Source of the DNA: Candidatus Krumholzibacteriales bacterium
GTDB taxonomy: Bacteria > Krumholzibacteriota > Krumholzibacteriia > Krumholzibacteriales > WJIX01
Direction: 5' to 3'
Assembly: GCA_046483305.1 (NCBI GenBank)
Contig: JAWODM010000034.1
Coordinates: 27,997-91,996, forward strand
Length of the DNA: 64,000 nucleotides
In this document: positions 1 to 64,000 of the stretch, piece after piece
Position numbering within the stretch: position 1 is the first letter of the stretch
How the letters are laid out: every line of letters begins with the position of its first letter
The notes under the pieces: generated by a model
What the model saw: only the letters and a program-made list of their open reading frames with translations
Database searches by the model: none
Told to the model about the DNA's origin: nothing
Position numbers and translations under genes: made by a program

Positions 1-2
1 CG

Positions 3-113
3 CCGCTGTATAATACCTACCGCGAGGTCAGAGAGGTTGTCCGTTTTATAAAGGAGATAATAGACAGCGGCGAATATAAGTCGGTTTCTCCGGAGAGAAA
101 AATCATAAGCTGA
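3..113 (+). CDS. 3' end of an upstream gene cut by the window edge (37 codons ending ...ERKIIS); product unknown
   Basis: Open frame from the window start to TGA at 111-113. No recognisable motif. Confidence 0.3.
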   Translation, partial: PLYNTYREVREVVRFIKEIIDSGEYKSVSPERKIIS

Positions 114-151
114 GAACGGAAATTCCTCTCAGGATCGTCCGCGAATTATAG

Positions 152-179
152 TTGACATTTTTCGATATAAGTGTAAATT
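152..179 (+). promoter_or_regulatory. putative sigma70-type promoter for the hdr-mvh operon (TTGACA, 16 nt spacer, TAAATT)
   Basis: TTGACA at 152-157 and TAAATT at 174-179, about 60 nt upstream of the hdrC start in an AT-rich leader. Confidence 0.3.
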
Positions 180-241
180 TCATAATACTTTTATTGTTAT
201 GGTTGTTTAACTGGATCCAGAGATGAGAGGTTAGTGGTTAA

Positions 242-820
242 ATGCTTGAAAATGAAGTATGTTACGAAGCCACTCTCGATCATGATTTCCTTGGTGAGAT
301 CTATTCCCTTCCGGGCGGGGAACAGATAAAGAGGTGTATCCAGTGCGGATCCTGCAGCGGATCCTGTCCGCAGGCCTGTCAGATGGACCATGCTCCGAGA
401 AAGATTTTTTCTCTGATAAGAGCCGGGTTCAGGGATGAAGTGCTGAAATCCGACACCATCTGGCTCTGTTCATCCTGCTATGCGTGCGCTGTGAGATGCC
501 CAAAGGAGATCAAGATCACCGATGTGATGTACGCCCTCAAGAGGCTTGCCATAAAGGAAGGGAAAGCGGAAAAAGGGAAAAAGGCGGCCGTTCTGTCAAA
601 GAACTTCGTCCGGCTGGTCAATAAATACGGGCGTAATCACGAGACGGAATTGATGACAAGATACATTATCCAGGCTGAACTTTTTAACGCTCTGCACTTT
701 GTTCCGCAGGGAATGAGACTGATGATGAATGGCCGGCTGCCCATAATGCCCCACAAAATCAAGAATCTCGATCAGCTGAGGAAGATAATCAAGAAAGTCG
801 AAGAGCTGGGGGAGATATAG
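242..820 (+). CDS. hdrC: heterodisulfide reductase subunit C-like iron-sulfur protein
   Basis: Two 4Fe-4S ferredoxin-type Cys motifs (CIQCGSCSGSCP, CSSCYACAVRCP). First gene of an hdrCBA-mvhDGA arrangement. Confidence 0.75.
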   Translation: MLENEVCYEATLDHDFLGEIYSLPGGEQIKRCIQCGSCSGSCPQACQMDHAPRKIFSLIRAGFRDEVLKSDTIWLCSSCYACAVRCPKEIKITDVMYALKRLAIKEGKAEKGKKAAVLSKNFVRLVNKYGRNHETELMTRYIIQAELFNALHFVPQGMRLMMNGRLPIMPHKIKNLDQLRKIIKKVEELGEI

Positions 821-1696
821 ATGAAATATACTTATTATCCGGGCTGTTCGGTTACCGCAACGGCCAATCTTTACCAGGAATCGATAGATGCCATAGCGCC
901 TTCTCTGGGGCTGGAGCTCGAGGAGCTTGAGGATTGGAACTGCTGCGGGGCCACCGCCTATATGTCTGTCAGGGAACTGATGAGTTTCGCGATCTCCGCC
1001 CGGAACCTTGCGCTGGCGGAAAGGTTTCACCGCGATATGGTGACTCCCTGCAGCGCCTGCTATCTGGTTCTTAATAAGACCAATCATTACTTCGAGGACT
1101 ACCCCGACATGAGAAAGAAGATCGGTCAGGCGCTGGAAGCGGGAGGACTGAGCTACAGCGGAAATATCAGGGTAAGGCATATACTGGACGTTATTGTGAA
1201 TGACGTAGGAATGGAGAAGATCTCTTCCCTGGTCACCAGGAACCTGGAGGAGCTGAGAGTAGCTCCTTATTACGGGTGTCAGATAGTCAGGCCGGAAATG
1301 GGTTTTGACGATCCGGATGAACCGGAGTCGATGGATATCCTTATCGAAACCCTTGGCGCAGAAACAGTCGATTATTCGATGAAGACAAAATGCTGCGGAG
1401 CCTCGTTGATGGGAACAGAAGAGAAGATGGCCCTGGGCCTCTGCAGGGATCTGTTAATGGATGCTGAGAAGAAGGGCGCCCACTGCATAATCACACTCTG
1501 CCCGCTTTGCCAGATGAATCTGGATATCTATCAGCCGAAGGTGAATACACTCTTCAAGACAGATTTCAAGATTCCGGTTATCTATTTCACCCAGCTGATA
1601 GGACTTGCCATGGGCAAATCGGCCGAAGAGCTGGGGATGAAGCGGCTGGGAGTTAAAGTATCAGGAGAAATGAAAAGAATCATTGAGGGAGCGTAA
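821..1696 (+). CDS. hdrB: heterodisulfide reductase subunit B-like protein (two CCG domains)
   Basis: Duplicated Cys-rich CCG-domain motifs (CCGATAY...CSACY and CCGASL...CPLCQ). Lies between hdrC and hdrA. Confidence 0.75.
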   Translation: MKYTYYPGCSVTATANLYQESIDAIAPSLGLELEELEDWNCCGATAYMSVRELMSFAISARNLALAERFHRDMVTPCSACYLVLNKTNHYFEDYPDMRKKIGQALEAGGLSYSGNIRVRHILDVIVNDVGMEKISSLVTRNLEELRVAPYYGCQIVRPEMGFDDPDEPESMDILIETLGAETVDYSMKTKCCGASLMGTEEKMALGLCRDLLMDAEKKGAHCIITLCPLCQMNLDIYQPKVNTLFKTDFKIPVIYFTQLIGLAMGKSAEELGMKRLGVKVSGEMKRIIEGA

Positions 1697-3683
1697 AATG
1701 GCTGTACGCATAGGTGTTTACATCTGCCATTGCGGAACCAATATCGCCGGTAAGGTCGATATAGACGAGGTCGTCGAGTTTACCAGAGGCCTCGAAAATG
1801 TTTCGCTGGTTAAAGACTACAAATTCATGTGTTCTGATCCCGGGCAGGCCCTCCTTCAGAAAGACGTCGAGGATGGCCTGATCGACAGAGTGGTGGTTGC
1901 ATCGTGTTCTCCCCTGATGCATGAGAACACATTCCGGAAGGCAACTGAACGGGGCGGGCTCAATCCGTATTTATTTACCATGGCCAATATAAGGGAGCAG
2001 TGCTCCTGGGTGCACCTGGACCCGGGCCAGACTACCCGGAAGGCCAAGGACCTGATCGCGGCGGCGGTCAGAAGGGCCTTCCTGCTGGAGCCTCTTGCCA
2101 GGAGAGAAGTGCCGATCAACCCGCAGACCCTGGTAATAGGGGGAGGGATTGCCGGCATACAGGCGGCCCTGGACCTTGCCGAGGCCGGTAAGAAGGTTGT
2201 TCTGGTTGAGAAAGAGCCCTCCATAGGGGGGCATATGGCAAAATTCGATAAGACCTTTCCCACTCTTGACTGCTCGGCCTGTATCCTGACGCCCAGGATG
2301 GTATCGGTCGGCCAGCACCCCAACATAGAACTGATGACATATTCCGAGATTGAGGAAATCGGAGGGTATGTCGGGAATTTCAACGTAAAGGTCAGGAAGA
2401 AAGCCAGGTATGTCGACGCCGACCTTTGTAACGGGTGCGGCGCGTGCTGGGAGAAATGCCCCGGGACCAGAGTCCCGAGAAAAGGGAATGTGCACGAAAA
2501 ATTATCGCTGGGGCCGACCACTTCGATATATATGCCGTTCATGCAGGCGGTCCCCGCCATTCCGGTCATTGACCCTGAGACCTGTCTGTACCTCAAGGAC
2601 GATCAGCATAAATGCGGGCTCTGCGCCAAGGAATGCGAGAGGGACGCCATCAGATACGACATGAAGGATGAGATGGTGGAGTTTGAAGTGGGGAATATCA
2701 TAATGGCCACGGGGTTCCAGACCTTCGACCCGGCCAGGATAACGCGTTACGGGTACGGAAGGATGGATAACGTGCTTACAGCCCTCCAGTTCGAGATAAT
2801 GAACTGCGCCTCCGCATCCACCGGGGGAAAGATACAGATGGCGGACGGGAGCGAGCCGGAATCGATAGGTATTATACACTGTGTGGGGAGCAGGGATGAA
2901 AACTATCATGAATACTGCTCCAGGGTCTGCTGCATGTACTCTCTCAAATACTCCCACCTGATCAAGGAAAAGACCAACGCCGAAGTTTACCAGTTCTATA
3001 TTGATATGAGGTGTTTCGGTAAAGGTTACGAGGAGTTCTACGACAGGCTCCTCACCGAGGATGTCAGGTTCGTAAGAGGTAAGGTCGCGGAGGTAACCGA
3101 TTTCGCGCTCGATGAGGCTGAGGAGGGTAAACTGATTGTGAGAGTTGAAGATACCCTTCTGGGAACTGTCAGGAGGGTGCCGCTGGATATGGTGATTCTG
3201 AGTACCGGCCTGGAAGGGCATGATTCCCTTCCTGAAATTGCCAATAAATGCAACGTGTCGGTGGGCAGCGACGGTTTCGTGATAGAAAAACACCCCAAGC
3301 TGGGCCCGGTAGCCACAGCCACCGATGGGGTGTTCATTGCGGGGGCCTGCCAGTCTCCCAAAGACATACCGGATACGGTGGCTCAGGCGTCAGCTGCCTC
3401 CAGCGCGGTGCTTTCCATGATCACCAGAGAGAAGATAGAGATAGAAGCGGCCACCGCCGAAGTTGACGAGGATAAATGCTCAGGGTGCAAGCTCTGCAAT
3501 ACCCTCTGTCCGTATCTTGCGGTGAAGTACGATGAAGAGAAGGGTGTGTCGGTGGTTAACGAAGCGCTCTGCAAGGGTTGCGGAACATGCGTCGCCGGTT
3601 GTCCCAGCGGGGCGATCTCGGCGAAGCATTTTGAGGACAGGCAGATTTTTGCCGAGATAGAAGGTATTTTTTCAGGGTTATAA
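1683..3683 (+). CDS. hdrA: heterodisulfide reductase subunit A-like FAD/iron-sulfur oxidoreductase
   Basis: N-terminal Cys cluster, FAD-binding GGGIAG motif, internal and C-terminal 4Fe-4S CxxCxxCxxxCP motifs, 666 aa. No in-frame TGA, so this is a Cys-type HdrA. Confidence 0.85.
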   Translation: MRERKMAVRIGVYICHCGTNIAGKVDIDEVVEFTRGLENVSLVKDYKFMCSDPGQALLQKDVEDGLIDRVVVASCSPLMHENTFRKATERGGLNPYLFTMANIREQCSWVHLDPGQTTRKAKDLIAAAVRRAFLLEPLARREVPINPQTLVIGGGIAGIQAALDLAEAGKKVVLVEKEPSIGGHMAKFDKTFPTLDCSACILTPRMVSVGQHPNIELMTYSEIEEIGGYVGNFNVKVRKKARYVDADLCNGCGACWEKCPGTRVPRKGNVHEKLSLGPTTSIYMPFMQAVPAIPVIDPETCLYLKDDQHKCGLCAKECERDAIRYDMKDEMVEFEVGNIIMATGFQTFDPARITRYGYGRMDNVLTALQFEIMNCASASTGGKIQMADGSEPESIGIIHCVGSRDENYHEYCSRVCCMYSLKYSHLIKEKTNAEVYQFYIDMRCFGKGYEEFYDRLLTEDVRFVRGKVAEVTDFALDEAEEGKLIVRVEDTLLGTVRRVPLDMVILSTGLEGHDSLPEIANKCNVSVGSDGFVIEKHPKLGPVATATDGVFIAGACQSPKDIPDTVAQASAASSAVLSMITREKIEIEAATAEVDEDKCSGCKLCNTLCPYLAVKYDEEKGVSVVNEALCKGCGTCVAGCPSGAISAKHFEDRQIFAEIEGIFSGL

Positions 3684-3713
3684 TACTGTTTCCAAGCCGA
3701 AGGGATAACGGAA

Positions 3714-4202
3714 ATGTCGTTTGAACCGAAGATAGTTGGTTTCCTTTGCAACTGGTGTTCCTACACCGGCGCTGACCTGGCGGGAACATCGAGAATAAAA
3801 TATTCACCCAATATACGTTCGATAAGGGTGATGTGCAGTGGAAGGATCGAACCGACTTTTATAGTTAAAGCTTTATATGAGGGCGCCGACGGGGTGCTGA
3901 TCGCGGGGTGCCATCCCGGCGATTGTCACTACCAGGAAGGCAATTATAAAGCGTTGAGAAGATACAGAATGCTGAGAAGGATACTTCCCGGTTTCGGGAT
4001 TGAGCCGGAGAGAGTCAGGCTGGAGTGGGTGGCCGCCTCTGAAGGAGAGAGATTCGCCAATGTAGTGGATGAGTTCACCAAACAGATAAGGGAGCTGGGC
4101 CCCCTGAAACTGCGCGACTCATTGGAAAAGGTCCTCAGTGAAGACCTGATCCCGGACCTGGAGGAAGCAACAACAGAAGGCGGTGACGCCAATGAGGCTT
4201 AA
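3714..4202 (+). CDS. mvhD: MvhD-like methyl-viologen-reducing hydrogenase delta subunit
   Basis: Small Cys-rich protein (CNWCSY...CSGRI...GCHPGDCHY) of the MvhD/FlpD family, between hdrA and the hydrogenase small subunit. Confidence 0.7.
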   Translation: MSFEPKIVGFLCNWCSYTGADLAGTSRIKYSPNIRSIRVMCSGRIEPTFIVKALYEGADGVLIAGCHPGDCHYQEGNYKALRRYRMLRRILPGFGIEPERVRLEWVAASEGERFANVVDEFTKQIRELGPLKLRDSLEKVLSEDLIPDLEEATTEGGDANEA

Positions 4203-5145
4203 GACTGGAATCTACTGGGGCGCGGGATGCGGAGGCTGCGATGTCGCGGTGCTGGACGTCCACGAGAAAATACTGCTGGTGGCGGAGAAGATGGAGCTCT
4301 TGTTCTGGCCGATAGCCATGGATTTCAAGTACGAAGATGTGGAGGCGATGGATGATGGGGAATTCGATATAGTTATGTATAACGGGGCGATCAGAAATTC
4401 CGAGAATGAGGAAATAGCCAGACTGCTGAGAAAAAAGTCAAAAACCATGATAGCTCTCGGAGCGTGCGCCCATCTGGGCGGGCTGATAGCGATGGCCAAT
4501 TTTCACAGCAGGGATTCCATCCTGAACAGAGTTTACCTGGAGACCGAATCGACAGACAATCCTGATTCGGTTATGCCCAGGGAAAAGTGGGAAAACGAAG
4601 GCGAAGAACTGGAACTGCCATTTTTTCACCATACCGTCAAGACACTTGATCAGGTAGTGGATGTCGATTATTACATACCGGGATGCCCTCCCGTTCCGGA
4701 CCAGATAGTTTCAGCGCTGGTTCAGGTCTGGGAAGGCAAGCTCCCTGAAAAGGGTTCGGTAATAGGAGCGGGAGAGAAGACTCTGTGCGATGAATGCCCC
4801 AGGGAAAAGGAAGAGAAATCCATAACCGAGTTCAAGCGTCCGGTGGAAATGATTCCGGAACCTGAAAAATGCCTTCTGGAACAGGGCTTTCTATGCCTGG
4901 GGCCGGTAACCAGAGAAGGGTGCGGAGCCAGATGCATAAATTCCAATGTCCCCTGCAGGGGATGTTACGGTCCTCTGGAAGAGGTCAGCGATCAGGGCAT
5001 GCGTATGCTGAGCGCCCTGGCATCGGTTCTTGAACCGAAGGAAGAAAAGAAGATAGACGAACTTATCAGCCAGCTCCCCGATCCTCTTAGAACGTTTTAC
5101 AGGTTCAGTGCGGCTGCTTCCATACTGAGGAGGAAAAAAGTATGA
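4183..5145 (+). CDS. mvhG: [NiFe] hydrogenase small subunit (MvhG-type, F420-non-reducing)
   Basis: N-terminal GCGGC proximal-cluster motif and C-terminal Cys motifs. Its stop overlaps the large-subunit start (ATGA). Confidence 0.8.
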   Translation: MTPMRLKTGIYWGAGCGGCDVAVLDVHEKILLVAEKMELLFWPIAMDFKYEDVEAMDDGEFDIVMYNGAIRNSENEEIARLLRKKSKTMIALGACAHLGGLIAMANFHSRDSILNRVYLETESTDNPDSVMPREKWENEGEELELPFFHHTVKTLDQVVDVDYYIPGCPPVPDQIVSALVQVWEGKLPEKGSVIGAGEKTLCDECPREKEEKSITEFKRPVEMIPEPEKCLLEQGFLCLGPVTREGCGARCINSNVPCRGCYGPLEEVSDQGMRMLSALASVLEPKEEKKIDELISQLPDPLRTFYRFSAAASILRRKKV

Positions 5146-6602
5146 GGCGCGTAGAGATTGACCCAATCACCAGGTTGGAAGGACACGGCAAGATTTCTAT
5201 TTTTATAGATGACGACGGTTCAGTCAGTAACGCTTATCTCCAGATCCCGGAGCTGCGCGGGTTCGAGAAATTCGTAGAAGGCCTTCCGGTAGAGGAAATT
5301 CCCAGGATTATGCCCAGAATATGCGGAGTCTGTCCAGCCGCTCATCACATGGCTGCGGGCAAGGCGGTAGACGCTGTTTATGGCCTGGATATACCGCCGG
5401 TGGCAAAGAAGCTCCGCGAGCTCTATTATATGGCTCACTTCATTCACAGCCATGCGGCGCATTTCTATGCGCTGGCCGCTCCCGATTTCGTGGTAGGCCC
5501 GGATGCCCCCAAGGCTTCCAGGAACGTTCTGGGGCTTATCGAGAAGGTGGGCCTTGAAATAGGCAAGAAGGTCATCAGGCAGAGGGCTGTCTCCCAGGAT
5601 ATCCAGATCATGGTGGGGGGCAGGGCCACCCATCCGGTATGGAATATCCCCGGCGGAGTGACCAGGGCTCTCTCCGAAGAAAACAGGGATAAGGTAAAGG
5701 AGCTGGCGGAGGGCCAGCTGGAGTTCGGTCTGTTCGGCCTGAAGCTCTTTGACGACGTGGTTCTGAAGAACCAGGAGTACCTGGATCTGGTTACCGGCGA
5801 CGTCTTTGATCAGGTAACCAATTACATGGGCCTGGTGGATGAGAATAACAAGGTTAATTTCTACCATGGCAGGGTCAGAGTGGTGGATCACGAGGGCAAC
5901 GAGATAATCAAGTATTCCGAACCGGAGTATCTGGAACATATCGCCGAACATGTGGAGCCTTATTCATATCTTAAGTTCCCCTATCTGAAACAGCGGGGCT
6001 GGAACGGTTTCGTGGAGGGGGCCGGGACCTCCCTGTACCAGGCCAATCCCCTGCCCAGGCTTAACGCCTCCGATGGGATGGCTACTCCCAGGGCTCAGGA
6101 ACAGTACGAAAAGATGTACGATACCCTGGGCGGGAAGCCGTGCCACAAGCTGATGGTGAACCACTGGGCAAGATTGATAGAGATTGTATACGCCGCGGAG
6201 CGGATGGTGGAACTGATCAACGATGAAGAGATAACCGATCCCAACGTCAGGGTAATACCTTCCACCACTCCCAGAGAGGGCGTGGGTATTGTGGAAGCTC
6301 CAAGAGGAACCCTGACCCACCATTACTGGACCGATGAAAACGGAATAGTAACCAGAGCTAACCTTATCGTGGGAACCACCAACAATAATGCCTCTATTTC
6401 CATGGCGATCAAGAAGGCGGCTGAAAAACTTATCAAACCGGGAGGAGAAGTCTCTGACGGCCTGCTCAACATGGTAGAGATGGCTTTCAGGCTCTATGAC
6501 CCCTGCTTCAGCTGCGCCACACATTCACTCCCCGGCCAGATGCCCATGGTTGTGGAGATAAGGTCCCGCCAGGGAGAGATCCTTAATAGAATTTCCAGGT
6601 AG
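5142..6602 (+). CDS. mvhA: [NiFe] hydrogenase large subunit (MvhA-type)
   Basis: N-terminal RICGVC and C-terminal DPCFSCATH nickel-binding motifs; 486 aa. Confidence 0.9.
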   Translation: MRRVEIDPITRLEGHGKISIFIDDDGSVSNAYLQIPELRGFEKFVEGLPVEEIPRIMPRICGVCPAAHHMAAGKAVDAVYGLDIPPVAKKLRELYYMAHFIHSHAAHFYALAAPDFVVGPDAPKASRNVLGLIEKVGLEIGKKVIRQRAVSQDIQIMVGGRATHPVWNIPGGVTRALSEENRDKVKELAEGQLEFGLFGLKLFDDVVLKNQEYLDLVTGDVFDQVTNYMGLVDENNKVNFYHGRVRVVDHEGNEIIKYSEPEYLEHIAEHVEPYSYLKFPYLKQRGWNGFVEGAGTSLYQANPLPRLNASDGMATPRAQEQYEKMYDTLGGKPCHKLMVNHWARLIEIVYAAERMVELINDEEITDPNVRVIPSTTPREGVGIVEAPRGTLTHHYWTDENGIVTRANLIVGTTNNNASISMAIKKAAEKLIKPGGEVSDGLLNMVEMAFRLYDPCFSCATHSLPGQMPMVVEIRSRQGEILNRISR

Positions 6603-6629
6603 CCGGGTTATGTCTCGGGAGAAATCCAG

Positions 6630-7136
6630 ATGAGTACAGTTATTATCGGGCTTGGAAACACTATCCTGTCTGATGACGGGGCGGGTATTTACGCCGCCCG
6701 GGAATTGAGAGAAAAACTGGATTCCTCCTTCAATATCATGGAAGCGGAGCTGGCCGGGCTGGATCTGATGGAGATGATGAAGGATTATGACCGCGCGGTC
6801 ATAATAGATGCGATCAAACTGGACGGGGAAGAGCCGGGCACCGTATTCAAACTCAGAAACGATGATATCAGAATAACTCCCAGGCTGGCTTCCTGTCATG
6901 ATGTCGACCTGGTTACAGCGATAGCCCTGGGAAGGCGGCTCGGCCTGAAGATGCCTGATGAGGTAATCATTTATGCGGTGCAGGGCGGGGATGTTCTGAC
7001 CCTGAACGAAGGCTGCACCGAGCCGGTGGAGAGGGTTATTCCAGATCTGGTTGATGAAATAGCCGGGACTCTGACCGGGAAGCGGCACCGGCGGATATCC
7101 ATACCCCTTGAAGAAAGAAGCAACAGGGATGCATGA
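6630..7136 (+). CDS. hydrogenase maturation endopeptidase (HycI/HoxW family)
   Basis: GLGNxxxxDDGxG N-terminal motif, about 165 aa, directly downstream of the large subunit. Confidence 0.8.
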   Translation: MSTVIIGLGNTILSDDGAGIYAARELREKLDSSFNIMEAELAGLDLMEMMKDYDRAVIIDAIKLDGEEPGTVFKLRNDDIRITPRLASCHDVDLVTAIALGRRLGLKMPDEVIIYAVQGGDVLTLNEGCTEPVERVIPDLVDEIAGTLTGKRHRRISIPLEERSNRDA

Positions 7137-7485
7137 AGTTTCTCTTATGCAGAACGTAATCTCAGTGGTAACTGAAACCGCTGAGCGGCAGGGAGGGGGC
7201 AGGGTAAGTTCAATCCATCTTAAAATAGGTAAAATGGCAGGGGTTAATATCGATTCTCTCAGGTTTGCGTTCGATATCATCTCAAAAGGTACCGTCGCCG
7301 AAGACGGCAGGCTTGAGGTCGAGCATGTCCCGCTGAAACTGAGCTGCGGCGGCTGCGGAAAAGAATTCAGCCCTGACCAGTTTTCTCTGATATGCCCTTA
7401 TTGCGGCGGCAAGAATATAGATATCGTTTCCGGCAGGGAGATGCAGGTGGATTACATCATGATGGAAGATGAAGAAGAGAGATAG
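7129..7485 (+). CDS. hypA: hydrogenase nickel-insertion protein HypA
   Basis: MHEVSL N-terminus and two C-terminal CxxC pairs (CGGCG, CPYCGG). The track ORF begins at 7108, but the canonical MHE start is at 7129. Confidence 0.8.
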   Translation: MHEVSLMQNVISVVTETAERQGGGRVSSIHLKIGKMAGVNIDSLRFAFDIISKGTVAEDGRLEVEHVPLKLSCGGCGKEFSPDQFSLICPYCGGKNIDIVSGREMQVDYIMMEDEEER

Positions 7486-7544
7486 ATATAACACGAGATT
7501 ATATTCTATTAATTTAACATCCCCGTTTAACTTCCCCGCCAGGC

Positions 7545-7574
7545 TTGACTTTTCGGCCTGCCTTATGTTATAAT
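7545..7574 (+). promoter_or_regulatory. near-consensus sigma70 promoter (TTGACT, 18 nt spacer, TATAAT) with no obvious plus-strand coding target
   Basis: TTGACT at 7545-7550 and TATAAT at 7569-7574. Downstream plus strand has no long ORF before the minus-strand P-II gene. Confidence 0.35.
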
Positions 7575-7819
7575 AATAAACGGATTAAGGCCTTGCCGTA
7601 ATAGAAAACCATTAATATTCACGGATCCGCGGCAGGGTTCAGCAGCTTAGCTTTATCGCATATCTCATTTGGTTAGACGGTAATCCCCTGTAAGAACAAG
7701 ACTGTTATTCGATGAACTCTGTCCCCCAAAGAGCAGGTATGTTTAATAAGTATTTTCGGCGCTGCCGGCATCCCCGCGACTTGCCGGGGCGCTTCGCAGT
7801 CCCTGGCCAGAGTGACTGC

Positions 7820-7904
7820 GAAAAACCCGGAATCTGTCCCCGCCGCGTCCCGTGATGACCATGAGAATCCATCCCAGATATATTATTAAGCGGCGGGGAC
7901 AGAT
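7820..7904 (-). terminator. long GC-rich inverted repeat followed by a U-run on the minus strand; candidate terminator of the RND efflux operon
   Basis: Perfect 15 bp arms ATCTGTCCCCGCCGC (7832-7846) and GCGGCGGGGACAGAT (7890-7904). On the minus strand a GGGUUUUU tract follows. The 43 nt loop is atypically long. Confidence 0.3.
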
Positions 7905-7976
7905 GACGGAAAGACCGGTTCCTTTAAATTTCTTTGAAGTACCACTGGTTGGGCCTGTATTTGAATATTGAGCTGC

Positions 7977-8267
7977 TCAGACGGATTCCTCTACCGGAAG
8001 AAGGAACGCCTTAACCCCCGCATCCATGAATTCTTCCTTCAGCTGCCTGATCTTTTCAAGCAGCTGTGTTGCCCTTTCATCCTCGCATACCATCATGATC
8101 AAAGAATTGGTGGAGGGCCAGATATGAGTCCCCATATGGGGGTCCGAGTGCTCCCCCCTGCCGTGCAGGCCCTGAATCCTGGTGAACTTCTCCGCTCCGC
8201 ATTCTTTCATGCATTCCCGGACCTCTTCTTCTATGGAAGCGTTGTATATGAATATTACCATTTTCAT
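7977..8267 (-). CDS. P-II-like (GlnB-fold) small protein at the end of the RND efflux operon
   Basis: 96 aa with a P-II-like alternating hydrophobic/charged pattern, last gene of the efflux operon. Family assignment is from recall. Confidence 0.45.
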   Translation of the reverse strand: MKMVIFIYNASIEEEVRECMKECGAEKFTRIQGLHGRGEHSDPHMGTHIWPSTNSLIMMVCEDERATQLLEKIRQLKEEFMDAGVKAFLLPVEESV

Positions 8268-8309
8268 TATTTGGACCCTCCCGGCGATAATTGACCTGAA
8301 TTCCCGATT

Positions 8310-11300
8310 CTATGCCGCGCCATCATTCTTCTTTCTGTTTCTTCTGATCCTTTCCTCCATTATCGAGTACAGGGTAGGAACGAAAAGCAGTGTAACCAGG
8401 GCCGAGAAAAGGAGGCCTCCTATAACCGATATCGCAAGGGGGCTCCAGCTTTCGGCGCCCTCTCCGGTGCTGAGAGCCAGCGGTGTAAGGGCGAATATGG
8501 TAGTGAAAGCGGTCATCAGTACCGGCCTGAGCCGCCTCTGTCCGGCAGTCAGTATTGCTTCCCGTATTTCATACTCTCTGGCCCTCAGTATATTGGTGTA
8601 ATCTACCAGCACGATACCGTTATTTACCACTATACCCACCAGCATTATCATCCCCACGTAAGATACCAGGTTCAGGGTATTCCCGGTAATGAGAAGGGCC
8701 ATTATTACACCGGTAATGGCAAAGGGGACTGAGAACATTATTACGAAGGGGTCGAGCAGAGATTCGAACTGGGAGGCCATTACCATATAAACGAGGGTTA
8801 TACCCAGAATCAGCGCCAGGAAGAGGTATTTAAACGATTCCGCCTGGTCTTCGGCGGTCCCCCCGAAGTGGAGCGCTATATTCGGGGGAATTTCCATCCC
8901 GTCTGTCTCTTCGCGGATATCCTCAACCACGTCACCGAGAGGCCTCCCGTATATCCCGGCATTCAGGTATACCACTCTCTGCTGATTCTTTCTCTCCAGG
9001 GTTCTAACCCCTCTTTCAATCCGCAGTTCCGCGATATTCGCAAGGGGTATCTGCCGGCCGGTAACCGGTGATATTACCGTGGTTCTCAGCAGGTTTCTGG
9101 TGTCCCTGCGGGTCTTCCTGTCGAGCCTTATTCTGGTATCGAACTCGTCGTCGCCTTCGCGGTAAAGCATCGCTATCTTTCCCTCGAAGTTATTCCTTAC
9201 CGTGTTCGATATGTGAGCCATATTAAGGCCAAGCATCGCCGCCTTCTCCCTGTCCACCTCAACCCACAGCTCGGGCTTGCCCGGTTTTCTGGAGATGGAA
9301 GGGTCGATTATTCCCTCGATTCCCTTAACCACCTCCAGCAGCTCCCCGGCGAATTTGCCGGAGGCGCTGTAATCGTCGCTGTATATCTCGATCGACACCG
9401 GTGTGGTGCCTCCCGACATCATCGCCGCGAACATATCGGTGGGGGTGAAATCAACCGCAACCACGCCTGGTATCTTCTTGATCTCCCTGGAGAGCATCTT
9501 CCCGATGTCCGCGTCTGAACGCTCTCTTTCATTCTTGTCTATAAGCATTCCTCCCACATTGATTATATGAGTATCTTCCTGCCTTCCTATCATGGCGCTG
9601 AATCCTGACTCGCTGGTTCCGCACCTGGCGAACACCATGTCGGCTTCCGGAACTTTCTCGAAAAGGATCTGTTCCACCCGGGCCATTACACTGTCGGTTA
9701 CCTCCACCCGGGTGCCTACCGCCAGCTCTATATTGCCCCTCACCTCTCCCTGGTCCACCATGGGGAAGAATTCCGTGCCGATGAATCTGGTAAGAAGAAG
9801 CGATGAAAGGAATATCACCAGGCCGGAGAGGATGACGGCCTTCCGGTGGTTCAGAGACCAGTTGAGCAGGCCGGCGTAGAAAGTTTCAATCCTTCTGAAT
9901 ATCCTGTTTCCGTATGCCTGGAGAGCGGTTTCCTTCCTGTTGTCAATCCGGCGAAGCAACTTTGAGGAGAGCATGGGAGTCAGAGAAAGGGCGCAGAAGA
10001 GTGAACCGATAAGCACTACTATTATGGAGAAGGCAAGTTCCTTGAAGATAATCCCGGTAATACCCGGGATGAATATAACCGGTATGAATATGGAAACCGT
10101 GGTGGCGGTGGATGCGGTTACCGCAAGGCCTACCTCGGATGAACCGAATACCGCCGATTCATTCGGGGATTCGCCGATTTCCTTTCGGTGATAGTATATA
10201 TTCTCGAAGATTACTATCGCGTTATCCACCACCAACCCGATAGCTATCGCCACCGCCGACAGAGACATTGTATTTATGGTGTATCCGCCCAGGTAGAGAA
10301 AGATAAATGCCAGCACCATGGAGAAGGGGATGGTTACTCCCACGATGAAACTTCCCCTCCATTCCCGCAGAAACAGGAAAACTACTATTACCACAAACAG
10401 AATCGCCCATAGTACTGTATTCCTGAGGTTGTTAACCGAATCCTTTATGAATTTGGACGAGTCCATGATGATGTTCACCCTGGCGTCCGATGGAAGGTCC
10501 TCAGCCAGCAGGGGCAGTTCTCCGGTTATACTTTCGGCCACTTCCACTGTGTTTTCATCGGACTGCTTCATCGCCAGCACCACCACCGCTTTCTCTCCGT
10601 TGACTCTTACCCTCCGGTCCTTTTCCTTGTACCCGTCAATCACCTCGGCGACATCTCTTACGTAGACCGGTTTATTATCCCTCACTGCCACCACCGTGCC
10701 TGCAATTTCATCAACCCCGGTGTATTCTCCTGGCACCCTGATAATATATTCGGTTTTCCCCATCTCTATCTTGCCGGCGGGCCTGGATATGTTCTCAGCG
10801 GCCAGGACGGTTGCTATCTGCTGTTCCGATATCCGGTATCCCTCCAGCTTTCCCTGGTCCACGATGATCTTTATCTCCCGTTCTTCTCCTCCCATCGCTT
10901 CCGCCAGGGCCACGCCGGGAAGCCTCATCAGTGGATCGCAAATCCTCTTTTCCACTATGTTAAAGAGTTCGTTATAGCTCTGGTCGGCAGTAATACCTAT
11001 CCACATTACCGGCATCATGGAAAGGTCGAATTTAATCAGCATCGGTTCTTCCGCGTCTTCGGGAAGGGCTTCTTCCGCGAAATCTATCGCCTGGCGGATA
11101 TCATTGGCGGCTTCGTCCAGGTTGGTGCCCCACTCGAAGCTGATCAGGATCGAGGAATAGTCTTCCATTGAATTGGAGTTGATATCCTTAATATGTGAGA
11201 TCGCGGCCAGGTTGGATTCCAGAATCTTGGTAACCAGGTTTTCCATATCTCTGGAGCTGGCGCCGGGGTATCTGGTGATTACGCCCATGGTGGGGATTTC

Positions 11301-11420
11301 GATCTCAGGCATGACATCTATCTTTATCCGGGTGAGCGATATTATCCCGATGATCAGAATGGCCATAAAGACCATCATCGTCATTACCGGTTTATCTACT
11401 GACTTTCTGGGGAGTTTCAA
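8310..11420 (-). CDS. RND family efflux transporter permease (AcrB/HAE1-like)
   Basis: 1036 aa, 12-TM RND architecture, GLVVDNAIVIFENI TM4 motif, more like multidrug HAE than heavy-metal HME pumps. Confidence 0.9.
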   Translation of the reverse strand: MKLPRKSVDKPVMTMMVFMAILIIGIISLTRIKIDVMPEIEIPTMGVITRYPGASSRDMENLVTKILESNLAAISHIKDINSNSMEDYSSILISFEWGTNLDEAANDIRQAIDFAEEALPEDAEEPMLIKFDLSMMPVMWIGITADQSYNELFNIVEKRICDPLMRLPGVALAEAMGGEEREIKIIVDQGKLEGYRISEQQIATVLAAENISRPAGKIEMGKTEYIIRVPGEYTGVDEIAGTVVAVRDNKPVYVRDVAEVIDGYKEKDRRVRVNGEKAVVVLAMKQSDENTVEVAESITGELPLLAEDLPSDARVNIIMDSSKFIKDSVNNLRNTVLWAILFVVIVVFLFLREWRGSFIVGVTIPFSMVLAFIFLYLGGYTINTMSLSAVAIAIGLVVDNAIVIFENIYYHRKEIGESPNESAVFGSSEVGLAVTASTATTVSIFIPVIFIPGITGIIFKELAFSIIVVLIGSLFCALSLTPMLSSKLLRRIDNRKETALQAYGNRIFRRIETFYAGLLNWSLNHRKAVILSGLVIFLSSLLLTRFIGTEFFPMVDQGEVRGNIELAVGTRVEVTDSVMARVEQILFEKVPEADMVFARCGTSESGFSAMIGRQEDTHIINVGGMLIDKNERERSDADIGKMLSREIKKIPGVVAVDFTPTDMFAAMMSGGTTPVSIEIYSDDYSASGKFAGELLEVVKGIEGIIDPSISRKPGKPELWVEVDREKAAMLGLNMAHISNTVRNNFEGKIAMLYREGDDEFDTRIRLDRKTRRDTRNLLRTTVISPVTGRQIPLANIAELRIERGVRTLERKNQQRVVYLNAGIYGRPLGDVVEDIREETDGMEIPPNIALHFGGTAEDQAESFKYLFLALILGITLVYMVMASQFESLLDPFVIMFSVPFAITGVIMALLITGNTLNLVSYVGMIMLVGIVVNNGIVLVDYTNILRAREYEIREAILTAGQRRLRPVLMTAFTTIFALTPLALSTGEGAESWSPLAISVIGGLLFSALVTLLFVPTLYSIMEERIRRNRKKNDGAA

Positions 11421-12535
11421 TTACCCTTTCCCCCTTCCACCGCCACTCTGCTTCCGTCACTGACCACGTTTTTGCCCGCCAGGATAACTGTCTCGCCCTC
11501 TGCCAGCCCTTCGGATATCTCTATAAACAATCCTTCCCGTAGCCCCGGTTTTACCTCTCTGCGCCTGGCGGCCCCATCTTCCACCACGAACAGATAATCC
11601 CTGCCGCTGGCCTCCAGGAGGGCATCCACCGGTACCGCCACCGCGCCTTTCCTCTCCCTGACGATGAGCTCCACGGTGGCGAAGAACCCCGGTTTCAGCA
11701 TACCGCCGGGATTCCCTGCGCTGACTTCCAGGGGAAAAGATCTGGTCTGTATGCTGGCCGCCGGGCTCAGCGAATAAACAGAGCCCTCAAAAAGGGTATC
11801 CGGGTAAGTATCAACGCGGATAACCGCCCTGTCCCCTTTGTCCAGATACTTTATATCCTCCGCCGGGACCGTCCCCTCTATTTTTACCGATGAAATATCC
11901 ATGAGGGTGGCTACCCCCGGGCTTCCGGGCATGGGGCTCAGGATATCCCCTTCATCAGCGTTCCGGCTGGTGATATAGCCGGCGAAGGGGGCCTTTATAA
12001 CCGCCTCATCCATGTTATAACGGGCCATCTCCAGGTTCGCTTCCGCCTGCCGCAGCTGCGCCATAGCCGATTCATGCGCCAGCTGCGCCTGTTCGTAGTC
12101 CCTGGTTGATACCGATCCCTTCTCCTTCAGTTTCAGCAGCCTGTTGTAATTGGTCCTGGCGTTCTCCAGGCTGGCTTTCGCGACAGATACCGCCGCTTCC
12201 GCCTGGTTCAACTGTATCCTTACCGGCGCCATGTCAAGGTTCGCGATAATCTGTTGCTCCTCCACGTAATCTCCCTGCTCAATCAGTATCTCATCCAGCT
12301 TGCCCCCGGCGGCCGGCACTATATCCGATCTCTGCCAGGGCTGAATGGTGCCGGTGAAGATTATCCGGTCGCTTATATCCTTTCTGGAGGCGGTGAACGT
12401 CTTGACCGGAACGGGGCCGTTCTCCTCTTCCGCTCCGCAGTATCCGGAAAAGATCATAGCCAGGGCCGCAATTGAAAGCAGAGAGGCCGAGGCCATATAT
12501 TTCAGAATCGTTTTCCGGTGGCGCTTATAAGGCAT
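11417..12535 (-). CDS. RND efflux periplasmic adaptor (membrane fusion protein)
   Basis: Signal/lipoprotein-like N-terminus, coiled-coil and beta-barrel/lipoyl segments. Overlaps the pump start. Confidence 0.8.
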   Translation of the reverse strand: MPYKRHRKTILKYMASASLLSIAALAMIFSGYCGAEEENGPVPVKTFTASRKDISDRIIFTGTIQPWQRSDIVPAAGGKLDEILIEQGDYVEEQQIIANLDMAPVRIQLNQAEAAVSVAKASLENARTNYNRLLKLKEKGSVSTRDYEQAQLAHESAMAQLRQAEANLEMARYNMDEAVIKAPFAGYITSRNADEGDILSPMPGSPGVATLMDISSVKIEGTVPAEDIKYLDKGDRAVIRVDTYPDTLFEGSVYSLSPAASIQTRSFPLEVSAGNPGGMLKPGFFATVELIVRERKGAVAVPVDALLEASGRDYLFVVEDGAARRREVKPGLREGLFIEISEGLAEGETVILAGKNVVSDGSRVAVEGGKGN

Positions 12536-12553
12536 ATGCTTTCCTTTCAGTTT

Positions 12554-13951
12554 TTATTCTGTTTCCGGGCTCCGGATCAGTTTGCCGGCAGCTCTTTCCA
12601 GGTTGGACCTGGCCACCAGATAGCGGGCCAGAGAGTTTCTGTGATTGGCCCTCGCTCTGGTAAGAATCAGCTGGGCATCCAGGAGCTCTGTGTTATTAAT
12701 GATTCCTTCCGTGAATTTCTGATCGGCTACCCGGTAGTTTTCCCTGGCATGTCTGAGCGCTTCTTCACTTGCCGACACGGACTGCTTCGTTTCGGTAAGC
12801 TGGAGCAGGGCCCTGGCCACATCCAGTTTCACCGCTTCCCTGATCTTTTCCAGCTCCAGTTCCAGCTGTTTTCTTCTGCTGTTCGACTGTCCGGCCCGGT
12901 GGGCGGCCGCTCCCCAGTCGAAAATGTTCATTCTTGCGACCACACCCATGGTCCAGGTGGTATAGAACTCGTCCAGATACTGCCGGTCGGGGCGGTTATA
13001 ACCGAGATTGGCGAAGAAGGAGATGTCCGGAAGGTAAGCTTTTCTGTCTATGGTATACTGTTTTCCAGCTATATTGAGCTGATTTTCCACGGCGGCAATC
13101 TCGGGCCTGCGGTTGACTGCCTCTGCGGTCACCTTATCCAGATTTATCAGGGACGGCCCGGGGTCAACCGATGGTTTTTCGGTCAGCCGGACCGCTGAAG
13201 ATAGCGGGAGCCCCAGCATGTCGCAGAGGTTCTTCTGAGCAAGCTCTATACTGTTATTGGCCTGAATCAGCCCGAGGTGCGATTCGGAGAGCAGGGCCCT
13301 GGTCTTTAGCATGTCATTTCTGGCGGCAAGCCCGTTTTCATAGAGGTTTTCAAGATCCTGCAGCTGCGAGCTGAGCATCCTTGCCGACTCGACCGCCACC
13401 TCTTTCAGTTCCATGGCGTTATACAGGCTCCAGTAGGACTGAACAGTTTCGAAAATAAGCTGGTTTCTTCTCGCCCGGAGGTCCGATACCGCGGCATCCC
13501 TGGCGAATTCACTGATATCGCACTGATCCATTATCTTGCCGAAGGTGAATATGGGCTGTGTAAGGTTCAGAGATAGTGAATAGTTGTTCGGGGAGCCTAT
13601 CACTATCTTCTTGGGCATCTCTTCCTCACCGGGGGTGGGAGAGCCGAATCCTCCGAACATCGCGGCGGGAAAGAAGGGGGCCATGTCCAGCCTGGTGTAA
13701 TTTGCCTCCCCGGTCAGCTTCGGCATACTGGAGGTTCTGGATTCCTTCAATCTTTCTTCGCTCTCGAGAATTTTCTCCCTGGCTATCTTAATGTCCCGGT
13801 TGTTCTTCAGGGCCATGGCGATGCTCCGGTCCAGAGAGAGCCGCAGGGTGTCGCCGGCCGCCGGAAGGGCGGCTGAGGTTTCGGCCCCGGCAGGCGAGAT
13901 GAAAAAAAGCAGCGCCGACTCGATTGCCATTATTCTGATCAGATTCTTCAT
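12554..13951 (-). CDS. TolC-like outer membrane efflux protein
   Basis: Signal peptide, duplicated OEP repeat architecture, 465 aa, upstream of the adaptor and pump. Confidence 0.8.
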   Translation of the reverse strand: MKNLIRIMAIESALLFFISPAGAETSAALPAAGDTLRLSLDRSIAMALKNNRDIKIAREKILESEERLKESRTSSMPKLTGEANYTRLDMAPFFPAAMFGGFGSPTPGEEEMPKKIVIGSPNNYSLSLNLTQPIFTFGKIMDQCDISEFARDAAVSDLRARRNQLIFETVQSYWSLYNAMELKEVAVESARMLSSQLQDLENLYENGLAARNDMLKTRALLSESHLGLIQANNSIELAQKNLCDMLGLPLSSAVRLTEKPSVDPGPSLINLDKVTAEAVNRRPEIAAVENQLNIAGKQYTIDRKAYLPDISFFANLGYNRPDRQYLDEFYTTWTMGVVARMNIFDWGAAAHRAGQSNSRRKQLELELEKIREAVKLDVARALLQLTETKQSVSASEEALRHARENYRVADQKFTEGIINNTELLDAQLILTRARANHRNSLARYLVARSNLERAAGKLIRSPETE

Positions 13952-13955
13952 GTCA

Positions 13956-14636
13956 TTACCGTTCTCTTTTCAGCAAGGGATAGAACTTCAGCCCGAAGTT
14001 AATATTTATTATACCCTGCTCGGTAAACCCCCGGCCGAAGTGAAAGGTATCCCTGCATAGAATATAGTTATAATTTGATTCCGCGGTGATCGATATCCGC
14101 CGGCTGAGCGCAAGCTCCGCTCCCAGCCCTCCCTGCAGCCCAATGCTCACCTTCTGCAGATCCTCCCCCTCGAACTGCCTTGCTTCTCCGAAGAATTCTG
14201 CTTCGGATATTCTCCAGTAGTACATTCCCGCGCCCGCTCTGATATGGATGTCCAGCTTTCCCGGCCTGAGGATCGAATAACTGTTGCTGAGTACCAGAGA
14301 GGCCACTGAGAAGTTGGAGGAGGTTTCGTAAATCTCTCTGGCAAAATTCATCCTGCCCGCGGCCGCGGATATCCTGGTGGAGAAGCGGGAGCTTACCCTT
14401 TTGCTGACGCTCAGTGTTAATTCCGGGCCGGTGTCGAGCAGGTCAGCGGATGAATTTTCCATATCCAGGGATCCCGATACCGGCAGAAGCATCCCCCCGG
14501 AAACCGCTGCCGCCCAGCCACTATTGTCCATGTCCGAATCATGCCGCTCCGCAGCGGCAGCCGTCTGAAAATGAACATTCAGAACTGCCAGTGAAGGAAT
14601 GACCAGTATGAGTGATATCAGCTTTTTCAAGTTCAA
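13956..14636 (-). CDS. secreted hypothetical protein, probable outer-membrane beta-barrel; first gene of the efflux operon
   Basis: Signal peptide and alternating-hydrophobic beta-strand pattern. Confidence 0.45.
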   Translation of the reverse strand: MNLKKLISLILVIPSLAVLNVHFQTAAAAERHDSDMDNSGWAAAVSGGMLLPVSGSLDMENSSADLLDTGPELTLSVSKRVSSRFSTRISAAAGRMNFAREIYETSSNFSVASLVLSNSYSILRPGKLDIHIRAGAGMYYWRISEAEFFGEARQFEGEDLQKVSIGLQGGLGAELALSRRISITAESNYNYILCRDTFHFGRGFTEQGIININFGLKFYPLLKRER

Positions 14637-14834
14637 GATGCCCTCCGGAACAGAAGCCGGAATGTATAAATATTAAGTATCGAATTATAGCAGTTCAGAG
14701 ATCGATAGTGAATCGATAATTATTCTGAATTATTCTGAAAATTATAATACTGATGCCCTGATGTCAATATTACCAGACTTGGAGTTTCCCCAATTTTTAT
14801 AACCTATAAGGTAGTCGATGATTTGTAATAGTAT

Positions 14835-14982
14835 GTGGATTATTGATATTTTCAAAATCTTGGTCGATTTCCCCGGCGAGGAAACCGCCACTCCCGCCCC
14901 GGGCTCGCTCTTTCTGCCCCTCCGGGTCAGAAATCCTTGCCCGCTCGCCCTCCGGAGGGTTTTGAAAATATCAATCATCCAC
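14835..14982. repeat. 148 bp element bounded by 23 bp terminal inverted repeats (22/23 match) around a GC-rich core; MITE-like or structured regulatory element
   Basis: GTGGATTATTGATATTTTCAAAA at 14835-14857 and TTTTGAAAATATCAATCATCCAC at 14960-14982. Core contains short CCCTCCGG repeats. Confidence 0.4.
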
Positions 14983-15264
14983 ACTCACCAGCAATGAAAA
15001 CCCTATTCCAGTTACCAATCTTAATAACTTATTGTATCTCGCAATGTTAGTAAAATACTTGCCGGATTTTTGGGGGAACTCCAATACCAGACAGACGGAT
15101 TTGCCTTATTAATAACAGAATTTTTCCCTGATTTTTTACCCTACGGCGCCATTCAGCGGAATTGGATGTTCAATATCTTTTCAGAGCTTCCTTGATTACG
15201 CGCCGGCCCGGGGTGGCGATCAAGGAAATAATGTTAAATATAGATAACAAATTGTAAAACACAC

Positions 15265-15293
15265 TTGACATGATGATAGAATATGATTAAAAT
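15265..15293 (+). promoter_or_regulatory. sigma70-type promoter (TTGACA, 17 nt spacer, TAAAAT) upstream of the XRE regulator
   Basis: TTGACA at 15265-15270 and TAAAAT at 15288-15293. Confidence 0.4.
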
Positions 15294-15372
15294 ATGTATA
15301 GTATACCTTACAATTAGTAAAGGATATTAAACATTGAAACCGGCACAGAGCTGATAGAGGGGAGCTGATGTT

Positions 15373-15585
15373 ATGAAACTTGGAAACAACCTGAGACGGT
15401 GCAGGTTCGAAATGAACGAAATGACTCAGGAGGAACTGGCAAAGGAGGTAGGCGTTACCAGGCAGACCATTATTTCGATCGAGAAGAACAGGTATGTGCC
15501 CTCAACCCTGCTGGCGCTCAAGCTGGCGAAATTCATGGGTAAGAGATTCGAGGAGGTCTTTTATCTTATCGAAGAAGATGACTGA
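15373..15585 (+). CDS. XRE-family helix-turn-helix transcriptional regulator (YozG-like)
   Basis: 70 aa, Cro/C1-type HTH (QEELAKEVGVTRQTIISIEKNRYVPS). Confidence 0.8.
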   Translation: MKLGNNLRRCRFEMNEMTQEELAKEVGVTRQTIISIEKNRYVPSTLLALKLAKFMGKRFEEVFYLIEEDD

Positions 15586-15621
15586 TTATCATACTTAAGG
15601 TTAAAATGAAAGGAGCCTTAA

Positions 15622-16098
15622 ATGAATACCAAGCTGTTTGTTCTTATAATTCTTGTCCTGGGGGTTGCCGCATTTTATCTGCTCCCGAGAACCAGGCTCA
15701 GCGGGAGGCTGAAGATGAATGAAAAACTCTTCTGCGCTGTGAATGTAATCGGTGTGATCTGCGGGGCAGCCGGCCTGGCCCTCTCGCTGGCCATGGGCGG
15801 GAAGATACTTACCGGGCACTACTTTGAGCTGATTCTTCTTCCCGCGGTGCTGGTATATCTCTATTCCGCGATGATCATGAAATCGACCGGAAATGAAGCC
15901 GCATATGACGAAAAGCAGAATTACAATATGACCCAGGCGGCGGCGTTATCTCTGCCGTTTTCGGTGGCGGGAATGTTCATTCTGTACGCCCTGTACAGGG
16001 AATCGGTTTTCGGGGGAATGGTCTGGTTCCCAGTGTACCTGTTCCTGAACCTGACCGTATACTCGGCGGGGGTCCTGGCATTTTTCAGAAAAAATTGA
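15622..16098 (+). CDS. small integral membrane protein (4 predicted TM helices) co-transcribed with the XRE regulator
   Basis: Four hydrophobic segments. A common XRE plus membrane-protein pair. Confidence 0.55.
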   Translation: MNTKLFVLIILVLGVAAFYLLPRTRLSGRLKMNEKLFCAVNVIGVICGAAGLALSLAMGGKILTGHYFELILLPAVLVYLYSAMIMKSTGNEAAYDEKQNYNMTQAAALSLPFSVAGMFILYALYRESVFGGMVWFPVYLFLNLTVYSAGVLAFFRKN

Positions 16099-16122
16099 TA
16101 TAGAATTGATTTGTAAAACGAT

Positions 16123-16150
16123 CATCACGTAGTATATATACTACGTGATG
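16123..16150. promoter_or_regulatory. perfect 28 bp palindrome, operator-like site 1
   Basis: CATCACGTAGTATATATACTACGTGATG is its own reverse complement. Core GTAGTATATATACTAC is shared with site 2. Confidence 0.55.
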
Positions 16151-16232
16151 TTAAGCATATTATAAGATATTTAGCCTTATATGGTTATGTTTTAAATTAT
16201 AATAACTATTTAAGAAGGCATTAAATCACCTT

Positions 16233-16262
16233 ATATTATGTAGTATATATACTACATAATAT
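16233..16262. promoter_or_regulatory. perfect 30 bp palindrome, operator-like site 2
   Basis: ATATTATGTAGTATATATACTACATAATAT is its own reverse complement and shares the 16 bp core with site 1. Confidence 0.55.
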
Positions 16263-16295
16263 GAACTAAAATTATCGAAATATATTTTCAGTCTA

Positions 16296-16350
16296 TTGAC
16301 AACAAAGGAATTACAGATTATACTATATATAAAGTCTGTAGTATATATAC
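16296..16350 (+). promoter_or_regulatory. sigma70-type promoter (TTGACA, 17 nt spacer, TATACT) plus a half-site of the palindrome core, upstream of the AbiEi-like gene
   Basis: TTGACA at 16296-16301 and TATACT at 16319-16324. TGTAGTATATATAC at 16337-16350 matches the left half of site 2, 14 nt before the ATG. Confidence 0.45.
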
Positions 16351-16363
16351 CAAAGGAAAAGAC

Positions 16364-17242
16364 ATGAGTCCTACAAGATTTCAAATAGCAAAAAAAGATA
16401 TTGTTAACTACTTTGAAGAATTAGAAGAAAATATTCTTACACATAGTGATATCTCCGATATACTTTTTAGAGAACGTGAGTTCTGGCGTTTACCAAAAAA
16501 TATGACATCCAATAGTTTTATTGACACTCTTATAAGAGAGACAAAATTACAAATGCATAGATTTGAATTTCCTTATCGCCCGTCAACAATATATTCCTGG
16601 GGAGATGTTTCAGAATATCAATTATATCTATCATTAAAACCTAATTCTTATTTTTCTCATTATACAGCAATGTACTTACATAATCTAACAGATCAAATTC
16701 CAAAAAATGTATATATAAACTCTGAACAGTCCCCTAAGCCTCAACAAAGAGGCAAGCTATTACAAGCTAATATTAACAAAGCTTTTTCTAGACCTCAAAG
16801 AACAACTAATAATATAACCACATACAATGAACATAAAATATATATGTTAAGTGGTAAATATACTGACAACTTAGGGGTAACAAAGCTGAAGACTGAAGAT
16901 AATGGTAATATCACAGTGACAAATATTGAAAGAACTTTGATTGATATAGTGGTTAGACCGATTTACTCAGGTGGAATTTATGAGGTATTAAATGCATACA
17001 AAGCAGCTAAAGGGAAAGTATCAATAAATAAAATAGTTGCATACTTAAGTAAACTAAAATACAAATACCCATATCATCAATCTATTGGATTTCTACTAGA
17101 AACAACACTATATGACGAATCAAAAATTGAATTGCTTATGGATTTTGATATTTCAAATAAATTTTACTTATCTCATCAAATGAAAGACAAGGCTTTTTCT
17201 GAAAAATGGCAACTCTATTATCCAAAGGGTATGATAAGTTAA
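16364..17242 (+). CDS. AbiEi-like antitoxin/transcriptional regulator (COG5340-type) of a type IV TA / abortive infection system
   Basis: 292 aa, Lys-rich. Segment YFSHYTAMYLHNLTDQIP and NIERTLIDIV resemble conserved AbiEi regions (from recall). Adjacent to a DUF1814 nucleotidyltransferase. Encoded in AT-rich DNA. Confidence 0.5.
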   Translation: MSPTRFQIAKKDIVNYFEELEENILTHSDISDILFREREFWRLPKNMTSNSFIDTLIRETKLQMHRFEFPYRPSTIYSWGDVSEYQLYLSLKPNSYFSHYTAMYLHNLTDQIPKNVYINSEQSPKPQQRGKLLQANINKAFSRPQRTTNNITTYNEHKIYMLSGKYTDNLGVTKLKTEDNGNITVTNIERTLIDIVVRPIYSGGIYEVLNAYKAAKGKVSINKIVAYLSKLKYKYPYHQSIGFLLETTLYDESKIELLMDFDISNKFYLSHQMKDKAFSEKWQLYYPKGMIS

Positions 17243-18093
17243 TTGCAGAAATTCTCCAAAAAGAAATCAAAGTAATAATTGAAATCCCCTGATCTTTCTT
17301 CAGCATTAGTTGTTGCCAAAACAGAGGGGAAATCTTGAGCGTGGAAGTCCCTATATTTATAAATTATTCGCAATAAGCTAAGTGGGACTTTTTTTGATTC
17401 AAAAATCTTTTGCATAATTTCCCTATTATTATCTATACCAATTGAAAAATTATTCATTAGTAAATGAATATCATAGAAATCTCTTGCTCTTGGTTTAATA
17501 GTCATAGTGTTAACTATTTGTTTATATTCTTCAGTTTGTTGGCAAATTGCTCTTGCTTTCTCAAAGACTATCATTTCAGGCGAATATACATATAGGTTAT
17601 AATCTTCTATTTTCCCCCTTTGTTTATTACTGCAGTATTCAAATTTACTAATGTCAATTTTAAAGGTTTTCCTTTGTTTAGGTCCGACTACTAATGCTCT
17701 TCTTCTCAATTTATCTTTATTATCTTTATATTTATCAAATGAATTCTGATCAATAATTTTAAAACTAATTTTGTATCCTCCCCAAAATGTTTTTAAATTT
17801 TCTGATATCTTTTCTGGGACTTCCTCAAATTTGAAATCAATAATTTCATATCCTTTTCTTATAAATGCTTCTTTTAATGTTTTTTCTAATTTTTCTGAAA
17901 TTAATCCAAATTCTAATTTAGTGAATTCACCATTAATTGAATAATCAATATCAATAGAAGATCTAGCTGAAATATTAAAAATATAGTTTATAGCATTACC
18001 ACCTTTTAAAACCAGTCTCTCCAATAGATAATCATCTGAAACTAGAGCTATAATTGCAGTCTTTCTTATTTCATCCTCATAATTATTATTCAT
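17239..18093 (-). CDS. AbiEii/AbiGii-like nucleotidyltransferase toxin (DUF1814 family)
   Basis: 284 aa with the NTase-fold signature LKGGNAI...SSIDIDYS (GG-x-A then DID). Convergent with the AbiEi-like gene, stops overlapping by 4 bp. Confidence 0.6.
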   Translation of the reverse strand: MNNNYEDEIRKTAIIALVSDDYLLERLVLKGGNAINYIFNISARSSIDIDYSINGEFTKLEFGLISEKLEKTLKEAFIRKGYEIIDFKFEEVPEKISENLKTFWGGYKISFKIIDQNSFDKYKDNKDKLRRRALVVGPKQRKTFKIDISKFEYCSNKQRGKIEDYNLYVYSPEMIVFEKARAICQQTEEYKQIVNTMTIKPRARDFYDIHLLMNNFSIGIDNNREIMQKIFESKKVPLSLLRIIYKYRDFHAQDFPSVLATTNAEERSGDFNYYFDFFLENFCN

Positions 18094-18276
18094 AAAAATA
18101 GCTGATTTCTATTCCAGTTACTTATTTAGAAATATTTCCACAATTATAATATACTTGGATAATGCTTAATATATACATCAATATCGTATAAAAAAAAGGG
18201 TAAAAAAAGTAAACATTTGAACGGAATCATAATTTATGATATAATTAAACCGTTGAATTTTACAGGAGAAGAAAAA

Positions 18277-18348
18277 ATGATAAAAGTCATGATGCACGTC
18301 AACTGTTGTTGTAGTCCCGAAAAATATCCGGGATACGTGTATCGATGA
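18277..18348 (+). CDS. 23-codon leader peptide MIKVMMHVNCCCSPEKYPGYVYR with three consecutive Cys codons, upstream of cysK
   Basis: AGGAGA at 18264-18269, seven nt before the ATG. TGT TGT TGT at 18304-18312. A strong intrinsic terminator follows within 25 nt. Confidence 0.5.
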   Translation: MIKVMMHVNCCCSPEKYPGYVYR

Positions 18349-18372
18349 CCCTTTGAAAATACTGTTATCGAC

Positions 18373-18407
18373 GCGGGGCTCCCGGAATTTTCCGGGAGCC
18401 CTTTTTT
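18373..18407 (+). terminator. rho-independent terminator/attenuator between the Cys leader and cysK
   Basis: 10 bp stem GGGCTCCCGG / CCGGGAGCCC with loop AATTTT, followed by eight T residues (18400-18407). An upstream CCGGGA at 18328-18333 can pair instead with TCCCGG in the 5' arm, a possible antiterminator. Confidence 0.7.
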
Positions 18408-18426
18408 TTAGGGGGAAGAAAGCAGA

Positions 18427-19317
18427 ATGATATACGGAAATATATTGATGAAGGTCGGGAATACCCCGTCGGTAAGGCTTCGGAGTTTTGAGAGGGGCCC
18501 GGATGTGGAGATTTACGCCAAGCTGGAAGGAGAGAACCCCAGCGGTTCAATCAAGGACCGGGTTGCCATCCATATGATAGAGAAGGCGGAATCTCGCGGC
18601 GAGTTGAAGCCGGGAAAGACTATTCTGGAGGCGACCAGCGGGAATATGGGGATATCGCTGGCTATGGTTGGCGCCCGGAGGGGTTATTCAGTGAAAATAA
18701 TAATGTCTGAGAAGGTAAGCAGCGAGAGAGCGGTACTGGTCAGGAGTTACGGAGCGGAGCTGGAGCTGACGGGGGAAAGATCAGGTACCCGGGGTGCTCT
18801 GGAGAGGGCCAGGGAACTTGCTGACAGGTATCCTGACAGATACTGGCTGGCGGACCAGTTCAACAACAGCGATAATACCGAAGCCCATTACCGGACAACC
18901 GCGGCGGAACTTCTCAGGGACATCGGTGATATAGACGGGGTGGTTGCCGGTGTGGGCACCGGCGGCACCCTGGGGGGGATCGCCGCCAGATTCAGGGAGG
19001 ATTCTCCCGATACCAGGATATTCGGTGTTATCCCTCCGAAGGGATACCAGATACAGGGCCTTCAGAATCCCGAAGAGGATTTCAGCGGAGAAATCTTCAG
19101 CTCCGATCTGATGGATGACAGGATATATGTAGATAGAAGGGATGCCTTCAATACGGCTAGAATGATTGCGAGAACAGACGGAATCTTTGTGGGTATGAGT
19201 TCGGGGGCGGCAGTTTTTGCCGCGGTGGAGGCGGCGGAGAGGATAGGAAGGGGAAGAGTAGCGGTAATAATTCCGGACATGGGGGAAAAGTACCTGAGCA
19301 CAGGGCTTTTCGGTTAG
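18427..19317 (+). CDS. cysK: cysteine synthase (O-acetylserine sulfhydrylase, CysK/CysM family)
   Basis: PLP-lysine motif SGSIKDR, glycine-rich GTGGT loop, 296 aa. Confidence 0.85.
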   Translation: MIYGNILMKVGNTPSVRLRSFERGPDVEIYAKLEGENPSGSIKDRVAIHMIEKAESRGELKPGKTILEATSGNMGISLAMVGARRGYSVKIIMSEKVSSERAVLVRSYGAELELTGERSGTRGALERARELADRYPDRYWLADQFNNSDNTEAHYRTTAAELLRDIGDIDGVVAGVGTGGTLGGIAARFREDSPDTRIFGVIPPKGYQIQGLQNPEEDFSGEIFSSDLMDDRIYVDRRDAFNTARMIARTDGIFVGMSSGAAVFAAVEAAERIGRGRVAVIIPDMGEKYLSTGLFG

Positions 19318-19496
19318 GAGGGCCGGTTACAGGGGACGGCCCTCCTGGCGGCTCACTGATTTTCCGCCACAGTAATAAACTGATAATAGTTATACATTTC
19401 TGAGAATTTATATTATACTCAAAAACTGATTATGTTTTTGCCGGGGCGGATAAGGTTCCGCTCCCTGACTGCCCGGTTAAATGAAAGGTTAGATCG

Positions 19497-20468
19497 ATGA
19501 GAGTTCTAATTACCGGTATAACAGGTTTTGCCGGGAGCCACCTGGCCGACCTGTGCCTCGAGAAGGATGATGTCGAGCTTTTCGGAATCATAAGATGGCG
19601 CAGCCGGACTGAAAATATCGAACATATATGGGATCAGCTGGAGCTTCTGGAATGCGATCTGAGGGATGCCAATTCCACCAGGGATGTAATTGAACAGATA
19701 GAACCGGAATATATTTTTCATCTGGCCGCTCAGAGTTTCGTCCCAACCTCCTGGAACGCCCCCAGCGAATCTTTGAGCACCAACATACTGGGCGAACTGA
19801 ATCTTTTCGAAGCGGTCAGGAAAGCGGGGCTGTCATGCAGAATTCAGATCGCCTGTTCCAGCGAGGAATACGGAATGGTGCTGGAAGAAGAAGTCCCCAT
19901 AAAGGAAACCAACCCCCTGCGTCCGCTGAGTCCCTACGGAGTAAGCAAGGTGGGGCAGGACCTGCTCGGGTACCAGTACTATATGAGCTACGGGATGGAG
20001 ATTGTAAGAACCAGGGGGTTCAATCATACCGGGCCGAGAAGAGGGCCGGTATTCGTATGTTCAGACTTCGCCAAGCAGATAACAGAGATAGAATCGGGCA
20101 GGAAGGAACCGGTCATACAGGTGGGAAATCTGGAAGCCAGGCGCGATTTTACCGATGTAAGAGATATGGTCAGGGGTTACTGGCTCTCGCTGGAAAGTGG
20201 CAGGGCCGGCGAAGTTTATAATATCTGCTCAGGCAGGAGCCACAGTATTCAAAGTATCCTGGATAAGCTGATCGAAATAAGCGGGGTAAAGCTGGAGGTG
20301 AGGCAGGATGAGTGCAGGCTGCGGCCCAGCGATGTTCCGCTGCTGGAAGGCGATTACAGTAAGTTCGCGGCGGATACCGGCTGGGAACCGGAGATACCTC
20401 TGGAAGAGACCCTTTCCGATCTCCTTGAATTCTGGCGCCAGAATCCGGACAGGGGTAAATTAATCTGA
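19497..20468 (+). CDS. NAD-dependent sugar-nucleotide dehydratase/reductase (GDP-mannose 4,6-dehydratase or Rmd-like short-chain dehydrogenase/reductase)
   Basis: N-terminal LITGITGFAGSHLAD Rossmann motif typical of Gmd/Rmd-type enzymes; 323 aa. Confidence 0.7.
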   Translation: MRVLITGITGFAGSHLADLCLEKDDVELFGIIRWRSRTENIEHIWDQLELLECDLRDANSTRDVIEQIEPEYIFHLAAQSFVPTSWNAPSESLSTNILGELNLFEAVRKAGLSCRIQIACSSEEYGMVLEEEVPIKETNPLRPLSPYGVSKVGQDLLGYQYYMSYGMEIVRTRGFNHTGPRRGPVFVCSDFAKQITEIESGRKEPVIQVGNLEARRDFTDVRDMVRGYWLSLESGRAGEVYNICSGRSHSIQSILDKLIEISGVKLEVRQDECRLRPSDVPLLEGDYSKFAADTGWEPEIPLEETLSDLLEFWRQNPDRGKLI

Positions 20469-20477
20469 TTATTCATT

Positions 20478-21431
20478 ATGCGAGTTTTAATTACTGGTGC
20501 ATACGGTTTTGTGGGCAGGTATATGGCCCGTGAAATGGCTGAGGCGGGATTCGAAGTCCTGGCAACGGATATCATCGATCCTGATGAGGCGAAGAAGGCT
20601 CTGCCGGAAGGAGCCGCTTACAGAGAATGCAATCTTCTGAGCGGTAATGAAGTGAATGGGCTGCTGGAGGAGCCCCTCCCCGGCCTGGTAATCCATCTCG
20701 CAGCTCTCAGCTCAGGGCGCAAATCGATTTCGGCGCCTCTGGAGACTTTCCGGACCAACATTATCGGATTTGTAAATCTCCTGGAAGGGGTGAGAAGAAG
20801 CGGAGGGGATATCAGAGTACTGGCGGTCGGTTCCGGCGAGGAGTATGGCAGAAAGAGGCCGGGCGAAATGCCGATCAGCGAAGACGCGGCGATAGGACCG
20901 GCAAATCCATACGCTGCCAGCAAGGCGTCCCAGACTATCATCGGACTGCAGTATCACCGGACTTACAATATGGACCTGGTGGCCACCCGGAGTTTCAATC
21001 ATACCGGACCCGGCCAGACCGATACTTTCGTGTTGCCCTCATTCGCCCGAAAATGCGCCGAGATTGCGGCGGGGGCCAGGGAGCCGGTCCTCAGGACCGG
21101 GAATCTCGAGATAGTGCGAGATTTTCTTGATGTCAGGGATGTGGTGAAAGCTTACCGGATGCTTTGTGAGAAAGGCCGTGCCGGAAAGGTATACAATGTA
21201 TGCTCGGGAGAGGGCCTGAAATTGAAAGAAGCACTTGACATAATGGTCGAACAGTTTGATATAGATGTTGATAAGGGTAAGGACCCGGAATTGTACAGGC
21301 CGGCTGATGTGCCCGTATTCGTCGGGGACAACAGCATGCTTTCGGAGGAGACCGGGTGGAAGAGAAACATCACGGCAACGGAGATGCTGTCTGACCTTGT
21401 GGATTACTGGAGAAGCCTTTATGGTGGATAA
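20478..21431 (+). CDS. NAD-dependent epimerase/dehydratase, paralogue of the preceding gene (GDP-6-deoxy-mannose reductase-like)
   Basis: LITGAYGFVGRY motif; collinear similarity to the upstream SDR enzyme (short-chain dehydrogenase/reductase); 317 aa. Confidence 0.7.
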   Translation: MRVLITGAYGFVGRYMAREMAEAGFEVLATDIIDPDEAKKALPEGAAYRECNLLSGNEVNGLLEEPLPGLVIHLAALSSGRKSISAPLETFRTNIIGFVNLLEGVRRSGGDIRVLAVGSGEEYGRKRPGEMPISEDAAIGPANPYAASKASQTIIGLQYHRTYNMDLVATRSFNHTGPGQTDTFVLPSFARKCAEIAAGAREPVLRTGNLEIVRDFLDVRDVVKAYRMLCEKGRAGKVYNVCSGEGLKLKEALDIMVEQFDIDVDKGKDPELYRPADVPVFVGDNSMLSEETGWKRNITATEMLSDLVDYWRSLYGG

Positions 21432-21460
21432 GGTACAGTAGCTTTGAAAGAAAGTGGGAG

Positions 21461-22771
21461 TTGTCAATGCCTGATATATGTATGGTTGGAACAGGTTATG
21501 TAGGGCTGGTGAGCGGCGCCTGCCTGGCTGATTTTGGAAATACAGTCATATGCGTGGATATAAACGAGGACAGAATTTCTCAGATAAAGAACGGCATTAT
21601 ACCGATTTATGAACCGGGGCTCAAGGAGCTGGTAAGCAGAAACAGAGATTCCGGCAGGTTATTTTTTGCCACCGATCTGGAAGAAGGGGTGAGAAAATCG
21701 GATGTTATCTTCTCCGCGGTGGGAACCCCCATGGGGGAAGACGGTTCGGCCGACCTCGGCGCGGTTTTCCGTGTTGCCGCTGATGTGGCCGGCTATATGA
21801 AACAGTACAAGGTGTTCGTTCAGAAGAGTACAGTCCCGGTAGGTACTTCAGAGAAGGTGGGGCAGATTATCAGGGAAAATCTCAAGGGAGATATCGACTT
21901 TGAGAGGGTATCCAACCCGGAATTCCTGAGAGAAGGATCCGCCATTGAGGATTTCATGCGCCCCAATAGAGTTGTTATCGGGGTGGACAGCCCCAGGGCA
22001 AGGGAGATCATGAGAGAGATTTACCGCCCGCTCTACCTGCTGGAAACGCCGGTGGTATTCACTTCGGTCAGAACAGCCGAGCTTATCAAGTACGCCAGCA
22101 ATTCGTTCCTGGCTGTGAAGATATCATTCATAAACGAGATAGCGGACCTCTGTGAGAAACTGGGCGCGGATATCAGCGATGTGGCCAAAGCCATGGGCCT
22201 GGACAGGAGGATCGGGCCCAAATTTCTTCACGCCGGTATCGGTTACGGGGGATCCTGCCTCCCCAAGGACGTGGCAGCCATACTTCATACGGCGGAAACC
22301 CACGGGGTGGACCTCAGGATTATCTCCGGGGCCGACAGGGTCAACAATGCAAGGGTGGACAGGCTGATGGAAAAGGTATACTCCGAATTCCCCGGTATTA
22401 AGGGAATAGATATAGCCCTGCTGGGGCTTTCATTCAAGCCGAACACCGACGATGTGCGCGACGCCCCGTCACTGAGGTTCATAGACCGGGCGCTGGAGGA
22501 GGGAGCGGAGCTGAGAGTTTATGATCCGATCGCCATGGATAACGTCAAGGAGATATACGGTTCGAAGCTCAAATATTTCGATAACGCCTACGGCGCTATC
22601 GAGGGGGCGGAAGCGCTGGTTATAATGACCGAATGGAATGAATTCAGAGTGCTCGATATGGACAGGGTGGAGGAACTGATGAAGGGCAGGGCGATCTTCG
22701 ACTGCCGCAACATATATAAGGACGTCGATCTCGAGAGTAAGGGGTTCTCGTATCATTCGTTCGGCCGCTGA
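21461..22771 (+). CDS. nucleotide-sugar 6-dehydrogenase (UDP-glucose or UDP-ManNAc dehydrogenase family)
   Basis: N-terminal GTGYVGL NAD-binding motif, catalytic GGSCLPKD motif, 436 aa. Confidence 0.85.
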   Translation: MSMPDICMVGTGYVGLVSGACLADFGNTVICVDINEDRISQIKNGIIPIYEPGLKELVSRNRDSGRLFFATDLEEGVRKSDVIFSAVGTPMGEDGSADLGAVFRVAADVAGYMKQYKVFVQKSTVPVGTSEKVGQIIRENLKGDIDFERVSNPEFLREGSAIEDFMRPNRVVIGVDSPRAREIMREIYRPLYLLETPVVFTSVRTAELIKYASNSFLAVKISFINEIADLCEKLGADISDVAKAMGLDRRIGPKFLHAGIGYGGSCLPKDVAAILHTAETHGVDLRIISGADRVNNARVDRLMEKVYSEFPGIKGIDIALLGLSFKPNTDDVRDAPSLRFIDRALEEGAELRVYDPIAMDNVKEIYGSKLKYFDNAYGAIEGAEALVIMTEWNEFRVLDMDRVEELMKGRAIFDCRNIYKDVDLESKGFSYHSFGR

Positions 22772-22855
22772 CCCGCCTGGCCTCCGGTTCCCCTGCCGGA
22801 ACCGGGAGTTTTCTCCCGGCTGTGCGGAAACGCGGTTTGCGAGAGGATGTAACTG

Positions 22856-23884
22856 ATGAGGAAAATTCTGGTCACCGGAGGAGCCGGGTTTATCGGATCC
22901 AATTTCGTTAAAATGATTCTGGAAAGGAAGAGCCGTAACCATGTGATAGTTCTGGATAAACTCACCTACGCCGGGAATATAGATAATCTTGAGGGGTATA
23001 TGAATAATCCCGGGCTTGATTTTGTGAGGGGCGACATCGGAAACGGGCAGCTTCTGGACCTGCTGGTGCCGGGGGTGGATATAATTTATAATTTCGCCGC
23101 TGAAACGCACGTGGACCGTTCCATCCTGGAGGGCGGTTCTTTTGTGAGAACCGACGTGATGGGTACCTTCACGCTTCTTCAGAAAGCCATGGAGCATGAG
23201 GTGCCCCGTTTTGTGCAGGTCTCCACTGACGAAGTATATGGGAGTATTGAAAAGGGAAAGTTCAGGGAAACCGATCCGATAAGGCCTAACAGCCCCTATT
23301 CAGCCTCCAAATCGGGAGCGGATCTGCTGGTAAGGGCCTTCTACAAAACATATGGACTGCCGGTTCTGATAACCAGAAGTTCCAATAATTACGGGCCGTT
23401 CCAGCATCCCGAAAAATTCATTCCGTTGTTTATCACCAATGCTCTTGAGGGCAGGGAACTTCCGCTCTACGGAGACGGCAGGAATGTAAGAGACTGGATC
23501 TATGTTGAGGATAACTGCCGTGCTATCGATCTGGTGGGGAGGAGGGGCAGAATCGGAGAGGTATACAATATCGGCGCCGGCGCGGAGAAGGAGAACCGTT
23601 ATATCGCCGGGAAGATACTGGAACTGACCGGAGCTGATAGCGGACTGCTCAAACTGGTTTCCGACAGGCCGGGACACGACAGAAGGTACGCAATAGACTC
23701 GCGCAAGATTAAATCTCTGGGATGGAAGAACAGGACAGCTTTCCCGGAGGGGCTCGAAAAGACCGTTAAGTGGTACATGAAGAATAAGAGCTGGTGGAAG
23801 AGAATCAAGGAAGGCAGTTTCAGGGACTATTACGACAGAATGTACAGTCAGCGGCTTGAGGAATCTTCTGACGGGAAAGGTTGA
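22856..23884 (+). CDS. rfbB: dTDP-glucose 4,6-dehydratase
   Basis: ILVTGGAGFIGSNF motif and YSASKxxxD catalytic triad region; 342 aa. Confidence 0.85.
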   Translation: MRKILVTGGAGFIGSNFVKMILERKSRNHVIVLDKLTYAGNIDNLEGYMNNPGLDFVRGDIGNGQLLDLLVPGVDIIYNFAAETHVDRSILEGGSFVRTDVMGTFTLLQKAMEHEVPRFVQVSTDEVYGSIEKGKFRETDPIRPNSPYSASKSGADLLVRAFYKTYGLPVLITRSSNNYGPFQHPEKFIPLFITNALEGRELPLYGDGRNVRDWIYVEDNCRAIDLVGRRGRIGEVYNIGAGAEKENRYIAGKILELTGADSGLLKLVSDRPGHDRRYAIDSRKIKSLGWKNRTAFPEGLEKTVKWYMKNKSWWKRIKEGSFRDYYDRMYSQRLEESSDGKG

Positions 23885-24984
23885 TAATGAAAGCGGCAGT
23901 TGTAGTCGGAGCGAGGCCTAATTTCATGAAAGCCGCCCCCCTTATGAGGGAGTTCGGCTCGAGAAGGGGGATCGACGCTTTCCTGGTGCACACCGGCCAG
24001 CACTACGATGAAAATATGTCGAAGGTTTTTTTCGAAGACCTGAATCTGCCCAGGCCGGATATATATCTGGAAATAGGTTCCGGCACTCATGCCGCCCAGA
24101 CTGCCGGGGTTATGGTGGAGTTCGAAAAAGTGGTGGCCCGGAATAATCCCGACCTGATAATAGTGGTGGGCGATGTCAATTCAACCCTGGCCTGCTCTCT
24201 GGTAGGAGCGAAGCAGCATATCCCGGTTGCTCACGTGGAGGCGGGGCTTAGAAGCTTTGACAAGAGAATGCCCGAGGAGATTAACAGAATGGTTACAGAT
24301 ATTATCTCCGATTTCTGTTTTACCACCTCTCCGGAAGCGGAATTCAATCTGAACAGGGAGGGTATCGGGAAGGAGAGGATATTCTTCGTAGGCAATGTAA
24401 TGATAGATTCATTAAAATCTTATATCGAAAAATCGGAACAATCCCGGATTCTGGAAGAGCTGAAACTCAGTAAGGGAAAGTATATACTGGTCACTCTCCA
24501 CCGGCCTTCCAATGTGGACGATCCCGCGCAGTTCAGGTCTCTCTTCGAGGTGCTGGACAGGCTTGCCGAATCTAACCGGGTGGTTTTCCCGATGCATCCC
24601 AGGACACGCAAGGTAATGGATGGGGCGGGGATAAGCCTGGAAGCCGGTTCCGGTTTCAAGGTAATCGAGCCGGTGGGGTACCTCGACTTTCTCAAATGCA
24701 TGAAGTATTCCAGGCTGGTTGTTACCGATTCCGGAGGAATACAGGAAGAGACCACGGTGCTGGGGATACCCTGTTTGACGGTGCGGGATAACACGGAGAG
24801 GCCGATCACCGTCAGGATGGGAACCAACCGGCTGGTAGGAACCAGGGCTGAAGATCTCTACGCCTCCGCACTGGAGGTTCTGGAGGAGGGAGTGGGCGAT
24901 TTCAGTGTGCCTCCTCTGTGGGACGGTATGACAGCCCCGCGGATAGCGGACATAATTGAGAATGCTTTTGACAGCGCCGGGTGA
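23881..24984 (+). CDS. wecB: UDP-N-acetylglucosamine 2-epimerase (non-hydrolysing)
   Basis: GTRPNFMK N-terminus, HVEAGLRS and GNVMIDSL segments typical of WecB/MnaA; 367 aa. Confidence 0.85.
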   Translation: MIMKAAVVVGARPNFMKAAPLMREFGSRRGIDAFLVHTGQHYDENMSKVFFEDLNLPRPDIYLEIGSGTHAAQTAGVMVEFEKVVARNNPDLIIVVGDVNSTLACSLVGAKQHIPVAHVEAGLRSFDKRMPEEINRMVTDIISDFCFTTSPEAEFNLNREGIGKERIFFVGNVMIDSLKSYIEKSEQSRILEELKLSKGKYILVTLHRPSNVDDPAQFRSLFEVLDRLAESNRVVFPMHPRTRKVMDGAGISLEAGSGFKVIEPVGYLDFLKCMKYSRLVVTDSGGIQEETTVLGIPCLTVRDNTERPITVRMGTNRLVGTRAEDLYASALEVLEEGVGDFSVPPLWDGMTAPRIADIIENAFDSAG

Positions 24985-25029
24985 GCCCGGACGCGAAAGG
25001 AACGGCCGAGGGAGGTACCGGCTTAGGAA

Positions 25030-26121
25030 ATGGTTAAGTTGTCTTATTCGGGTATAGTTGTTCCTTTTTGCCTGTCATTCCTGGTCTGTTTTATGATGAC
25101 CCCTCTGGTCAGGAATATAGCGGCCAGGTGGAAGATCTGCGATAAGCCGAATGACAGAGCAAACGGGGATATCGCTCATATAGGAGGGGTTGCCATAGTT
25201 GCCGCCATAGTGGTAGGCCTGGTCCCCGTCTTTCTATTCCTGGTAGAGGAACAGATGCTCCCCAGGGTGTTCTTCCCTGTGCTTATAGTCAGCGGCTTTA
25301 TTATATTCGTGCTGGGGGTGATCGACGATCTGAGGTCCCTGCATTATAAATACAAGCTGGTTCTGCAGCTGGTGGCCTCTGTGATAGTTTCTCTCGGGGG
25401 GATATTTCTCTTCGCCAGTTTTTTCAGCTTCCCCCTGACGATTCATTTCGTGGTGGCAGTATTCATAGCAATCACCCTGTGGATTATGGCGGTCACGAGT
25501 TCCTTTAATCTGATAGACGGGATTGACGGACTGGCAACCGGAATAGCGGTTATCGCCGCCGCGGAGCTGTCAGTGGCCGGTTATTTATTCGATAACGCCG
25601 TGGTACTGTATACATCGGTGGTAGTTCTCGGCGCGTCAGTCGCTTTTCTGAGATACAACTTCCCTCCCGCGATGATATTCATGGGAGATTCCGGCTCTCT
25701 CTTCTTCGGATTGATATTGGGATTGATAACCATATTTACGGTTATTCCGGGAAAAGATATCTTCTACAGAATAGCGGGATGCGTATTCATTCTGAGTATT
25801 CCTCTGACTGACGCAGTCCTGGCATTCCTTCGAAGGGCAATTGAGGGCCGTCCGGTTTTCGAAGCGGATTTGAAGCATCTGCATTATGTCCTGCTGTTCA
25901 AATACGGTTCCATGAGAAAGGTTGATTTTGCCCTGTGGGGGCTCTCGCTGATTCTTGGTATCCTGGGGGTCTGGACCATGACCGGGAGCCTTGCCGCCTT
26001 TATTATCGCGGCCTCCCTGCAGCTGGCGCTGCTTTTCTACTCATTCTACCTTATGACCAATACTCCGGTAACCGCTGAACGGATAAACAGCATCATTGCC
26101 GAATACAGGAAGAGGCAGTGA
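25030..26121 (+). CDS. glycosyltransferase family 4 polyprenyl-phosphate sugar-1-phosphate transferase (WecA/MraY-like)
   Basis: Multi-TM protein with NLIDGIDGLA and MGDSGS motifs; 363 aa. Confidence 0.8.
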   Translation: MVKLSYSGIVVPFCLSFLVCFMMTPLVRNIAARWKICDKPNDRANGDIAHIGGVAIVAAIVVGLVPVFLFLVEEQMLPRVFFPVLIVSGFIIFVLGVIDDLRSLHYKYKLVLQLVASVIVSLGGIFLFASFFSFPLTIHFVVAVFIAITLWIMAVTSSFNLIDGIDGLATGIAVIAAAELSVAGYLFDNAVVLYTSVVVLGASVAFLRYNFPPAMIFMGDSGSLFFGLILGLITIFTVIPGKDIFYRIAGCVFILSIPLTDAVLAFLRRAIEGRPVFEADLKHLHYVLLFKYGSMRKVDFALWGLSLILGILGVWTMTGSLAAFIIAASLQLALLFYSFYLMTNTPVTAERINSIIAEYRKRQ

Positions 26122-26311
26122 ACTTTAAGGAAGAGAGCTGCTGCCGGGCGCCCGTTTATCTTTGCCTTTTGAGAATTTCTGTGATACCTTGACATTAAAA
26201 AATATTGGCGTTCAGCTTTTGAGGAGTTGATCAGAAATAGCATCCAGCGAGTATAGAATAGCGTTCGGGGGTTCAACGGTAAAGGAAGCGGGCTCGGGCC
26301 TGGTCTCTTCC

Positions 26312-27118
26312 ATGCGGGGGGTTATGCCTGACTCGGAATACAGAGAGATAGTAGCTGATGACGAGCGGGAAGCAAACGGTTCCGACCTGAGAGGATATCT
26401 GAGTCTGTTAGAGGATAAGGAACTGGATATATTGATCTGCGACGCCTCTCTGATACCATTTCCGCTCAGCCCGGAGCTTAAGATCGCGGCGGTGCCGGAA
26501 AGGACCAATCCTTTTAATGTATTCATTTCGGAACACGCTTCGATCTTCGAGGATTACCGTGGTGAAATGCCTATCGAGGTATTCAGCCCGGTAATAAAGG
26601 GCCAGCTGATATATCATCATCCGGCATACAAATATGTTGAATGCGACAGGAATTTCTACCACTGCTACCGGAGGATGGTCAATGAGGAGTGCGGGGGGTT
26701 TGTTCTGCCCGCTTTCGTGGTGGAAACCCTGAATCAGCAGGGCAGGGTGGTGGAGGTATTCAGCTCCTCGGTCTGTATGCCGCTCCCCGGGCAGGGAACG
26801 CTGGCTCTGATAACCAGGAAGTCAGACCGGAAGAGCTCGGGGCTCGCCGGGGAGATTAATAACCCGAACCTGTGGCTGGCGCTGAACCTGGAGAGAAAAT
26901 TCGCCGGGAGCGCGGTGTTTGAAAACAGGTGTGTTGGAGCGCTTTGCACCATATCCGGGCTGGCTCTGGATTTCAGCGCCGTTATAGTGAGTCAGGACGG
27001 CTCCGAAAGATTTGAGCGCGCTGTCTCCGGAAAAACGGATGATGGAGAAGATATTATCAGAAAACTGATCGATACTATTTATTCCGCCGGTAGTGAAACC
27101 GGCACCAACTTAGCTTGA
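26312..27118 (+). CDS. hypothetical protein with scattered motifs reminiscent of hydroxymethylbilane synthase (LRGxL...KELDxLIxDAS, LPGQG), not collinear with HemC
   Basis: Only short motif-level resemblance. The N-terminal HemC region is absent. The start is uncertain. Confidence 0.3.
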   Translation: MRGVMPDSEYREIVADDEREANGSDLRGYLSLLEDKELDILICDASLIPFPLSPELKIAAVPERTNPFNVFISEHASIFEDYRGEMPIEVFSPVIKGQLIYHHPAYKYVECDRNFYHCYRRMVNEECGGFVLPAFVVETLNQQGRVVEVFSSSVCMPLPGQGTLALITRKSDRKSSGLAGEINNPNLWLALNLERKFAGSAVFENRCVGALCTISGLALDFSAVIVSQDGSERFERAVSGKTDDGEDIIRKLIDTIYSAGSETGTNLA

Positions 27119-27140
27119 AACCTAATGGAGAATACGCTAT

Positions 27141-28412
27141 ATGCTTGACAGGAAATTGATCAGAAAGGATCCCGGCAGAGTGCGGGAGGGTATCAGGAAC
27201 AAGGGAAGCGACTTCGACCTGGACCATTTTCTGGAAGTGGACCGGCGAAGGCGGGAGCTGCTTCAGGAAGTGGAATCACTTAAGCATGAAAAGAATGTAG
27301 CCTCCAGGGAGATTTCCCGCCTGATGCGGGAGAAGAAGGACGCTTCGGAGCTGATAGAGAGCATGAAGGCGACCTCTTCCACCATCAAAGAGCATGAAGA
27401 TGAGTTGAAAGATATAACGGCGGAATTACAGGAACTTGAGCTTGATATTCCGAATATACCTCATGAGAGCGCGCCGGCCGGAACCTGCGAGGAAGATAAC
27501 CCGGTTATCAGGGAATGGGGCGACCCGTTCAGAAATGACCTTCCCATACTGCCTCACTGGGAAATTGGTGAAAAACTGGGGGTGCTGGACCTGGAAGCCG
27601 GCGCCTCAGTGAGCGGAAGCGGCTTCGTGGTCCTGCGGGATGACGGGGCGCTTCTGTCCAGGGCGCTGGTGAACTATATGCTGGATACTCACCGCGGCAG
27701 GGGTTACCGGGAGGTCTCGGTTCCATATCTGGTAAGCAGGGATTCGATGATCGGAACCGGCCAGCTTCCCAAGATGGCGGACGATATGTACCACTGCAGC
27801 CGGGATGACCTGTTCTGCATACCGACAGCGGAGGTGCCGGTAACAAACCTCCTGAGAGAAACCACCGTTCCGGAAGGCCGGCTCCCCGTGAAAATGGTTG
27901 CGTACAGCCCCTGTTTCCGCAGAGAGGCGGGGAGCTACGGCAAGGATACCAGGGGGCTTATCAGAGTTCACCAGTTCGACAAGGTGGAGATGGTGAGGGT
28001 GGTCAATCCTGATGATTCCTACCGCCATCTGGAACTTCTGCTTGAGGATGCGCTTTTTATTCTTGAAAACCTGGATATTCCCTACCGGGTTATAGAACTC
28101 TGCACCGGAGACCTGAGCTTCTCGGCCGCCAAGTGTTACGATATAGAAACCTATGCTCCCGCTACCGGGCAGTGGCTGGAAGTCTCATCCTGCAGCAACT
28201 TCGAGGATTTCCAGGCCAGAAGAGCGAGAATCAAATTCCGGGAGGAGAAGGACGGCGGCTCGGAGTTTGTGCATACCCTTAACGGTTCGGGGCTGGCTCT
28301 TCCTCGAATCATTGCAACCATCCTTGAACTCTATCAGACTCCCACGGGAAAGGTCCGGGTTCCCGATCCTCTTACCCGCTATATGGGCGGCCGGGAATTC
28401 CTGGGGGGGTAA
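27141..28412 (+). CDS. serS: seryl-tRNA synthetase
   Basis: N-terminal coiled-coil arm and class II motifs (FRREAGSYGKDTRGLIRVHQF); 423 aa. Confidence 0.9.
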   Translation: MLDRKLIRKDPGRVREGIRNKGSDFDLDHFLEVDRRRRELLQEVESLKHEKNVASREISRLMREKKDASELIESMKATSSTIKEHEDELKDITAELQELELDIPNIPHESAPAGTCEEDNPVIREWGDPFRNDLPILPHWEIGEKLGVLDLEAGASVSGSGFVVLRDDGALLSRALVNYMLDTHRGRGYREVSVPYLVSRDSMIGTGQLPKMADDMYHCSRDDLFCIPTAEVPVTNLLRETTVPEGRLPVKMVAYSPCFRREAGSYGKDTRGLIRVHQFDKVEMVRVVNPDDSYRHLELLLEDALFILENLDIPYRVIELCTGDLSFSAAKCYDIETYAPATGQWLEVSSCSNFEDFQARRARIKFREEKDGGSEFVHTLNGSGLALPRIIATILELYQTPTGKVRVPDPLTRYMGGREFLGG

Positions 28413-28413
28413 T

Positions 28414-29661
28414 ATGAAGATCAGGCTATCAAGAAATCTTCCCTTTCTCATCAGGGTATATTTCATTGTGGGAGGCATAATACTGGTGATATCGATGCTC
28501 TATTACAATAATACCCTGATAACCAGGATGCGCGAACAGGCCGAGAGCACCACAAAGCTGTTTTCCCGCTTTACCGCTCTGGCTCTGAGCAGGGTGGAGA
28601 ACGCAGGCAGCAGGCAGTTTGTGAGGGAGATTCGTGAATCGATGATTCTGCCGCTGGTGATAACAGACGCTAGGGGCAGGCCGATGATATGGAATGAAAT
28701 AGGCATAGAACAGGTGGGCGATTCGGAGTATTCAAGGCTTCTGGATTTCGATCCGGCTGATCCGGACGATCCGCTGCTGGAAAAGGTTATGGAAAAGGTC
28801 AGGAGCTTCGACAGAATAAATGAACCGATCCCGGTCAATACCAACGGCCAGCAGCTCAATATCCACTACGGCCTTTCCGGACTGGCCAGGGAACTTAGAA
28901 TAGCCCCATACGTTCAATTAGGTGTGTTCGTTATATTCGCTCTGTTTGGTTTCATGGGGTTTATTTATCTGAAACGCAGCGAACAGAGGTCCATATGGGT
29001 CGGCATGTCGAAGGAAACCGCCCACCAGCTGGGAACGCCGATATCTTCACTGATGGGCTGGCTGGAGATCATCAAGGGAGAACTCAGAAAGCCTGATATG
29101 TACAGGGAAAAGATAGAATCAGCCGCCATGGAAGCGGAGCTGGACGTTCAGAGGCTCAGCAGAATCTCTTCAAGGTTCAGCAAGATAGGTTCGGCGCCCA
29201 GGCTGGAATACCAGGATATAGGCGATATCATATCAGACACGGTCGATTATTTCAAGAGAAGGCGCCCGGCGCTCAGCATTAATTCGATTATTAACCTGGA
29301 ACTTGAAGAGATGCCGGAGGTGCGCTGCAGCGCTGACCTGATCGGCTGGGTGTTCGAGAACCTTATAAAGAATTCGCTGGATGCCATCAGCGAAGGAGAG
29401 GGGCGTATCGAGATAACCGGCAGGGTGAACAGGAAAAACAACAGAATAGAGATAACGGTAAGCGATACAGGCAAAGGGATACCGCCGGCGCTCAGAAAAA
29501 GGGTGTTCGCCCCCGGAGTTACCACCAAGAGGCGGGGGTGGGGCCTCGGCCTGGCGCTGGTCAAGAGGATAGTGGAAGAGATTCATAACGGCTCGATCAC
29601 GCTTGCGGATTCCGAACTGGGCAAGGGAACTACCTTTATTCTTAAATTCCCCGTTGATTAG
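28414..29661 (+). CDS. sensor histidine kinase (PorY-like), two TM helices
   Basis: H-box AHQLGTPISSL, N/G boxes (NLIKNSLDA, DTGKGIP, GWGLGLAL). The track ORF begins at 28153 inside serS; the in-frame ATG at 28414 directly after the serS stop is the likely start. Confidence 0.75.
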   Translation: MKIRLSRNLPFLIRVYFIVGGIILVISMLYYNNTLITRMREQAESTTKLFSRFTALALSRVENAGSRQFVREIRESMILPLVITDARGRPMIWNEIGIEQVGDSEYSRLLDFDPADPDDPLLEKVMEKVRSFDRINEPIPVNTNGQQLNIHYGLSGLARELRIAPYVQLGVFVIFALFGFMGFIYLKRSEQRSIWVGMSKETAHQLGTPISSLMGWLEIIKGELRKPDMYREKIESAAMEAELDVQRLSRISSRFSKIGSAPRLEYQDIGDIISDTVDYFKRRRPALSINSIINLELEEMPEVRCSADLIGWVFENLIKNSLDAISEGEGRIEITGRVNRKNNRIEITVSDTGKGIPPALRKRVFAPGVTTKRRGWGLGLALVKRIVEEIHNGSITLADSELGKGTTFILKFPVD

Positions 29662-29669
29662 AAGGAGAA

Positions 29670-31235
29670 ATGGTTTTGAATATGAATAATATGATTTTAT
29701 GGGTTGACGACGAGATCGAGCTTCTCCGGTCCCATATTATTTTTCTGGAAGAGAAGGGTTACAGCGTCAAGGGTGTATCCAGCGGTGAGGAGGGAGTGGC
29801 AGAAATAAGGAAGAGTAACTACGATCTGGTATTCCTGGATGAAAATATGCCCGGTAAAGACGGCATCAGCACTCTCCAGGAGATTAAGGCCATTAATATG
29901 AATCTTCCGGTGATCATGGTGACCAAAAACGAAGAAGAGGGGATCATGGACCAGGCGATAGGCCTGAAGATAGATGACTATCTGATCAAACCGATCAATC
30001 CTCTCCAGTCTTATCTGGCGGCGAAGAAGATTCTGCAGTCTTCCAGGATTCAGAAGGATACCCTGAGCAGAGAATATCTGGAGGAGTTCCGGAGGCTGGA
30101 CAGCCTTCTTGATTCTGATCTCAGCGCCGATGAATGGAAGGGGATTCACCAGAGTTTATCCAGGTGGGACCTTGAGCTGAGTGATCTCACCAAAACGGGG
30201 CTGGAGCAGATTCACAGCGATCTGAAGGAGAGGAGCAATCAGAAGTTTTCGGAGTTTGTGGTAGAAAACTATAAGGATTGGGTCAATTCTGAAGACCGCC
30301 CCCTTATGACCAAGGACGTTTTTGACAGGTATACCCTGCCTGCTGTTTCGAAGGGAAAACAGGTATACCTGATGGTAATCGACTGCATGAGATATGACCA
30401 GTGGCTGATGATAGAAGATCTTCTGGCTGACCAATATATAATTCACAGGGATTTAATCTATTCTATTCTTCCGTCGGCGACGCCCTATTCGAGAAACGCT
30501 ATATTCTCGGGTCTTTACCCCATAGGCATAAGACAGCAGTACCCGCAGTTCTGGCTGGAGAGAGCGGACGACGACGGCTCGGGCAAGAACCGTTTCGAGA
30601 TGGAGTTAATGGAAGAACAGCTCAAGGCCAAAGGTTTCGGTAAGGTCAAATCAAAATATATAAAGATATTCAGCAATGAGGATACCGCGAAGATAAGCGA
30701 CGAGATAGGTTCGTATAAGTCGCTGGATCTGATAGCGATAGTGGTAAACTTTCTGGATATGCTCTCCCATGGCCGGAGCCATATAAGGCTCCTTCAGGAG
30801 ATTGCTCCGGATGAGGGGGCTTTCAGGTCTCTGATGAGGTCCTGGTTCATACATTCCGCGCTGTTCGATATTCTGCAGAAAATCAGGAGCGAAGGAGCAA
30901 CAGTCATCATCACCACTGATCACGGGTCGGTTTTATGCAGGAGAGCTACCATGGTCAAAGCTAACCGGGAGACATCCACAAACCTGAGATATAAATTCGG
31001 AGAGAATATAAGCTGCGATGAAAAGTACACCTATCATGTTGAGGATCCGAGAAGTATCAAGCTGCCGGCCGAAAGCCCCGCGAAGAACTATATATTCGCC
31101 AAATCTGATTACTATTTTGTTTATCCCACTAATTATCACAAGTATGAACGGCAGTACAGGAACACTTTCCAGCATGGGGGGATATCCCTGGAGGAGCTTA
31201 TAGTTCCCTGTATCAGGCTGGAGCCTAAGTTCTGA
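29670..31235 (+). CDS. response regulator with receiver domain fused to a PglZ/alkaline-phosphatase-like domain (PorX-like)
   Basis: Receiver motifs (ILWVDDE, DLVFLDENMPG, PVIMVTK) then about 380 aa of metal-binding PglZ-like domain; 521 aa, matching the PorX architecture. The start may be ATG 29682. Confidence 0.7.
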   Translation: MVLNMNNMILWVDDEIELLRSHIIFLEEKGYSVKGVSSGEEGVAEIRKSNYDLVFLDENMPGKDGISTLQEIKAINMNLPVIMVTKNEEEGIMDQAIGLKIDDYLIKPINPLQSYLAAKKILQSSRIQKDTLSREYLEEFRRLDSLLDSDLSADEWKGIHQSLSRWDLELSDLTKTGLEQIHSDLKERSNQKFSEFVVENYKDWVNSEDRPLMTKDVFDRYTLPAVSKGKQVYLMVIDCMRYDQWLMIEDLLADQYIIHRDLIYSILPSATPYSRNAIFSGLYPIGIRQQYPQFWLERADDDGSGKNRFEMELMEEQLKAKGFGKVKSKYIKIFSNEDTAKISDEIGSYKSLDLIAIVVNFLDMLSHGRSHIRLLQEIAPDEGAFRSLMRSWFIHSALFDILQKIRSEGATVIITTDHGSVLCRRATMVKANRETSTNLRYKFGENISCDEKYTYHVEDPRSIKLPAESPAKNYIFAKSDYYFVYPTNYHKYERQYRNTFQHGGISLEELIVPCIRLEPKF

Positions 31236-31280
31236 TTGCTGATATTATTCCGCTTGTTGTGAATGAACTGCAGGTGATTA

Positions 31281-31778
31281 TTGAAAACGGAAAGATTGAA
31301 TGAGTTAAGCGGAGAAATCAGGGAATGGGTCGCGGCAAGCCGCTCGCCGGCCCGGACCGTTTCCATGGGAGAGGTTTTCGGCCGCCTCCTGCCGGAAGGC
31401 GCCACGGTATCTTTCGAGGGAGGGCTCGGTTCGGGGAAGACCTGTTTCATAAAAGGGGTATGTTCGGGACTGGGAATCCGCGGCGAGGTCCTCAGCCCCA
31501 GCTTTATTCTGGTAGAGGAGTACAGGGGGGATTTCAACGTTCTGCACTTTGATCTCTACCGGTTGGAAGAACTGGGAGATGTCTATCAGACCGGCCTGTT
31601 CGACGCAGCCGACGGAATGAATATCATACTGGTGGAGTGGGGGGACAGGCTCCCGGAGAACTGTTTTGATTTCGACATAACCGTACGGATTGATATGGAG
31701 GGTGAAAAAATCAGGACTTTCAGATTCATAGGCCCGGCCAATTTTATTGACCGCTTGATGGAGGCGGCTGATGGATAA
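31281..31778 (+). CDS. tsaE: tRNA threonylcarbamoyladenosine biosynthesis ATPase TsaE
   Basis: P-loop GGLGSGKT; about 160 aa; precedes tsaB. Confidence 0.8.
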   Translation: MKTERLNELSGEIREWVAASRSPARTVSMGEVFGRLLPEGATVSFEGGLGSGKTCFIKGVCSGLGIRGEVLSPSFILVEEYRGDFNVLHFDLYRLEELGDVYQTGLFDAADGMNIILVEWGDRLPENCFDFDITVRIDMEGEKIRTFRFIGPANFIDRLMEAADG

Positions 31779-32484
31779 GAATGGTCTGATACTTTCTCTG
31801 GATACTTCTCACCTCAGGGGCAGTTCGGCTGTCTCCACTGGCAGGGAGCTTCTGTCCGCGGTTTTCTTCAACGCCAGCGATACTCACTCGGCAACCCTGT
31901 TGCCGGCGGTAGATTCATCATTAAGGATGGCCGGGACGGCCCTGGAAGAGATAGAGAAATTCGCGGTGGTTATTGGACCGGGCAGCTTCACCGGCCTTCG
32001 AATAGGCCTTTCCACTATCAAGGCTTTCGCTTCGGTAAGGAAGAAACCGGTGTACACCGTAACCAGCCTGGAGCTTCTGGCGTCAGCTTTTCCCTATTCC
32101 GCTCTTCCTGTAGCTTCCGTTATAGATGCCAGGAGAAACCAGGTTTATTTCGGTCTTTACAACACCAGCTCCGGTATCCCCGAGCAGCTTATCGAACCGG
32201 TGGCGGTGGGGCCAGCCGGGGTCCCCGGCCTTATTTCCTCGGAGGCGGTGCCCGGCAAGACTCTTCTTTGCGGTACCGGAGCTCTCCGATACCTGGATAT
32301 ATTAAAATCAGAGAATCTTATATTTTCAGGAGAGGGCAGAGTTTTCCCTTCCGCATCCTTTATTCCCGGCCTGTTGGAGGGCAGAGAGCCGGTCAGCTTC
32401 GAGCGGCTGCCCGGGCTCGAACCCCTTTATATAAGGCCCCCGGATGCCAGGCCTTCAGTTAAACTGATGAATAAGCGGGGGTAG
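31771..32484 (+). CDS. tsaB: tRNA threonylcarbamoyladenosine biosynthesis protein TsaB
   Basis: YeaZ-like inactive Kae1 homologue (GPGSFTGLRIG). Confidence 0.8.
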   Translation: MDKNGLILSLDTSHLRGSSAVSTGRELLSAVFFNASDTHSATLLPAVDSSLRMAGTALEEIEKFAVVIGPGSFTGLRIGLSTIKAFASVRKKPVYTVTSLELLASAFPYSALPVASVIDARRNQVYFGLYNTSSGIPEQLIEPVAVGPAGVPGLISSEAVPGKTLLCGTGALRYLDILKSENLIFSGEGRVFPSASFIPGLLEGREPVSFERLPGLEPLYIRPPDARPSVKLMNKRG

Positions 32485-32486
32485 CT

Positions 32487-32936
32487 TTGATGCGGATCAA
32501 GGTGAGAGAAGCGACCGAAGGGGATATCAGCGATATTCTGAGAATAGAATCGGAGAGTTTCGAAATTCCCTGGCCTGAGGCGATGTTCAGGAATCAGCTG
32601 GAGCTCAGGCCCGTAACCCTGTTGTTGATCGCGGAAACCGCATCATCGGTGATCGGATATTCAGTGGTCTGGTTCGAGGGGCCTGATTCCCATATTCTCA
32701 ATATAGCTGTTGACCCTGAGTTAAGAAGGCGGGGAGTGGCCGGCAGAATGGTGGATGAGATTATCAGGATATCCCGGGAGAGGGGTTGCGGAAGGCTGTA
32801 CCTGGAGGTAAGAGAAAATAATATACCCGCCAGGGATTTCTACCTGGAAAGGGGATTTCGGATGACGGGAACCATAGAGGGGTATTACCGGGACAGCGGA
32901 GAGGACGCTCTTTTTCTTGAGCTTTCTTTGAGGTGA
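32487..32936 (+). CDS. rimI: ribosomal-protein-alanine N-acetyltransferase (GNAT family)
   Basis: GNAT acetyl-CoA motif (RRRGVAGRMV); tsaE-tsaB-rimI synteny. Confidence 0.75.
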   Translation: MMRIKVREATEGDISDILRIESESFEIPWPEAMFRNQLELRPVTLLLIAETASSVIGYSVVWFEGPDSHILNIAVDPELRRRGVAGRMVDEIIRISRERGCGRLYLEVRENNIPARDFYLERGFRMTGTIEGYYRDSGEDALFLELSLR

Positions 32937-33736
32937 GGTTCAGGATGGTATTAAAATCAGGGGATATAAAAGCGGATATTGCGGTTATTTTCGGCTCCGG
33001 GCTATCCGTGTCCTCAGGAATCGGCTCTTTCCGCACCATTGCGGATTATGACGATGTAAAGCAGCTCCCTGTTCCCTCGGTTCCGGGGCATCCCGGGAGG
33101 ATTGATTACTTCAGGAGCGGGAATGGGACTGGAATGCTTCTGTTCATGGGAAGGTCTCATCTTTACGAGGGGATAAACTTCCGCCGGGCCGGGGCAACAG
33201 TCAGAACCGCGGCGGCGATGGGGTGCAGGAAGGTTCTGATAACCAATGCGGCAGGGTGCCTGGTCCCCGGTATTCCCATGGGGAGCTGGCTTGCCCCCGG
33301 CAGCGTGGCCGCTCTGCCAATCCGCCGCCGGGCCGCCGGTGGCCAGGAGAACTTCCGTTACCGTTTCGGCAGAAAAGGAGGCGTCTGCCGCCGTTTCCGG
33401 GGCCTGGTGATAGATTCAGCCCTGAAGGCCGGGCTGAGAGTATTCACCGGGAACCTGTTCTGGAATTCGGGGCCGTGTTACGAAACCCCGGCCGAAGCGC
33501 GGGCCTGCAGAATTATGGGAGCGGATGCGGTTACCATGTCGGTGATGCCGGAATTGACGGCTGCGGGCGAACTCGGCCTGGACGCGGCGGTTCTGAGCTG
33601 TATGACCAATTACACCCCCAATATTTCCGGGCCCGGGCAATCTCACACGGGAGTGGTGGATAAGTGCAATACGGAAAGGGCGGGATTGCTGGAATTGTTA
33701 AGATATCTCAGTGAGGAGGGAAGCCGGGATGGCTGA
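32933..33736 (+). CDS. purine nucleoside / methylthioadenosine phosphorylase family protein
   Basis: VIFGSGLS N-terminal motif and TMSVMPE segment of PNP/MTAP family 2. Confidence 0.6.
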   Translation: MRFRMVLKSGDIKADIAVIFGSGLSVSSGIGSFRTIADYDDVKQLPVPSVPGHPGRIDYFRSGNGTGMLLFMGRSHLYEGINFRRAGATVRTAAAMGCRKVLITNAAGCLVPGIPMGSWLAPGSVAALPIRRRAAGGQENFRYRFGRKGGVCRRFRGLVIDSALKAGLRVFTGNLFWNSGPCYETPAEARACRIMGADAVTMSVMPELTAAGELGLDAAVLSCMTNYTPNISGPGQSHTGVVDKCNTERAGLLELLRYLSEEGSRDG

Positions 33737-33908
33737 AAGCGGAGGCAAAAAAGGAATAAAAGGTTTGTGAGAACCGGCGCTTCGGTGTTAAATTAATATA
33801 AATGGACGGATTCCGTATAATGTCCGGCCGCGGATGAGCTTACCTGTAATTATTCTTTGACAGGCCGGCTGGATCTTTTATACTCGGGGTGTAAACCAGA
33901 GGGGTATT

Positions 33909-34814
33909 ATGAACTGGTTAAAAAGGGCCAGAAAAGGGATAAGAACCTGGCGAAGAAAGAATATTCCGGAAGGCCTCTGGAGGAAATGCCCTTCCTGCGG
34001 CGAGATCCTTTACAGGGAAAATCTGGAGAAGAATCTTTCCGTCTGCGCAAACTGCGGCAATCATTTCCGCATATCCCCGGATGCATACCTGAGAATCCTG
34101 TTTGACGAAGGCAGTTTCACCGAGTCCGATCCCGATCTCAGTCCCACCGACCCGCTGAAATTCAAGGACAGGAAGAAATACCCGAATAGAATCAAGGATG
34201 CCCAGAAGAAATCAAAGAGAAAATCAGCGGTGGTAACGGGGACGGCGGAGATTAACGGAATCAGGGTTGCTCTAGCCGTAATGGACTTCTCATTTCTGGG
34301 CGGAAGCATGGGATCAGTAGTGGGAGAGAAGATAGCCAGAACTGTCAGGACAGCGATCAGGGAACGGGTACCTTTCCTGATGGTTTCCGCCTCGGGGGGA
34401 GCCAGGATGCAGGAATCCATACTTTCTCTGATGCAGATGGCCAAGACTTCCGCGGCGGTCGCCCTGCTGGACAGAGCGAATCTTCCATTCATTTCGATTC
34501 TAACCAATCCGACCACCGGAGGAGTAGCCGCCTCTTTCGCTTTCCAGGGTGATGTGATCATAGCCGAACCTAAGGCTCTTGTCGGTTTTGCCGGCCCGCG
34601 TGTAATCAGGGAGACTGTAGGGGAGGAGCTCCCCGAAGGTTTTCAGCGTTCCGAATTCCTTCTCGAACGCGGTATGATAGATATGATTGTCTCCCGGGAA
34701 GATCTGAAGCGGACGGTGGGTTTCATTATCGAGAGTTTTGTTAAGGGAAATCCTTGCAGAGAGAAGGAAGAGAACGTGGATGATAGTAGCAAATCACTCT
34801 CGCTCATCTGGTAG
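33909..34814 (+). CDS. accD: acetyl-CoA carboxylase carboxyltransferase beta subunit
   Basis: N-terminal zinc ribbon (CPSCGEILY...CANCGNHFR) and crotonase-fold carboxyltransferase domain. Confidence 0.9.
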   Translation: MNWLKRARKGIRTWRRKNIPEGLWRKCPSCGEILYRENLEKNLSVCANCGNHFRISPDAYLRILFDEGSFTESDPDLSPTDPLKFKDRKKYPNRIKDAQKKSKRKSAVVTGTAEINGIRVALAVMDFSFLGGSMGSVVGEKIARTVRTAIRERVPFLMVSASGGARMQESILSLMQMAKTSAAVALLDRANLPFISILTNPTTGGVAASFAFQGDVIIAEPKALVGFAGPRVIRETVGEELPEGFQRSEFLLERGMIDMIVSREDLKRTVGFIIESFVKGNPCREKEENVDDSSKSLSLIW

Positions 34815-34866
34815 GGGCAGGCCCTTTTCAAATATAGAATTCCTCTATTCACTCAGACCGACAAAT

Positions 34867-36102
34867 ATGAAGCTCGGGCTGGAAAACATTACCGCGGTAC
34901 TCGATTATCTGGGTAATCCTCAGAAAAGATTCCCTTCCGTCCTGGTTGCCGGGACAAATGGCAAGGGCTCGGTTTCCGCGTATTTAACTTCAATTCTCAG
35001 GGTGGCAGGGTTGAAGACAGGAACTTTCTATTCGCCTCACCTGTTCAGGATAAACGAAAGGATCCAGGTAAATGGCAGGGAGATACCTTCATGGGTATTG
35101 GATGCTTATCTGGGCGAGCTGAGGGGTATTCACTCAGACTGCCCGTTTACTTTCTTTGAGGGGGTGACGGCGGCGGCTATCCTTCATTTTGTGGAAAGCG
35201 AAGTGGACGCCGCCGTCTTTGAGGTCGGGCTGGGAGGAAGGCTGGACGCAACCCGGCTGGTAAGTTCCATTCTTTCGGTGATTACCGGTATATCGATAGA
35301 TCATACCAGGCACCTGGGAAGCACCAGAGAGGAAATCCTGCATGAGAAGCTGGGTGTGGTGAAGAAGGGGATACCGGCGGTGGTGAACCTGGAAAGCCGG
35401 CCGCTTATCTCCATCGCCCGGGAATTCTGCGGCAGGGCAGGTTCTCCGATATACAATGCTGATGCGGAGGCAGAAACTGAGCTGAAGAGCATGAGGGCGG
35501 AAAAGATGCTTTTCAGTTTGAAGACAGAAAGTTATGATTACGGCGATCTCGAATCCCGGATTATCGGGGAGCACCAGCTCAGGAATATTACAACCGCGGT
35601 CAGGTCAGCCGAGGTTCTTTCCGGTATAATGGGCGTTGATTTACGCCGTTATATAAGTGATGGGGTCGGGAAAGCTTTCTTGCCGGGCAGATTTCAGGTT
35701 CTGAGCGGGAGGCCGAGGATTATCATGGACGTATCCCATAATGAGCAGTCGCTGCTCGGTTCCATATCCACCCTCAGGGCGGTATCAGAGCCGGAACATA
35801 ACATAATAGTGTTCGGCTGTATGGAAAGAAAGGATCTGGGGTCTTTCCCGGCGAAGGCTGAGGGCTCTTCCAGGATTCTTCTGCTAGCCCCTCTGAAAGG
35901 TTCCGGGGCGGCGGCCGGGGAAGATCTGGCGGCCCGTTTTGATCTAAAAGGAAAAGCGGCCGGAGCCGCGGGGACCGCGCCGCTGCTCTGTGCCGGTATG
36001 AGAGAAGCCCTGGAACTCGCACTTGATTCCGCCGAAAGGGACGACACCCTGCTGGTGCTCGGTTCGCACCACGCCGTCGAAGAGGCGTTATCATTCTTAT
36101 GA
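34867..36102 (+). CDS. folC: folylpolyglutamate synthase / dihydrofolate synthase
   Basis: P-loop VAGTNGKGS and Mur-ligase-family central domain. Internal ATG at 34867 chosen because the track ORF overlaps accD. Confidence 0.75.
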   Translation: MKLGLENITAVLDYLGNPQKRFPSVLVAGTNGKGSVSAYLTSILRVAGLKTGTFYSPHLFRINERIQVNGREIPSWVLDAYLGELRGIHSDCPFTFFEGVTAAAILHFVESEVDAAVFEVGLGGRLDATRLVSSILSVITGISIDHTRHLGSTREEILHEKLGVVKKGIPAVVNLESRPLISIAREFCGRAGSPIYNADAEAETELKSMRAEKMLFSLKTESYDYGDLESRIIGEHQLRNITTAVRSAEVLSGIMGVDLRRYISDGVGKAFLPGRFQVLSGRPRIIMDVSHNEQSLLGSISTLRAVSEPEHNIIVFGCMERKDLGSFPAKAEGSSRILLLAPLKGSGAAAGEDLAARFDLKGKAAGAAGTAPLLCAGMREALELALDSAERDDTLLVLGSHHAVEEALSFL

Positions 36103-37049
36103 GGGAAAGGAAGAATATGAACACTATGTACGGCGTAGATATAGGAGGGACCAACGTTAAACTTGCGGTGGTCAATGAAGCCGGGGATATTCTGCACAGA
36201 GGGATGATACCCACCGAACCTTCTTCAGGCCCCCGGAAAACCGCCTCCCGGGTTGCCGAATGGTTCGAGGAGCAGGGCCCGCTGCCCGGAGATGTAACCG
36301 GAGCCGGGGTGGGCTGCGCCGGGTTGATTAACCATCAGGAAGGTTTGCTTTATTCTTCGCCGAATCTTCCCGGGTGGGAAGGGGCCCGGCTGATGGAAAT
36401 ATTCAGGGAGGAGCTCTCCCTGCCGGTGACAATTGATAACGACGCTAACTGCGCTGCATACGGGGAGTATTTCTTTGGAGCAGGAAAGGGATACGATAAT
36501 TTTGTCTGCATAACCCTGGGAACCGGTGTAGGCGGGGGAATAATAATCGACGGCAATCTTTACCGGGGGGAATTCGGGCAGGCCGGGGAGCTGGGCCACA
36601 CAAAGGTAGTTGCCGGAGGAGAGCTCTGCTCCTGCGGTAGCCGGGGCTGCCTGGAAGCATATATCAAGGCGGAGGCTATCGTGGAACGGGCCCTGGGGAT
36701 GATAGAGAACGGCGACGCTTCAGTCCTTTCGGAAAAGGAAAGGGTAACGGTCAAGGATATTTCCGAAGCTGCCGGCAGCGGCGATGAAGTCGCGGCAGAG
36801 GCCCTGAGAATTACCGGATGGTACCTGGGGATAGGATTATCCAATGTGGCACACCTTATAAACCCGGGCGCTATAGCGGTCGGCGGCGGGGTGGCCATGG
36901 CGGGCCGGCATATTATGGGCCCGGCAACTGATTCTCTGAGCGAACACGTGATGAATGAAATATTTATGAATGTCAGCATTGTTCCCGCGGAGCTGGGCAA
37001 TAGCGCTTCGAGTATCGGGGCGGCTATGCTGGCCTCTGAGAAGAGCTGA
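36099..37049 (+). CDS. ROK family sugar kinase (glucokinase-like)
   Basis: GVDIGGTN ATP-binding motif and Zn-binding CxCGxxGC(LE) motif (CSCGSRGCLE). Its start overlaps the folC stop (ATGA). Confidence 0.8.
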   Translation: MRERKNMNTMYGVDIGGTNVKLAVVNEAGDILHRGMIPTEPSSGPRKTASRVAEWFEEQGPLPGDVTGAGVGCAGLINHQEGLLYSSPNLPGWEGARLMEIFREELSLPVTIDNDANCAAYGEYFFGAGKGYDNFVCITLGTGVGGGIIIDGNLYRGEFGQAGELGHTKVVAGGELCSCGSRGCLEAYIKAEAIVERALGMIENGDASVLSEKERVTVKDISEAAGSGDEVAAEALRITGWYLGIGLSNVAHLINPGAIAVGGGVAMAGRHIMGPATDSLSEHVMNEIFMNVSIVPAELGNSASSIGAAMLASEKS

Positions 37050-37112
37050 CACGGCAGGAGTTGTTGCGGCAGCGCCCGCCGAGCGGATGATAGATGAAGA
37101 TGCCTTAATAAA

Positions 37113-40100
37113 GTGGAGCTGCGTTTGAGAAGAACGGTTCTGAACATAATTATTTTTCTGGCTTTTCTTGCCCTGCCGCCCCGGGATTCTGTGGCTCAGG
37201 CGACAGGGGAAAGAGGAAGCAGCAGCGCTGATTCAACTCTCTACCAATGGAAGGCGGGGAATCTGAAATTCAGGGAAGTTGAGGGGAAGAGGGTGGTGTT
37301 TCTCAGCGACAGCGTCAGAATTGACCACCAGGCCGCCACTATTACATCCCTTACCGGGATGCACTACCTGGATGAGAAAAAATTCATACTGGAGGATGAA
37401 GTTCACGCCGTGGACGGGACCATGGAGATTTTCGGGGAGATAGGAAAATATTTCGGCCTGGAGAATATTCTGACCATCGAGAAGAATGTCAGGTGCCTGG
37501 ATCGCGGAATGGAGGTGACCTGTGAGAGGGGACGATACAACAGGGTTTCCACAACGGTTTTTCTTACCGGAAATGTAGTTCTTACGGACAGTACCCGGGA
37601 ACTTTACGCGGATACGGTCATTTATAACCGGAATACCGGGATAGCAAATGCCTACGGGTCGGTTGTTATCATCAATCCCGCCCAGGATTATTCGATCTCG
37701 GGACCCCATGCAAGGTATGACCGTGAGAAATCAGAGGCATATATGGACGGCTATCCGGTTCTGATCTTTGACCGGAGCCAGCAGGAGCCGGGCCGTATAA
37801 AGTCCGCGGAGATGCTTTTCAATATGGAACTGGACCGGGGAACAGCGGTGGGGGACGTCAGGATAATCAAGGGGGAAACCTCCGCGGAATGCGACTCAGC
37901 GATTATTTTTAACGATCAGGGTTATGTCGAGCTTCTGGGGGATCCCAGATCCAGGAGCGGCCTGTCGGAGATGAGGGGAAAGAGGACAGGAATCTATTTC
38001 TCCGAAAGAGAAGTCAATACCATCATACTGCCGGAATTCGGGCGTATTTCCGAGAAACCGCCCAGGGGGTCGCGGTGGTGGAAGGATTCGTGGATTGAGG
38101 GTGATTCGATAGTAATTCATCTCTCCGATGAAGATGTGGATTCGGTAAGGGTTTTCGGCAGCGCCAGGGCGATGTACTACCCTTCGGAAAGTGAAAAGGG
38201 AAAGGTCTCCAATAATTTCTCCAGCGGGGATACCATGTTCTTCAGGTTCAGGAGGAAAAACCTGATCTATGTCAATGTAACCGGTAACACCGAGGGGATT
38301 TATAAGTATATGCACCTGGAGGATAATGAAACCATAGACAGCCTGGCGGCGGAAACTGATACCGCGCTTACCTACCGGGATTTTAACAGCGAATCGGAGA
38401 AAATCAAATACAGCGGCAACAATATAGAATACTTCGCCGATACCGAAGATATCAGTATCGACCGGTCAGCCAGCATTGATTACCAGAACAAGACCCTGGA
38501 AGCCGATCACATAGACTTCAATTCGAAGCTCAATATACTGAAGGCTGAAGGCAGCCCGGTGCTCAAGGAGCACAATCAGGAGATGTACGGCTATGAGATG
38601 GGTTACGATATGGACCGTAATGGGGGGCTGGTCACCAGCGGATCCACCCAGTATGACAACGGTTATTACAGGGGGGGACATATCTTCAAGGATGGCAAGG
38701 ACATACTGAAGGTATACGATTCCATATATACTACCTGCGATCTTAAGAGCCCCCATTACTCTTTCCGTTCTCACAGGATGAAGGTATATATGGACGATAA
38801 GGTGGTATCGGGGCCTATTACCCTCTATCTGGGCGAGATGCCGATATTCTATCTCCCTTTCATGGCTAATTCTATCAGGAGGGACCGGCATTCCGGTATT
38901 CTGAGGCCGAATTTCGATATCGGGATCAACAGCAGGGACGGAAGGTTTATCAGGGGGCTGGGTTACTACTGGGCAACCAACGATTATACCGACTTCACAT
39001 TAACCGGGGATTTCAATGAATATCAGAATATCAGGTTTCATCTGGAGAACCGTTATAAGGTCAGGTATCTACTGAACGGAAATGCCGATTTCAACTTCGT
39101 GAGGAATTTCCGGGATAAGACCAGTGAATGGACGGTCAACGCTTCCCATAATCAGACATTCAGCAAAACATCTTCGTTCAGAAGCAATTTGAAATTCGTA
39201 AGCAGTGATCAGGCACAGAGGGCGTTGAACAACGTTGACGATGTTGACAGGGTAGTGGACCGGAGGATATATTCAACGGCCAGCTATAATAAAAGCTGGG
39301 GGGGGACCCGGCTGGGACTTTCCGCGAACAGGGACCAGAAACTGAATGTGGACAGCCCCACTGATACAAGGATATCCTCCACCCTTCCTCGATTCTCTCT
39401 CAACTTTCCCAGAATTTCCCTGTGGTTCGGCGGGAAGCGTAAGGGGAGCGAAAGATCGATCTGGGAGAGAGCCCTGAGAAGCATCACCTTCAGCCCCAAT
39501 CTCAGAGGGGAAAGGAGAGAGAGGATAAGCGAAGCTGAAGAGACCACGGAGCTTTCCGCCAGTTCCGGATTAGGCCTCAGCCAGCAGCATAAAATACTGT
39601 TCCTTAATTTCTCTCCCTCCATGAGTTTGAACTGGAATTACTCCAACATATTGAGCGACCGGGTGGATACAACTTATATTAAGAGAGATTCCAGGGAGGG
39701 AGAGGTGGAAAATGAATATTCGATGAGATTTGGAGCGGGAATAGGAACCACCCTTTACGGTATATTCTACCCCCGATTAGGACCGGTCAGCGGAATAAGG
39801 CATACCTTCAATCCGTCTTTCAATTACAGCTATACGCCCAGGCTTCGGGAGGGACAGGTGATGAACAGATCCCTGAGCTACTCCGTGAGGAACATTATTG
39901 ATCTCAAGGTGAGGCAGGGGGATGAGGTGGTTAAGAAGAATAACGTACTGACATGGAACATAAGTGGAAACTACGATCCGGATAGAGAGAAGGGACAGCG
40001 GTTCTCCAATATCAGAAGCGGCTTGAGGACATCTCTGGGAGGCAAATTGTCCCTGAGCCTGAACCAGACTTACGATCCCAGGGAGAAAGAGATTATATCT

Positions 40101-40571
40101 ACCAGTTTCAACGCGGACCTGGCTCTGAGCGGATCATTCTCGTATCCCGCCACGTGGTCCGTTAAGCAACAGGAGAGGGTCGCCGCGGCCGCTTCCGGAG
40201 CCGGTAATGGAGGGGGCGGCGAAACCGGCCCCGGCGAAAGAAACTGGTCACTGGCGGTGGGATACAGTTTTTCGGAGAGGGGTTCCGGAACCTTCTCCAG
40301 TGTCACCAGCAAGGTCGATCTGAGGGGCAATATTTCACTGACCAGAAACTGGAGGATATCGTACTCCGGTTATTATGACCTGGATGCGGATCAATTCACC
40401 AGCCAGCAGTATACACTGGAGAGAGACCTTCACTGCTGGAAAGCGAGCTTCATTCACCGAAGATTCGGTAACGAATGGAGTTACTACTTTCAGATATCGG
40501 TTAAGGAGCTGCCCGATATAATGTATGAACGGGGCAAGCGGGGGATAAGAAGTTCGGTCCCGTATATGTAG
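37113..40571 (+). CDS. large secreted OstA/LptD-like outer-membrane protein (probable LPS-assembly protein)
   Basis: Signal peptide, repeated OstA-N-like beta-jellyroll segments, a long C-terminal region with a beta-barrel-like pattern; 1152 aa. Confidence 0.45.
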   Translation: MELRLRRTVLNIIIFLAFLALPPRDSVAQATGERGSSSADSTLYQWKAGNLKFREVEGKRVVFLSDSVRIDHQAATITSLTGMHYLDEKKFILEDEVHAVDGTMEIFGEIGKYFGLENILTIEKNVRCLDRGMEVTCERGRYNRVSTTVFLTGNVVLTDSTRELYADTVIYNRNTGIANAYGSVVIINPAQDYSISGPHARYDREKSEAYMDGYPVLIFDRSQQEPGRIKSAEMLFNMELDRGTAVGDVRIIKGETSAECDSAIIFNDQGYVELLGDPRSRSGLSEMRGKRTGIYFSEREVNTIILPEFGRISEKPPRGSRWWKDSWIEGDSIVIHLSDEDVDSVRVFGSARAMYYPSESEKGKVSNNFSSGDTMFFRFRRKNLIYVNVTGNTEGIYKYMHLEDNETIDSLAAETDTALTYRDFNSESEKIKYSGNNIEYFADTEDISIDRSASIDYQNKTLEADHIDFNSKLNILKAEGSPVLKEHNQEMYGYEMGYDMDRNGGLVTSGSTQYDNGYYRGGHIFKDGKDILKVYDSIYTTCDLKSPHYSFRSHRMKVYMDDKVVSGPITLYLGEMPIFYLPFMANSIRRDRHSGILRPNFDIGINSRDGRFIRGLGYYWATNDYTDFTLTGDFNEYQNIRFHLENRYKVRYLLNGNADFNFVRNFRDKTSEWTVNASHNQTFSKTSSFRSNLKFVSSDQAQRALNNVDDVDRVVDRRIYSTASYNKSWGGTRLGLSANRDQKLNVDSPTDTRISSTLPRFSLNFPRISLWFGGKRKGSERSIWERALRSITFSPNLRGERRERISEAEETTELSASSGLGLSQQHKILFLNFSPSMSLNWNYSNILSDRVDTTYIKRDSREGEVENEYSMRFGAGIGTTLYGIFYPRLGPVSGIRHTFNPSFNYSYTPRLREGQVMNRSLSYSVRNIIDLKVRQGDEVVKKNNVLTWNISGNYDPDREKGQRFSNIRSGLRTSLGGKLSLSLNQTYDPREKEIISTSFNADLALSGSFSYPATWSVKQQERVAAAASGAGNGGGGETGPGERNWSLAVGYSFSERGSGTFSSVTSKVDLRGNISLTRNWRISYSGYYDLDADQFTSQQYTLERDLHCWKASFIHRRFGNEWSYYFQISVKELPDIMYERGKRGIRSSVPYM

Positions 40572-40655
40572 CCGGCACGGACTGGCCGGGGGTTAAAACC
40601 TCAAAAGCTGGCAATGAAAGATTTAGAAGAAACCTTATTTTAAAGGAAATAAGTG

Positions 40656-40684
40656 TTGACAGACATTTTTTCTGTAGCTAAAGT
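40656..40684 (+). promoter_or_regulatory. putative sigma70 promoter of hup (TTGACA, 17 nt spacer, TAAAGT)
   Basis: TTGACA at 40656-40661 and TAAAGT at 40679-40684. Confidence 0.35.
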
Positions 40685-40725
40685 AGCGATGTATTTATTT
40701 CTTGAAAAGGTAAAGGAGGTGTAGG

Positions 40726-41016
40726 ATGAACAAAACTGAATTGATTGAAAAGGTTGCTGATAAAACGAATTTGACTCGTAAAGATGCTAAAGCCGCGGTA
40801 GACGCTATCTTCAGCACAGCGCCAAGAGAAGGTATTATCGCAGGCGAACTGTCCAAGGGCAAGAGAGTCCAAATTACTGGATTCGGCACATTTTCACGTC
40901 GTAAGCGCAAAAAGCGTAAGGGACGCAATCCTCAGACTGGAGCAACAATTACTATCCCGGCGACGAAATATCCAGCCTTTAAAGCCGGAAAGGCTCTGAA
41001 GGAACGTGTCGAGTAA
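40726..41016 (+). CDS. hup: HU family DNA-binding protein
   Basis: [12 protein letters not shown]-terminus and GFGTF...RNPQTG arm. The arm is unusually basic ([11 protein letters not shown]). Confidence 0.9.
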
Positions 41017-41027
41017 TAGTATTAAAT

Positions 41028-41067
41028 ATTATAAAATGGAAGCAGGTGGATTAATCTTCATCTGCTT
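41028..41067 (+). terminator. rho-independent terminator of hup
   Basis: Stem GGAAGCAG / CTGCTTCC followed by seven T residues. Confidence 0.75.
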
Positions 41068-41213
41068 CCATTTTTTTATATATCTGACCCGGCGGGAGCG
41101 GATATCCGGAACCGTCTTGAATAAGATGACGGGTTGAATTATATTATTCCAGGCCGGTGTTAATCTGAAACAGGCATTCGGTGATACCGTTCAACAAATC
41201 AGGAAAGCTGTGT

Positions 41214-42593
41214 ATGAATAAATCAGTTTTGACTCTTATATTATTCATTCTGATAACCGTATCCGCTTTAGATGCTCTGGAAAGCGGCCCGGAGCCGGTG
41301 ACCGTGCTGTTCACCAGCGATACCGAAGGCAAGGTAAGGCCATACGGGTGAGCGTCCAAAGCCGAAGGCGGAGTGGCCCGGAGGGCTGAAGGATTCAGAA
41401 GAGAACTGGAAAAAGACGGTCAGGCACTTATCCTGTGCGCGGGTGATTTTTTCGGGGAAAAAGGTATCCTGGAGATGTTGAGGGGTAAATTCCTCGGCCG
41501 GATGATGATGAAAATGGGTTACAGCGCAGTGGCGGTTGGAGAAAAGGAATTGAATTATCAGGGCAGGGCAATCCGCGATATTCGCAGCGAAGGGCTTCCC
41601 GTTATCTGCGCGAACCTGTTCCGCGACGGAGTCAGGCTTTTCCCTCCCTATAAAATAGTAGAGAGACGGGGAAACAGAATAGGGATAATGGCCCTCCTGG
41701 ATTCAGAGCTCCCGCCGGCCCCGGATATGGTCCTGGAGCCGCCTCTGGAGACAGGAAATTCCATTGCGGAGGAGCTTAAAGATAAAGGTTGCAATATTGT
41801 TATCCTTCTGGCCCATATGAAAAGGGAAAAGATAAGTGACCTGGCTCTTTCTATTGAAGGTGTTGACCTGATAATCCGGGGCCATGCCGAGAAGAAGTCT
41901 CTGGTCTATGATGACTGCAGCGACCGGTCCATAAAATCTTTTGAGGAATTCGGTGTTCCGGTACTTTTTGCCGGCGATAAGGGGAGAATAATAGGCAAAA
42001 CAGTTCTGCTGCCATTTGAAGATGGCGGCTGTATGCTTGCCGATACCACCGTGATCCATCTTGATTCCTCATTCGAAACCGAAAATAATTATACCGCGCA
42101 TGTGAATAATTATATGAGAGAGGAAGCCCGTAAGAAAAGCATCATGGAAGTCCGGAAGAATGTGGCCCGCGATGAGCGGGGGAATATCAGGCCGGTATAC
42201 ATGGGTATGCAGGTCTGCGGTAGATGCCACAGATCCATAGCGCACAAATTTTTATCTACCCGGCACTATAAGGCCTATCAAAGGGTAAGTGACAGGGATG
42301 ACAGGGAATCATGTTTGAAATGCCATGCCACGGGTTACGGAGAGTATTCGGGGTTCGGCTCGGAAGAAGCCGCCAACAGGGATATTGAACTGAAGGGGGT
42401 TACCTGCGAGGAATGCCATGGGCCCGGAAGCGAGCACTCCCGGGACGGCAGGTATGTCGAAACAGCCAGGAATTCATGCCGGCGGTGTCACACTCCGGAA
42501 AGATCTCCGGGTTTTGATTATCAGAAGTTCCTGAAGAAGGCTTGTTCGATTATGCGAGCCGATTCCACTGTCAGAGAGAGAGCGGTTCACTGA
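41214..42593 (+). CDS. signal-peptide protein fusing a 5'-nucleotidase/metallophosphoesterase-like domain to a C-terminal tetraheme cytochrome c domain; one in-frame TGA at codon 46 (selenocysteine candidate or disruption)
   Basis: ATG 41214 starts a signal peptide and a phosphoesterase motif-I-like segment (VLFTSDTEGK). TGA at 41349-41351 is in frame with the track ORF 41373-42593, which carries GDFFGEKG and four CxxCH motifs. Confidence 0.55.
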
Positions 42594-43396
42594 TGTTCTT
42601 ATCTGTTCTGATCAACCGGGCTAAACAGAGGATTCTGAGTAATTGTGGCATTATCTCCGTTGCCATATTATCCATAATCGGTTTCGCGGCGCCGGATTCG
42701 TCCGGGGAATCCGGGGTAATGGTGCCGGGGATAAATCCCCGGGATATTACTTTCAGAGAGGGGGAGAGAGTTCAGTACCTGGTGATATCGGAGGCCTACG
42801 GTATAAGGGATTCCTCCCTGGTAACCTTTTCGGTATTCAGGCGCACCGGGTCGGAAGCCGGGATAGAGATAGAATCAGCGCCGATCCCCGCGGACTCGGC
42901 CGAGGCCGTGGTAGTGCGTATTGTGCTTTCCGGGCAGGCCTTAAACCCCGGCTGCTCTGACAGCGACAGCCTCAGGTTCGAGTCGGTGATTCTGAAAAAG
43001 GGATCTGAGCCATTCAGGGCCCTTACCGGTGAAGAGAAGGCTGAAATCGATATTAATGATTATTTCTTCGATCCATCGAAATACCGGAAAACTCCCCTCC
43101 CCCGGGATACATTGACCACCCCGGCGGGCGAGTTCTTCTGTGAATCAATGGAATTCACCAGAAGCAGCAGGGACGAAATGAACCTGGGAGGGAACAGAGC
43201 TGTAAGATTCGAGGAAGTGAAAGCTCTGCTATGGAGGTCCGAACAGGTTCCATTATGGGGGCTGGTAAGGAGCGAAGTGATAAGCAGCCGGCGGACTGAA
43301 ATTGACGACCCATCGATTCCGCGGGATATGCTCAAATCAGGCCGGAAATCATACCGGTCGATTCTGGTTTCCTATGTAGGTGTAAACAAGGAATAA
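42593..43396 (+). CDS. secreted hypothetical protein, translationally coupled (TGATG) to the phosphoesterase-cytochrome gene
   Basis: N-terminal hydrophobic signal-like segment; no recognisable domain. Confidence 0.5.
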   Translation: MFLSVLINRAKQRILSNCGIISVAILSIIGFAAPDSSGESGVMVPGINPRDITFREGERVQYLVISEAYGIRDSSLVTFSVFRRTGSEAGIEIESAPIPADSAEAVVVRIVLSGQALNPGCSDSDSLRFESVILKKGSEPFRALTGEEKAEIDINDYFFDPSKYRKTPLPRDTLTTPAGEFFCESMEFTRSSRDEMNLGGNRAVRFEEVKALLWRSEQVPLWGLVRSEVISSRRTEIDDPSIPRDMLKSGRKSYRSILVSYVGVNKE

Positions 43397-43610
43397 GGTT
43401 ACGGAGACCAAAAATTCCAGTTTTTCCGTAACAATCTTGGGCGAGGGGCTTGCCAAGAATCCGGATTAATGCTATATTGATAATTAAGTTGATGTGGAAT
43501 TAGGTGTACTGCCGGAACAGTCATTTATAGCATCTCATTGTAATAGTTGCAGGATAACATGCTCTTTTCCACGATGAAGTTGTTCTATGTACCAGGGACG
43601 GGAGGAAAAG

Positions 43611-43802
43611 ATGACCTTGAGTGGCAAGGATGATAGTGTCCTAAAGAAAACCAAGAGGTATGTGAAGTATCATCAACTGCTGACCAAAGCCAGAGAAGAT
43701 GGACGTATCGGGGGAGAATTCAAATGCCCGGTTTGCGGCATGAGTTACCATACTTCTGATAAGGCTGATAATTGCTGCAGGATTGAAGGCGAAAGTCTGT
43801 AG
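43611..43802 (+). CDS. small zinc-ribbon protein (CPVCG...H...CC)
   Basis: GGAGG ribosome-binding site before ATG 43611. Cys/His cluster at the C-terminus; 63 aa. Confidence 0.4.
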   Translation: MTLSGKDDSVLKKTKRYVKYHQLLTKAREDGRIGGEFKCPVCGMSYHTSDKADNCCRIEGESL

Positions 43803-43812
43803 GTATGATTAT

Positions 43813-44235
43813 ATGAAGAAAGGAAAAGTTAAAAGGACGAAAGAAAAAATTGAACAGTACTGTTCTGTTTGCAAGGACACTTTCGAAATGGAAGTGGTGC
43901 GGAATGATGACGATAACGGGGGTGTTCCGTGGCTGAAATGCCCCGGCTGCGAAGGATTCCTTCCCTATATGGGCGAGGATGAAGCTGAGGAAGGCGATGA
44001 CGATGAAGAACAGCAGGAACTGGCACCGGAAGACCTCTCCTCTGAAGACAGGGAAAACGCCAAAGTCTACAACCAGGCCGCAGAGTATAACATAGACGAC
44101 GTTATCTATCAGCGTTCATGGAATGACTACGGGAAGGTTCTGGACAAGGAGGTTTTACCCGGAGGGAGAAAGGTGATTGTGGTACAGTTCATTAATCAGG
44201 GCAGGATCCGTCTACTTGAAGGAGCGGAGCAGTAA
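43813..44235 (+). CDS. small zinc-ribbon protein (CSVC...CPGC) with an acidic region
   Basis: Two CxxC pairs then an Asp/Glu-rich stretch; about 140 aa. Confidence 0.45.
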   Translation: MKKGKVKRTKEKIEQYCSVCKDTFEMEVVRNDDDNGGVPWLKCPGCEGFLPYMGEDEAEEGDDDEEQQELAPEDLSSEDRENAKVYNQAAEYNIDDVIYQRSWNDYGKVLDKEVLPGGRKVIVVQFINQGRIRLLEGAEQ

Positions 44236-44243
44236 GAGTAACC

Positions 44244-45023
44244 TTGAAGAGAATTATTTATCTTCTTGCAGCCGTTTCATTGGTATTTTTCCAATCCACT
44301 GCTGCTGGAGCGGCTAACGGCTATGTGGATTTCCCATCATTTTTCAACAGCATCGATTCTTCCAGTGTTATTACCGAATTCGGTTTTTCCATCTTCGACG
44401 AAGATGCCGGATACCTGTATTCCTCCTCGGCATCAGGGAGAATAAACGACAGGCTTACCGGCAGTTTTGACGCCTGCTATTTTTCAATAAACAGAGATGA
44501 CAGGATTCAGTTCGGATTCGGAGATTTCACAATCAATCTGACATTTCAGGCATCCGGAGACAGCCTGGGAACCAGCGGTATCTTTCTGAGAACAGATATC
44601 AGGCTTCCCTCCGGGGCGAAAGCTCTGCAGCCATTCGCCAGCAGGTCCTTTGACGGGGGGGCGGGGATGGAGCTCCGCGACAGATTCTCACTGTTTACCG
44701 TAAGACTGGCGGGAACCTATACCTTCGCCGAAGAAAGGAACGCGGAGGGAATTTATCCTCACAGCAACTACTCGATACTGGCCGCCTCAGCCGGTATGGA
44801 TATAGGCCCGGCCCGGTTAATGGCCTCCGGTTACTGGGTGGATTACCGGAAGAGCGGCGACCGCCGGGTTCTTCTGTCCAGTCTGTCAGGGCGGCTTTCT
44901 GAGAATTTCAGCATTATTCTTACTGGCGGAGTGGAGGCGGGAGATGATTACGAGCGATTGTTCGATTCCATATTTTCACTGAGGCTCGCCTACCGTTTTC
45001 CTTCAGCTGAGAATGAACAGTAG
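44244..45023 (+). CDS. secreted hypothetical protein, possible outer-membrane beta-barrel
   Basis: Signal peptide (LLAAVSLVFFQSTAAGAA) and beta-strand-like alternation; TTG start. Confidence 0.4.
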   Translation: MKRIIYLLAAVSLVFFQSTAAGAANGYVDFPSFFNSIDSSSVITEFGFSIFDEDAGYLYSSSASGRINDRLTGSFDACYFSINRDDRIQFGFGDFTINLTFQASGDSLGTSGIFLRTDIRLPSGAKALQPFASRSFDGGAGMELRDRFSLFTVRLAGTYTFAEERNAEGIYPHSNYSILAASAGMDIGPARLMASGYWVDYRKSGDRRVLLSSLSGRLSENFSIILTGGVEAGDDYERLFDSIFSLRLAYRFPSAENEQ

Positions 45024-45187
45024 AGGTATTTCCATTTTTCCCGACTGCAAAATGCGGAAACCGTCATTTCCCGTAATTCCCCATTGTACCTGAAATGGGT
45101 TAACCGTATAGCATCATTACCGTTAATACAAGGCACGCCTCTTGCTTTTTCTTCTGGCAAGCATCGATAGAGAAAGGCACTACATCT

Positions 45188-46576
45188 ATGATTAAAAGCA
45201 ACGGCTTTGAACCTTTTCTGGATATGTTGAAAGAGCTCTCAGAAACCCTCGACCAGGGATTGGTGTTATTCGGGGGCCGGAACAGCTTCGCGAATGAAAG
45301 GGCGGTTTTGCTCCTGGATGCCGGGACTCCGGACCAGGCGGTTGAGATTGTAAGGGACAAATTCCCCGGATTAAACGGATCCGGCCGGCTGGAAAAGGGC
45401 GTACGCACCGCATTTGTTGAGAGCGGAAATCCCGGTGTGGGCGGAAGCAGGCTGCTGGGACTGGAGCTTCATAATGTCGAAACAGGAGGTTCAGAATGCC
45501 TGAATTACGTTCTCCTCCGAGACTTTTCATACTGGAGCAATCAGGATGAGATGCGTAAGGAATTTATCAGTTCCATATCCCATCGGCTCAGAACGCCTAT
45601 TACTTCAATACATCACGCACTGGAGGTTATCAATGACCGGAAAACTTCCGCTACAGAGGAAGAGTGGTCCAGGTTTCTGAATATCGGCCTGAGGAACATT
45701 CATAAACTGATATCTCTGGTGGATGAACTCCAGAAACTCTACATGGTTCAATCGGAAGAGAAAAAAGGCTGCAGGGGCCTCTTCAGAATAGGGGACGAGG
45801 TATATTCCTGTTTCTACAGGCTGGACCGGGAAGGAACAATAGAAGGGTTCGAACTGGAGAGCTGCGACTGCGCCGTATTCACGCAGATAAGCAGAGTTGA
45901 GACATTCGTTGCCACTGCCGCGGACCTTTTCAGGAAATGGCTTGGCGTACCGCCCTGCCTTCATGTAAAGATAACCGGGCCGGATTATCAGACGGATAGA
46001 GGCGGGATAGAGATTTCGATTCGCTGTGAAAGCAAGAGGGAAGATTCTGAAACCCTGAGGGACTACCTTTATTATTCAGAATCACACCGCTCCCTTATTA
46101 TGGAAAGGCTTGCCATCTCTCTGGAGGGAAAGATGGGTGTGGGCCCCGGCCCCCGGATAACCTTATCGATTCCGGAGTGCCCCGTTTTCGACAGAGAAAA
46201 AGACCTTATCTATCCGCTTAACTCAATAATCGAAGAAGCGAGGGCCGGATGCAGTTGCTTCTGCCTGATAGACCTTGGCCTGGGCCGGCCCTGTTCTGTA
46301 AGGGGGGAAGTTCTCAGAAAACTGCTGGGAGAATCCCTTGGAAGGGCGGGCCATCCCTATATATCGATGGGTGAGAGGGATCAGAGTTATCTGCTCTTTT
46401 TCAAAACCGGTTCCGTTAACGAGGCCGAGGACTGGATGGAGGAGCTCAACGAGAGATTCATCGAACAGCTCGGATCGGAAGGAATTCCATACCGGGGAGG
46501 CTTGAAGTGGGATATTAAGCTGAAGAAAGTTACGGATCAGGAGTCTGCCGTGCTTTCGCTGGCTGATATCTGCTGA
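45188..46576 (+). CDS. cytoplasmic histidine-kinase-like protein with a canonical HisKA H-box and a divergent catalytic region
   Basis: ISHRLRTPITSI H-box. C-terminal GKMGVGPGPRITLSIPE resembles a G2-box/HATPase end, but N and G1 boxes are not recognisable. No TM segments. Confidence 0.45.
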   Translation: MIKSNGFEPFLDMLKELSETLDQGLVLFGGRNSFANERAVLLLDAGTPDQAVEIVRDKFPGLNGSGRLEKGVRTAFVESGNPGVGGSRLLGLELHNVETGGSECLNYVLLRDFSYWSNQDEMRKEFISSISHRLRTPITSIHHALEVINDRKTSATEEEWSRFLNIGLRNIHKLISLVDELQKLYMVQSEEKKGCRGLFRIGDEVYSCFYRLDREGTIEGFELESCDCAVFTQISRVETFVATAADLFRKWLGVPPCLHVKITGPDYQTDRGGIEISIRCESKREDSETLRDYLYYSESHRSLIMERLAISLEGKMGVGPGPRITLSIPECPVFDREKDLIYPLNSIIEEARAGCSCFCLIDLGLGRPCSVRGEVLRKLLGESLGRAGHPYISMGERDQSYLLFFKTGSVNEAEDWMEELNERFIEQLGSEGIPYRGGLKWDIKLKKVTDQESAVLSLADIC

Positions 46577-46648
46577 ATAACCTGCCCGAAATGATTAATA
46601 ATTGCCGGCCCCGCCGGCTGATCCTCTGAATCCCGTACCATTCGCTTC

Positions 46649-47959
46649 CTATACCGGGACCGTTTTCTTCCTGTTTTTCCTATTCTGTCCCGCTTCATTC
46701 CTGGCTTTAAGAGATAGCAGCAGAATGCTGAGAGGATCGTCGATGGTTCTTTTCACTTTGGGCAGATGGTTGTAGAAGACGTACCTTCCCCTGTCGAAAT
46801 TCATAATGGAATGGAAAGCCTCTCTGCCGGATTCCGCTCTGTAACTGGCGTGAATTATTTCTCCCCGCCTGAAAAATATCTTCCCGCTGGCCCTGTCCCC
46901 GGAAATTTCCAGCCAGCCGGTTTTAAGATTGCTGTTTAGCAGCGAGACTATATCCAGGATCGGGATGAGGTTGAGATTCCCCTGCAGAGGGTAAGCCCTT
47001 CCCTCTCCGCGCTTGCTGATAAAGACCGCTACAAGAATTATTGACGCTGCCAGGAGCAGAGCGGCTACGTGGCTCAGGGAAATGGATGGAAAGGATACCG
47101 ATCCGCTCTTTCCCTCTTTTTCTTTCCCCTGATTATTATCTGCCTCTGCTTCTTCCAGCTCCTGCTTCTCGGTGAGCAGATTGAGTTCTTCGAGCTTCTC
47201 ATTGGCCCAACGGTTGGAAGGTTCCCTGATAAGTAAGGCCTCCAGGGCTTTTTTCGCTTCTTCCCTTCCGCTGTGAGAATAATTGGCCACCAGATCCGCC
47301 ACCCGCTCTTTTTCTTTTCTGATTGAATTTTCTGAAATTCTCCTGTCTGCCGTTTTCATCAGTGTGTCAATCTCGGGATTGCCCGGATCTCTCTCATACG
47401 CCTGTTCGATGTAATTCCTGGCGGTTTCGGGGCTTCCCAGCGCCAGATGGCATCTGGCCAGATTAATTAGAGGTACCGGATCGTAAGGTTTTATGCCGTG
47501 ATACAGCGAGAGTTTGGGAAGGGCGGAGGTGTATTCTCCCATACTCATAAGTTCTTCCGCCTCCGAAAAAAGTTTCTGGACCAGTATCTTTTCCATTCTC
47601 TTGAGTTTTTCCCTGGCCCAGGAGGCATCAGGGCTCTGCGCCAGTCCTCTCAGAAGAAGCTCCCGGGCGTGTTCGAGCTTTCCCCTGCTTTCATATATCT
47701 GTGAAAGTTGCCATATCGCCGAGGTGAAACCGGGGTCATTCTGAAGAGAAAGTTTCAGCAGCTTTTCGGCCTGGACGTCGTCTCCGGCGGATAATTTCTT
47801 CTGGGCCTCGACGAAGAGATTCTCGGCTTTGATTCTGTCCGCGGCCGGAGAATTCTCAGCGAAAGTAAGAAACGCCAGAATTATTATGGCGGGTTTGAAA
47901 TATCTGTCCAATTTCATTATAGTTTCCTCCGTTATTTTATTCAGCAAATACTGTTCCAC
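46649..47959 (-). CDS. TPR-repeat protein with a signal peptide, one TM segment and a C-terminal DUF4388-like domain
   Basis: Multiple TPR-like helical repeats, TM helix (AALLLAASIILVAVFI), C-terminal GWLEISGDRASGKIFFRRGEIIHA segment typical of DUF4388. Confidence 0.55.
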   Translation of the reverse strand: MEQYLLNKITEETIMKLDRYFKPAIIILAFLTFAENSPAADRIKAENLFVEAQKKLSAGDDVQAEKLLKLSLQNDPGFTSAIWQLSQIYESRGKLEHARELLLRGLAQSPDASWAREKLKRMEKILVQKLFSEAEELMSMGEYTSALPKLSLYHGIKPYDPVPLINLARCHLALGSPETARNYIEQAYERDPGNPEIDTLMKTADRRISENSIRKEKERVADLVANYSHSGREEAKKALEALLIREPSNRWANEKLEELNLLTEKQELEEAEADNNQGKEKEGKSGSVSFPSISLSHVAALLLAASIILVAVFISKRGEGRAYPLQGNLNLIPILDIVSLLNSNLKTGWLEISGDRASGKIFFRRGEIIHASYRAESGREAFHSIMNFDRGRYVFYNHLPKVKRTIDDPLSILLLSLKARNEAGQNRKNRKKTVPV

Positions 47960-48152
47960 AGGAATACGAAATTACCGATTGAAGTAGTGACTGAACTTCT
48001 GTTAATATTCGAGATGCGTTAATTAAACAGGGCCGGCAGCGGTGGGAAATCACGCCCGTTGTTCCGGCTGTATTAATCTATCGGATTGATTATCAGAAAG
48101 TTACGGTTTTGAAAATTGAATCCGGATTGTAAGATTCCAGAAGGAGGATATA

Positions 48153-49304
48153 ATGGATTTCGGATTGAGTGAAGACCAGAAGGCAATACAGGAATCGGCG
48201 CGTTCTTTCGCAAAGGGTGAATTTACAAGGGAATTGGCGGAGAAGCATGAACTCGAACACTCCTTCCCCAGGGATATATGGCAGAAGGCCTGCCAGAACG
48301 GTTTCATAGGTCTTCACTTCCCCGCTGAATTCGGCGGTGTGGGCCTTAATATTCTGGAAAACGTACTGGTGGTGGAGGAATTCTGCAGAAGGGATTCCGG
48401 GATAGGGACCGCCCTGGCTCTTTCAGATTTCGCTTCTGAAATCATTATGCGGTTCGGTTCCGATCAGCAGAAGGAGCGGTATCTTCCGGCGGTGGCCTCA
48501 GGGAAGATGATCTCCGCTGGCGCCTTCACAGAACCGAATCACGGAAGCGATATTACAGAGATGGACACCAGAGCGGTAAAGGATGGAGACGAATGGGTAA
48601 TCAACGGTTCGAAGATGTTTATAACCAACGGTGAAATAGCCGATTTCTATATTGTTCTCTGCCAGGTGGATCCGGATGCCGATCCCAGTTACAGGGGCAT
48701 GGCCACATTCATAGTGGACAGGGATGCCGAAGGGGTCTCCACCGAGGATGCAGGGCATAAGATGGGTATTAAGATGACCTCTACGGCTGAAGTGGTTTTT
48801 GACGATGTCAGGATTCCCGCGGATAATATAATAGGCGAGGAGGGGAAAGGATTTTACCAGGTCCTGGAATTCTTCGATGAGAGCCGTATCGAGATAGCGG
48901 CTACCGCGCTGGGTATCGCCGCCGGAGCGATGGACCGCGCCGTTAATTATGCTAATGAAAGGAAGCAGTTTTCGAGGCCGATTATCAAGTTCCAGGCGAC
49001 TCAGCACAAGATCGCGGAAATGGCCAGCATGATAGAGGCGGCAAGGCTGGTTACGTACAAGGCGGCCTGGAATTTTGATCAGGGCAATATAGACCCTAAA
49101 TTAACTTCCATAGCTAAATATCTGGCTGGAAGAACTGCGGTGAAAGTAGCGGACGAAGCGGTACAGATACATGGCGGTTACGGATACATGCTGGAGTATG
49201 AAGTGGAGCGGTTTTACCGTGACGCCAAAATAGCTGAAATCTATGAAGGGACCAAGGAGATCCAGAAGAATACCATAGCGAGCCAGATAATCAGGGAATT
49301 ATAA
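48153..49304 (+). CDS. acyl-CoA dehydrogenase
   Basis: ACAD family motifs (GxxEPxxGSD, C-terminal YEGTxEIQ); 383 aa. Confidence 0.85.
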   Translation: MDFGLSEDQKAIQESARSFAKGEFTRELAEKHELEHSFPRDIWQKACQNGFIGLHFPAEFGGVGLNILENVLVVEEFCRRDSGIGTALALSDFASEIIMRFGSDQQKERYLPAVASGKMISAGAFTEPNHGSDITEMDTRAVKDGDEWVINGSKMFITNGEIADFYIVLCQVDPDADPSYRGMATFIVDRDAEGVSTEDAGHKMGIKMTSTAEVVFDDVRIPADNIIGEEGKGFYQVLEFFDESRIEIAATALGIAAGAMDRAVNYANERKQFSRPIIKFQATQHKIAEMASMIEAARLVTYKAAWNFDQGNIDPKLTSIAKYLAGRTAVKVADEAVQIHGGYGYMLEYEVERFYRDAKIAEIYEGTKEIQKNTIASQIIREL

Positions 49305-49398
49305 TTCCTGCTTCCGGGTGATTATTCCCTGAAGGATAATTTGTCCGGCTGCTGGACAGGAACATGTTACTGTTTGATATAATCAGCCAGGAGGGAAG

Positions 49399-50760
49399 TT
49401 GATGCCAGGATATGATCTGATTGTGCTCGGCGGCGGGCCCGCGGGATACCCGGCAGCAATCCGGGCGTCTCAGCTGGGGGCGCGGGTCTGCCTTATCGAA
49501 GCGGAAAAACTGGGAGGGGTTTGCCTGAACTGGGGATGTATACCTACCAAGACCATGCATGCGGCGGCGCACCTGATGGAGGCCGGCAGGTCCTTGGATT
49601 TTGCGGACCTTTCCGATGTTGATATGAAATCGCTCTCCGAACACCGAGCGAAGGTAGTGGACAGGCTGGTTTCCGGAGTCCGGAAACTTCTGAAAAAGCG
49701 GGGTGTGGAAGTAATAAGTGGCAGGGGGAGGATTATATCGCCCAGTGAGGTGAAGATCGATTCCGGGGATACCGTAAAAGGGGATAAAATTATCATAGCG
49801 ACCGGCTCTTCCGCCATGAACCTGCCCGGTATGGAATTCGACGGCAAGCTGATATTGAGCAGCAAGGACCTGTTGAACCTGGATTATCTTCCTTCTTCTC
49901 TTCTCATTATAGGAGGAGGGGTTATCGGTTCGGAATTCGCTTCCATATTCAACGCCCTGGGGACCGGGGTGACGGTGGTTGAAATGCTCCCTTCGCTGGT
50001 GTCGGGAGAATCGGACAGGGTCAGCAAGTATCTCCGCATGTTTTTCAGAAAGAAGGGTATTGAGGTGCATCTCGGCTCCAGAGTGGAGAAGATTGAAAAG
50101 AGCGGCGACGGGATTACAGCTCATCTGGAGGACGGTACCGTGATAGAGAGCAGCGCGGCGGTTCTCTCGGTGGGAAGAGTTCCCAATATTGAGGATATAG
50201 GCTTGCGGGAGGTTGGAATCGAGACGAAGGACTCCGCCATCAGGGTAAATGGCAGAATGGAGACCAATGTGAAGGGAGTTTACGCCGCCGGCGACGTAGT
50301 GGGGGGGTATCTGCTCGCTCATGCAGCAACCAGGGAAGGGCTGGTGGCTGCGGAAAATGCGATGGGGGTCGATAGAGAGATAGATTATTCCCTGGTGCCG
50401 TCAACGGTGTATACCATCCCGGAGATAGCGCACGTGGGGCTTAACATGGAGGAAGCTGAATCGAAGGGATTAAAATGTGCCAGCGGACAGTTCCCCTTCT
50501 CCGCTAACGGCAAAGCCCTGGGAATGGACGAACCGGATGGGTTCGCCGGCTGGGTCGCTGAGGAGGAAAGCGGAAAGCTGCTGGGGCTTCACATAATCGG
50601 GCCTGACGCTACCGAACTGGTTTCCATAGGCACTGTGGCGGTGAGTAACGGGATGACCGCCGAGGAATTCGAAGCTCTCATATTCCCTCACCCCACACTC
50701 GGTGAAGCGATATTCGAAGCGGCTGAAGATATTAACTCGAAATCTGTTCATCTTCTTTGA
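49399..50760 (+). CDS. lpd: dihydrolipoyl dehydrogenase
   Basis: GGGPAGY FAD motif, redox-active disulfide GGVCLNWGCIPTK, C-terminal HPTLGE dimerisation motif. Confidence 0.9.
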   Translation: MMPGYDLIVLGGGPAGYPAAIRASQLGARVCLIEAEKLGGVCLNWGCIPTKTMHAAAHLMEAGRSLDFADLSDVDMKSLSEHRAKVVDRLVSGVRKLLKKRGVEVISGRGRIISPSEVKIDSGDTVKGDKIIIATGSSAMNLPGMEFDGKLILSSKDLLNLDYLPSSLLIIGGGVIGSEFASIFNALGTGVTVVEMLPSLVSGESDRVSKYLRMFFRKKGIEVHLGSRVEKIEKSGDGITAHLEDGTVIESSAAVLSVGRVPNIEDIGLREVGIETKDSAIRVNGRMETNVKGVYAAGDVVGGYLLAHAATREGLVAAENAMGVDREIDYSLVPSTVYTIPEIAHVGLNMEEAESKGLKCASGQFPFSANGKALGMDEPDGFAGWVAEEESGKLLGLHIIGPDATELVSIGTVAVSNGMTAEEFEALIFPHPTLGEAIFEAAEDINSKSVHLL

Positions 50761-53393
50761 ATGAAGCCGAGTATTCAGACCATAATCGAGGGAGGCTGCA
50801 GAAAATGAGAAGACCTTTTCCGGTGCCCGTTCTGATGTTTATTCTGATCTTTTCAATATCCGGCCGCTGCCCCGGCTCCGAGACAGGGACCGCTGAGATT
50901 CCCGGGGGGCCCCGGCTGATCGCCGATATTCACCCCGGATCGCCCGCAGTCTGCGTGACGGTATCTGTCGGCGCCGGCTCCGCGGTAGAGACTCCTGAAG
51001 TCAGGGGTATCACACATTTTATAGAGCATATGGCCTTTAACGGTTCGGAAAGATTCTCCAGAAGCGATATCAGCGGATGGGTTGATGATAACGGTGTTTT
51101 TCTCAACGCCTTTACCAGGAAGGAAAGGACCGTATTCTTCATACTGGCGAGAAGCGAAATAGCCGGAGAGGCGGTGGAGATACTTTCCGAAATGCTGCTC
51201 CATTCCGTTTTCCCGCCCTCCGAGATTGAGAAGGAGAGGAATGTGATTCTGGAGGAGATCAGGGAGACCATGGATAATCCGCGCCATGCAAGAGACCGTC
51301 TGGCGGAACGTTATCTGTACGGTGCCAGCCCCCTCGCTCAACCGGTCCTTGGCTACCCCGAAACTATCAATAATATTTCCCGGGAGAAGCTGACAGATTA
51401 TTACCGGAAGTATTATACCCCTTCCAATATGACGGTCTTTGTGATGGGGGGCATTGGCTTTGAAAAAGCCCATGGGCTGGTGCGCGACTATTTTGGTTCA
51501 TTCCGCACCAGCGACGGAACGGAAAGAAAACCTCTGGTGCCGGGATGCATGGTCCGCTACGGAAATACCGTCAGGGTCAGAAGTAATGAGAGGTTTGAAG
51601 AGGGACTGGATCTTTTGATAAGAATAAAGGGCGCGAGAAGCAGGGTAGACCGGCTGGCGGCGGGAAGGATCCTGTTATCACTGGTATCCGGCGATAATTC
51701 TCCGTTTCGGAAGCGGTTGCAGGATATGGGAGTCCGGCCGCCGCAGTCCAGCATTGAACTTCACGGGGACTGCTGTTCATTCCGATTCAGCTTTGCCGCC
51801 GGAAAGGGCGGCGCCGGTGACCTTAAGGCAATACCGGCTGTGCTGGAGGAGCTCTCTGACTGGAAACCGGACAGGAACACGATAGAATCGGCGGTAAAAG
51901 CATATATTGCCTCGGACCTGTTCGACCGCGAAAAATATCATTATTACCTGATGCTTCACGGTGAGGAAATGGCCTATCTCGGGGAGAGTTATTTCGTTGA
52001 ATACCTGGAGGGAATAAAGGAAGTTTCTGAAGATCAGATAGGGGATGTTCTCGAAAAAAGCTTTTCTGAAATGGAGTACAACGGATGCATATTCGTAAAG
52101 GAGCAGAAGAGGGATTTCAGGAAAGCGGTTCAGTTTGATTCCAGGACACTTGATAACGGCGTGGAGATCGCTTCGATCAGAAGAACGGGGTCGGAAGTAG
52201 CCGCTCTTCATATGCTTATCGAGAATGGAAATTGTATCTGGGGGCCGGAAGAGGCGGGTCTGCCGTCATTAATCCACACCGCGCTGGAGGCTTCAGCCGG
52301 GGAAACCGGCCTGAATGAGAAGCTGGACAGGCTGGGAAGCAGGGTCAGCTGGGGAGATAATCCCTATATTCCGATGGACGATTATCTTCTGAACCGGTCA
52401 TATTCATTTATAAGGCTGGAGGCTCCCCTTTCCAATTTCAGGGAGGCTGCCGGACAGTTGATAGAGCATGTCGCCGGCGCCCGGTTAAGTGAGGAGTTGC
52501 TTGGCGGAGCGATGGCGGAATTAAGAAGAGAAACCATGATCAGGGAGGGCAACCCGCTGTTCAGGCTGAGAGAAAGATTTTACCGGGAGCTTTTTCCCGG
52601 ACACCCCTTCGGCGGATCGATCTTTCCATCCGGCAGGCTGGAGGTAACCTCTGACTCCATATCCTGTTACCGAAGAGATTATCTCAGCGGCAATAATATA
52701 ATCGCCACTCTGGTTTCAGGCCTGCCCGAAGATGAAGCGGAAGGGCTGCTTTCGGATCTCCTTGGGGAAATTGCCCCGGGTGGCGGATCGGCCGGCTGCC
52801 CCCCCTTCCCGGAACAGGCAGCCGCCGGACGGAGAAAAGTTACAGCTGAAAGCGGCGGCGCCTATCTGCTGGCAGGTTTTGCCGGAAAGCAGCTCGATCC
52901 CGGCGAAACAGCAGCGGTGGCGGTGGCCTCCGAGGTTCTGGACAGGAGGATGAAGAATCAGATAAGAGAAAACAGGGGGCTGGCATACTCTACCGGCTGT
53001 AATTTCAAGTTGATGAAGGGCGGATTCGTGGTGGAAATTCACCTGGGGACCCGTTCCTCAAACCTGAATGAAGCTTCCGAAGCTATGATGGAGGAACTGG
53101 CTTCTCTGCTTTCGGATAAACCGGGTGAAGATGAGATTGAAGTGGCAGTCAGCAGGATATGTTCGGAAAGGGCCAGGAGAGAGCTGAGCAGTATTAACCA
53201 GGCTTATGCGGCAGGCCTGGATATCTACTGCCTCTCAGGAAACAGGTTTGTAAATGTGGTGGCGGAAGCCGGCGTTGATGAAGTGCGCCGGGTGATCGAA
53301 GACTTTTTTGATCCGGACAGGATATTTTATCTTGAGATGGTTCCGGAGCAGTCCGATTCGGGAGAAAAAACCGGTTTTCCGGGAATGAAATAA
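50757..53393 (+). CDS. M16 family (pitrilysin/insulinase-like) zinc peptidase, tandem M16 halves, with signal peptide
   Basis: Inverted zinc motif HFIEH plus downstream EE; 878 aa. ATGA overlap with lpd; the start could instead be 50805. Confidence 0.75.
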   Translation: MNEAEYSDHNRGRLQKMRRPFPVPVLMFILIFSISGRCPGSETGTAEIPGGPRLIADIHPGSPAVCVTVSVGAGSAVETPEVRGITHFIEHMAFNGSERFSRSDISGWVDDNGVFLNAFTRKERTVFFILARSEIAGEAVEILSEMLLHSVFPPSEIEKERNVILEEIRETMDNPRHARDRLAERYLYGASPLAQPVLGYPETINNISREKLTDYYRKYYTPSNMTVFVMGGIGFEKAHGLVRDYFGSFRTSDGTERKPLVPGCMVRYGNTVRVRSNERFEEGLDLLIRIKGARSRVDRLAAGRILLSLVSGDNSPFRKRLQDMGVRPPQSSIELHGDCCSFRFSFAAGKGGAGDLKAIPAVLEELSDWKPDRNTIESAVKAYIASDLFDREKYHYYLMLHGEEMAYLGESYFVEYLEGIKEVSEDQIGDVLEKSFSEMEYNGCIFVKEQKRDFRKAVQFDSRTLDNGVEIASIRRTGSEVAALHMLIENGNCIWGPEEAGLPSLIHTALEASAGETGLNEKLDRLGSRVSWGDNPYIPMDDYLLNRSYSFIRLEAPLSNFREAAGQLIEHVAGARLSEELLGGAMAELRRETMIREGNPLFRLRERFYRELFPGHPFGGSIFPSGRLEVTSDSISCYRRDYLSGNNIIATLVSGLPEDEAEGLLSDLLGEIAPGGGSAGCPPFPEQAAAGRRKVTAESGGAYLLAGFAGKQLDPGETAAVAVASEVLDRRMKNQIRENRGLAYSTGCNFKLMKGGFVVEIHLGTRSSNLNEASEAMMEELASLLSDKPGEDEIEVAVSRICSERARRELSSINQAYAAGLDIYCLSGNRFVNVVAEAGVDEVRRVIEDFFDPDRIFYLEMVPEQSDSGEKTGFPGMK

Positions 53394-53478
53394 TTAGGAT
53401 TAAAAATGTTGACCGGAATAATTTATTTATTAATATATATGCATGTTATTGTACCAGTGAACTTAGATGGAGGATCTG

Positions 53479-53652
53479 ATGGCTTACAAAATTACCGATG
53501 AATGTATCGCTTGTGGTTCCTGTCTTCCCGAGTGCCCCGTAGAAGCGATCGAGGAAGGCGAGGAAAAGTTTACCATAGACCCTGAACTCTGCACCGATTG
53601 CGCGGCATGCGTTGAGGTTTGCCCGGTGGATTCGATTGTTGAGGGTGACTGA
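53479..53652 (+). CDS. 2x[4Fe-4S] ferredoxin
   Basis: CIACGSCLPECP and CTDCAACVEVCP motifs; 57 aa from ATG 53479. Confidence 0.85.
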   Translation: MAYKITDECIACGSCLPECPVEAIEEGEEKFTIDPELCTDCAACVEVCPVDSIVEGD

Positions 53653-53689
53653 TTAACTGATGTCGTCAAAAAAGTACCGTTTGACGAGT

Positions 53690-54706
53690 ATGGCTTCGTG
53701 CGCGGGCTGAGCTTCCAAGCTCAGCCCGACGGAGTTGCGGCAGGTACTCAAGAGTTTTCCTTCCTACCATCATCCCGATCTGATATTAGGTTTTGATCAC
53801 GCCGATGATTGCGGCGTTATGCGGATATGCGAGGACCGGGCTGTAATCGTTACGGTTGATTTCTTTCCCGCTATCGCGGACGACCCCGTGGTATTCGGCC
53901 GGATAGCGGCCGCGAACGCCCTGAGCGATATTTACGCCATGGGCGGCACCCCGCTGTGCGCTCTGAATATCGTTTCCTTCCCCGAGGGCAAACTCCCCCT
54001 GGAGGTTCTGGAAGCTGTCCTGATAGGCGGAGCCGAGAAGATTGCAGAGGCGGGAGCGGTGGTGGTGGGCGGACACACCTTGAAGGATTCTGAACTGAAA
54101 TACGGGCTTTCGGTTACCGGCACAATTCATCCGGACAGGATAGTTTATAACAGCGGGGCCAAACCCGGAGACGCCCTGATTCTGACCAAACCCCTGGGGA
54201 CCGGTATATATTCCACCGCTCTCAGGAACGGAGCGCTTTCCGGCGAACTGGAGGAGGATATGTACCGGGTTATGTCCGCGCTGAACAGGGACGCGTCTGA
54301 GGTAATGAATGAGCTTGGCGTAAATGCCTGCACCGATATCACGGGATATGGGTTGGCCGGACATGCCCTGGAGATCGCCGAAGAATCGAGCGTAAGCCTG
54401 AGAATTGACCTTGACTCTGTTCCGTACCTGCCGGCTGCCAGGGAGCTTGCCGGGAAAGGTTTCCTTACCGGGGGCGGAATGGCAAACCTGAAGGACTCTG
54501 AAGCCAGAATGAAATCGAACATTGAGCTTTCCGGTGTGGATAAGATGCTTTTATGCGACCCTCAGACTTCCGGAGGGCTGCTGGTATCGATAGCCCGGGA
54601 AAAGAGCGGCAGGTATCTCGATATGCTCAGGGACAGGGGGATTTCCGAAGCGGCGGTAATCGGAGATGTTGCGGAGAGGGTAGAGGCTGCCATAATCTGG
54701 AGGTAG
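53690..54706 (+). CDS. selD: selenide, water dikinase (selenophosphate synthetase) with an in-frame UGA selenocysteine codon at 53708-53710
   Basis: From ATG 53690: MASCAG-U-ASKLSPTEL matches the SelD active-site motif GxG(C/U)GxKI. Downstream DDCGVM, GGHT, AIR-synthase-like fold. The track ORF starts at TTG 53735, after the TGA. Confidence 0.85.
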
Positions 54707-54718
54707 GCGGGCGGTCCG

Positions 54719-55276
54719 TCATTCTCTGTTTCTTCTTTCTTCAGCTTCTTTCAGACTGAGAATACAACCGCAGTAGTCCTGCCTGGTAAGGCCGAGTTCC
54801 CTGCTTTTCTCAACGCTCAGCTTGAATCCATCCCTCTTCTTGAAATCTCCGTCATGGAACCTGACTCCATATTTTTCGGCCGCCATCCTGCCGGTTTCGA
54901 GTATCTTCCGGTAAACCTTATGGGGGCTCACCGAAAGAGTGGTGGTGAAGATATCCATGCCCATCCCGGAAGCTCTCCTGGCGGTTTCCTCCATCCTGAG
55001 GCCGTAGCATTCCCAGCATCTTCTGCTCTTTTCCGGAAGGTGACGGTAGGGCGATACGGCCTCATCCCATAATTCGGGGCGGTACTCCCCGTATTCCAGA
55101 TCGGCGCCAAAGCGTTTCGCCACCAGTTTCATTTCCTCCAGCCTGATATTATACTCTTCCTCCGGTTGAATATTTGGGTTGAAAAACAGGGTTTTGACAA
55201 TATATCTATCCTGCAGGTGAGGTATTACGTAACTGGCGCAGCAGGCGCAGCAGGTGTGAAGCAGTATGGTATTCAT
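54719..55276 (-). CDS. queH: epoxyqueuosine reductase QueH (DUF208)
   Basis: N-terminal LLHTCCACC motif and the CWEC...CGC Cys pattern of QueH. Start chosen at the internal Met (MNTILLH). Confidence 0.7.
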   Translation of the reverse strand: MNTILLHTCCACCASYVIPHLQDRYIVKTLFFNPNIQPEEEYNIRLEEMKLVAKRFGADLEYGEYRPELWDEAVSPYRHLPEKSRRCWECYGLRMEETARRASGMGMDIFTTTLSVSPHKVYRKILETGRMAAEKYGVRFHDGDFKKRDGFKLSVEKSRELGLTRQDYCGCILSLKEAEERRNRE

Positions 55277-55280
55277 CGGA

Positions 55281-56666
55281 TTAACGGGAATTTGAAGACT
55301 GAGCCTGAGAGACAGGGGGGATATCAGAGCCCGGCCTGTCTGAACCTTGCCCGTCACCGCTTGAGCTGTAATAAATCCCGTTCTGAATTTCTATGGAATT
55401 GAGCTCTGCCAGGAGTTCGTTCTTCAACAGGTTGAACTCCGGCATGGCCGTCTCGGCGACCGGGCTTGCCGGAGGCAGATCCAGTTTCCTGGGATTGACG
55501 AAACGCCCGTTCTTCTTGATTCTGTAATCCAGATGGGGGCCGGTGGAGTAACCGGTTGAGCCGACATAACCTATTATCTGCCCCTGTTTGACATTGGCTC
55601 CGTATTTTATCCCGGAGGCGAACTTCTGAAGGTGCAGATAGTACGAGATATAATTGCTGTTATGACGGATCTTTATATAGTTTCCGTTCGCCCTGGTCCG
55701 GGAAGCCTTTATTACAGTTCCCTCGCCGGTGGAATGAACCGGGGTGCCGAGCGGGGCGGCATAGTCTATCCCCAGGTGAGACCTGTAGTGATGAAGAACC
55801 GGATGGTAACGCCGGTAACTGAAGTTGGAACTGATCCTGGTGTAGGAAAGCGGCGCCCTGAGAAGCTGCTTCCGGAGGGAATTGCCCATTTCGTCGTAAT
55901 AATCGTAAAAATCTTCCCCGTCATTCCTGAACAGGAAAGCGTAATGCTTCTCCCCGTCGCAGTTGAATTCACAGGAGATGATTTTTCCTATTCTGTTTAC
56001 CGTTTTTCCCCCCGGTTTTCTGATCTTCTTCTCCTCGTAAACCAGGCGGAAGTAATCTCCGCGTCTGAGTTCGGTGAAGAAGTCGATGTCCCACTGGTAG
56101 ATATTACTGATTTCTCCGGCCAGCTCAAAGGGCAGGTTATTTTCCTGCACGGTATGGTAGAGTGAATTGTCTATAATCCCGGATGCGATCTTTCTATGAA
56201 CAGTATAGGGGTAGTGCCTTCTTCTTACGGATATATCCCCGGGGGAAAGGCTGATATCAAGATACTGCTCATCATCTATGGACATCTGAATTCCGGTTAC
56301 CTCTCCGCCGGGGCTCCGGAATACCGAATATTTCTGGCCTGGATAAATCTTCCTCAGGTTGTAAACCCCATTGGAGGCCTTTATTATTCCATGGACCTTC
56401 TGTGGAGAGATGTATCTGCACATCAGATCGAAAAAGTTCATATTCCTGCCCACGGTGCCGTCTATGGAACTTACCTCCGGGGGGGAGGCTTCCGGTTCGG
56501 CCCCGGCATTTTCCACTTCGGCCGCGGTTTTTTCAGCCGGCTCACGCACCTTCCCGTTTTCTCCGCCGCCACCTCTTCCGCTGTAAATAACCAGGGAGAA
56601 GATGAGAATAATGGCAAGGAAGATTACCAATCCGGCTATCAGGTTATTTCTGTTTGTTTCAATCAT
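55281..56666 (-). CDS. M23 family murein DD-endopeptidase-like protein with an N-terminal TM anchor
   Basis: LytM motifs HLGIDYAAPLGTPV and GSTGYSTGPHLDY; 461 aa. Confidence 0.8.
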   Translation of the reverse strand: MIETNRNNLIAGLVIFLAIILIFSLVIYSGRGGGGENGKVREPAEKTAAEVENAGAEPEASPPEVSSIDGTVGRNMNFFDLMCRYISPQKVHGIIKASNGVYNLRKIYPGQKYSVFRSPGGEVTGIQMSIDDEQYLDISLSPGDISVRRRHYPYTVHRKIASGIIDNSLYHTVQENNLPFELAGEISNIYQWDIDFFTELRRGDYFRLVYEEKKIRKPGGKTVNRIGKIISCEFNCDGEKHYAFLFRNDGEDFYDYYDEMGNSLRKQLLRAPLSYTRISSNFSYRRYHPVLHHYRSHLGIDYAAPLGTPVHSTGEGTVIKASRTRANGNYIKIRHNSNYISYYLHLQKFASGIKYGANVKQGQIIGYVGSTGYSTGPHLDYRIKKNGRFVNPRKLDLPPASPVAETAMPEFNLLKNELLAELNSIEIQNGIYYSSSGDGQGSDRPGSDIPPVSQAQSSNSR

Positions 56667-57084
56667 AAATATTCCCGTATTAACTTGATAGAATATATCG
56701 TTATTACGAGAAAATGGTCAAGGAATATTTTGGTTTCTGACACGTAATATTTACGATATATCTGAATCAATGCGCATCAGATTGTCTGCCTCCAGCCGAT
56801 ATGTTGTTTATTGCAAGCGCCGTACCTGAATCATACCCTTTATTGAAATCAGCCCGGGAAAATTGATCATATTCGACCCTGATCGCGCCGATCTACCCTG
56901 TAATTCAAAATGGCTGATTATTACGATGGCTTTCTTGTTGAACTGTCCGGGTATTCCGCCGGTTTCTGGGTAAGGCGGGAAGGGCGGGGTGGCCGCGAGA
57001 GCTGAAAGTGACGGAGATCTTTCCCTCATTCTCTGGCCGGGCGGGCTGAACCTCCGGGAAAAGCCTGTCTGTTATCCTGCCGAG

Positions 57085-57113
57085 TTGAAAAAACCTCCTT
57101 TTCCAGGTATAAT
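57085..57113 (+). promoter_or_regulatory. consensus-like sigma70 promoter (TTGAAA, 17 nt spacer, TATAAT) upstream of the exonuclease-helicase pair
   Basis: TTGAAA at 57085-57090 and TATAAT at 57108-57113, 33 nt before ATG 57147. Confidence 0.45.
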
Positions 57114-57146
57114 TCCGGTTGAGGATATCGATCAGGGAGGCGCCGC

Positions 57147-58142
57147 ATGGAAGACGAACAGAGAAGACGGGATATCAGAAAAGAGATTGACGATCTCAAG
57201 AGGAAGGCTTCCGAAAAATTCCGGAGTAAGGGGATACCCGAACCTGCCAGGGGATTTCTGGAGCGGGCTTCCCGGTTCGACCCTCCCGCCGGAGGTTCAG
57301 GCCCGGCCCGAAACAACGGCCGGGAATCGAGGAGCGAGGAAGAAATTGTCCTTGGCGGATTGAGGGATATTATACGGGAAACCAATGAGAGGGAAAAGGC
57401 AGCGGCCGGGGGAGAGGAAGTTTTTGTTGATCTGGAGGCGGCGGTTTCGGGTGAGGAGACCGCATTCGGCTCCGGGGCGTTTTTCCGGATAACCGACCGT
57501 TGCGGCGATCTTGAAAACGGAGAATGGGGTAATTACCCGGAGATTCTATCGGATTCAGCTGAGTCTGACATTCCTGGAGATACCTCCCTGAAACTGCTGA
57601 GCAGTATTGAACCGGAGCGGGTCTGTTATCTGGATATTGAGACAACCGGCCTTAAATCTGTCCCCCTGTTCCTGATAGGCCTGCTGTATCAGGATGGAGA
57701 CCGTCTGTTAATAGATCAGCTTTTTGCCCGTGACTACGGCGAGGAAAAATCTCTTCTGGAATTTGCATCCGATTACCTGAAGCGCTTCAGCCTGGTGGTA
57801 ACCTTCAACGGAAGAAGCTTTGACATACCTTATATACTGGAGAGAATGGATCTCTGGGGGGTCGACCGTTTCAGCTTCGAGAAGCACCTTGACCTTCTTC
57901 ACCTGTCCAGGAAGATGGTAGGCGGGAAGACTCCCAACCACAAGCTTCAGACGCTGGAGCGGTATCTGCTGGGAAGCAGAAGGATAGGCGATACCCCGGG
58001 ATACCGGATTCCTGATCTGTATCACGATTTCGTAAAGAGCGGAAACGCGGCCGGTATAGCCGGCATTATCGAACATAACCGTATTGATCTGGTTTCCATG
58101 GTCCGCCTGGTGACGCTGTTTCTCTCAGGCCCATTGCCCTGA
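57147..58142 (+). CDS. RNase H-like / DEDD-family 3'-5' exonuclease domain protein (YprB/MrfB-like) with a charged low-complexity N-terminus
   Basis: C-terminal YLDIETTG exonuclease motif I and downstream acidic/His motif. Precedes a DUF1998 helicase, as in yprA-yprB. Confidence 0.6.
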   Translation: MEDEQRRRDIRKEIDDLKRKASEKFRSKGIPEPARGFLERASRFDPPAGGSGPARNNGRESRSEEEIVLGGLRDIIRETNEREKAAAGGEEVFVDLEAAVSGEETAFGSGAFFRITDRCGDLENGEWGNYPEILSDSAESDIPGDTSLKLLSSIEPERVCYLDIETTGLKSVPLFLIGLLYQDGDRLLIDQLFARDYGEEKSLLEFASDYLKRFSLVVTFNGRSFDIPYILERMDLWGVDRFSFEKHLDLLHLSRKMVGGKTPNHKLQTLERYLLGSRRIGDTPGYRIPDLYHDFVKSGNAAGIAGIIEHNRIDLVSMVRLVTLFLSGPLP

Positions 58143-58214
58143 GAAAAAATTCCCTGTTAACGGCCGCTTCATTAAGTTAGAATACTTTGCAGGTAAGACA
58201 GCCGAGGAGAGATA

Positions 58215-60644
58215 TTGAATACTGAAAAGTTCCTCAACAAAATCAGAAACAGCGATTTCTACAGCGGTCAGATAGTTCACTGCCACAGGATAGAACCCCG
58301 CGGCGCCCGCACCGGCAGCCTGAAGAAAGGGCTTCCTGACAGGCTGGCCGAAGTTCTTGCCGGTTCCGGAATAGATCAGCTTTACTCCCACCAGGTAGAA
58401 GCGGTGGAGAATCTTCGCGAGGGAAACAGCGTAGTAGTGGTTACATCCACAGCCAGCGGGAAGACCCTCTGCTATAACATCCCGGTCCTGGAGCGTTTCC
58501 TGGAGAATGGCCAGGCCAGGGCGCTCTATATCTATCCCACCAAGGCGCTGGCCCAGGATCAGCTGAGAGTGCTGGACCGTTACAGCAGGCAGGGGATCAA
58601 TATCAAAGCCGGCACTTACGACGGCGACACCCCCGGATCCCAGAGAAGGCAGTTGAGGGAGGAAGCAAATATTATACTCACCAACCCGGACATGCTTCAC
58701 TCCGGCATCCTTCCCAATCACGCGAAATGGGCGGGATTCTTCTCCCGCCTGGATTTCGTGGTAATCGACGAGATTCATACCTACCGGGGGATTTTCGGGT
58801 CTCACGTATCCAACGTCATCAGGAGGCTGGAGAGAATAACACGGCATTACGGGGCGGCCCCCGTCTATGCGGCTTCATCGGCTACCATAGCGAACCCGGG
58901 GGAACACGCGGAAAGGCTCATGGGAAGAAAGGTCAAGGTGATAAGCCGGGACGGATCTCCCAGAGGAGAGAAGAAGTTCATCATGTGGAACCCTCCCACC
59001 CTGGATGAAATCGGGATAGACCGGAAAAGCTCCAATACCGAGGCTGCCGAGATAATAGCCAGGCTGATGATGGATGATATACAGACCATTGCGTTTGTAA
59101 GAGCAAGAGTTGTCAGCGAGGTGCTGACCCGCTATGTAAGAGGTATTATGGAAGGGTCCAGGGCGGGGAAAAAAGATGCGGTTCATCCCTACCGGGGGGG
59201 GTACCTACCCGGCGAGCGCAGGGAAATAGAAAAACGGCTGTTCGAAGGGGACCTTAAAGCGGTAATAAGCACCAATGCTCTGGAACTGGGGATCGATGTG
59301 GGGGCTCTTCACGCCTCGGTGATAGTCGGTTATCCGGGGAGCATAGCCTCGACCTGGCAGCAGGCCGGAAGGGCGGGGCGGGGAGAAGAGGAATCAGTTG
59401 TTTTCTTTATTCCCCACAATACCCCCCTGGATCAATACCTCATTAAACATCCCGAGTATTTCTTCGGAAGGTCTCCTGAGAACGCCATCATTGATCCCGG
59501 TAATCCCCACGTGCTGCTGGGACAGATCAGGACAGCCGCCTTTGAGCTTCCTCTCTCCGGAGAGGAGGTGGGGGAAATGGGAGAGTACGCCCCTGCCATA
59601 GCCCGGCTTCTGGAGGAGGAAGGTGAACTGAACTATCTCCGGGGCGACTGGTACTGGCGGGGGAAGGGTTATCCCAGCGCCTCGGTTAACCTCAGGAATA
59701 TATCCCCGAACACCTACACCATAATAGATACCACATCAGGCAACAGCGTTATCGGAACCATCGATGAAGCCAGCGCTTTTCAGCAGGTTCACCCTCAGGC
59801 AATCTATCTGCATGAGGCGGAGACCTATATGGTTGACCGGCTCGATATCGACAGAAGGACGGCAATGGTGAGCCGGTGCGATGTGGATTACTATACCCAG
59901 TCTATTACTGAAACGCAGGTGAAGGTGGACCGGGACGAGAAGAGGGAAAAGTGGAGGGTCAGCGAACTGGCTTTCGGCGACGTTTCGGTTACAGACCTCA
60001 CCTTCATGTTCAGGAAGATAAAGTTTGGAAGCAGGGATTCGATAGGATACGGCAAGTGCGATCTGCCTCCCCAGATTCTAAAGACAGCCGGCCTGTGGCT
60101 GGTGCCGCCTCCGGGTGTTTTCAGCACGGTCAGAGAGTGGGGGAGGATCCCCTCCGAGGGGCTGCTCGGCCTTTCCAATGTTCTTCGCGAAGTGGTGCCG
60201 CTGTTCGTAATGTGCGATCCCCTGGACATCGGAACCACCGTAAATGCCCGTTCGACCAGGGGGCAGGCTGTATATCTCTACGATAAGTATCCCGGAGGGC
60301 TGGGCTTTTCGCTCAAGGCATTCGATCTTATCGAGGAGATCATGATAGCATCGCTGGAGCTGATCGAATCCTGTTCCTGCAGGAGAGGGTGCCCCTCCTG
60401 CGTGGGTTCGCCGATACCTCCCTTCTCACAGCTCGATCCCGATACCGGAGGAAGAGGGATGATCCCGGACAGGGAAGCGGCGCTGATGATCCTGCACGCT
60501 CTCCTGGAGATGAAACCATACCGGCCGGCCGCTCCCAGGAGAGAATCAGGCGGCCCTGAGGTTGAGAGGCCATCCGGGAAATCGCTTCCGGTGGAACTGG
60601 AGGGTAAGCTCCGGGAAGAAATTTATAATCGGACAAGAAAATAG
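58215..60644 (+). CDS. DEAD/DEAH-box helicase with C-terminal DUF1998 four-Cys domain (YprA/MrfA-like)
   Basis: Walker A TASGKT, DEIH box, helicase C motifs (QQAGRAGR), C-terminal CSCRRGCPSC zinc motif; 809 aa. Confidence 0.8.
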   Translation: MNTEKFLNKIRNSDFYSGQIVHCHRIEPRGARTGSLKKGLPDRLAEVLAGSGIDQLYSHQVEAVENLREGNSVVVVTSTASGKTLCYNIPVLERFLENGQARALYIYPTKALAQDQLRVLDRYSRQGINIKAGTYDGDTPGSQRRQLREEANIILTNPDMLHSGILPNHAKWAGFFSRLDFVVIDEIHTYRGIFGSHVSNVIRRLERITRHYGAAPVYAASSATIANPGEHAERLMGRKVKVISRDGSPRGEKKFIMWNPPTLDEIGIDRKSSNTEAAEIIARLMMDDIQTIAFVRARVVSEVLTRYVRGIMEGSRAGKKDAVHPYRGGYLPGERREIEKRLFEGDLKAVISTNALELGIDVGALHASVIVGYPGSIASTWQQAGRAGRGEEESVVFFIPHNTPLDQYLIKHPEYFFGRSPENAIIDPGNPHVLLGQIRTAAFELPLSGEEVGEMGEYAPAIARLLEEEGELNYLRGDWYWRGKGYPSASVNLRNISPNTYTIIDTTSGNSVIGTIDEASAFQQVHPQAIYLHEAETYMVDRLDIDRRTAMVSRCDVDYYTQSITETQVKVDRDEKREKWRVSELAFGDVSVTDLTFMFRKIKFGSRDSIGYGKCDLPPQILKTAGLWLVPPPGVFSTVREWGRIPSEGLLGLSNVLREVVPLFVMCDPLDIGTTVNARSTRGQAVYLYDKYPGGLGFSLKAFDLIEEIMIASLELIESCSCRRGCPSCVGSPIPPFSQLDPDTGGRGMIPDREAALMILHALLEMKPYRPAAPRRESGGPEVERPSGKSLPVELEGKLREEIYNRTRK

Positions 60645-60705
60645 GCTTTAATCGAAACCCGGGAGCGGAAATTCCGAAAAAAACAGGGATCAGGCAATAC
60701 TGTGT

Positions 60706-60734
60706 TTGACCACCGGCTGATCCTTTGATATATT
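60706..60734 (+). promoter_or_regulatory. putative sigma70 promoter of the sdh operon (TTGACC, 17 nt spacer, TATATT)
   Basis: TTGACC at 60706-60711 and TATATT at 60729-60734. A GC-rich hairpin lies in the 5' UTR. Confidence 0.35.
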
Positions 60735-60822
60735 GATTTCAAATTATTCCGGTCGTCTGTGAGCCGGCAGGGCTCCGCCGGGCCCGGCGACCAGAGCTCT
60801 TAACAGAAACAGGAGGAACCCT

Positions 60823-61197
60823 ATGAGGGTAATCAAGCATTACCGGGTACACCTGGGAACTTTCGCCTGGATTCTTCACCGGCTGTCCGGTTTGGGTTTG
60901 ATCTTTTACTTACTGCTTCACATATGGGTTATCGGCCACCTTGCCGGAGGCGAAGAATCCTTCGACTCAATTATGGAATTCTTCAGCAATCCGCTTTTCA
61001 AAATTCTGGAAATCGGATTGATAGGAGTAATATTCTACCATCTGTTCAACGGCCTGAGACTGACCATAATGGATATGGGCTGGCTGGTAGAAAAACAGAA
61101 GTCCCTTTTTGTGATTTTCGTAATAATCTGGTTGATATCGTGGTTTGCCGTATCCGGAGTAATGTATATGAAGTACTTCGGTTCGGCGGCCGGATAA
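60823..61197 (+). CDS. sdhC: succinate dehydrogenase / fumarate reductase cytochrome b subunit
   Basis: Three TM helices with conserved His; 124 aa; first of the sdhCDAB order. Confidence 0.75.
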   Translation: MRVIKHYRVHLGTFAWILHRLSGLGLIFYLLLHIWVIGHLAGGEESFDSIMEFFSNPLFKILEIGLIGVIFYHLFNGLRLTIMDMGWLVEKQKSLFVIFVIIWLISWFAVSGVMYMKYFGSAAG

Positions 61198-61210
61198 GGG
61201 AGGGAGCAAG

Positions 61211-61570
61211 ATGTACAAGAGAAATGTCAGATCGGGCGGTGCTCTCCTGTGGTTGTTCCAGAGGATCAGCGGTATATATCTCGCGGTGATCCTGGCTGTT
61301 CATGTAATTCTGCTTCACGTTATGATAGACGGAGAAGTTACCTGGGCAGCGGTTGCCGAGCGCGCTTCCTCGCCGATGTGGAAAATGATAAATATATCCT
61401 TCCTGCTGGTAGCGCTTTTTCACGGCCTCTACGGCCTGTGGATAGTGCTGGACGACTATCTGGATGCCGGCTGGGCCAGGGTATTAATTTTCAGTTTGAT
61501 ATCGGTAATTACTCTGGTTTTTGCCGTATACGGAACAATTACCATGCTCACCTTTCATGTGGGAGGTTAA
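61211..61570 (+). CDS. sdhD: succinate dehydrogenase hydrophobic membrane anchor subunit
   Basis: Three TM helices; 119 aa; between sdhC and sdhA. Confidence 0.7.
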   Translation: MYKRNVRSGGALLWLFQRISGIYLAVILAVHVILLHVMIDGEVTWAAVAERASSPMWKMINISFLLVALFHGLYGLWIVLDDYLDAGWARVLIFSLISVITLVFAVYGTITMLTFHVGG

Positions 61571-61576
61571 TCGATA

Positions 61577-63361
61577 ATGTTTAATAACGATCCTGAAACT
61601 ATACATGATATAAAGGGAGTGCCCATACACAGCGTGTATCAGCACGATGTAGTCATTGTGGGCGCCGGACTGGCCGGGTTGCGGGCGGCGATCGAAGTTG
61701 CCGCCGATCACGATACCGCTGTTATCAGCAAGGTGTTCCCCACCCGCTCTCATAGCGGCGCCGCCCAGGGCGGCATCGCGGCCTCGCTGGCCAATGAAGA
61801 AGAAGATCACTGGGAATGGCACATGTTCGATACCGTGAAGGGGAGCGACTACCTGGGCGACCAGGAGGCCATCGAGATTCTGGTAAAAGAGGCCCCGGTA
61901 GTGGTGAGGGAATTCGAGCATTACGGAGTGCCCTATTCCAGGACCAGCGAGGGCCGGATTGCCCAGAGGAAATTCGGCGGGCATACCAAGGATTTCGGCA
62001 GGGGCGGCCCCGTATTGCGGGCCTGTTACGCGGCGGACAGAACCGGCCATGTCCTGCTTCACACCCTTTATGAACAGTGCATAAAACACCAGGTCCGGTT
62101 CTACTCCGAATACTATGCCCTCTCTCTGATAATAGAAGACGATGTCTGCCGGGGATTGGCAGTGTGGGATATGATTAACGGGGGAGTCCATGTAATACGG
62201 GCCAAGGCCGTTCTTTTCGGAACCGGGGGGTACGGCAGGGTATTCAAGATAACCTCGAACGCTTTCGCGAATACCGGAGACGGCCTCAGCCTTACCATGA
62301 GAGCGGGGATCCCGCTGGAAGACCTCGAATTCGTTCAGTTTCATCCCACCGGACTCTACAAGCAGGGTATCCTGGTAACCGAGGGAGCGCGTGGCGAAGG
62401 GGGGTATCTTCTGAACGGCAAGGGCGAGCGGTTCATGGAGAAATACGCTCCGGAAAAGATGGAACTGGCGCCCAGAGACCTGGTTTCCCGTTCGATCCAG
62501 ACAGAAATTAATGAGGGAAGGGGCATCAACGGAGAGGATTACGTCCATATAGATATCCGTCACCTCGGCAGGGATAACATTCTCAGGAAACTGCCCCAGA
62601 TACATGAGCTGGCCCTGAAATTCCTGGATGTCGACTGCATAGAGGAACCGATCCCTATTCAGCCCACCGCTCATTATTCGATGGGAGGGATTCCGGTGGA
62701 TATTCATGGCAGGGTGCTTGCCGACGGAAAGCAGAAACCGGTAAAGGGCTTCTATGCTGCCGGTGAATGCGCCTGTGTAAGTGTTCACGGAGCCAACAGG
62801 CTGGGAACCAACTCGCTCCTGGAGGCGTCCCTGTTCGGCAGAAGAGCGGGCAAGGCGATGGATGAATTCCTTCATGAAACAGAGGACTTCGCTCCGATCC
62901 CGCCGGATGCCGCTCAGTCGGCCCTGAAGGAAGTGGATACCATGCTGTCAGCGGACGGCGATGAAAAGCTGGTTGATATCAGGAGAGAGATGCAGGAGAA
63001 GATGATGCTGAAGTGCGGGATATTCCGGGATGCCTCTTCTCTGAAGGAGATGATGGACGATATTCACTCCCTTCAGGAGAGATTCAGGAATATCAAAGTG
63101 AGCGACAGGAGCAAGACCTATAATTACGATCTGATCGAGGCGCTGGAGCTTGGCCACATGCTGGAGTTTGCAGAAGTGATTGTAGCTGCGGCCATTAATC
63201 GCGAGGAGAGTAGAGGCGCTCACAGCAGAACTGATTTTCCCGACAGGGATGACGATAACTGGCTCAAACATACCCTGGCATGGAAGAAGGACGGAAAGGT
63301 CGAATTTGACTACAAGCCGGTGACTATAACCAGATTCCAGCCGAAAGAACGGAAATATTAA
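61577..63361 (+). CDS. sdhA: succinate dehydrogenase / fumarate reductase flavoprotein subunit
   Basis: [13 protein letters not shown] motif, covalent-FAD His region ([10 protein letters not shown]), HPTG and RLGTNSLLE motifs; 594 aa. Confidence 0.9.
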
Positions 63362-63374
63362 AGGAGGCTTTTTA

Positions 63375-64000
63375 ATGAAAAAGTTAACTTTCAAGATTAA
63401 CCGCTATAATCCTGATGATGAACGCACTGGCCATTTCATGCAGGAGTACGAACTGGAAGTGCCCTCCGGCCACACCGTTCTGGACTGCCTCAACGACATT
63501 AAATGGAATCAGGACGGAACATTGACTTTCCGCCGTTCATGCCGCAGCGGTATCTGCGGGTCCTGCGCAATGACCATTAATGGCGTCAATATGCTTGCCT
63601 GCGAGACGCAGGCCCTGGCCCTTGGAACCGATACCATAACCATCGAACCCTTAAGGGGTTGTGAAGTAATCAAGGACCTGGTGGTGTCGCTGGATTCGCT
63701 GGTCGACGGACTTTACGCGGTGAAGCCATACCTGATCGCCGATACTCCGCCTCCCACTGACCAGGAAAGGCTGCAGAGCGTGGAGGAACGCGACAGGCTG
63801 GACGGGCTCTACGAATGTATCCTCTGCGGAGCCTGCACTTCTTCATGCCCTTCTTTCTGGGCTGACAAGAAGTATATAGGACCTCACAGTCTGCTTAAGG
63901 CCTACAGATTCATAGCTGATTCAAGGGATACCGCCCCGCAGGAGCATATGGATGCCCTGGATGACAAGCACGGCCTGTGGCGCTGCCACAGTATTTTTAA
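63375..64000 (+). CDS. sdhB: succinate dehydrogenase iron-sulfur subunit, 3' end cut by the window edge
   Basis: 2Fe-2S motif CRSGICGSC and 4Fe-4S motif CILCGACTSSCP. The ORF runs off the window end. Confidence 0.85.
   Translation, partial: MKKLTFKINRYNPDDERTGHFMQEYELEVPSGHTVLDCLNDIKWNQDGTLTFRRSCRSGICGSCAMTINGVNMLACETQALALGTDTITIEPLRGCEVIKDLVVSLDSLVDGLYAVKPYLIADTPPPTDQERLQSVEERDRLDGLYECILCGACTSSCPSFWADKKYIGPHSLLKAYRFIADSRDTAPQEHMDALDDKHGLWRCHSIF

Follow-up and report, generated by a model that had tools for sequence, protein, structure and literature searches.

The window, by which we mean the whole 64-kb stretch of DNA analysed, contains an AT-rich island in which GC content is 0.21-0.30 over ~16050-18300, with flanks of 0.50-0.60 on either side; this composition profile agrees with the drop from ~55% to ~30% over 2.2 kb noted in a preliminary description of the DNA. 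The island extends from the stop codon of an upstream membrane-protein gene to a promoter-like site of the cysK leader, and holds the following features:

16099-18216, no strand: AT-rich island, GC 0.21-0.30 by composition profile
16123-16150, no strand: distal palindrome O1, perfect, 28 bp, with CATCACGTAGTATA and TATACTACGTGATG on either side of its centre
16233-16262, no strand: middle palindrome O2, perfect, 30 bp, with ATATTATGTAGTATA and TATACTACATAATAT on either side of its centre
16296-16324, plus strand: sigma-70-like promoter candidate for the AbiEi-like gene, TTGACA-17-TATACT, 11/12 matches
16338-16353, no strand: degenerate proximal site O3 (GTAGTATATATACCAA), left half-site and core with 2 mismatches
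16364-17242, plus strand: AbiEi-like gene, 292 aa, N-terminal winged helix and AbiEi-type C-terminal domain, predicted antitoxin/autorepressor
17239-17242, no strand: stop-codon overlap TTAA of the two convergent genes
17239-18093, minus strand: AbiEii/DUF1814 nucleotidyltransferase gene, 284 aa, predicted toxin
18094-18216, minus strand: non-conserved AT-rich stretch upstream of the toxin gene, palindrome and shared motif absent

Horizontal acquisition of the island, as first proposed, is supported by its composition and by the differing neighbours of the module in relatives. At locus L001 the module is 72% identical at the nucleotide level and homology to the window spans 16224-18093 only, ending exactly at the abiEii ATG, and the genes adjoining the module in L001 and L003 differ from those in the window. 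More broadly, the module is AT-richer than its own flanks in 53/53 loci, is present on 47 PLSDB plasmids and lies in varied genomic contexts among relatives, all of which argues for horizontal transfer. A tRNA integration site (no tRNA within 10000-24000), flanking repeats (no convincing terminal repeats in the window) and carriage by phages (only one IMG/VR contig encodes a relative) were each considered and rejected.

The AbiEi-like and nucleotidyltransferase proteins

The 292-aa protein has the AbiEi/COG5340 architecture, an N-terminal winged helix with a C-terminal antitoxicity domain, as judged from its AF2 model (pLDDT 93.6, N-terminus H-S-H-H-S-S), from Foldseek and from a near full-length PADLOC AbiEi match (8e-24, residues 10-284). 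The only PDB matches to the model at E <0.001 are AbiEi 6y8q (2e-9) and Rv2827c 1zel (8e-7), and the original description of this product as an AbiEi/COG5340-like winged-helix protein therefore stands. The profile searches that it proposed give a divided result, with PADLOC AbiEi and Pfam AbiEii positive and the curated AbiEi models below threshold: Pfam AbiEi_1 scores 18.1 bits under a cut-off of 22.2, no Pfam N-terminal AbiEi family matches and an NCBIfam search returns no match, so that none of the curated models for the AbiEi family (Pfam AbiEi_1/3/4, NCBIfam) recognises the protein. Across the clade AbiEi_1 alone of the Pfam models reaches E <0.01, in 26 of 45 members. The RefSeq plasmid relatives are mostly annotated 'hypothetical protein', and surveys of toxin-antitoxin or defence systems that use curated antitoxin models may thus miss the clade. 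A loop, T109-D110-Q111-I112-P113, is aligned by phmmer to T84-D85-E86-I87-P88 of S. agalactiae AbiEi, where D85-E86-I87 form an essential loop for toxin binding and induced auto-phosphorylation; all 45 sequences share T109, Q111 and P113.

The 284-aa protein is a DUF1814 nucleotidyltransferase, as had been proposed, with a Pfam AbiEii (PF08843) score of 72.3 bits against a cut-off of 22.5 (E 7.4e-20), a PADLOC AbiEii match of 1.8e-17, and the GG and DID motifs present in LKGGNA (K30 G31 G32) and SIDID (S46 D48 D50). When toxin residues are numbered against S. agalactiae G49/G50, T65, D67 and D69, at least 66 of 68 clade toxins conserve K30 G31 G32, S46 D48 D50, D86 and E152, as well as E178 K179 R181 and R202 D205 D208. 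Upstream of the toxin gene the only signals are a single TATAAT (18148-18143) and a weak ribosome-binding site. A shared operator on this side was rejected, the palindrome motif being absent from 18094-18276 at up to 3 mismatches, and the abiEii upstream regions of relatives have neither a palindrome cluster nor an enriched 7-mer.

Gene order in the window and across the clade

The open reading frames show the AbiEi-like and AbiEii genes to be convergent with their stop codons overlapping by 4 nt, the arrangement that the preliminary description had set apart from the canonical one. Canonical abiEi-abiEii is a bicistronic operon (Dy et al. 2014, PMC3985639), and the antitoxin-first, same-strand operon typical of AbiE is absent here, since the genes converge. 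A survey of orientation, as had been suggested, finds a convergent AbiEii homologue beside the AbiEi-like gene in 77/80 genome loci from many phyla, and the order is hence clade-wide. Most of these loci overlap at their 3' ends, by 4, 8, 24 (the commonest), 27 or 39 nt, and in 3/80 loci the toxin is lost or shortened. RefSeq plasmids show convergent order too (B. subtilis, B. pseudomallei, Hymenobacter, Phycisphaera, Veillonella and Planococcus); cultured carriers include B. subtilis HRBS-10TDI13, B. pseudomallei with plasmid p1 and Phycisphaera mikurensis with pPSMK1, and a B. subtilis plasmid homologue is found on NZ_CP015223. More distant plasmid relatives have divergent order, some of them paired with HipA; co-directional order was seen in none of the loci surveyed (80 genome loci and the plasmid relatives). 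Judged from these loci, a large clade conserves the convergent order, which is no oddity of the window locus. A literature search found nothing describing AbiE or DUF1814 pairs in convergent order, nor AbiEi paired with HipA.

Palindromes upstream of the AbiEi-like gene

Two perfect palindromes sharing a core, together with a half-site near a sigma70-like promoter, had been reported upstream of the AbiEi-like gene; their coordinates are confirmed, O1 and O2 both contain GTAGTATATATACTAC, and the half-site corresponds to O3, whose centre lies 19 nt before the ATG. The promoter candidate is a consensus match only, scan matches being no commoner here than in shuffled sequence. As single-stranded DNA, O1 forms a hairpin (12-bp stem, 4-nt loop; -11.6 kcal/mol, z = -6.4), and so does O2 (-8.8 kcal/mol, z = -6.5); the same folding gives none for O3. 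A site identical to O2 is present in L001. Abundance of the palindromes elsewhere would have counted against the proposal. In the 64-kb window the motif was found nowhere else at up to 3 mismatches (0.07 expected from shuffles); a genome-wide repeat reading was rejected on the ground that the motif is confined to this site within the window.

Among relatives, 155/160 sites defined by the core fall in the 500 bp preceding the AbiEi-like gene. Each locus has 2-4 palindromes, most commonly ~110 bp apart, with a conserved core of GTATA and TATAC on either side of the centre; spacings peak at 109-111 bp, and a Rayleigh test for helical phasing shows no single sharp period. The centre of the last palindrome is most often 20-40 nt before the ATG, and three loci (L004, L008 and L009) have a perfect TTGACA-17-TATAAT whose -10 falls in the left arm of the palindrome nearest the gene. 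Palindromes are also found upstream of the AbiEi-like gene where its partner is divergent or where HipA replaces AbiEii. On this comparative evidence the palindromes are conserved companions of the AbiEi-like gene and travel with it, and the proximal site overlaps promoter-like sequences. Covariation between recognition helix and operator core was also tried (Burkholderiales cores have GCAT, others GTAT), and gave no readable result, as the switch in core maps onto a single clade.

The arms have a sharp minimum length of 14-15 bp, with longer arms now and then, and the two arms of one site are 91-95% symmetric. Arms of different sites are only 46% identical within one locus and 41% between loci, a disparity that a dimeric arm-reading repressor cannot explain. 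At positions d12-13 the information content is 0.09 bit yet symmetry is 93-99%; the outer arms vary freely and nevertheless remain symmetric, for which a simple dimer operator offers no explanation. Symmetry is lowest at the central pair, d1. In close relatives 21 positions have changed on both arms versus 4 on one arm, and L017 and L021 carry a 53-bp quasi-palindrome in opposite orientations. Mismatches, which affect ~2% of stem positions in total over 200 sites, are of transition type in 19/50 cases versus one third expected, with no G:T excess. Arms are shared between sites in certain subclades, namely Staphylococcus and S. suis plasmids, a B. subtilis plasmid and Burkholderiales. The symmetry of the two arms within a site points to a DNA hairpin or cruciform, formed by intrastrand pairing, that either occurs or is selected.

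The same core with 14-bp arms is also present in phage-like contigs without any AbiEi-like gene. Arms of at least 13 bp surround the real core in 26/50 viral contigs, and a chance origin was rejected using a composition-matched control core, GTACTATATATAGTAC, whose 23 matches have mostly 8-10 bp arms and also include three 13-bp arms, all in low-complexity TATA sequence. These palindromes occupy short intergenic gaps after ~270-aa genes, and in L134 lie downstream of the portal gene. A hidden AbiEi-like gene beside them was rejected by tblastn and hhalign, Pfam and PHROGs recognise nothing but a portal protein among the neighbouring genes, and tblastn of one neighbour protein against INPHARED gives no match. 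Given that the core occurs in contigs without an AbiEi-like gene, the protein may not be the sole user of these sites.

A candidate non-operonic AbiE module

Profiles and fold assign both proteins to the AbiE pair, in keeping with the variant AbiE-type module of unusual organisation originally envisaged. We consider it probable, though well short of certain, that the window pair works as a non-operonic variant of the known AbiE toxin-antitoxin and phage-defence family, and that its clade is a large, previously undescribed AbiE branch with toxin and antitoxin as separate transcription units. The island would then be a horizontally acquired two-gene toxin-antitoxin or abortive-infection module. 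By homology with AbiEii/MenT, the 284-aa enzyme would be the toxin, adding nucleotides to tRNA acceptor ends and blocking translation; the 292-aa protein would use its C-terminal domain, together with the conserved TDQIP loop, to neutralise the enzyme by inducing toxin auto-phosphorylation, with S46, which precedes the first catalytic Asp by two residues, as the predicted phospho-acceptor. The winged-helix domain of the 292-aa protein probably recognises the 28-30-bp palindromes in front of the gene that encodes it, as their co-occurrence suggests, and such binding at a proximal palindrome overlapping the promoter or transcript start would repress the AbiEi-like gene only. An autorepressor is proposed because the palindromes track this gene, none cluster on the toxin side, and the proximal site overlaps consensus promoters; canonical AbiEi and Rv2827c likewise autoregulate via inverted repeats in their own promoters (PMC3985639, PMC7319586). 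Repression in the window may be weak, given the degenerate O3. The toxin gene, with its own non-conserved upstream region, would be coupled to the antitoxin gene through the protein, and a second coupling could conceivably arise from convergent transcription across the 3' overlap, by transcriptional interference or antisense RNA, since overlapping 3' ends make complementary transcript ends unavoidable. We infer toxicity, neutralisation, DNA binding and phage defence for the clade as a whole.

The pair resembles AbiE of S. agalactiae and L. lactis in having a DUF1814/COG2253 nucleotidyltransferase with GG and S/T-x-D-x-D motifs, a two-domain partner with winged helix and AbiEi C-terminal domain (6y8q, E 2e-9), a T-D-x-I-P loop where the essential D85-E86-I87 stands, and inverted repeats before the antitoxin gene. 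Those systems, however, are abiEi-first operons with a 4-nt 5' overlap, whereas the window genes run towards each other with overlapping 3' ends; at 292 aa the partner is longer than the canonical 195 aa, with 19% identity, and the window toxin gene is not behind the operator. The canonical operator is a single 23-3-23 pair adjoining the promoter, in contrast to the 2-4 separate 28-30-bp perfect palindromes of the clade, commonly ~110 bp apart with free symmetric arms. AbiE has lately been proposed to be type VII instead of type IV (bioRxiv 10.64898/2026.01.19.700257).

The pair is also like Rv2827c-Rv2826c in partner size (293-295 aa) and overall fold (1zel, TM 0.57-0.60, full length), in several upstream inverted repeats and in its DUF1814 toxin, but sequence identity is 12-13%, and the M. 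tuberculosis pair, which we take to be MenA4-MenT4 in MenAT nomenclature, is a co-directional operon with four 23-bp repeats of common consensus within 131 bp, unlike the window palindromes. In SanaTA, RlegTA and SdenTA the DUF1814 toxin comes first and the COG5340-like antitoxin second, so that DUF1814-COG5340 order is not fixed, although these too are co-directional operons, with smaller antitoxins (136-205 aa). Convergent units with necessarily complementary 3' ends are familiar from type I loci such as B. subtilis txpA/RatA and bsrG/SR4, in which a toxin mRNA overlaps an antisense RNA; there the antitoxin is RNA, whereas here both partners are proteins and an antisense effect is only putative.

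AbiE/MenAT is a model for nucleotidyltransferase toxins and antitoxin-induced auto-phosphorylation, and all studied members are operons. A cross-phylum clade whose pairs are convergent with overlapping ends, or divergent, and never co-directional in the loci surveyed, and whose cassette also pairs with HipA kinases, implies that operon coupling is dispensable for the mechanism, and its non-operonic order raises the question of how toxin-antitoxin balance is kept. Members on small plasmids in Bacillus subtilis, Burkholderia and Staphylococcus make the system directly testable.

Alternative readings of the palindromes and the pair

The likeliest alternative, to which we nonetheless assign a low probability, is that the palindromes are primarily structural, being extruded as cruciforms in negatively supercoiled DNA from a TATATATA centre, with promoter activity, binding of the AbiEi-like protein or both depending on whether they are extruded. 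On this view the expression of the antitoxin would respond to the topology or integrity of DNA, as when phage infection relaxes or degrades that of the host. The symmetry at d12-13 despite scarcely any information, the sharp minimum of arm length, the excess of two-arm over one-arm changes, the L017/L021 inversion and the stable hairpins (-8.8 to -11.6 kcal/mol) are all consistent with this; d1 is least symmetric, as a loop should be, the mismatch spectrum indicates a constraint on both strands and not on RNA, and in several loci extrusion would hide the -10 hexamer within an arm. Extrusion is nonetheless itself deduced from sequence, a 28-30-bp palindrome is barely long enough to form a cruciform in vivo, hairpin-templated repair could keep the arms symmetric without function, and the shared arms of the Staphylococcus/S. 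suis and B. subtilis plasmids and of Burkholderiales look like ordinary operators. A synthetic cruciform-regulated promoter of Horwitz and Loeb from 1988 reportedly had, like these loci, a palindrome spanning the -10, extrusion of which would shut the promoter, but it was engineered, and we know of no natural bacterial regulatory family in which cruciform-promoter logic is established. More than 150 natural, independently evolved palindromes with arms changing together may provide unusually clean evidence for the relevance of DNA hairpins or cruciforms in vivo at a bacterial regulatory region.

A bolder form of this idea, which we regard as speculative and doubtful, is that the array is a natural DNA-structure switch in which the AbiEi-like protein, RNA polymerase or both read extruded TATATATA-centred cruciforms or hairpins, and that the palindromes with this core and 14-bp arms in a group of uncultured tailed phages could titrate the antitoxin-repressor, or a phage protein binding such sites could shut the antitoxin promoter. 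If so, antitoxin synthesis would report host DNA topology or integrity, and phage-borne palindromes would give the module a direct phage sensor.

It is improbable that the pair is no toxin-antitoxin system at all, the winged-helix protein being an ordinary regulator and the nucleotidyltransferase non-toxic, or the module an inactive remnant, in which case convergence would simply mean that the genes are independent. In its favour, there is neither an operon nor a shared operator on the toxin side, S. agalactiae AbiE in E. coli gave no protection against 32 coliphages, and the toxin is occasionally gone or truncated. Against this, the genes are adjacent and mostly 3'-overlapping over many phyla, both reading frames are intact with catalytic residues and toxin-binding loop conserved, the fold is that of proven antitoxins, occurrence on small plasmids is as expected of an addiction module, and toxin loss with the antitoxin kept is the tolerated direction of decay.

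Least probable of all is a role for the palindromes at the RNA level, as hairpins (terminators, insulators, RNase III sites or stabilisers) in transcripts that run into or out of the module, and not as protein operators: the few mismatched stem positions show no excess of G:U-compatible mismatches, an Rfam search of 15000-19000 gives no match, which together led us to reject RNA structure as the main constraint, most sites lack a T-run, transcripts from the consensus promoters would start at the palindrome centre and contain one arm only, and palindromes are missing on the toxin side, the very place where read-through would do most damage, although the phage-like sites, in gaps after ~270-aa genes and after the portal gene, are at positions that commonly hold terminator or processing hairpins, and a scan flags O1 as terminator-like on the minus strand.

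Protein content of the AT-rich island

The AT-rich island noted in the preliminary description, with its convergent gene pair and palindromes, is recovered in its GC profile, ORFs and sites alike. GC content is 0.21–0.30 across ~16050–18300 of the window, against 0.50–0.60 on either side, and the features are as follows.

16123–16150: perfect palindrome, 28 bp, upstream of the 292-aa gene (O1)
16233–16262: perfect palindrome, 30 bp, upstream of the 292-aa gene (O2)
16338–16353: copy of GTAGTATATATACTAC with two mismatches (O3)
16364–17242, + strand: AbiEi-like ORF, 292 aa
17239–18093, − strand: AbiEii/DUF1814 ORF, 284 aa

The two ORFs converge with a 4-nt overlap of their stop codons. The closest database protein, from a Candidatus Krumholzibacteriales MAG, is 100% identical. 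Directly 5' of the island (15373–16098), a 70-aa XRE/HTH_3 regulator is followed by a 158-aa multi-pass membrane protein that matches no Pfam family; the two genes seem to form a small unit of their own. Beyond the other end, a short ORF with three consecutive Cys codons (MIKVMMHVNCCCSPEKYPGYVYR; 18278–18410) is preceded by a promoter-like TTGAAC-17-TATAAT (18217–18245) and followed by a strong terminator-like hairpin (18375–18402) and T-run just before cysK (18427–19317). No Rfam family scores above threshold in this leader, which looks from its sequence like a candidate cysteine-sensing leader-peptide attenuator.

The 284-aa protein is a DUF1814 nucleotidyltransferase, as first described. 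It matches Pfam PF08843 (7.4e-20; 72 bits against a cut-off of 22.5) and PADLOC AbiEii (1.8e-17), and at least 66 of 68 homologues from related loci keep K30 G31 G32, S46 D48 D50, D86 and E152, as well as E178 K179 R181 and R202 D205 D208. The conserved residues match G49/G50, D67 and D69 of Streptococcus agalactiae AbiEii, which were mutated there (PMC3985639), and S46 occupies the position of its phospho-acceptor T65. By homology, the nucleotidyltransferase would act as a toxin that the AbiEi-like protein would neutralise via induced auto-phosphorylation.

The AbiEi assignment is borne out. The 292-aa protein falls below the Pfam AbiEi_1 cut-off (18.1 bits against 22.2) and matches no Pfam N-terminal AbiEi family and nothing in NCBIfam; AbiEi_1 is found at E < 0.01 in 26 of 45 members of its clade. 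The PADLOC AbiEi models, however, cover its full length (8e-24), and phmmer retrieves S. agalactiae AbiEi (6Y8Q) and an AbiGi structure (E 1.6e-4). The only significant PDB matches of its AF2 model (pLDDT 93.6) are AbiEi 6Y8Q (E 2e-9) and, over the whole chain, Rv2827c 1ZEL (E 8e-7, TM 0.57–0.60). The phmmer alignment places the loop T109-D110-Q111-I112-P113, of which T109, Q111 and P113 are invariant among 45 sequences, against T84-D85-E86-I87-P88 of AbiEi; in S. agalactiae D85, E86 and I87 are needed for stable toxin binding and full antitoxicity (bioRxiv 10.64898/2026.01.19.700257). Sequence and modelled fold thus place the protein in the AbiEi family, though uncalled by curated models.

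Gene order and horizontal transfer

AbiE is described as a bicistronic operon with the regulator gene before the nucleotidyltransferase gene (Dy et al. 2014, PMC3985639). In contrast, the AbiEii gene is convergent and overlaps by 4 nt at each of the loci of homologues with 72%, 69% and 51% identity, which lie in unrelated neighbourhoods. When one genome was scanned for each species, 276 species had a relative, and in 77 of the best 80 (41–55% identity) an AbiEii homologue lies immediately 3' on the opposite strand. Hosts of these 80 include Dehalococcoidia, Zixibacteria, Planctomycetota, Aminicenantes, Bacteroidota, Acidobacteriota, Nitrospirota, Burkholderiales and others. The 3' ends overlap in 71 of the 77 (most commonly by 24 nt, also by 4, 8, 27 and 39 nt); in the other six an in-frame stop lies 7–368 nt downstream, at least in part because some hits are truncated. 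In the remaining three loci the toxin is lost or truncated: the AbiEi-like gene is solo in L013 and L082, where the toxin gene is absent or replaced, and in L038, where it is cut down to an 88-aa C-terminal fragment.

RefSeq plasmid records provide independent confirmation of the convergent arrangement. The AbiEi-like protein is nearly always annotated there as 'hypothetical protein'.

Convergent pairs as annotated in RefSeq plasmids
B. subtilis 9.1-kb rolling-circle plasmid: 49-nt overlap
B. pseudomallei p1: 24-nt overlap
Hymenobacter plasmid: 4-nt overlap
Veillonella plasmid: 10-nt overlap
Planococcus pNM8: 9-nt overlap
Phycisphaera pPSMK1: 8-bp gap

More distant plasmid relatives are divergent. 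Those of a Firmicutes subclade in S. suis, S. aureus and Lactococcus petauri (33–37% identity) diverge from AbiEii, with ~200 bp between the head-to-head genes (pBM407, L284 1680–1881; L285 1738–1929; L292 1540–1735, respectively). The two of these intergenic regions that were read, L284 and L285, carry two palindromes, AAGCTATGGTATA|TATACCATAGCTT, and could each be a single putative operator array controlling both promoters. Relatives on Sulfurimonas and Aliarcobacter plasmids (24–27% identity) diverge not from AbiEii but from a HipA-family kinase toxin, and the region between the two genes contains a pair of palindromes of this type (L286 1776–1926; L287 1817–1947). This suggests a regulator-antitoxin cassette that exchanges toxins between AbiEii and HipA; we found no paper describing AbiEi-HipA pairs. 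On one metagenome contig (L006 2207–5742) two whole modules lie head-to-head around a 52-bp perfect palindrome, an arrangement that could come from palindromic misassembly and not from biology.

No co-directional pair was seen among the surveyed genome loci and plasmids, and convergent order is a trait of the clade. The searchable literature makes no mention of convergent AbiE or DUF1814 pairs. Judged by its proteins, the locus belongs to the AbiE family, but it lacks the family's defining operon organisation, in keeping with the initial reading of an AbiE-like pair with unusual organisation, and it represents a large unrecognised non-operonic AbiE clade.

The proposed horizontal acquisition is supported by these unrelated neighbourhoods, by 47 PLSDB plasmids that carry the module and by composition, the module being AT-richer than its flanks in all 53 loci compared (mean gap 10 points; largest in the window, 23 points). 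Module composition tracks host GC (r = 0.85 in the same loci), and a single IMG/VR contig carries the module. There is no tRNA gene near the module in the window; in L026 the sequence adjoining the toxin gene upstream (…GGGTTCGATTCCCACCGCCTCCA) resembles a tRNA-gene 3' end, which hints at a putative integration beside a tRNA.

Palindromes and the concerted evolution of their arms

The motif GTAGTATATATACTAC is common to the 28-bp and 30-bp palindromes, and apart from these and the 16338–16353 copy it has no match with up to three mismatches in the 64-kb window (0.07 expected), so that over this span the palindromes are not widespread. The best promoter-like match, TTGACA-17-TATACT at 16296–16324, is of a kind no commoner here than in shuffled sequence. 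In 79 non-redundant loci with a placeable AbiEi start, perfect palindromes with arms of at least 10 bp are almost confined to the 450 bp before the AbiEi-like gene. With the 10-bp core G[TC]ATATAT[AG]C as the sole definition of a site, 155 sites fall at −500 to 0 and five elsewhere in the ~6.8-kb loci. Each locus has 2–4 sites, with a centre-to-centre spacing peak at 109–111 bp, and the ATG most often follows the last centre by 20–40 nt. In L004, L008 and L009 the −10 hexamer of a consensus promoter (TTGACA-17-TATAAT) falls within the left arm of the proximal palindrome, a typical repressor position.

Because palindromes of this type also lie between the AbiEi-like gene and a divergent AbiEii or HipA partner, they travel with the AbiEi-like protein irrespective of gene orientation and of the toxin it is paired with. 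This association makes the best case for seeing them as its putative binding sites, comparable to the inverted repeats bound by AbiEi and Rv2827c; by homology, the protein would repress its own gene there. The toxin gene does not lie behind these operators, since the stretch over which the window aligns at nucleotide level with the 75%-identical L001 module (16224–18093) stops exactly at the abiEii start codon, and a comparison of abiEii upstream regions across 68 loci shows no common palindrome or enriched motif. In the window this region holds a lone TATAAT and a weak ribosome-binding site and nothing else. As the 3' ends overlap, each transcript must enter the other gene, and transcriptional interference or antisense pairing is possible.

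Arm symmetry was measured on sites chosen by core, and thus without selection bias. The symmetric fraction is 0.91–0.95 at distances 6–13 from the centre, 0.88 at 14, 0.67 at 15, 0.46 at 16 and ~0.39 beyond; composition alone predicts ~0.28. The modal perfect arm is 14–15 bp. Positions 12–13 are 93–99% symmetric despite 0.09 bit of sequence information, and at positions 6–14 arms of different sites are only 46% identical within a locus, hardly more than the 41% between loci. The arms therefore vary freely yet must match each other, which a simple operator does not explain.

The arms evolve in concert. At orthologous sites of close relatives 21 positions changed on both arms, with a Watson-Crick pair restored in 18, versus four on one arm. 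L017 and L021, 93% identical over the region, differ at the proximal site by two doubly compensated changes, and between L055 and L059, whose flanks there are ~95% identical, the middle palindrome has been rewritten. Mismatches between arms are rare (~2%; 19 of 50 transition-type, against one third expected), and their lack of G:T enrichment argues against an RNA-only constraint. Concerted evolution implies intrastrand pairing, as a hairpin or cruciform, either as a selected function or as a copying mechanism. Folded as DNA hairpins, O1 and O2 give −11.6 and −8.8 kcal/mol (z ~−6.5). A 53-bp quasi-palindrome ~190 bp before the AbiEi-like ATG is exactly inverted between L017 and L021, and at other sites a lone asymmetric central base pair switches side between close relatives (GTATA|CATAC versus GTATG|TATAC), both as expected of hairpin-mediated inversion.

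The palindrome on phage-like contigs

The 16-mer core is found in 50 IMG/VR contigs. In 26 of them the palindrome reaches 13–18 bp per arm (mode 14), with variable, symmetric arms, while 23 hits to a composition-matched control core have arms of 8–10 bp, plus three low-complexity 13-bp cases. Judged by their sequence, the long-arm contigs (L088, L089, L095, L101, L104, L109, L111, L113, L128, L130, L134 and others) are probably from uncultured tailed phages, and one palindrome-bearing contig encodes an SU10-type portal protein. Phage-like contigs carry one site each, in a short intergenic gap ~35 bp before small ORFs of 61–73 aa, and in five a ~265–290-aa gene directly precedes it; no AbiEi or AbiEii relative is detectable on them. 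Long arms are present in 54 of 120 metagenome hits, with an AbiEi-like gene adjacent in 28 and not adjacent in 26. The palindrome element probably has some user other than the AbiE-like module. The phage-contig palindromes are perfect over 28–36 bp, with core GTAGTATA|TATACTAC, often inside CCAT...ATGG, and this phage type also occurs in metagenome loci L179, L235, L260 and L276.

Follow-up and report, generated by a model that had tools for sequence, protein, structure and literature searches.

The region upstream of the cysteine synthase gene in the window (the whole stretch of 64,000 nucleotides analysed here, from a Candidatus Krumholzibacteriales bacterium, contig JAWODM010000034.1) carries, in this order, a sigma-70-type promoter, a Shine-Dalgarno (SD) sequence, a short upstream open reading frame (uORF) with consecutive Cys codons, a terminator and the CysM/CysK-like gene itself (hereafter cysK); very probably, this leader is a classical ribosome-mediated (leader-peptide) transcription attenuator which is specific for cysteine and controls that gene. 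We infer that the leader responds to cysteine, cysK being most likely switched on by low levels of charged Cys-tRNA. The control is of a known type, found here in little-studied bacterial phyla, and not a new mechanism. The features of the leader, from 5' to 3', are the following:

18217..18245, plus strand: promoter-like site, with -35 TTGAAC, a 17-nt spacer and the extended -10 TGATATAAT
18264..18269, plus strand: SD sequence AGGAGA of the leader ORF, 7 nt ahead of the ATG at 18277
18277..18348, plus strand: leader ORF (uORF), 23 codons plus TGA, peptide MIKVMMHVNCCCSPEKYPGYVYR
18286..18299, plus strand: 5' strand of the extended 1:2 helix; partner of 18335-18349, the Cys codons and the minimal 1:2 hairpin lying in between (MFE)
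18304..18312, plus strand: tandem Cys codons TGTTGTTGT (TGT TGT TGT), uORF positions 10-12, the proposed sensing site
18314..18319, plus strand: region 1, GUCCCG, partner of region 2; would be covered by a ribosome stalled on the Cys codons
18327..18334, plus strand: region 2, UCCGGGAU, partner of either region 1 (anti-antiterminator) or region 3 (antiterminator)
18335..18374, plus strand: spacer with an inner hairpin (18342-18349 : 18364-18371), which stacks within the antiterminator and shortens its loop
18375..18386, plus strand: region 3, terminator 5' arm GGGGCUCCCGGA
18391..18409, plus strand: region 4, terminator 3' arm UCCGGGAGCCCU and the T8 tract (18402-18409)
18427..19317, plus strand: PLP-dependent cysteine synthase family protein (CysM/CysK-like), 296 aa

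The regulated gene, which is monocistronic, encodes a protein that matches Pfam PALP (3.6e-68) and has E. coli CysM as its best solved relative (2bhs; 3e-70), its score against NCBIfam cysKM (331.7 bits) being slightly below the cut-off of 344; a 100%-identical protein, recorded as a Ca. Krumholzibacteriales cysteine synthase family protein, was returned by the homologue search, the exact-protein lookup giving no match.

The promoter-like site scores 10/12, with a TG preceding the -10, and the transcript start is predicted near 18252; the predicted 5' UTR of the uORF is about 25 nt, so that the uORF is not leaderless, and the whole leader is only about 150 nt long. The SD sequence and the 23-codon uORF with its three TGT codons, first described in an earlier note on this DNA, were found exactly where that note had placed them, the uORF ending with the TGA at 18346-18348. 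In the long ORFs of the window Cys accounts for 1.3% of the codons, and TGT is the minor Cys codon (67 TGT vs 186 TGC). By itself, the triple Cys-codon string is not unusual in the window: TGYTGYTGY is found three times against 1.6 expected, a count equalled by 19 of 100 shuffles, and outside the uORF both matches lie antisense to long genes; the number of terminator-like structures in the 3-kb region is also not above that of shuffles. Both observations would suit a chance conjunction, in which an ordinary terminator or insulator of the neighbouring genes, or of the AbiE island, stands next to a spurious short ORF. The significance of the elements comes from the folding of the leader (z = -4.4 and -5.5 vs dinucleotide shuffles), from their conjunction with a cysteine synthase gene and from their conservation in relatives. 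As for the neighbours, transcription of the AbiEii gene (18093 to 17239, minus strand) runs away from the leader and its hairpin; the AbiE island is absent in two close relatives (L001 and L162), two others (L161 and L164) are without such an upstream gene, and in all four the leader is retained in full, its own conserved promoter included, which assigns the leader to cysK. That the terminator might serve only the minus-strand toxin gene, as the earlier note had considered, cannot apply, and this candidate function was rejected on the orientation of the gene and the absence of the island in relatives. With a Cys-codon uORF and a terminator present, moreover, in all 12 of the nearest homologues retrieved (see below), the probability of a chance conjunction is almost negligible.

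The terminator (GGGGCTCCCGGA-ATTT-TCCGGGAGCCCT, 18375-18402) consists of 12 pairs, nine of them G-C; its stem starts 26 nt after the uORF stop codon, and 17 nt separate the end of the T-run from the ATG of cysK (18427). The GC-rich intrinsic terminator with eight T residues claimed before cysteine synthase is therefore present, with a stem of 12 bp, and the two alternative pairings claimed alongside it were recovered as well. The minimal 1:2 hairpin, just after the Cys codons, is formed by GTCCCG (18314-18319) and CGGGAT (18329-18334), region 1 beginning 2 nt past the last Cys codon; the pairing of CCGGGA (18328-18333) with TCCCGG (18380-18385) extends to an antiterminator of 7 bp, TCCGGGA (18327-18333) with TCCCGGA (18380-18386).

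RNA folding, the check proposed in the earlier note, yielded all three structures as mutually exclusive states of balanced energy: -26.2 kcal/mol for 1:2 (18286-18349), -26.2 kcal/mol for 2:3 and -25.7 kcal/mol for 3:4. The free leader RNA folds as 1:2 plus the terminator; RNA running from 13 nt past the last Cys codon to before the terminator 3' arm folds into the antiterminator plus the inner hairpin (-27.0 kcal/mol), and free-RNA starts at 18320, 18324 and 18326 all give the same antiterminator fold (18327-33:18380-86). In the full-length transcript with region 1 masked, the terminator state is still thermodynamically favoured (-36.4 vs -27.0), so that read-through would have to be kinetic, as in trp.

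These folds also bear on a translational attenuation of the mycobacterial polycysteine type, according to which stalling would free the ribosome-binding site of cysK and the terminator hairpin would have no regulatory role. Cys-codon sORFs are experimentally proven in M. smegmatis (10.1101/834739), and in two loci of Desulfobacteraceae (L041 and L115) about 30 nt separate the end of a poly-Cys uORF from cysK, and no terminator was detected there. In the window, however, a strong intrinsic terminator with U8 stands between uORF and cysK, and the complement of region 2 is the terminator 5' arm rather than the SD of cysK; neither core helix includes the region of that SD (18411-18418), which the centroid leaves unpaired and the MFE places in just a weak peripheral helix. 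The uORF is itself led by an SD and is not leaderless. Translational attenuation is very unlikely here.

According to the transcription attenuation mechanism that we propose, transcription would start near 18252 from the conserved sigma-70-type promoter, and a ribosome would load at AGGAGA and translate the 23-codon leader. If Cys-tRNA(Cys) is plentiful, the ribosome would clear the three UGU codons, reach the UGA and sit on or beside region 2 (18327-18334), the terminator (18375-18402) with its U8 would form and the transcript would end about 17 nt ahead of cysK. If Cys-tRNA(Cys) is scarce, the ribosome would stall with its A site on a Cys codon, covering both region 1 and the 5' strand of the extended 1:2 helix, and the free region 2 would pair with the terminator 5' arm (18380-18386) once this is transcribed; with the antiterminator formed there would be no terminator, and RNA polymerase would continue into cysK. 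In the absence of translation, 1:2 would form and the terminator would act (super-attenuation). The scheme presumes translation of the uORF and a kinetic competition among the structures, and the geometry of the ribosome footprint is likewise a predicted one; indeed, the stop codon (18346-18348) lies 13 nt 3' of region 2, unlike in trpL-type leaders, where it falls between regions 1 and 2, and the assumed footprint of a terminating ribosome covers region 2 only partly.

Conservation was analysed in a five-sequence alignment of the close family, made up of the window and L001, L161, L162 and L164 (CysK 76-78% identical). The promoter hexamers, the SD, the uORF, the Cys codons, regions 1-4 and the T-run are kept in 4/4 relatives; the Cys-rich uORF and all four pairing regions, whose loss in relatives would have spoken against the earlier note, are therefore conserved. 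TTGAA and TGnTATAAT are invariant in 5/5 members, the sequence 5' of the -35 being unalignable between relatives; GGAGA of the leader SD is also invariant, and the start codon and reading frame of the uORF are conserved across the five. The Cys run is CCC in L001, L161 and L162, and GCC (two Cys codons only) in L164.

Third-position identity with the four relatives is 86-93% in leader codons 9-22 vs 45-51% in the cysK coding sequence, whose third positions are saturated, and the N-terminal 8 codons of the leader vary freely; the constraint is thus on the RNA and not on the peptide. This bears on the possibility that the uORF encodes a functional Cys-rich micropeptide (metal- or redox-binding, or a RiPP precursor), the terminator simply ending its transcript and the adjacency of cysK being incidental. 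The five genomes do share a C-terminal amino-acid motif, NCCCxP(D/E)KYPGxVY, as such a peptide would require, but the synonymous positions of the same segment are equally conserved and its codons coincide exactly with pairing regions 1 and 2; a cysteine synthase gene always follows the element directly, with no modification enzymes nearby, and across lineages the peptides share the Cys run only (in some a C-L-C), the RNA design being kept. A micropeptide function is accordingly highly improbable.

At the level of the helices, the minimal 1:2 hairpin is 100% paired in 5/5 relatives, with essentially invariant pairs, and 85.7% of the cells of the extended 1:2 helix are paired; the 7 antiterminator pairs and the core 8 pairs of the terminator are invariant, two basal pairs of the latter being changed on both sides. 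Sequence varies in the inner helix, which is 78% paired across relatives and has one pair in which both bases are replaced. Base-pair covariation in the five-member family was not significant in shuffle controls (184/500, 101/500 and 59/500); the three core helices being invariant, covariation argues neither for nor against them.

The same design recurs in more distant homologues. When the upstream regions of related cysK genes were searched, as the earlier note had proposed, a Cys-codon uORF plus terminator was found in 12 of the 12 nearest CysK homologues with retrievable contigs (55-78% identity); eight homologues farther than the close family (CysK 55-61%) and many Patescibacteria have leaders of unrelated sequence and the same architecture. 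A JGI metagenome scan returned homologues of about 50% identity only, with no close relatives, and was used for the survey of poly-Cys uORFs alone; such uORFs occur in 27 of 154 upstream regions (homologues about 45-54% identical) vs 1.75% of windows drawn at random from these loci. In the stalled-state fold of 23 of 24 terminator-bearing loci, the partner of the terminator 5' arm is a segment of the uORF, counted as lying inside the uORF or at most 12 nt past its stop, the arm itself differing by lineage (GCUCCCGG, GACUCUCGA, GCUCUCGG, GCCUCUU, GUCUCUU); the complementarity between arm and uORF exceeds all but at most 5% of mononucleotide shuffles in 19/24 loci. The exception to the fold is L169, where the Cys codons are directly ahead of the stop and the procedure used did not predict an antiterminator. 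Stop codon and terminator are 24-35 nt apart in 21/24 loci and 40-45 nt apart in the remaining three, which suggests a constrained geometry.

On these grounds we lean, if only slightly, towards regarding the element of the window as one of a large uncatalogued class of Cys attenuators, associated with one CysM-like clade across phyla and including control of tRNA-Cys in some Patescibacteria. The phyla may comprise Krumholzibacteriota, Patescibacteria (CPR), MAGs labelled as Desulfobacterota (in which the terminator was not detected) and others. As for tRNA-Cys, its gene is sited between the terminator and cysK in some Patescibacteria and seems to be under the control of the attenuator there; one CPR locus with tRNA-Cys is L031 (2913-2985).

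[quoted passage not shown] Unlike those leaders, it would sense cysteine and belongs to Krumholzibacteriota, with no sequence similarity to them and no match to an Rfam leader family. The his/trp/leu-type reading advanced in the earlier note is thus well supported by the three exclusive folds, the conservation of the leader and its recurrence in other phyla.

Control by Cys-codon leaders, which the same note calls not commonly annotated for cysK, has precedents. The polycysteine sORFs of mycobacteria are leaderless, unmask a downstream SD and act on translation (Canestrari et al. 2020, 10.1101/834739), and actinobacterial Cys leaders have been predicted (Seliverstov et al. 2005, PMC1262725); the leader of the window shares with them a run of Cys codons in an upstream ORF, the sensing of Cys-tRNA, predicted in the case of the window, and the association with cysteine-metabolism genes, but, in contrast to the mycobacterial sORFs, for which no terminators were found, its uORF has an SD, its start is not leaderless, the downstream SD lies outside the core helices and a strong intrinsic terminator would be the target of the switch. 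uORFC-8-2 (Brewer et al. 2021, PMC8632094), a ribosome-mediated attenuator predicted ahead of cysS in Rhodobacterales, likewise combines a uORF containing consecutive Cys codons with an intrinsic terminator after it; by its description, however, its Cys codons are two in number and fall within the first stem (uORF positions 14-15), and it controls cysteinyl-tRNA synthetase in one alphaproteobacterial order only, whereas the window has three at positions 10-12 upstream of a cysK/M-like gene of Krumholzibacteriales, and is thereby set apart from that motif. A literature search for Cys leaders in CPR, Bacteroidetes and Krumholzibacteriota gave nothing beyond these three precedents, subscription journals being mostly outside the search, so that an earlier description is possible.

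No Rfam family matches the leader: at gathering score there are no matches in the window, T-box and SAM riboswitches included, and only tRNAs in 19 related loci. This result bears on a further explanation, namely that the ORF plays no part and the leader works as an RNA that binds a ligand, a tRNA or a protein (as a riboswitch, a T-box or a PyrR-like site). Cysteine genes of Firmicutes are indeed under T-box and S-box (SAM) leaders (cited in PMC1262725), which are also found before methionine genes and which resemble the leader of the window in preceding sulfur amino-acid genes and in opposing an antiterminator to a terminator, but in which a large structured RNA senses uncharged tRNA or SAM directly, without translation. 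A scan of the 450-nt region at E<=10 returned PyrR, BjrC68 and P6, all below threshold and matching just the terminator hairpin; the PyrR binding-site match (32 bits vs a gathering score of 54, E = 0.012) aligns generic hairpins only and skips 28 positions of the first hairpin of the model. With a leader of such short length, no conserved unpaired motif besides the Cys codons, and a uORF whose start codon, SD and frame are conserved, a binding RNA of this kind is extremely unlikely.

The proposed attenuator provides a concrete and testable regulatory mechanism for cysteine synthesis in phyla known from metagenomes only, whose gene regulation is almost undescribed; with it, classical leader-peptide attenuation reaches far beyond Proteobacteria, Actinobacteria and Firmicutes, and cysteine synthase joins the short list of genes sensed through Cys codons. 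The leader also lends support to the borderline-scoring CysK/CysM homologue being a true cysteine-biosynthetic enzyme, and a covariance model for genome annotation could be started from the approximately 35 leaders, of different lineages, that the survey yielded. If the arrangement in the Patescibacteria loci is true, stalling at Cys codons would set the supply both of a tRNA and of its amino acid.

In the window, the elements described in the earlier note were all found where it had placed them, from a Shine-Dalgarno (SD) sequence and a short upstream open reading frame (uORF) with tandem Cys codons, through a hairpin and an intrinsic terminator, to the start codon of the cysK-like gene (18427-19317, plus strand); a promoter-like site lies just 5' of this leader:

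18217-18245, promoter-like site: TTGAAC, 17 nt, TG-extended TATAAT
18264-18269, SD AGGAGA (sequence reading)
18277-18348, uORF of 23 codons, MIKVMMHVNCCCSPEKYPGYVYR* (sequence reading)
18304-18312, tandem Cys codons TGT TGT TGT (sequence reading)
18314-18319 / 18329-18334, small hairpin GTCCCG/CGGGAT
18375-18402, terminator GGGGCTCCCGGA-ATTT-TCCGGGAGCCCT, 12 pairs, 9 of them G-C
18402-18409, T8 tract at the terminator end
18427, ATG of the 296-aa PLP enzyme

The Cys triplet string by itself is not statistically unusual (three occurrences in 64 kb against 1.6 expected), and both further occurrences lie antisense to long genes. The leader uses three times the minor codon TGT (67 against 186 TGC in window ORFs of at least 200 aa), a choice that could, speculatively, raise sensitivity. 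As judged from its sequence, the downstream protein is a member of the cysteine synthase family: it matches Pfam PALP (3.6e-68) and NCBIfam cysKM (331.7 bits, slightly below the cut-off of 344), and its closest solved structure is E. coli CysM; a 100%-identical protein is on record in a Candidatus Krumholzibacteriales MAG. Right after the cysK stop, a G+C-rich inverted repeat (GGAGGGCCG…CGGCCCTCC, 19318-19346; by eye without a T-run) may mark the end of a monocistronic unit.

The leader region folds far more stably than shuffled sequence (z = -4.4 and -5.5), and its pairing segments, namely region 1 (18314-18319), region 2 (18327-18334) and the 5' and 3' arms of the terminator (regions 3, 18375-18386, and 4), yield the three alternative structures anticipated in the earlier note, with balanced energies (1:2 -26.2, 2:3 -26.2, 3:4 -25.7 kcal/mol). 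In the free leader (18252-18412; -57.5 kcal/mol in total) the terminator coexists with a long 1:2 helix (18286-18299 : 18335-18349), inside which lie the Cys codons and, at its tip, GUCCCG/CGGGAU. When stalling was modelled by removing the ribosome-covered RNA (free RNA from 18320-18326, 3' end before region 4), the minimum free energy structure was the antiterminator UCCGGGA (18327-18333) : UCCCGGA (18380-18386), closing an inner hairpin, at -27.0 kcal/mol; with the ribosome at the stop codon, the terminator is the sole fold predicted (-26.3). Once region 4 has been made the terminator state is the stabler one (-36.4 vs -27.0), so that read-through must be a kinetic outcome; read-through at the trp attenuator is likewise kinetic, and by analogy the same would apply here.

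The best-supported model is a trp/his-type attenuator of transcription, ribosome-mediated and specific for cysteine. A ribosome stalled at UGU UGU UGU would keep region 1 covered, leaving region 2 to capture the terminator 5' arm and polymerase to read into cysK; when Cys-tRNA is ample, translation would proceed to the UGA and the terminator would form. The scheme presumes four things: uORF translation, the geometry of the ribosome footprint at the stop codon, a pause that brings ribosome and polymerase into step, and the physiological response itself.

The Cys-codon uORF and regions 1-4 with the T-run are kept in all four close relatives, contigs whose CysK is 76-78% identical to that of the window (L001, a GTDB MAG; L161; L162; L164), as are the SD (GGAGA) and the promoter (TTGAA, 17 nt, TGnTATAAT); their uORF peptides read MRDVTEHVNCCCNPDKYPGCVYR, MKKVIIYVNCCCNPDKYPGYVY, MKEIIVHLNCCCYPDKYPGYVYR or MKKVIAYVNGCCNPDKYPGYVY. 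Sequence 5' of the -35 element could not be aligned between these relatives, and third-codon identity in cysK is only 45-51%, one closer pair excepted. Across codons 9-22 of the leader, identity is 90-98% over all positions and 86-93% at third positions, while codons 1-8 vary freely; this contrast with cysK points to selection on the RNA sequence and structure, not on the peptide. The core helices are invariant across the family, so formal pair counting adds little: both sides of a pair change only in basal terminator pairs, in one pair of the long helix and in one of the inner hairpin, and covariation in the five-member family was not significant against shuffle controls.

The same design recurs farther afield. 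In all eight further homologues fetched (55-61% identity; L163, L165/166 and L167-L172) a terminator follows a uORF with Cys codons, and the sequences differ. A uORF that packs 3 or more Cys into 6 residues occurs in 27 (17.5%) of 154 upstream regions of ~45-54% identical homologues from GTDB genomes and JGI metagenomes, as compared with 1.75% of windows drawn at random from those loci; of the 27, most belong to MAGs labelled Patescibacteria (CPR) and a few to MAGs labelled Desulfobacteraceae. Stalled-state folding of the 24 loci with a recognisable terminator paired its 5' arm with a segment within the uORF or at most 12 nt past its stop in 23, complementarity beating at least 95% of mononucleotide shuffles in 19; stop-to-terminator spacing is 24-35 nt in 21 loci, the remaining three having 40-45 nt. 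Lineages differ in their arm sequence (GCUCCCGG, GACUCUCGA, GCUCUCGG, GCCUCUU(U), GUCUCUU), and it is from this design-level co-variation that the predicted switch draws its strongest comparative support. The exception is L169 (1320-1459), of unlike architecture, where two Cys codons immediately precede the stop (…SCC*) and a terminator is present; its stalled-ribosome fold gave no predicted antiterminator.

Six distant leader peptides (L163, L165, L167, L170, L171, L172) carry a second motif, Cys-Leu-Cys, shortly before the stop (e.g. ...SACLCM*, ...SACLCL*, ...AACLC*), at a position reading Y-V-Y in the window's family and C-V-Y in L001; since its codons form the 3' strand of a long helix with the 5' half of the uORF, RNA pairing, not sensing, may account for it. 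In L041 (~2779-2953; MAG labelled Desulfobacteraceae) and L115 (~2328-2454; unlabelled metagenome contig), a poly-Cys uORF (…CCNCCCNPG… and …CCNYCCNSG…, respectively) ends ~30 nt before the cysK-like gene with no terminator detectable between them, possibly a variant in which the same kind of sensing acts on translation.

Five loci have a same-strand tRNA-Cys(GCA) gene placed after the Cys-rich leader uORF and 10-59 nt ahead of the cysK-like gene:

L005, 2677-2992 (MAG labelled Patescibacteria)
L031, 2772-3001 (MAG labelled Patescibacteria)
L016, 440-768 (MAG labelled Patescibacteria)
L103, 2420-2501 (unlabelled metagenome contig)
L105, 2257-2338 (unlabelled metagenome contig)

A poly-Cys uORF and terminator precede the tRNA in L005, L031 and L016; since in L031 it starts 7 nt past the terminator T-run, with no space for its own promoter, tRNA-Cys and enzyme appear to be co-controlled through stalling at Cys codons. 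In 35 loci, of which several belong to MAGs labelled Deltaproteobacteria or Desulfobacteraceae (e.g. L006, L009, L018, L081), tRNA-Ser(GCT), often with adjacent tRNA-Ser(TGA) (35 and 24 genes in total), lies on the opposite strand ~1.4-2.9 kb 3' of the cysK-like gene, probably plain lineage synteny.

Upstream of the leader promoter, 16100-18200 has a G+C content of 27-30% (window average ~52%) and holds an AbiE island:

15622-16098, 158-aa membrane ORF preceding the island
16364-17242, plus strand, AbiEi-like gene
17239-18093, minus strand, AbiEii gene

These AbiE genes are convergent, with a 4-nt overlap at their 3' ends, whereas the usual AbiE arrangement is a co-directional operon. In L001 and L162 leader and cysK directly follow the membrane ORF and the island is absent, which identifies it as an insertion immediately 5' of the leader promoter. 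The possibility, raised in the earlier note, that the terminator serves only the minus-strand toxin gene does not hold, AbiEii transcription pointing away from the leader. Repeated palindromes (CACGTAGTATATATACTACGTG-like; 16124-16149, 16235-16260, 16337-16350) 5' of the AbiEi-like gene may be operator sites for autoregulation.

No Rfam family matches the leader at its gathering score, in the window or in 19 related loci. Its Cys-codon principle is shared with leaders without terminators predicted upstream of actinobacterial cys operons (Seliverstov et al. 2005, PMC1262725), with mycobacterial polycysteine leaderless sORFs, shown to act by translational attenuation (Canestrari et al. 2020, 10.1101/834739), and with uORFC-8-2, a prediction for Rhodobacterales in which two Cys codons and a terminator precede cysS (Brewer et al. 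2021, PMC8632094); from each, the present element differs in at least one of intrinsic-terminator output, SD-led initiation, cysteine synthase target and phylum. Control by Cys-codon leaders has these three precedents; a description of the present element was not found in a literature search that reached few subscription-journal papers.

Alternative folds, a conserved leader and recurrence in distant homologues together support the his/trp-type interpretation; the element is genuine, conserved and very probably functional. It adds to a known kind of regulator, the mechanism not being new; its wider interest lies in an apparent spread over several poorly studied phyla and in the tRNA-Cys variant in CPR.

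Follow-up and report, generated by a model that had tools for sequence, protein, structure and literature searches.

A conserved in-frame UGA, very probably a selenocysteine codon, in the gene of an UshA-like tetraheme cytochrome from a Candidatus Krumholzibacteriales bacterium

UshA-like selenoproteins are an established group. A "COG0737, UshA-like, CxU" selenoprotein family with 76 selenocysteine (Sec) and 92 Cys sequences was reported in the 2008 GOS survey of Zhang and Gladyshev (PMC2398784), the UshA-like CxU selenoprotein recurs in a 2022 review (PMC9312934), and a 2026 review includes the UshA-like family with reference to the protein models NF041198 and NF049981 (PMC13188914). We analysed a stretch of 64,000 nucleotides (hereafter the window; contig JAWODM010000034.1, positions 27,997 to 91,996) from a Candidatus Krumholzibacteriales bacterium, in which an in-frame TGA interrupts the gene of a multiheme cytochrome; positions below count from the first nucleotide of the window, and related loci are denoted by L numbers. 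Judged by sequence, the protein encoded there is an unannotated, divergent member of the already known UshA-like (COG0737, CxU) selenoprotein superfamily. A sequence-only reading of the same DNA had implied more novelty than is warranted, given the three papers above and the NCBIfam model NF041198.

For protein searches, the internal TGA was replaced by a Cys codon (U->C). The best NCBIfam match of the resulting protein was NF041198 ("UshA_like_PCGU, UshA-like (seleno)protein") at 202.8 bits, below the cutoff of 275, which only L012 (363 bits) passed among the ten proteins scanned; L084, which belongs to the same Krumholzibacteria clade as the window protein, reached 217.5 bits. The match extends over the UshA-like N-terminal part as well as the tetraheme part at the C-terminus. 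Since the model thus covers the heme domain, the fusion of an enzyme domain to a cytochrome is already known. The architectures agree in the loop that holds Sec or Cys, five residues ahead of GG[LV]ARR, and an RNA hairpin over the A-R-R-A codons (see below) is also present in the PCGU members L001, L002 and L111. The clade differs, however, in lacking the P-C-G-U/C (CxU) motif, which reads P-Y-G-U in the window protein, and in having an invariant C132 of its own and an insertion that contains C235; with 459 aa, the window protein is also shorter than the HMM, whose length is 519. The second model, NF049981 (UshA-like selenoprotein family 2, CxxU), shares the UshA-like N-terminal region with Sec near motif I, but it matched only weakly (residues 29–117, 31 bits against a cutoff of 140), and it describes a CxxU motif within 262 positions that include no cytochrome domain.

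At its N-terminus the window protein shares the metallophosphatase fold of the 5′-nucleotidases (UshA, CD73 and the T. thermophilus 5′-NT; PDB 2z1a, 1ush and 4h1y) and keeps their GD (D78), H201, GH (H224) and GG-ARR helix. By contrast, two of their motifs are altered in the clade, DxH to DxE or DxR and GNHE to GE(K/R)E (GEKE in the window protein), the C-terminal nucleotide-binding domain is replaced by the tetraheme cytochrome, and a Sec is predicted to be inserted in the loop after motif I. The match to PF00149 (Metallophos) over residues 30–224 was 18.6 bits, below the gathering threshold of 21.5, and the full set of metal motifs of metallophosphoesterases (DxH, GD, GNHE, H and GH) is not found in the window protein. 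The protein is probably not a phosphoesterase. The SoxB thiosulfohydrolase (TIGR04486; PDB 2wdc) belongs to the same superfamily and is likewise periplasmic; the SoxB model gave 41–78 bits with outgroup members of our family and a weak 27 bits with the window protein, which, unlike SoxB, has neither the di-manganese ligand set nor a Sox gene context and carries a heme domain. The C-terminal ~110 residues, with their four CxxCH sites, resemble cytochrome c554 of Nitrosomonas (PF13435; PDB 1bvb and 1ft5) and matched both PF13435 and 1bvb. In contrast to cytochrome c554, the heme domain is here fused to an enzyme-like domain and has no link to hydroxylamine oxidation.

The gene starts at ATG 41214, which is preceded by AGGAAAG at 41201–41207 (Table 1). 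The 45 sense codons from this ATG encode MNKSVLTLILFILITVSALDALESGPEPVTVLFTSDTEGKVRPYG, of which VTVLFTSDTEGKVRPYG follows the signal peptide. They end at the TGA, beyond which the same frame stays open for 413 codons up to the stop TGA at 42591–42593; this stretch contains the 406-codon ORF that ends at 42593. Our coordinates for the 45-codon segment and its frame reproduce those of the sequence-only reading, which had further placed VLFTSDTEGK at motif I of a metallophosphoesterase and had argued that a periplasmic c-type cytochrome requires the upstream signal peptide. The motif assignment was confirmed by a phmmer search against the PDB, in which "tvlftsDtEgk" aligned with "TLVHTNDTHAH" of the T. 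thermophilus 5′-nucleotidase 2z1a, and we judge the signal peptide argument sound. In this search, residues 21–226 aligned with 2z1a at E = 1e-14, pairing SDTEG with NDTHA, AGDF with AGDV, GEKE with GNHE, LAHM with LSHL and RGHAE with GGHSH (window protein first). Strand beta-1 and the aspartate of motif I are therefore encoded by the 45 upstream codons and belong to the very fold whose remainder lies downstream, which argues that the two halves are one protein. Within the motif I remnant, D36 is kept (and is invariant in 23/23 clade members), while E38 stands in place of the His of DxH.

Table 1 Features of the window and the basis of each assignment
Feature	Position	Strand	Basis
Promoter-like site TTGAAT-17-TATATT	41117–41145	+	Consensus match only
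Predicted selenoprotein gene, complete, 459 codons + stop	41214–42593	+	Reading frame; profile and structure-sequence matches (U->C)
Predicted domain order: signal peptide / degenerate 5′-nucleotidase-type metallophosphatase domain with Sec46 / tetraheme cytochrome c554-like domain	41214–42593	+	
Sec-type signal peptide (MNK, hydrophobic core, SALDA)	41214–41276	+	Read from sequence; orthologue N-termini
Strand beta-1 and motif I remnant VTVLFTSDTEG	41298–41330	+	Alignment to PDB 2z1a
Alternative long-range helix enclosing UGA, 5′ arm	41343–41348	+	Pairs with 41377–41382
UGA, predicted selenocysteine, residue 46, motif P-Y-G-U	41349–41351	+	TGA at the same aligned codon in 35 clade loci; U or C in distant homologues
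Candidate bacterial SECIS hairpin UGGCCC-GGA-GGGCUG, 6 pairs, 3-nt loop	41374–41388	+	RNAalifold consensus, 30 Sec sequences
Cys132, motif ICANL	41607–41609	+	Conservation comparison
Cys235, motif DDCSD	41916–41918	+	Conservation comparison
Four CxxCH heme-binding sites (42216–42230, 42312–42326, 42405–42419, 42477–42491), cytochrome c554-like domain	42216–42491	+	Sequence; Pfam; alignment
Partner gene, 267 aa, membrane-anchored	42593–43396	+	ORF; position conserved in orthologous loci
selD (selenophosphate synthetase), own Sec codon 53708–53710	53660–54706	+	TIGR00476

The C-terminal half is cytochrome-like by several measures. With the U->C protein, Pfam returned Cytochrome_C554 and MtrC/MtrF-type heme domains, and the score for PF13435 (39.4 bits; gathering threshold 20.8), the CxxCH sites and the export signal together identify a multiheme cytochrome c. 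The export signal belongs to the cytochrome only when the internal TGA is decoded; in many orthologues, the signal peptide region has a lipobox Cys instead. The Cys and His residues of all four CxxCH sites are invariant among 33 sequences.

We then compared the TGA position among orthologues, a check that the sequence-only reading had proposed. Clade loci were obtained from the DNA of seven relatives, by exact protein look-up, and from 26 metagenome loci, recovered with an alignment restricted to the phosphatase domain. A first alignment-based scan of a genome collection had been swamped by the generic cytochrome pattern CEACHGPG and had yielded only distant relatives, which served as Sec/Cys outgroups. 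TGA occupied the identical aligned codon in 35 of 35 clade loci (29 distinct sequences, 37–84% protein identity), and none of these loci had a sense codon there. Both flanks were conserved in frame, the upstream one as a signal peptide or lipobox followed by [VL]T[IV]LFT[SG]D..G...x-G-U and the downstream one, after five residues, as GG[VLA]ARRA. Conservation of this in-frame TGA is, on the aligned sequences, far beyond chance. The existing gene calls bear the mark of the TGA as well. Among 238 matches in the protein database, the best 120 were all 253–417 aa long with at most 88% query coverage, being N-truncated calls that begin at or directly past "(GG)VARRA"; the GenBank entry that is 100% identical to the window protein is a 406-aa "multiheme c-type cytochrome" of Candidatus Krumholzibacteriales. 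At each relative's locus examined, a spurious ORF of 43–73 aa had been called upstream of the cytochrome ORF.

Outside the clade, the same position holds Sec or Cys. Distant homologues from Acidobacteriota, Planctomycetota, Thermodesulfobacteriota, Myxococcota, Poribacteria and Eisenbacteria have either P-C-G-U (L001 and L002, which are two tandem paralogues, L009, L012, L019, L029, L035, L086 and L111) or P-C-G-C (L003–L008, L022, L030, L051, L112 and L113). With the truncated protein as query, an exhaustive search by HMMER returned 6940 cluster representatives at E <= 1e-3, of which 2001 remained at E <= 1e-10. The best 150 matches comprised ~90 N-truncated calls and ~55 full-length proteins. 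Cys was found at the Sec position in 37 of the 38 full-length proteins inspected, with the C-G-C pair in 35 of 38, and a few full-length homologues retained the second Cys alone (IEC, VGC). Selenoprotein families are classically recognized by such an alternation of predicted Sec with Cys.

The window also carries selD, the product of which, when read through its own TGA (C-A-G-U-A-S-K), scored 376 bits with TIGR00476 against a cutoff of 125. This selD, with a predicted Sec codon of its own, indicates that the organism probably decodes UGA as Sec. The genes selA, selB and selC (tRNA-Sec) were not found within the 64-kb window, in which ARAGORN reported no tRNA, and a mechanical scan of the window for other TGA-split ORFs gave only noise besides the cytochrome gene and selD. 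The sequence-only reading had drawn attention to a resemblance between the two Sec sites, and 11 of 15 positions do match (TGA GCG TCC AAA GCC and TGA GCT TCC AAG CTC), with U-A-S-K in both. The significance attached to this match did not stand, as U-A-S-K was absent from all orthologues, in which U is followed by AGT, GGA, RDT, GDN, GES, KDA and others. Since the residues after U are not conserved, we rejected a shared Sec context and regard the resemblance as a coincidence (chance plus shared residues). The RNA structures differ too: the selD UGA lies inside the 5′ arm of a perfect 13-bp hairpin (53701–53731), unlike the conserved hairpin of the cytochrome gene, which lies farther downstream than U-A-S-K and is unrelated to that of selD.

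An RNAalifold analysis of 30 distinct Sec sequences gave one consensus hairpin, at alignment columns 41–55, with a GGA loop that starts with GG and begins 28 nt past the UGA. The bacterial SECIS (bSECIS) model specifies a loop of 3–9 nt, a stem of 4–16 bp, a G in the first two loop positions, a spacing of 16–37 nt and a minimum free energy (MFE) of -7.5 kcal/mol or lower (PMC13188914). The sequence-only reading had suggested a SECIS prediction downstream of the TGA. In geometry (6 bp, GGA, 28 nt), the hairpin is a candidate within the limits on loop, stem, G position and spacing, but in energy the copy in the window falls just short of the limit, at -7.0 kcal/mol, and is the weakest of the family, with a z of about -0.9 that makes it indistinguishable from shuffled sequences; furthermore, the local MFE fold of the window differs from it. 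For the hairpins of orthologues, the range is about -11 to -17 kcal/mol.

The consensus hairpin was paired in 96% of cells, and all 6 pairs could form in 28 of 34 Sec forms (mean 5.7 pairs) versus 1 of 11 Cys forms (mean 3.5 pairs), although neither these counts nor those of the TGA are independent, as the Sec sequences come mostly from one clade. Random synonymous codons for V-A-R-R-A gave all six pairs in 9%. Outside the clade, the helix is kept with other sequences, namely CGCCC/GGGCG in L111, GGCAC/GUGUC in L009, GGCGC/GCGUC in L035 and UGCUC/GAGCA in L029, so that all four show compensatory changes. The A-R-R-A codons are in part intrinsically self-complementary, and some Cys forms (L030 and L005) also fold; the location of the SECIS candidate within such codons suggests that a SECIS could originate easily at this site. 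Searches of Rfam, at gathering thresholds for the whole window and permissively for 41250–41500, gave no relevant match, and no general bacterial SECIS model was seen among the Rfam results. If Sec insertion follows the usual bacterial route, this hairpin, inside the V-A-R-R-A codons, would recruit SelB with its Sec-tRNA(Sec).

A different element could serve a Sec codon at the same place. The alternative helix of Table 1 encloses the UGA and, together with a mini-hairpin at 41361–41369 (GAA loop), would form a stem-loop that we consider an unlikely candidate for the SECIS. It has in its favor that the 81-nt MFE fold of the window contains it, that its helix is paired in 74% of cells with covariation at one pair (10:49, GC in 19 sequences and UA in 4), and that the UGA of selD likewise lies within the 5′ arm of a strong hairpin. 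The upper mini-hairpin, however, is paired in 63% of cells and is missing in several orthologues (L084, L092 and L096), and its loop begins 12 nt past the UGA, often without the G required by the bSECIS model; the downstream hairpin is far better conserved. The enclosing helix and the downstream hairpin are mutually exclusive. If the downstream hairpin is the SECIS, as we prefer, it may fold only once the ribosome melts the competing helix and thereby frees the 3′ strand.

Taken together, the retention of TGA in orthologues, the Sec/Cys pairing in distant homologues, the SECIS-like hairpin and the Sec-containing selD lead us to conclude that the internal TGA is very probably a Sec codon and that 41214–42593 encodes one exported protein of 459 residues. 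The sequence-only reading had left the choice among readthrough, a Sec codon, a pseudogene and a sequencing error; the Sec codon is now strongly supported, and the same orthologue, pairing, hairpin and selD evidence effectively excludes the other three.

Two rival explanations are each very improbable. One is that the locus comprises two genes, a 45-residue secreted peptide ending at the TGA and a cytochrome translated separately from GTG 41373. Gene callers do predict a short and a ~400-aa ORF, and GGAG lies just upstream of this GTG, but at a distance too short for a ribosome-binding site. The called starts also vary among relatives (MARRA, MGGVARRA, MLLL and MYRSRF), and the downstream ORF has no signal peptide even though its four CxxCH sites need periplasmic heme attachment; the upstream piece, for its part, is strand beta-1 plus motif I of the same metallophosphatase fold, and Cys-form homologues are single continuous proteins. 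The other, to which we give equally little credence, is UGA readthrough without Sec, by near-cognate insertion of Trp or Cys or by a reassigned genetic code. Leaky readthrough of UGA does occur in bacteria. Nevertheless, TGA is the commonest stop of the long ORFs in the window (21/46, including the selenoprotein gene itself), and its regular use as a stop argues that the genetic code is standard; the aligned residue of homologues is Cys, the hallmark partner of Sec, and both the Sec-containing SelD and the conserved hairpin at SECIS distance speak for Sec. Least credible, to the point of being negligible, is a pseudogene or an error of sequencing or assembly that turned a sense codon such as TGC or TGG into TGA, for although a lone in-frame stop that splits a gene is what such an error classically looks like and the GenBank annotation takes the downstream part as the gene, the identical TGA in 35 independent assemblies, the in-frame conservation of both flanks and the lack of a sense codon in any clade member speak against it.

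Residue conservation was compared over 23 clade members, 10 CGU forms and the 38 full-length proteins inspected at the Cys position. Two residues before Sec, all CGU forms and 35/38 of the Cys-position proteins have Cys, whereas the clade has A, Y, F, V, G or D. This reduction of the CxU pair to U alone in one clade argues that the Sec/Cys position, and not the pair, is the essential residue. Every clade member has C132, where most other family members carry Ser, and every one has C235, which lies within a clade-specific insertion. D36, D78, E110, H201, H224 and N134 are conserved. We equate D78, E110, H201 and H224 with the metal site 2 ligands of UshA, and take the lost His of DxH to belong to metal site 1, which presumably adjoins the Sec loop.

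On these correspondences, Sec46 would lie in the loop that joins strand beta-1 to the GG-V-A-R-R-A helix. Given the loss of the DxH His, its selenolate would occupy the place of UshA metal site 1. The selenolate could act with a resolving cysteine, a role that the clade-invariant C132 or C235 may take over from the vicinal Cys of CxU, or with the metal site that remains, and would exchange electrons with the four c-type hemes. With low certainty, we suggest that the protein is an autonomous periplasmic redox enzyme. More specifically, the clade might be a functionally distinct Sec-only variant in which the selenolate, paired with C132/C235 or with a mononuclear metal site (D78, E110, H201 and H224), is wired to the four hemes; this is a tentative proposal that we think doubtful as it stands. 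If true, the Sec-only variant would give the 5′-nucleotidase fold a periplasmic selenoenzyme active site of a new type. In any case, a clade with CxU reduced to a lone Sec is a natural experiment that points to candidate partner residues.

What is new here is modest: a clade that scores below the NF041198 cutoff, a truncated GenBank annotation, the loss of the CxU Cys and two clade-invariant cysteines. The curated NF041198 model misses the Krumholzibacteria clade, and our reading corrects a systematic annotation error, in that the gene of this lineage is called as a ~400-aa "multiheme c-type cytochrome" without a signal peptide plus a spurious ORF of ~45–65 aa. It also adds to the evidence for Sec decoding in Krumholzibacteriota.

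The upstream HU gene ends in a strong terminator (41033–41074), and the promoter-like site lies downstream of it, which suggests that the selenoprotein gene is a separate transcription unit. The ATG of the partner gene overlaps the stop TGA of the selenoprotein gene by 1 nt, so that the two are likely to be translationally coupled. The partner protein had no Pfam or NCBIfam match and only 8 homologues. Its AlphaFold model (pLDDT 65) matched YmcC/LolA-like folds with TM-scores of 0.33–0.40, and this low-confidence model suggests a membrane anchor and a YmcC/LolA-like beta domain. The order LptD-HU-selenoprotein-partner is conserved in the clade. No respiratory partner gene was found in the clade neighborhoods and no respiratory or sulfur-metabolism partner gene beside ten distant family members, whose neighbors are housekeeping or envelope genes (LptD, DciA-ABC-LolA, SLT, TsaD, PrmC and amidase). 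That family members recur beside lptD, lolA-like and other envelope genes is a hint that the protein may serve the redox maintenance of the envelope rather than respiration.

The family of UshA-like (seleno)proteins to which the window's selenoprotein belongs is recurrently associated with outer-membrane biogenesis genes, both within the Krumholzibacteria-type clade and among its distant members. Throughout the clade, the order LptD-HU-selenoprotein-partner is conserved (37113-43396 in the window; orthologous loci L081-L087), and envelope genes also adjoin distant members of the family, namely LptD, DciA-ABC-LolA and SLT (L001, L009, L035, L004). At every orthologous locus the partner gene occupies the corresponding place. 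Its product matched no Pfam or NCBIfam family and has only 8 database homologues; the predicted structure comprises a TM helix and a YmcC/LolA-like beta domain of 11 strands (pLDDT 65; TM-score 0.33-0.40). The selenoprotein-partner operon is followed by three small or medium ORFs, none of which has an NCBIfam family, with ORFs of similar size (61-63, 140-146 and 259-267 aa) at the equivalent place in the orthologous loci L082, L083 and L087. The shortest of the three in the window carries a CPVC...C..C zinc-ribbon-like pattern.

Features of the operon, its 3′ flank and the two Sec codon regions (window positions).
Feature	Position	Details
Alternative helix	41343-41348 paired with 41377-41382	Encloses the selenoprotein Sec codon
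Partner gene	42593-43396	267 aa; ATG shares 1 nt with the selenoprotein stop
Three small/medium ORFs	43587-45023	71, 150 and 259 aa; 3′ of the selenoprotein-partner operon
selD hairpin	53701-53731	Perfect 13-bp; Sec codon 53708-53710 in the 5′ arm

The alternative helix around the selenoprotein Sec codon and the SECIS-candidate hairpin within the same gene are mutually exclusive. In the alternative helix, covariation links the first base of the codon two before the Sec codon to that of the second Arg codon, the pair being GC in 19 sequences and UA in 4. At selD, by contrast with the published bacterial SECIS model, which places the element 16-37 nt from the UGA (PMC13188914), the hairpin loop begins only ~8 nt 3′ of the UGA and falls outside that range; no obvious further hairpin was found 3′ of this one.

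Among the 150 top-scoring members of the family in a library of 1.84 billion cluster representatives, approximately 60% resemble N-truncated gene calls, which suggests that mis-annotation of its Sec forms may be widespread in public databases.

Some family members are duplicated or extended. A Candidatus Eisenbacteria MAG (locus L002) encodes two tandem paralogues, at 1877 and 3052, both of which have C-G-U and the conserved hairpin. There are also giant family proteins: P0135 and P0261 (~1200 aa) each carry a pair of UshA-like modules on either side of a long middle region, the Cys motif being PCEC or PCDC in the first module and ACGC or VCGC in the second, while P0239 (1042 aa) has one such module preceded by ~640 residues. 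In all three giant proteins, the heme domain is confined to the last module.
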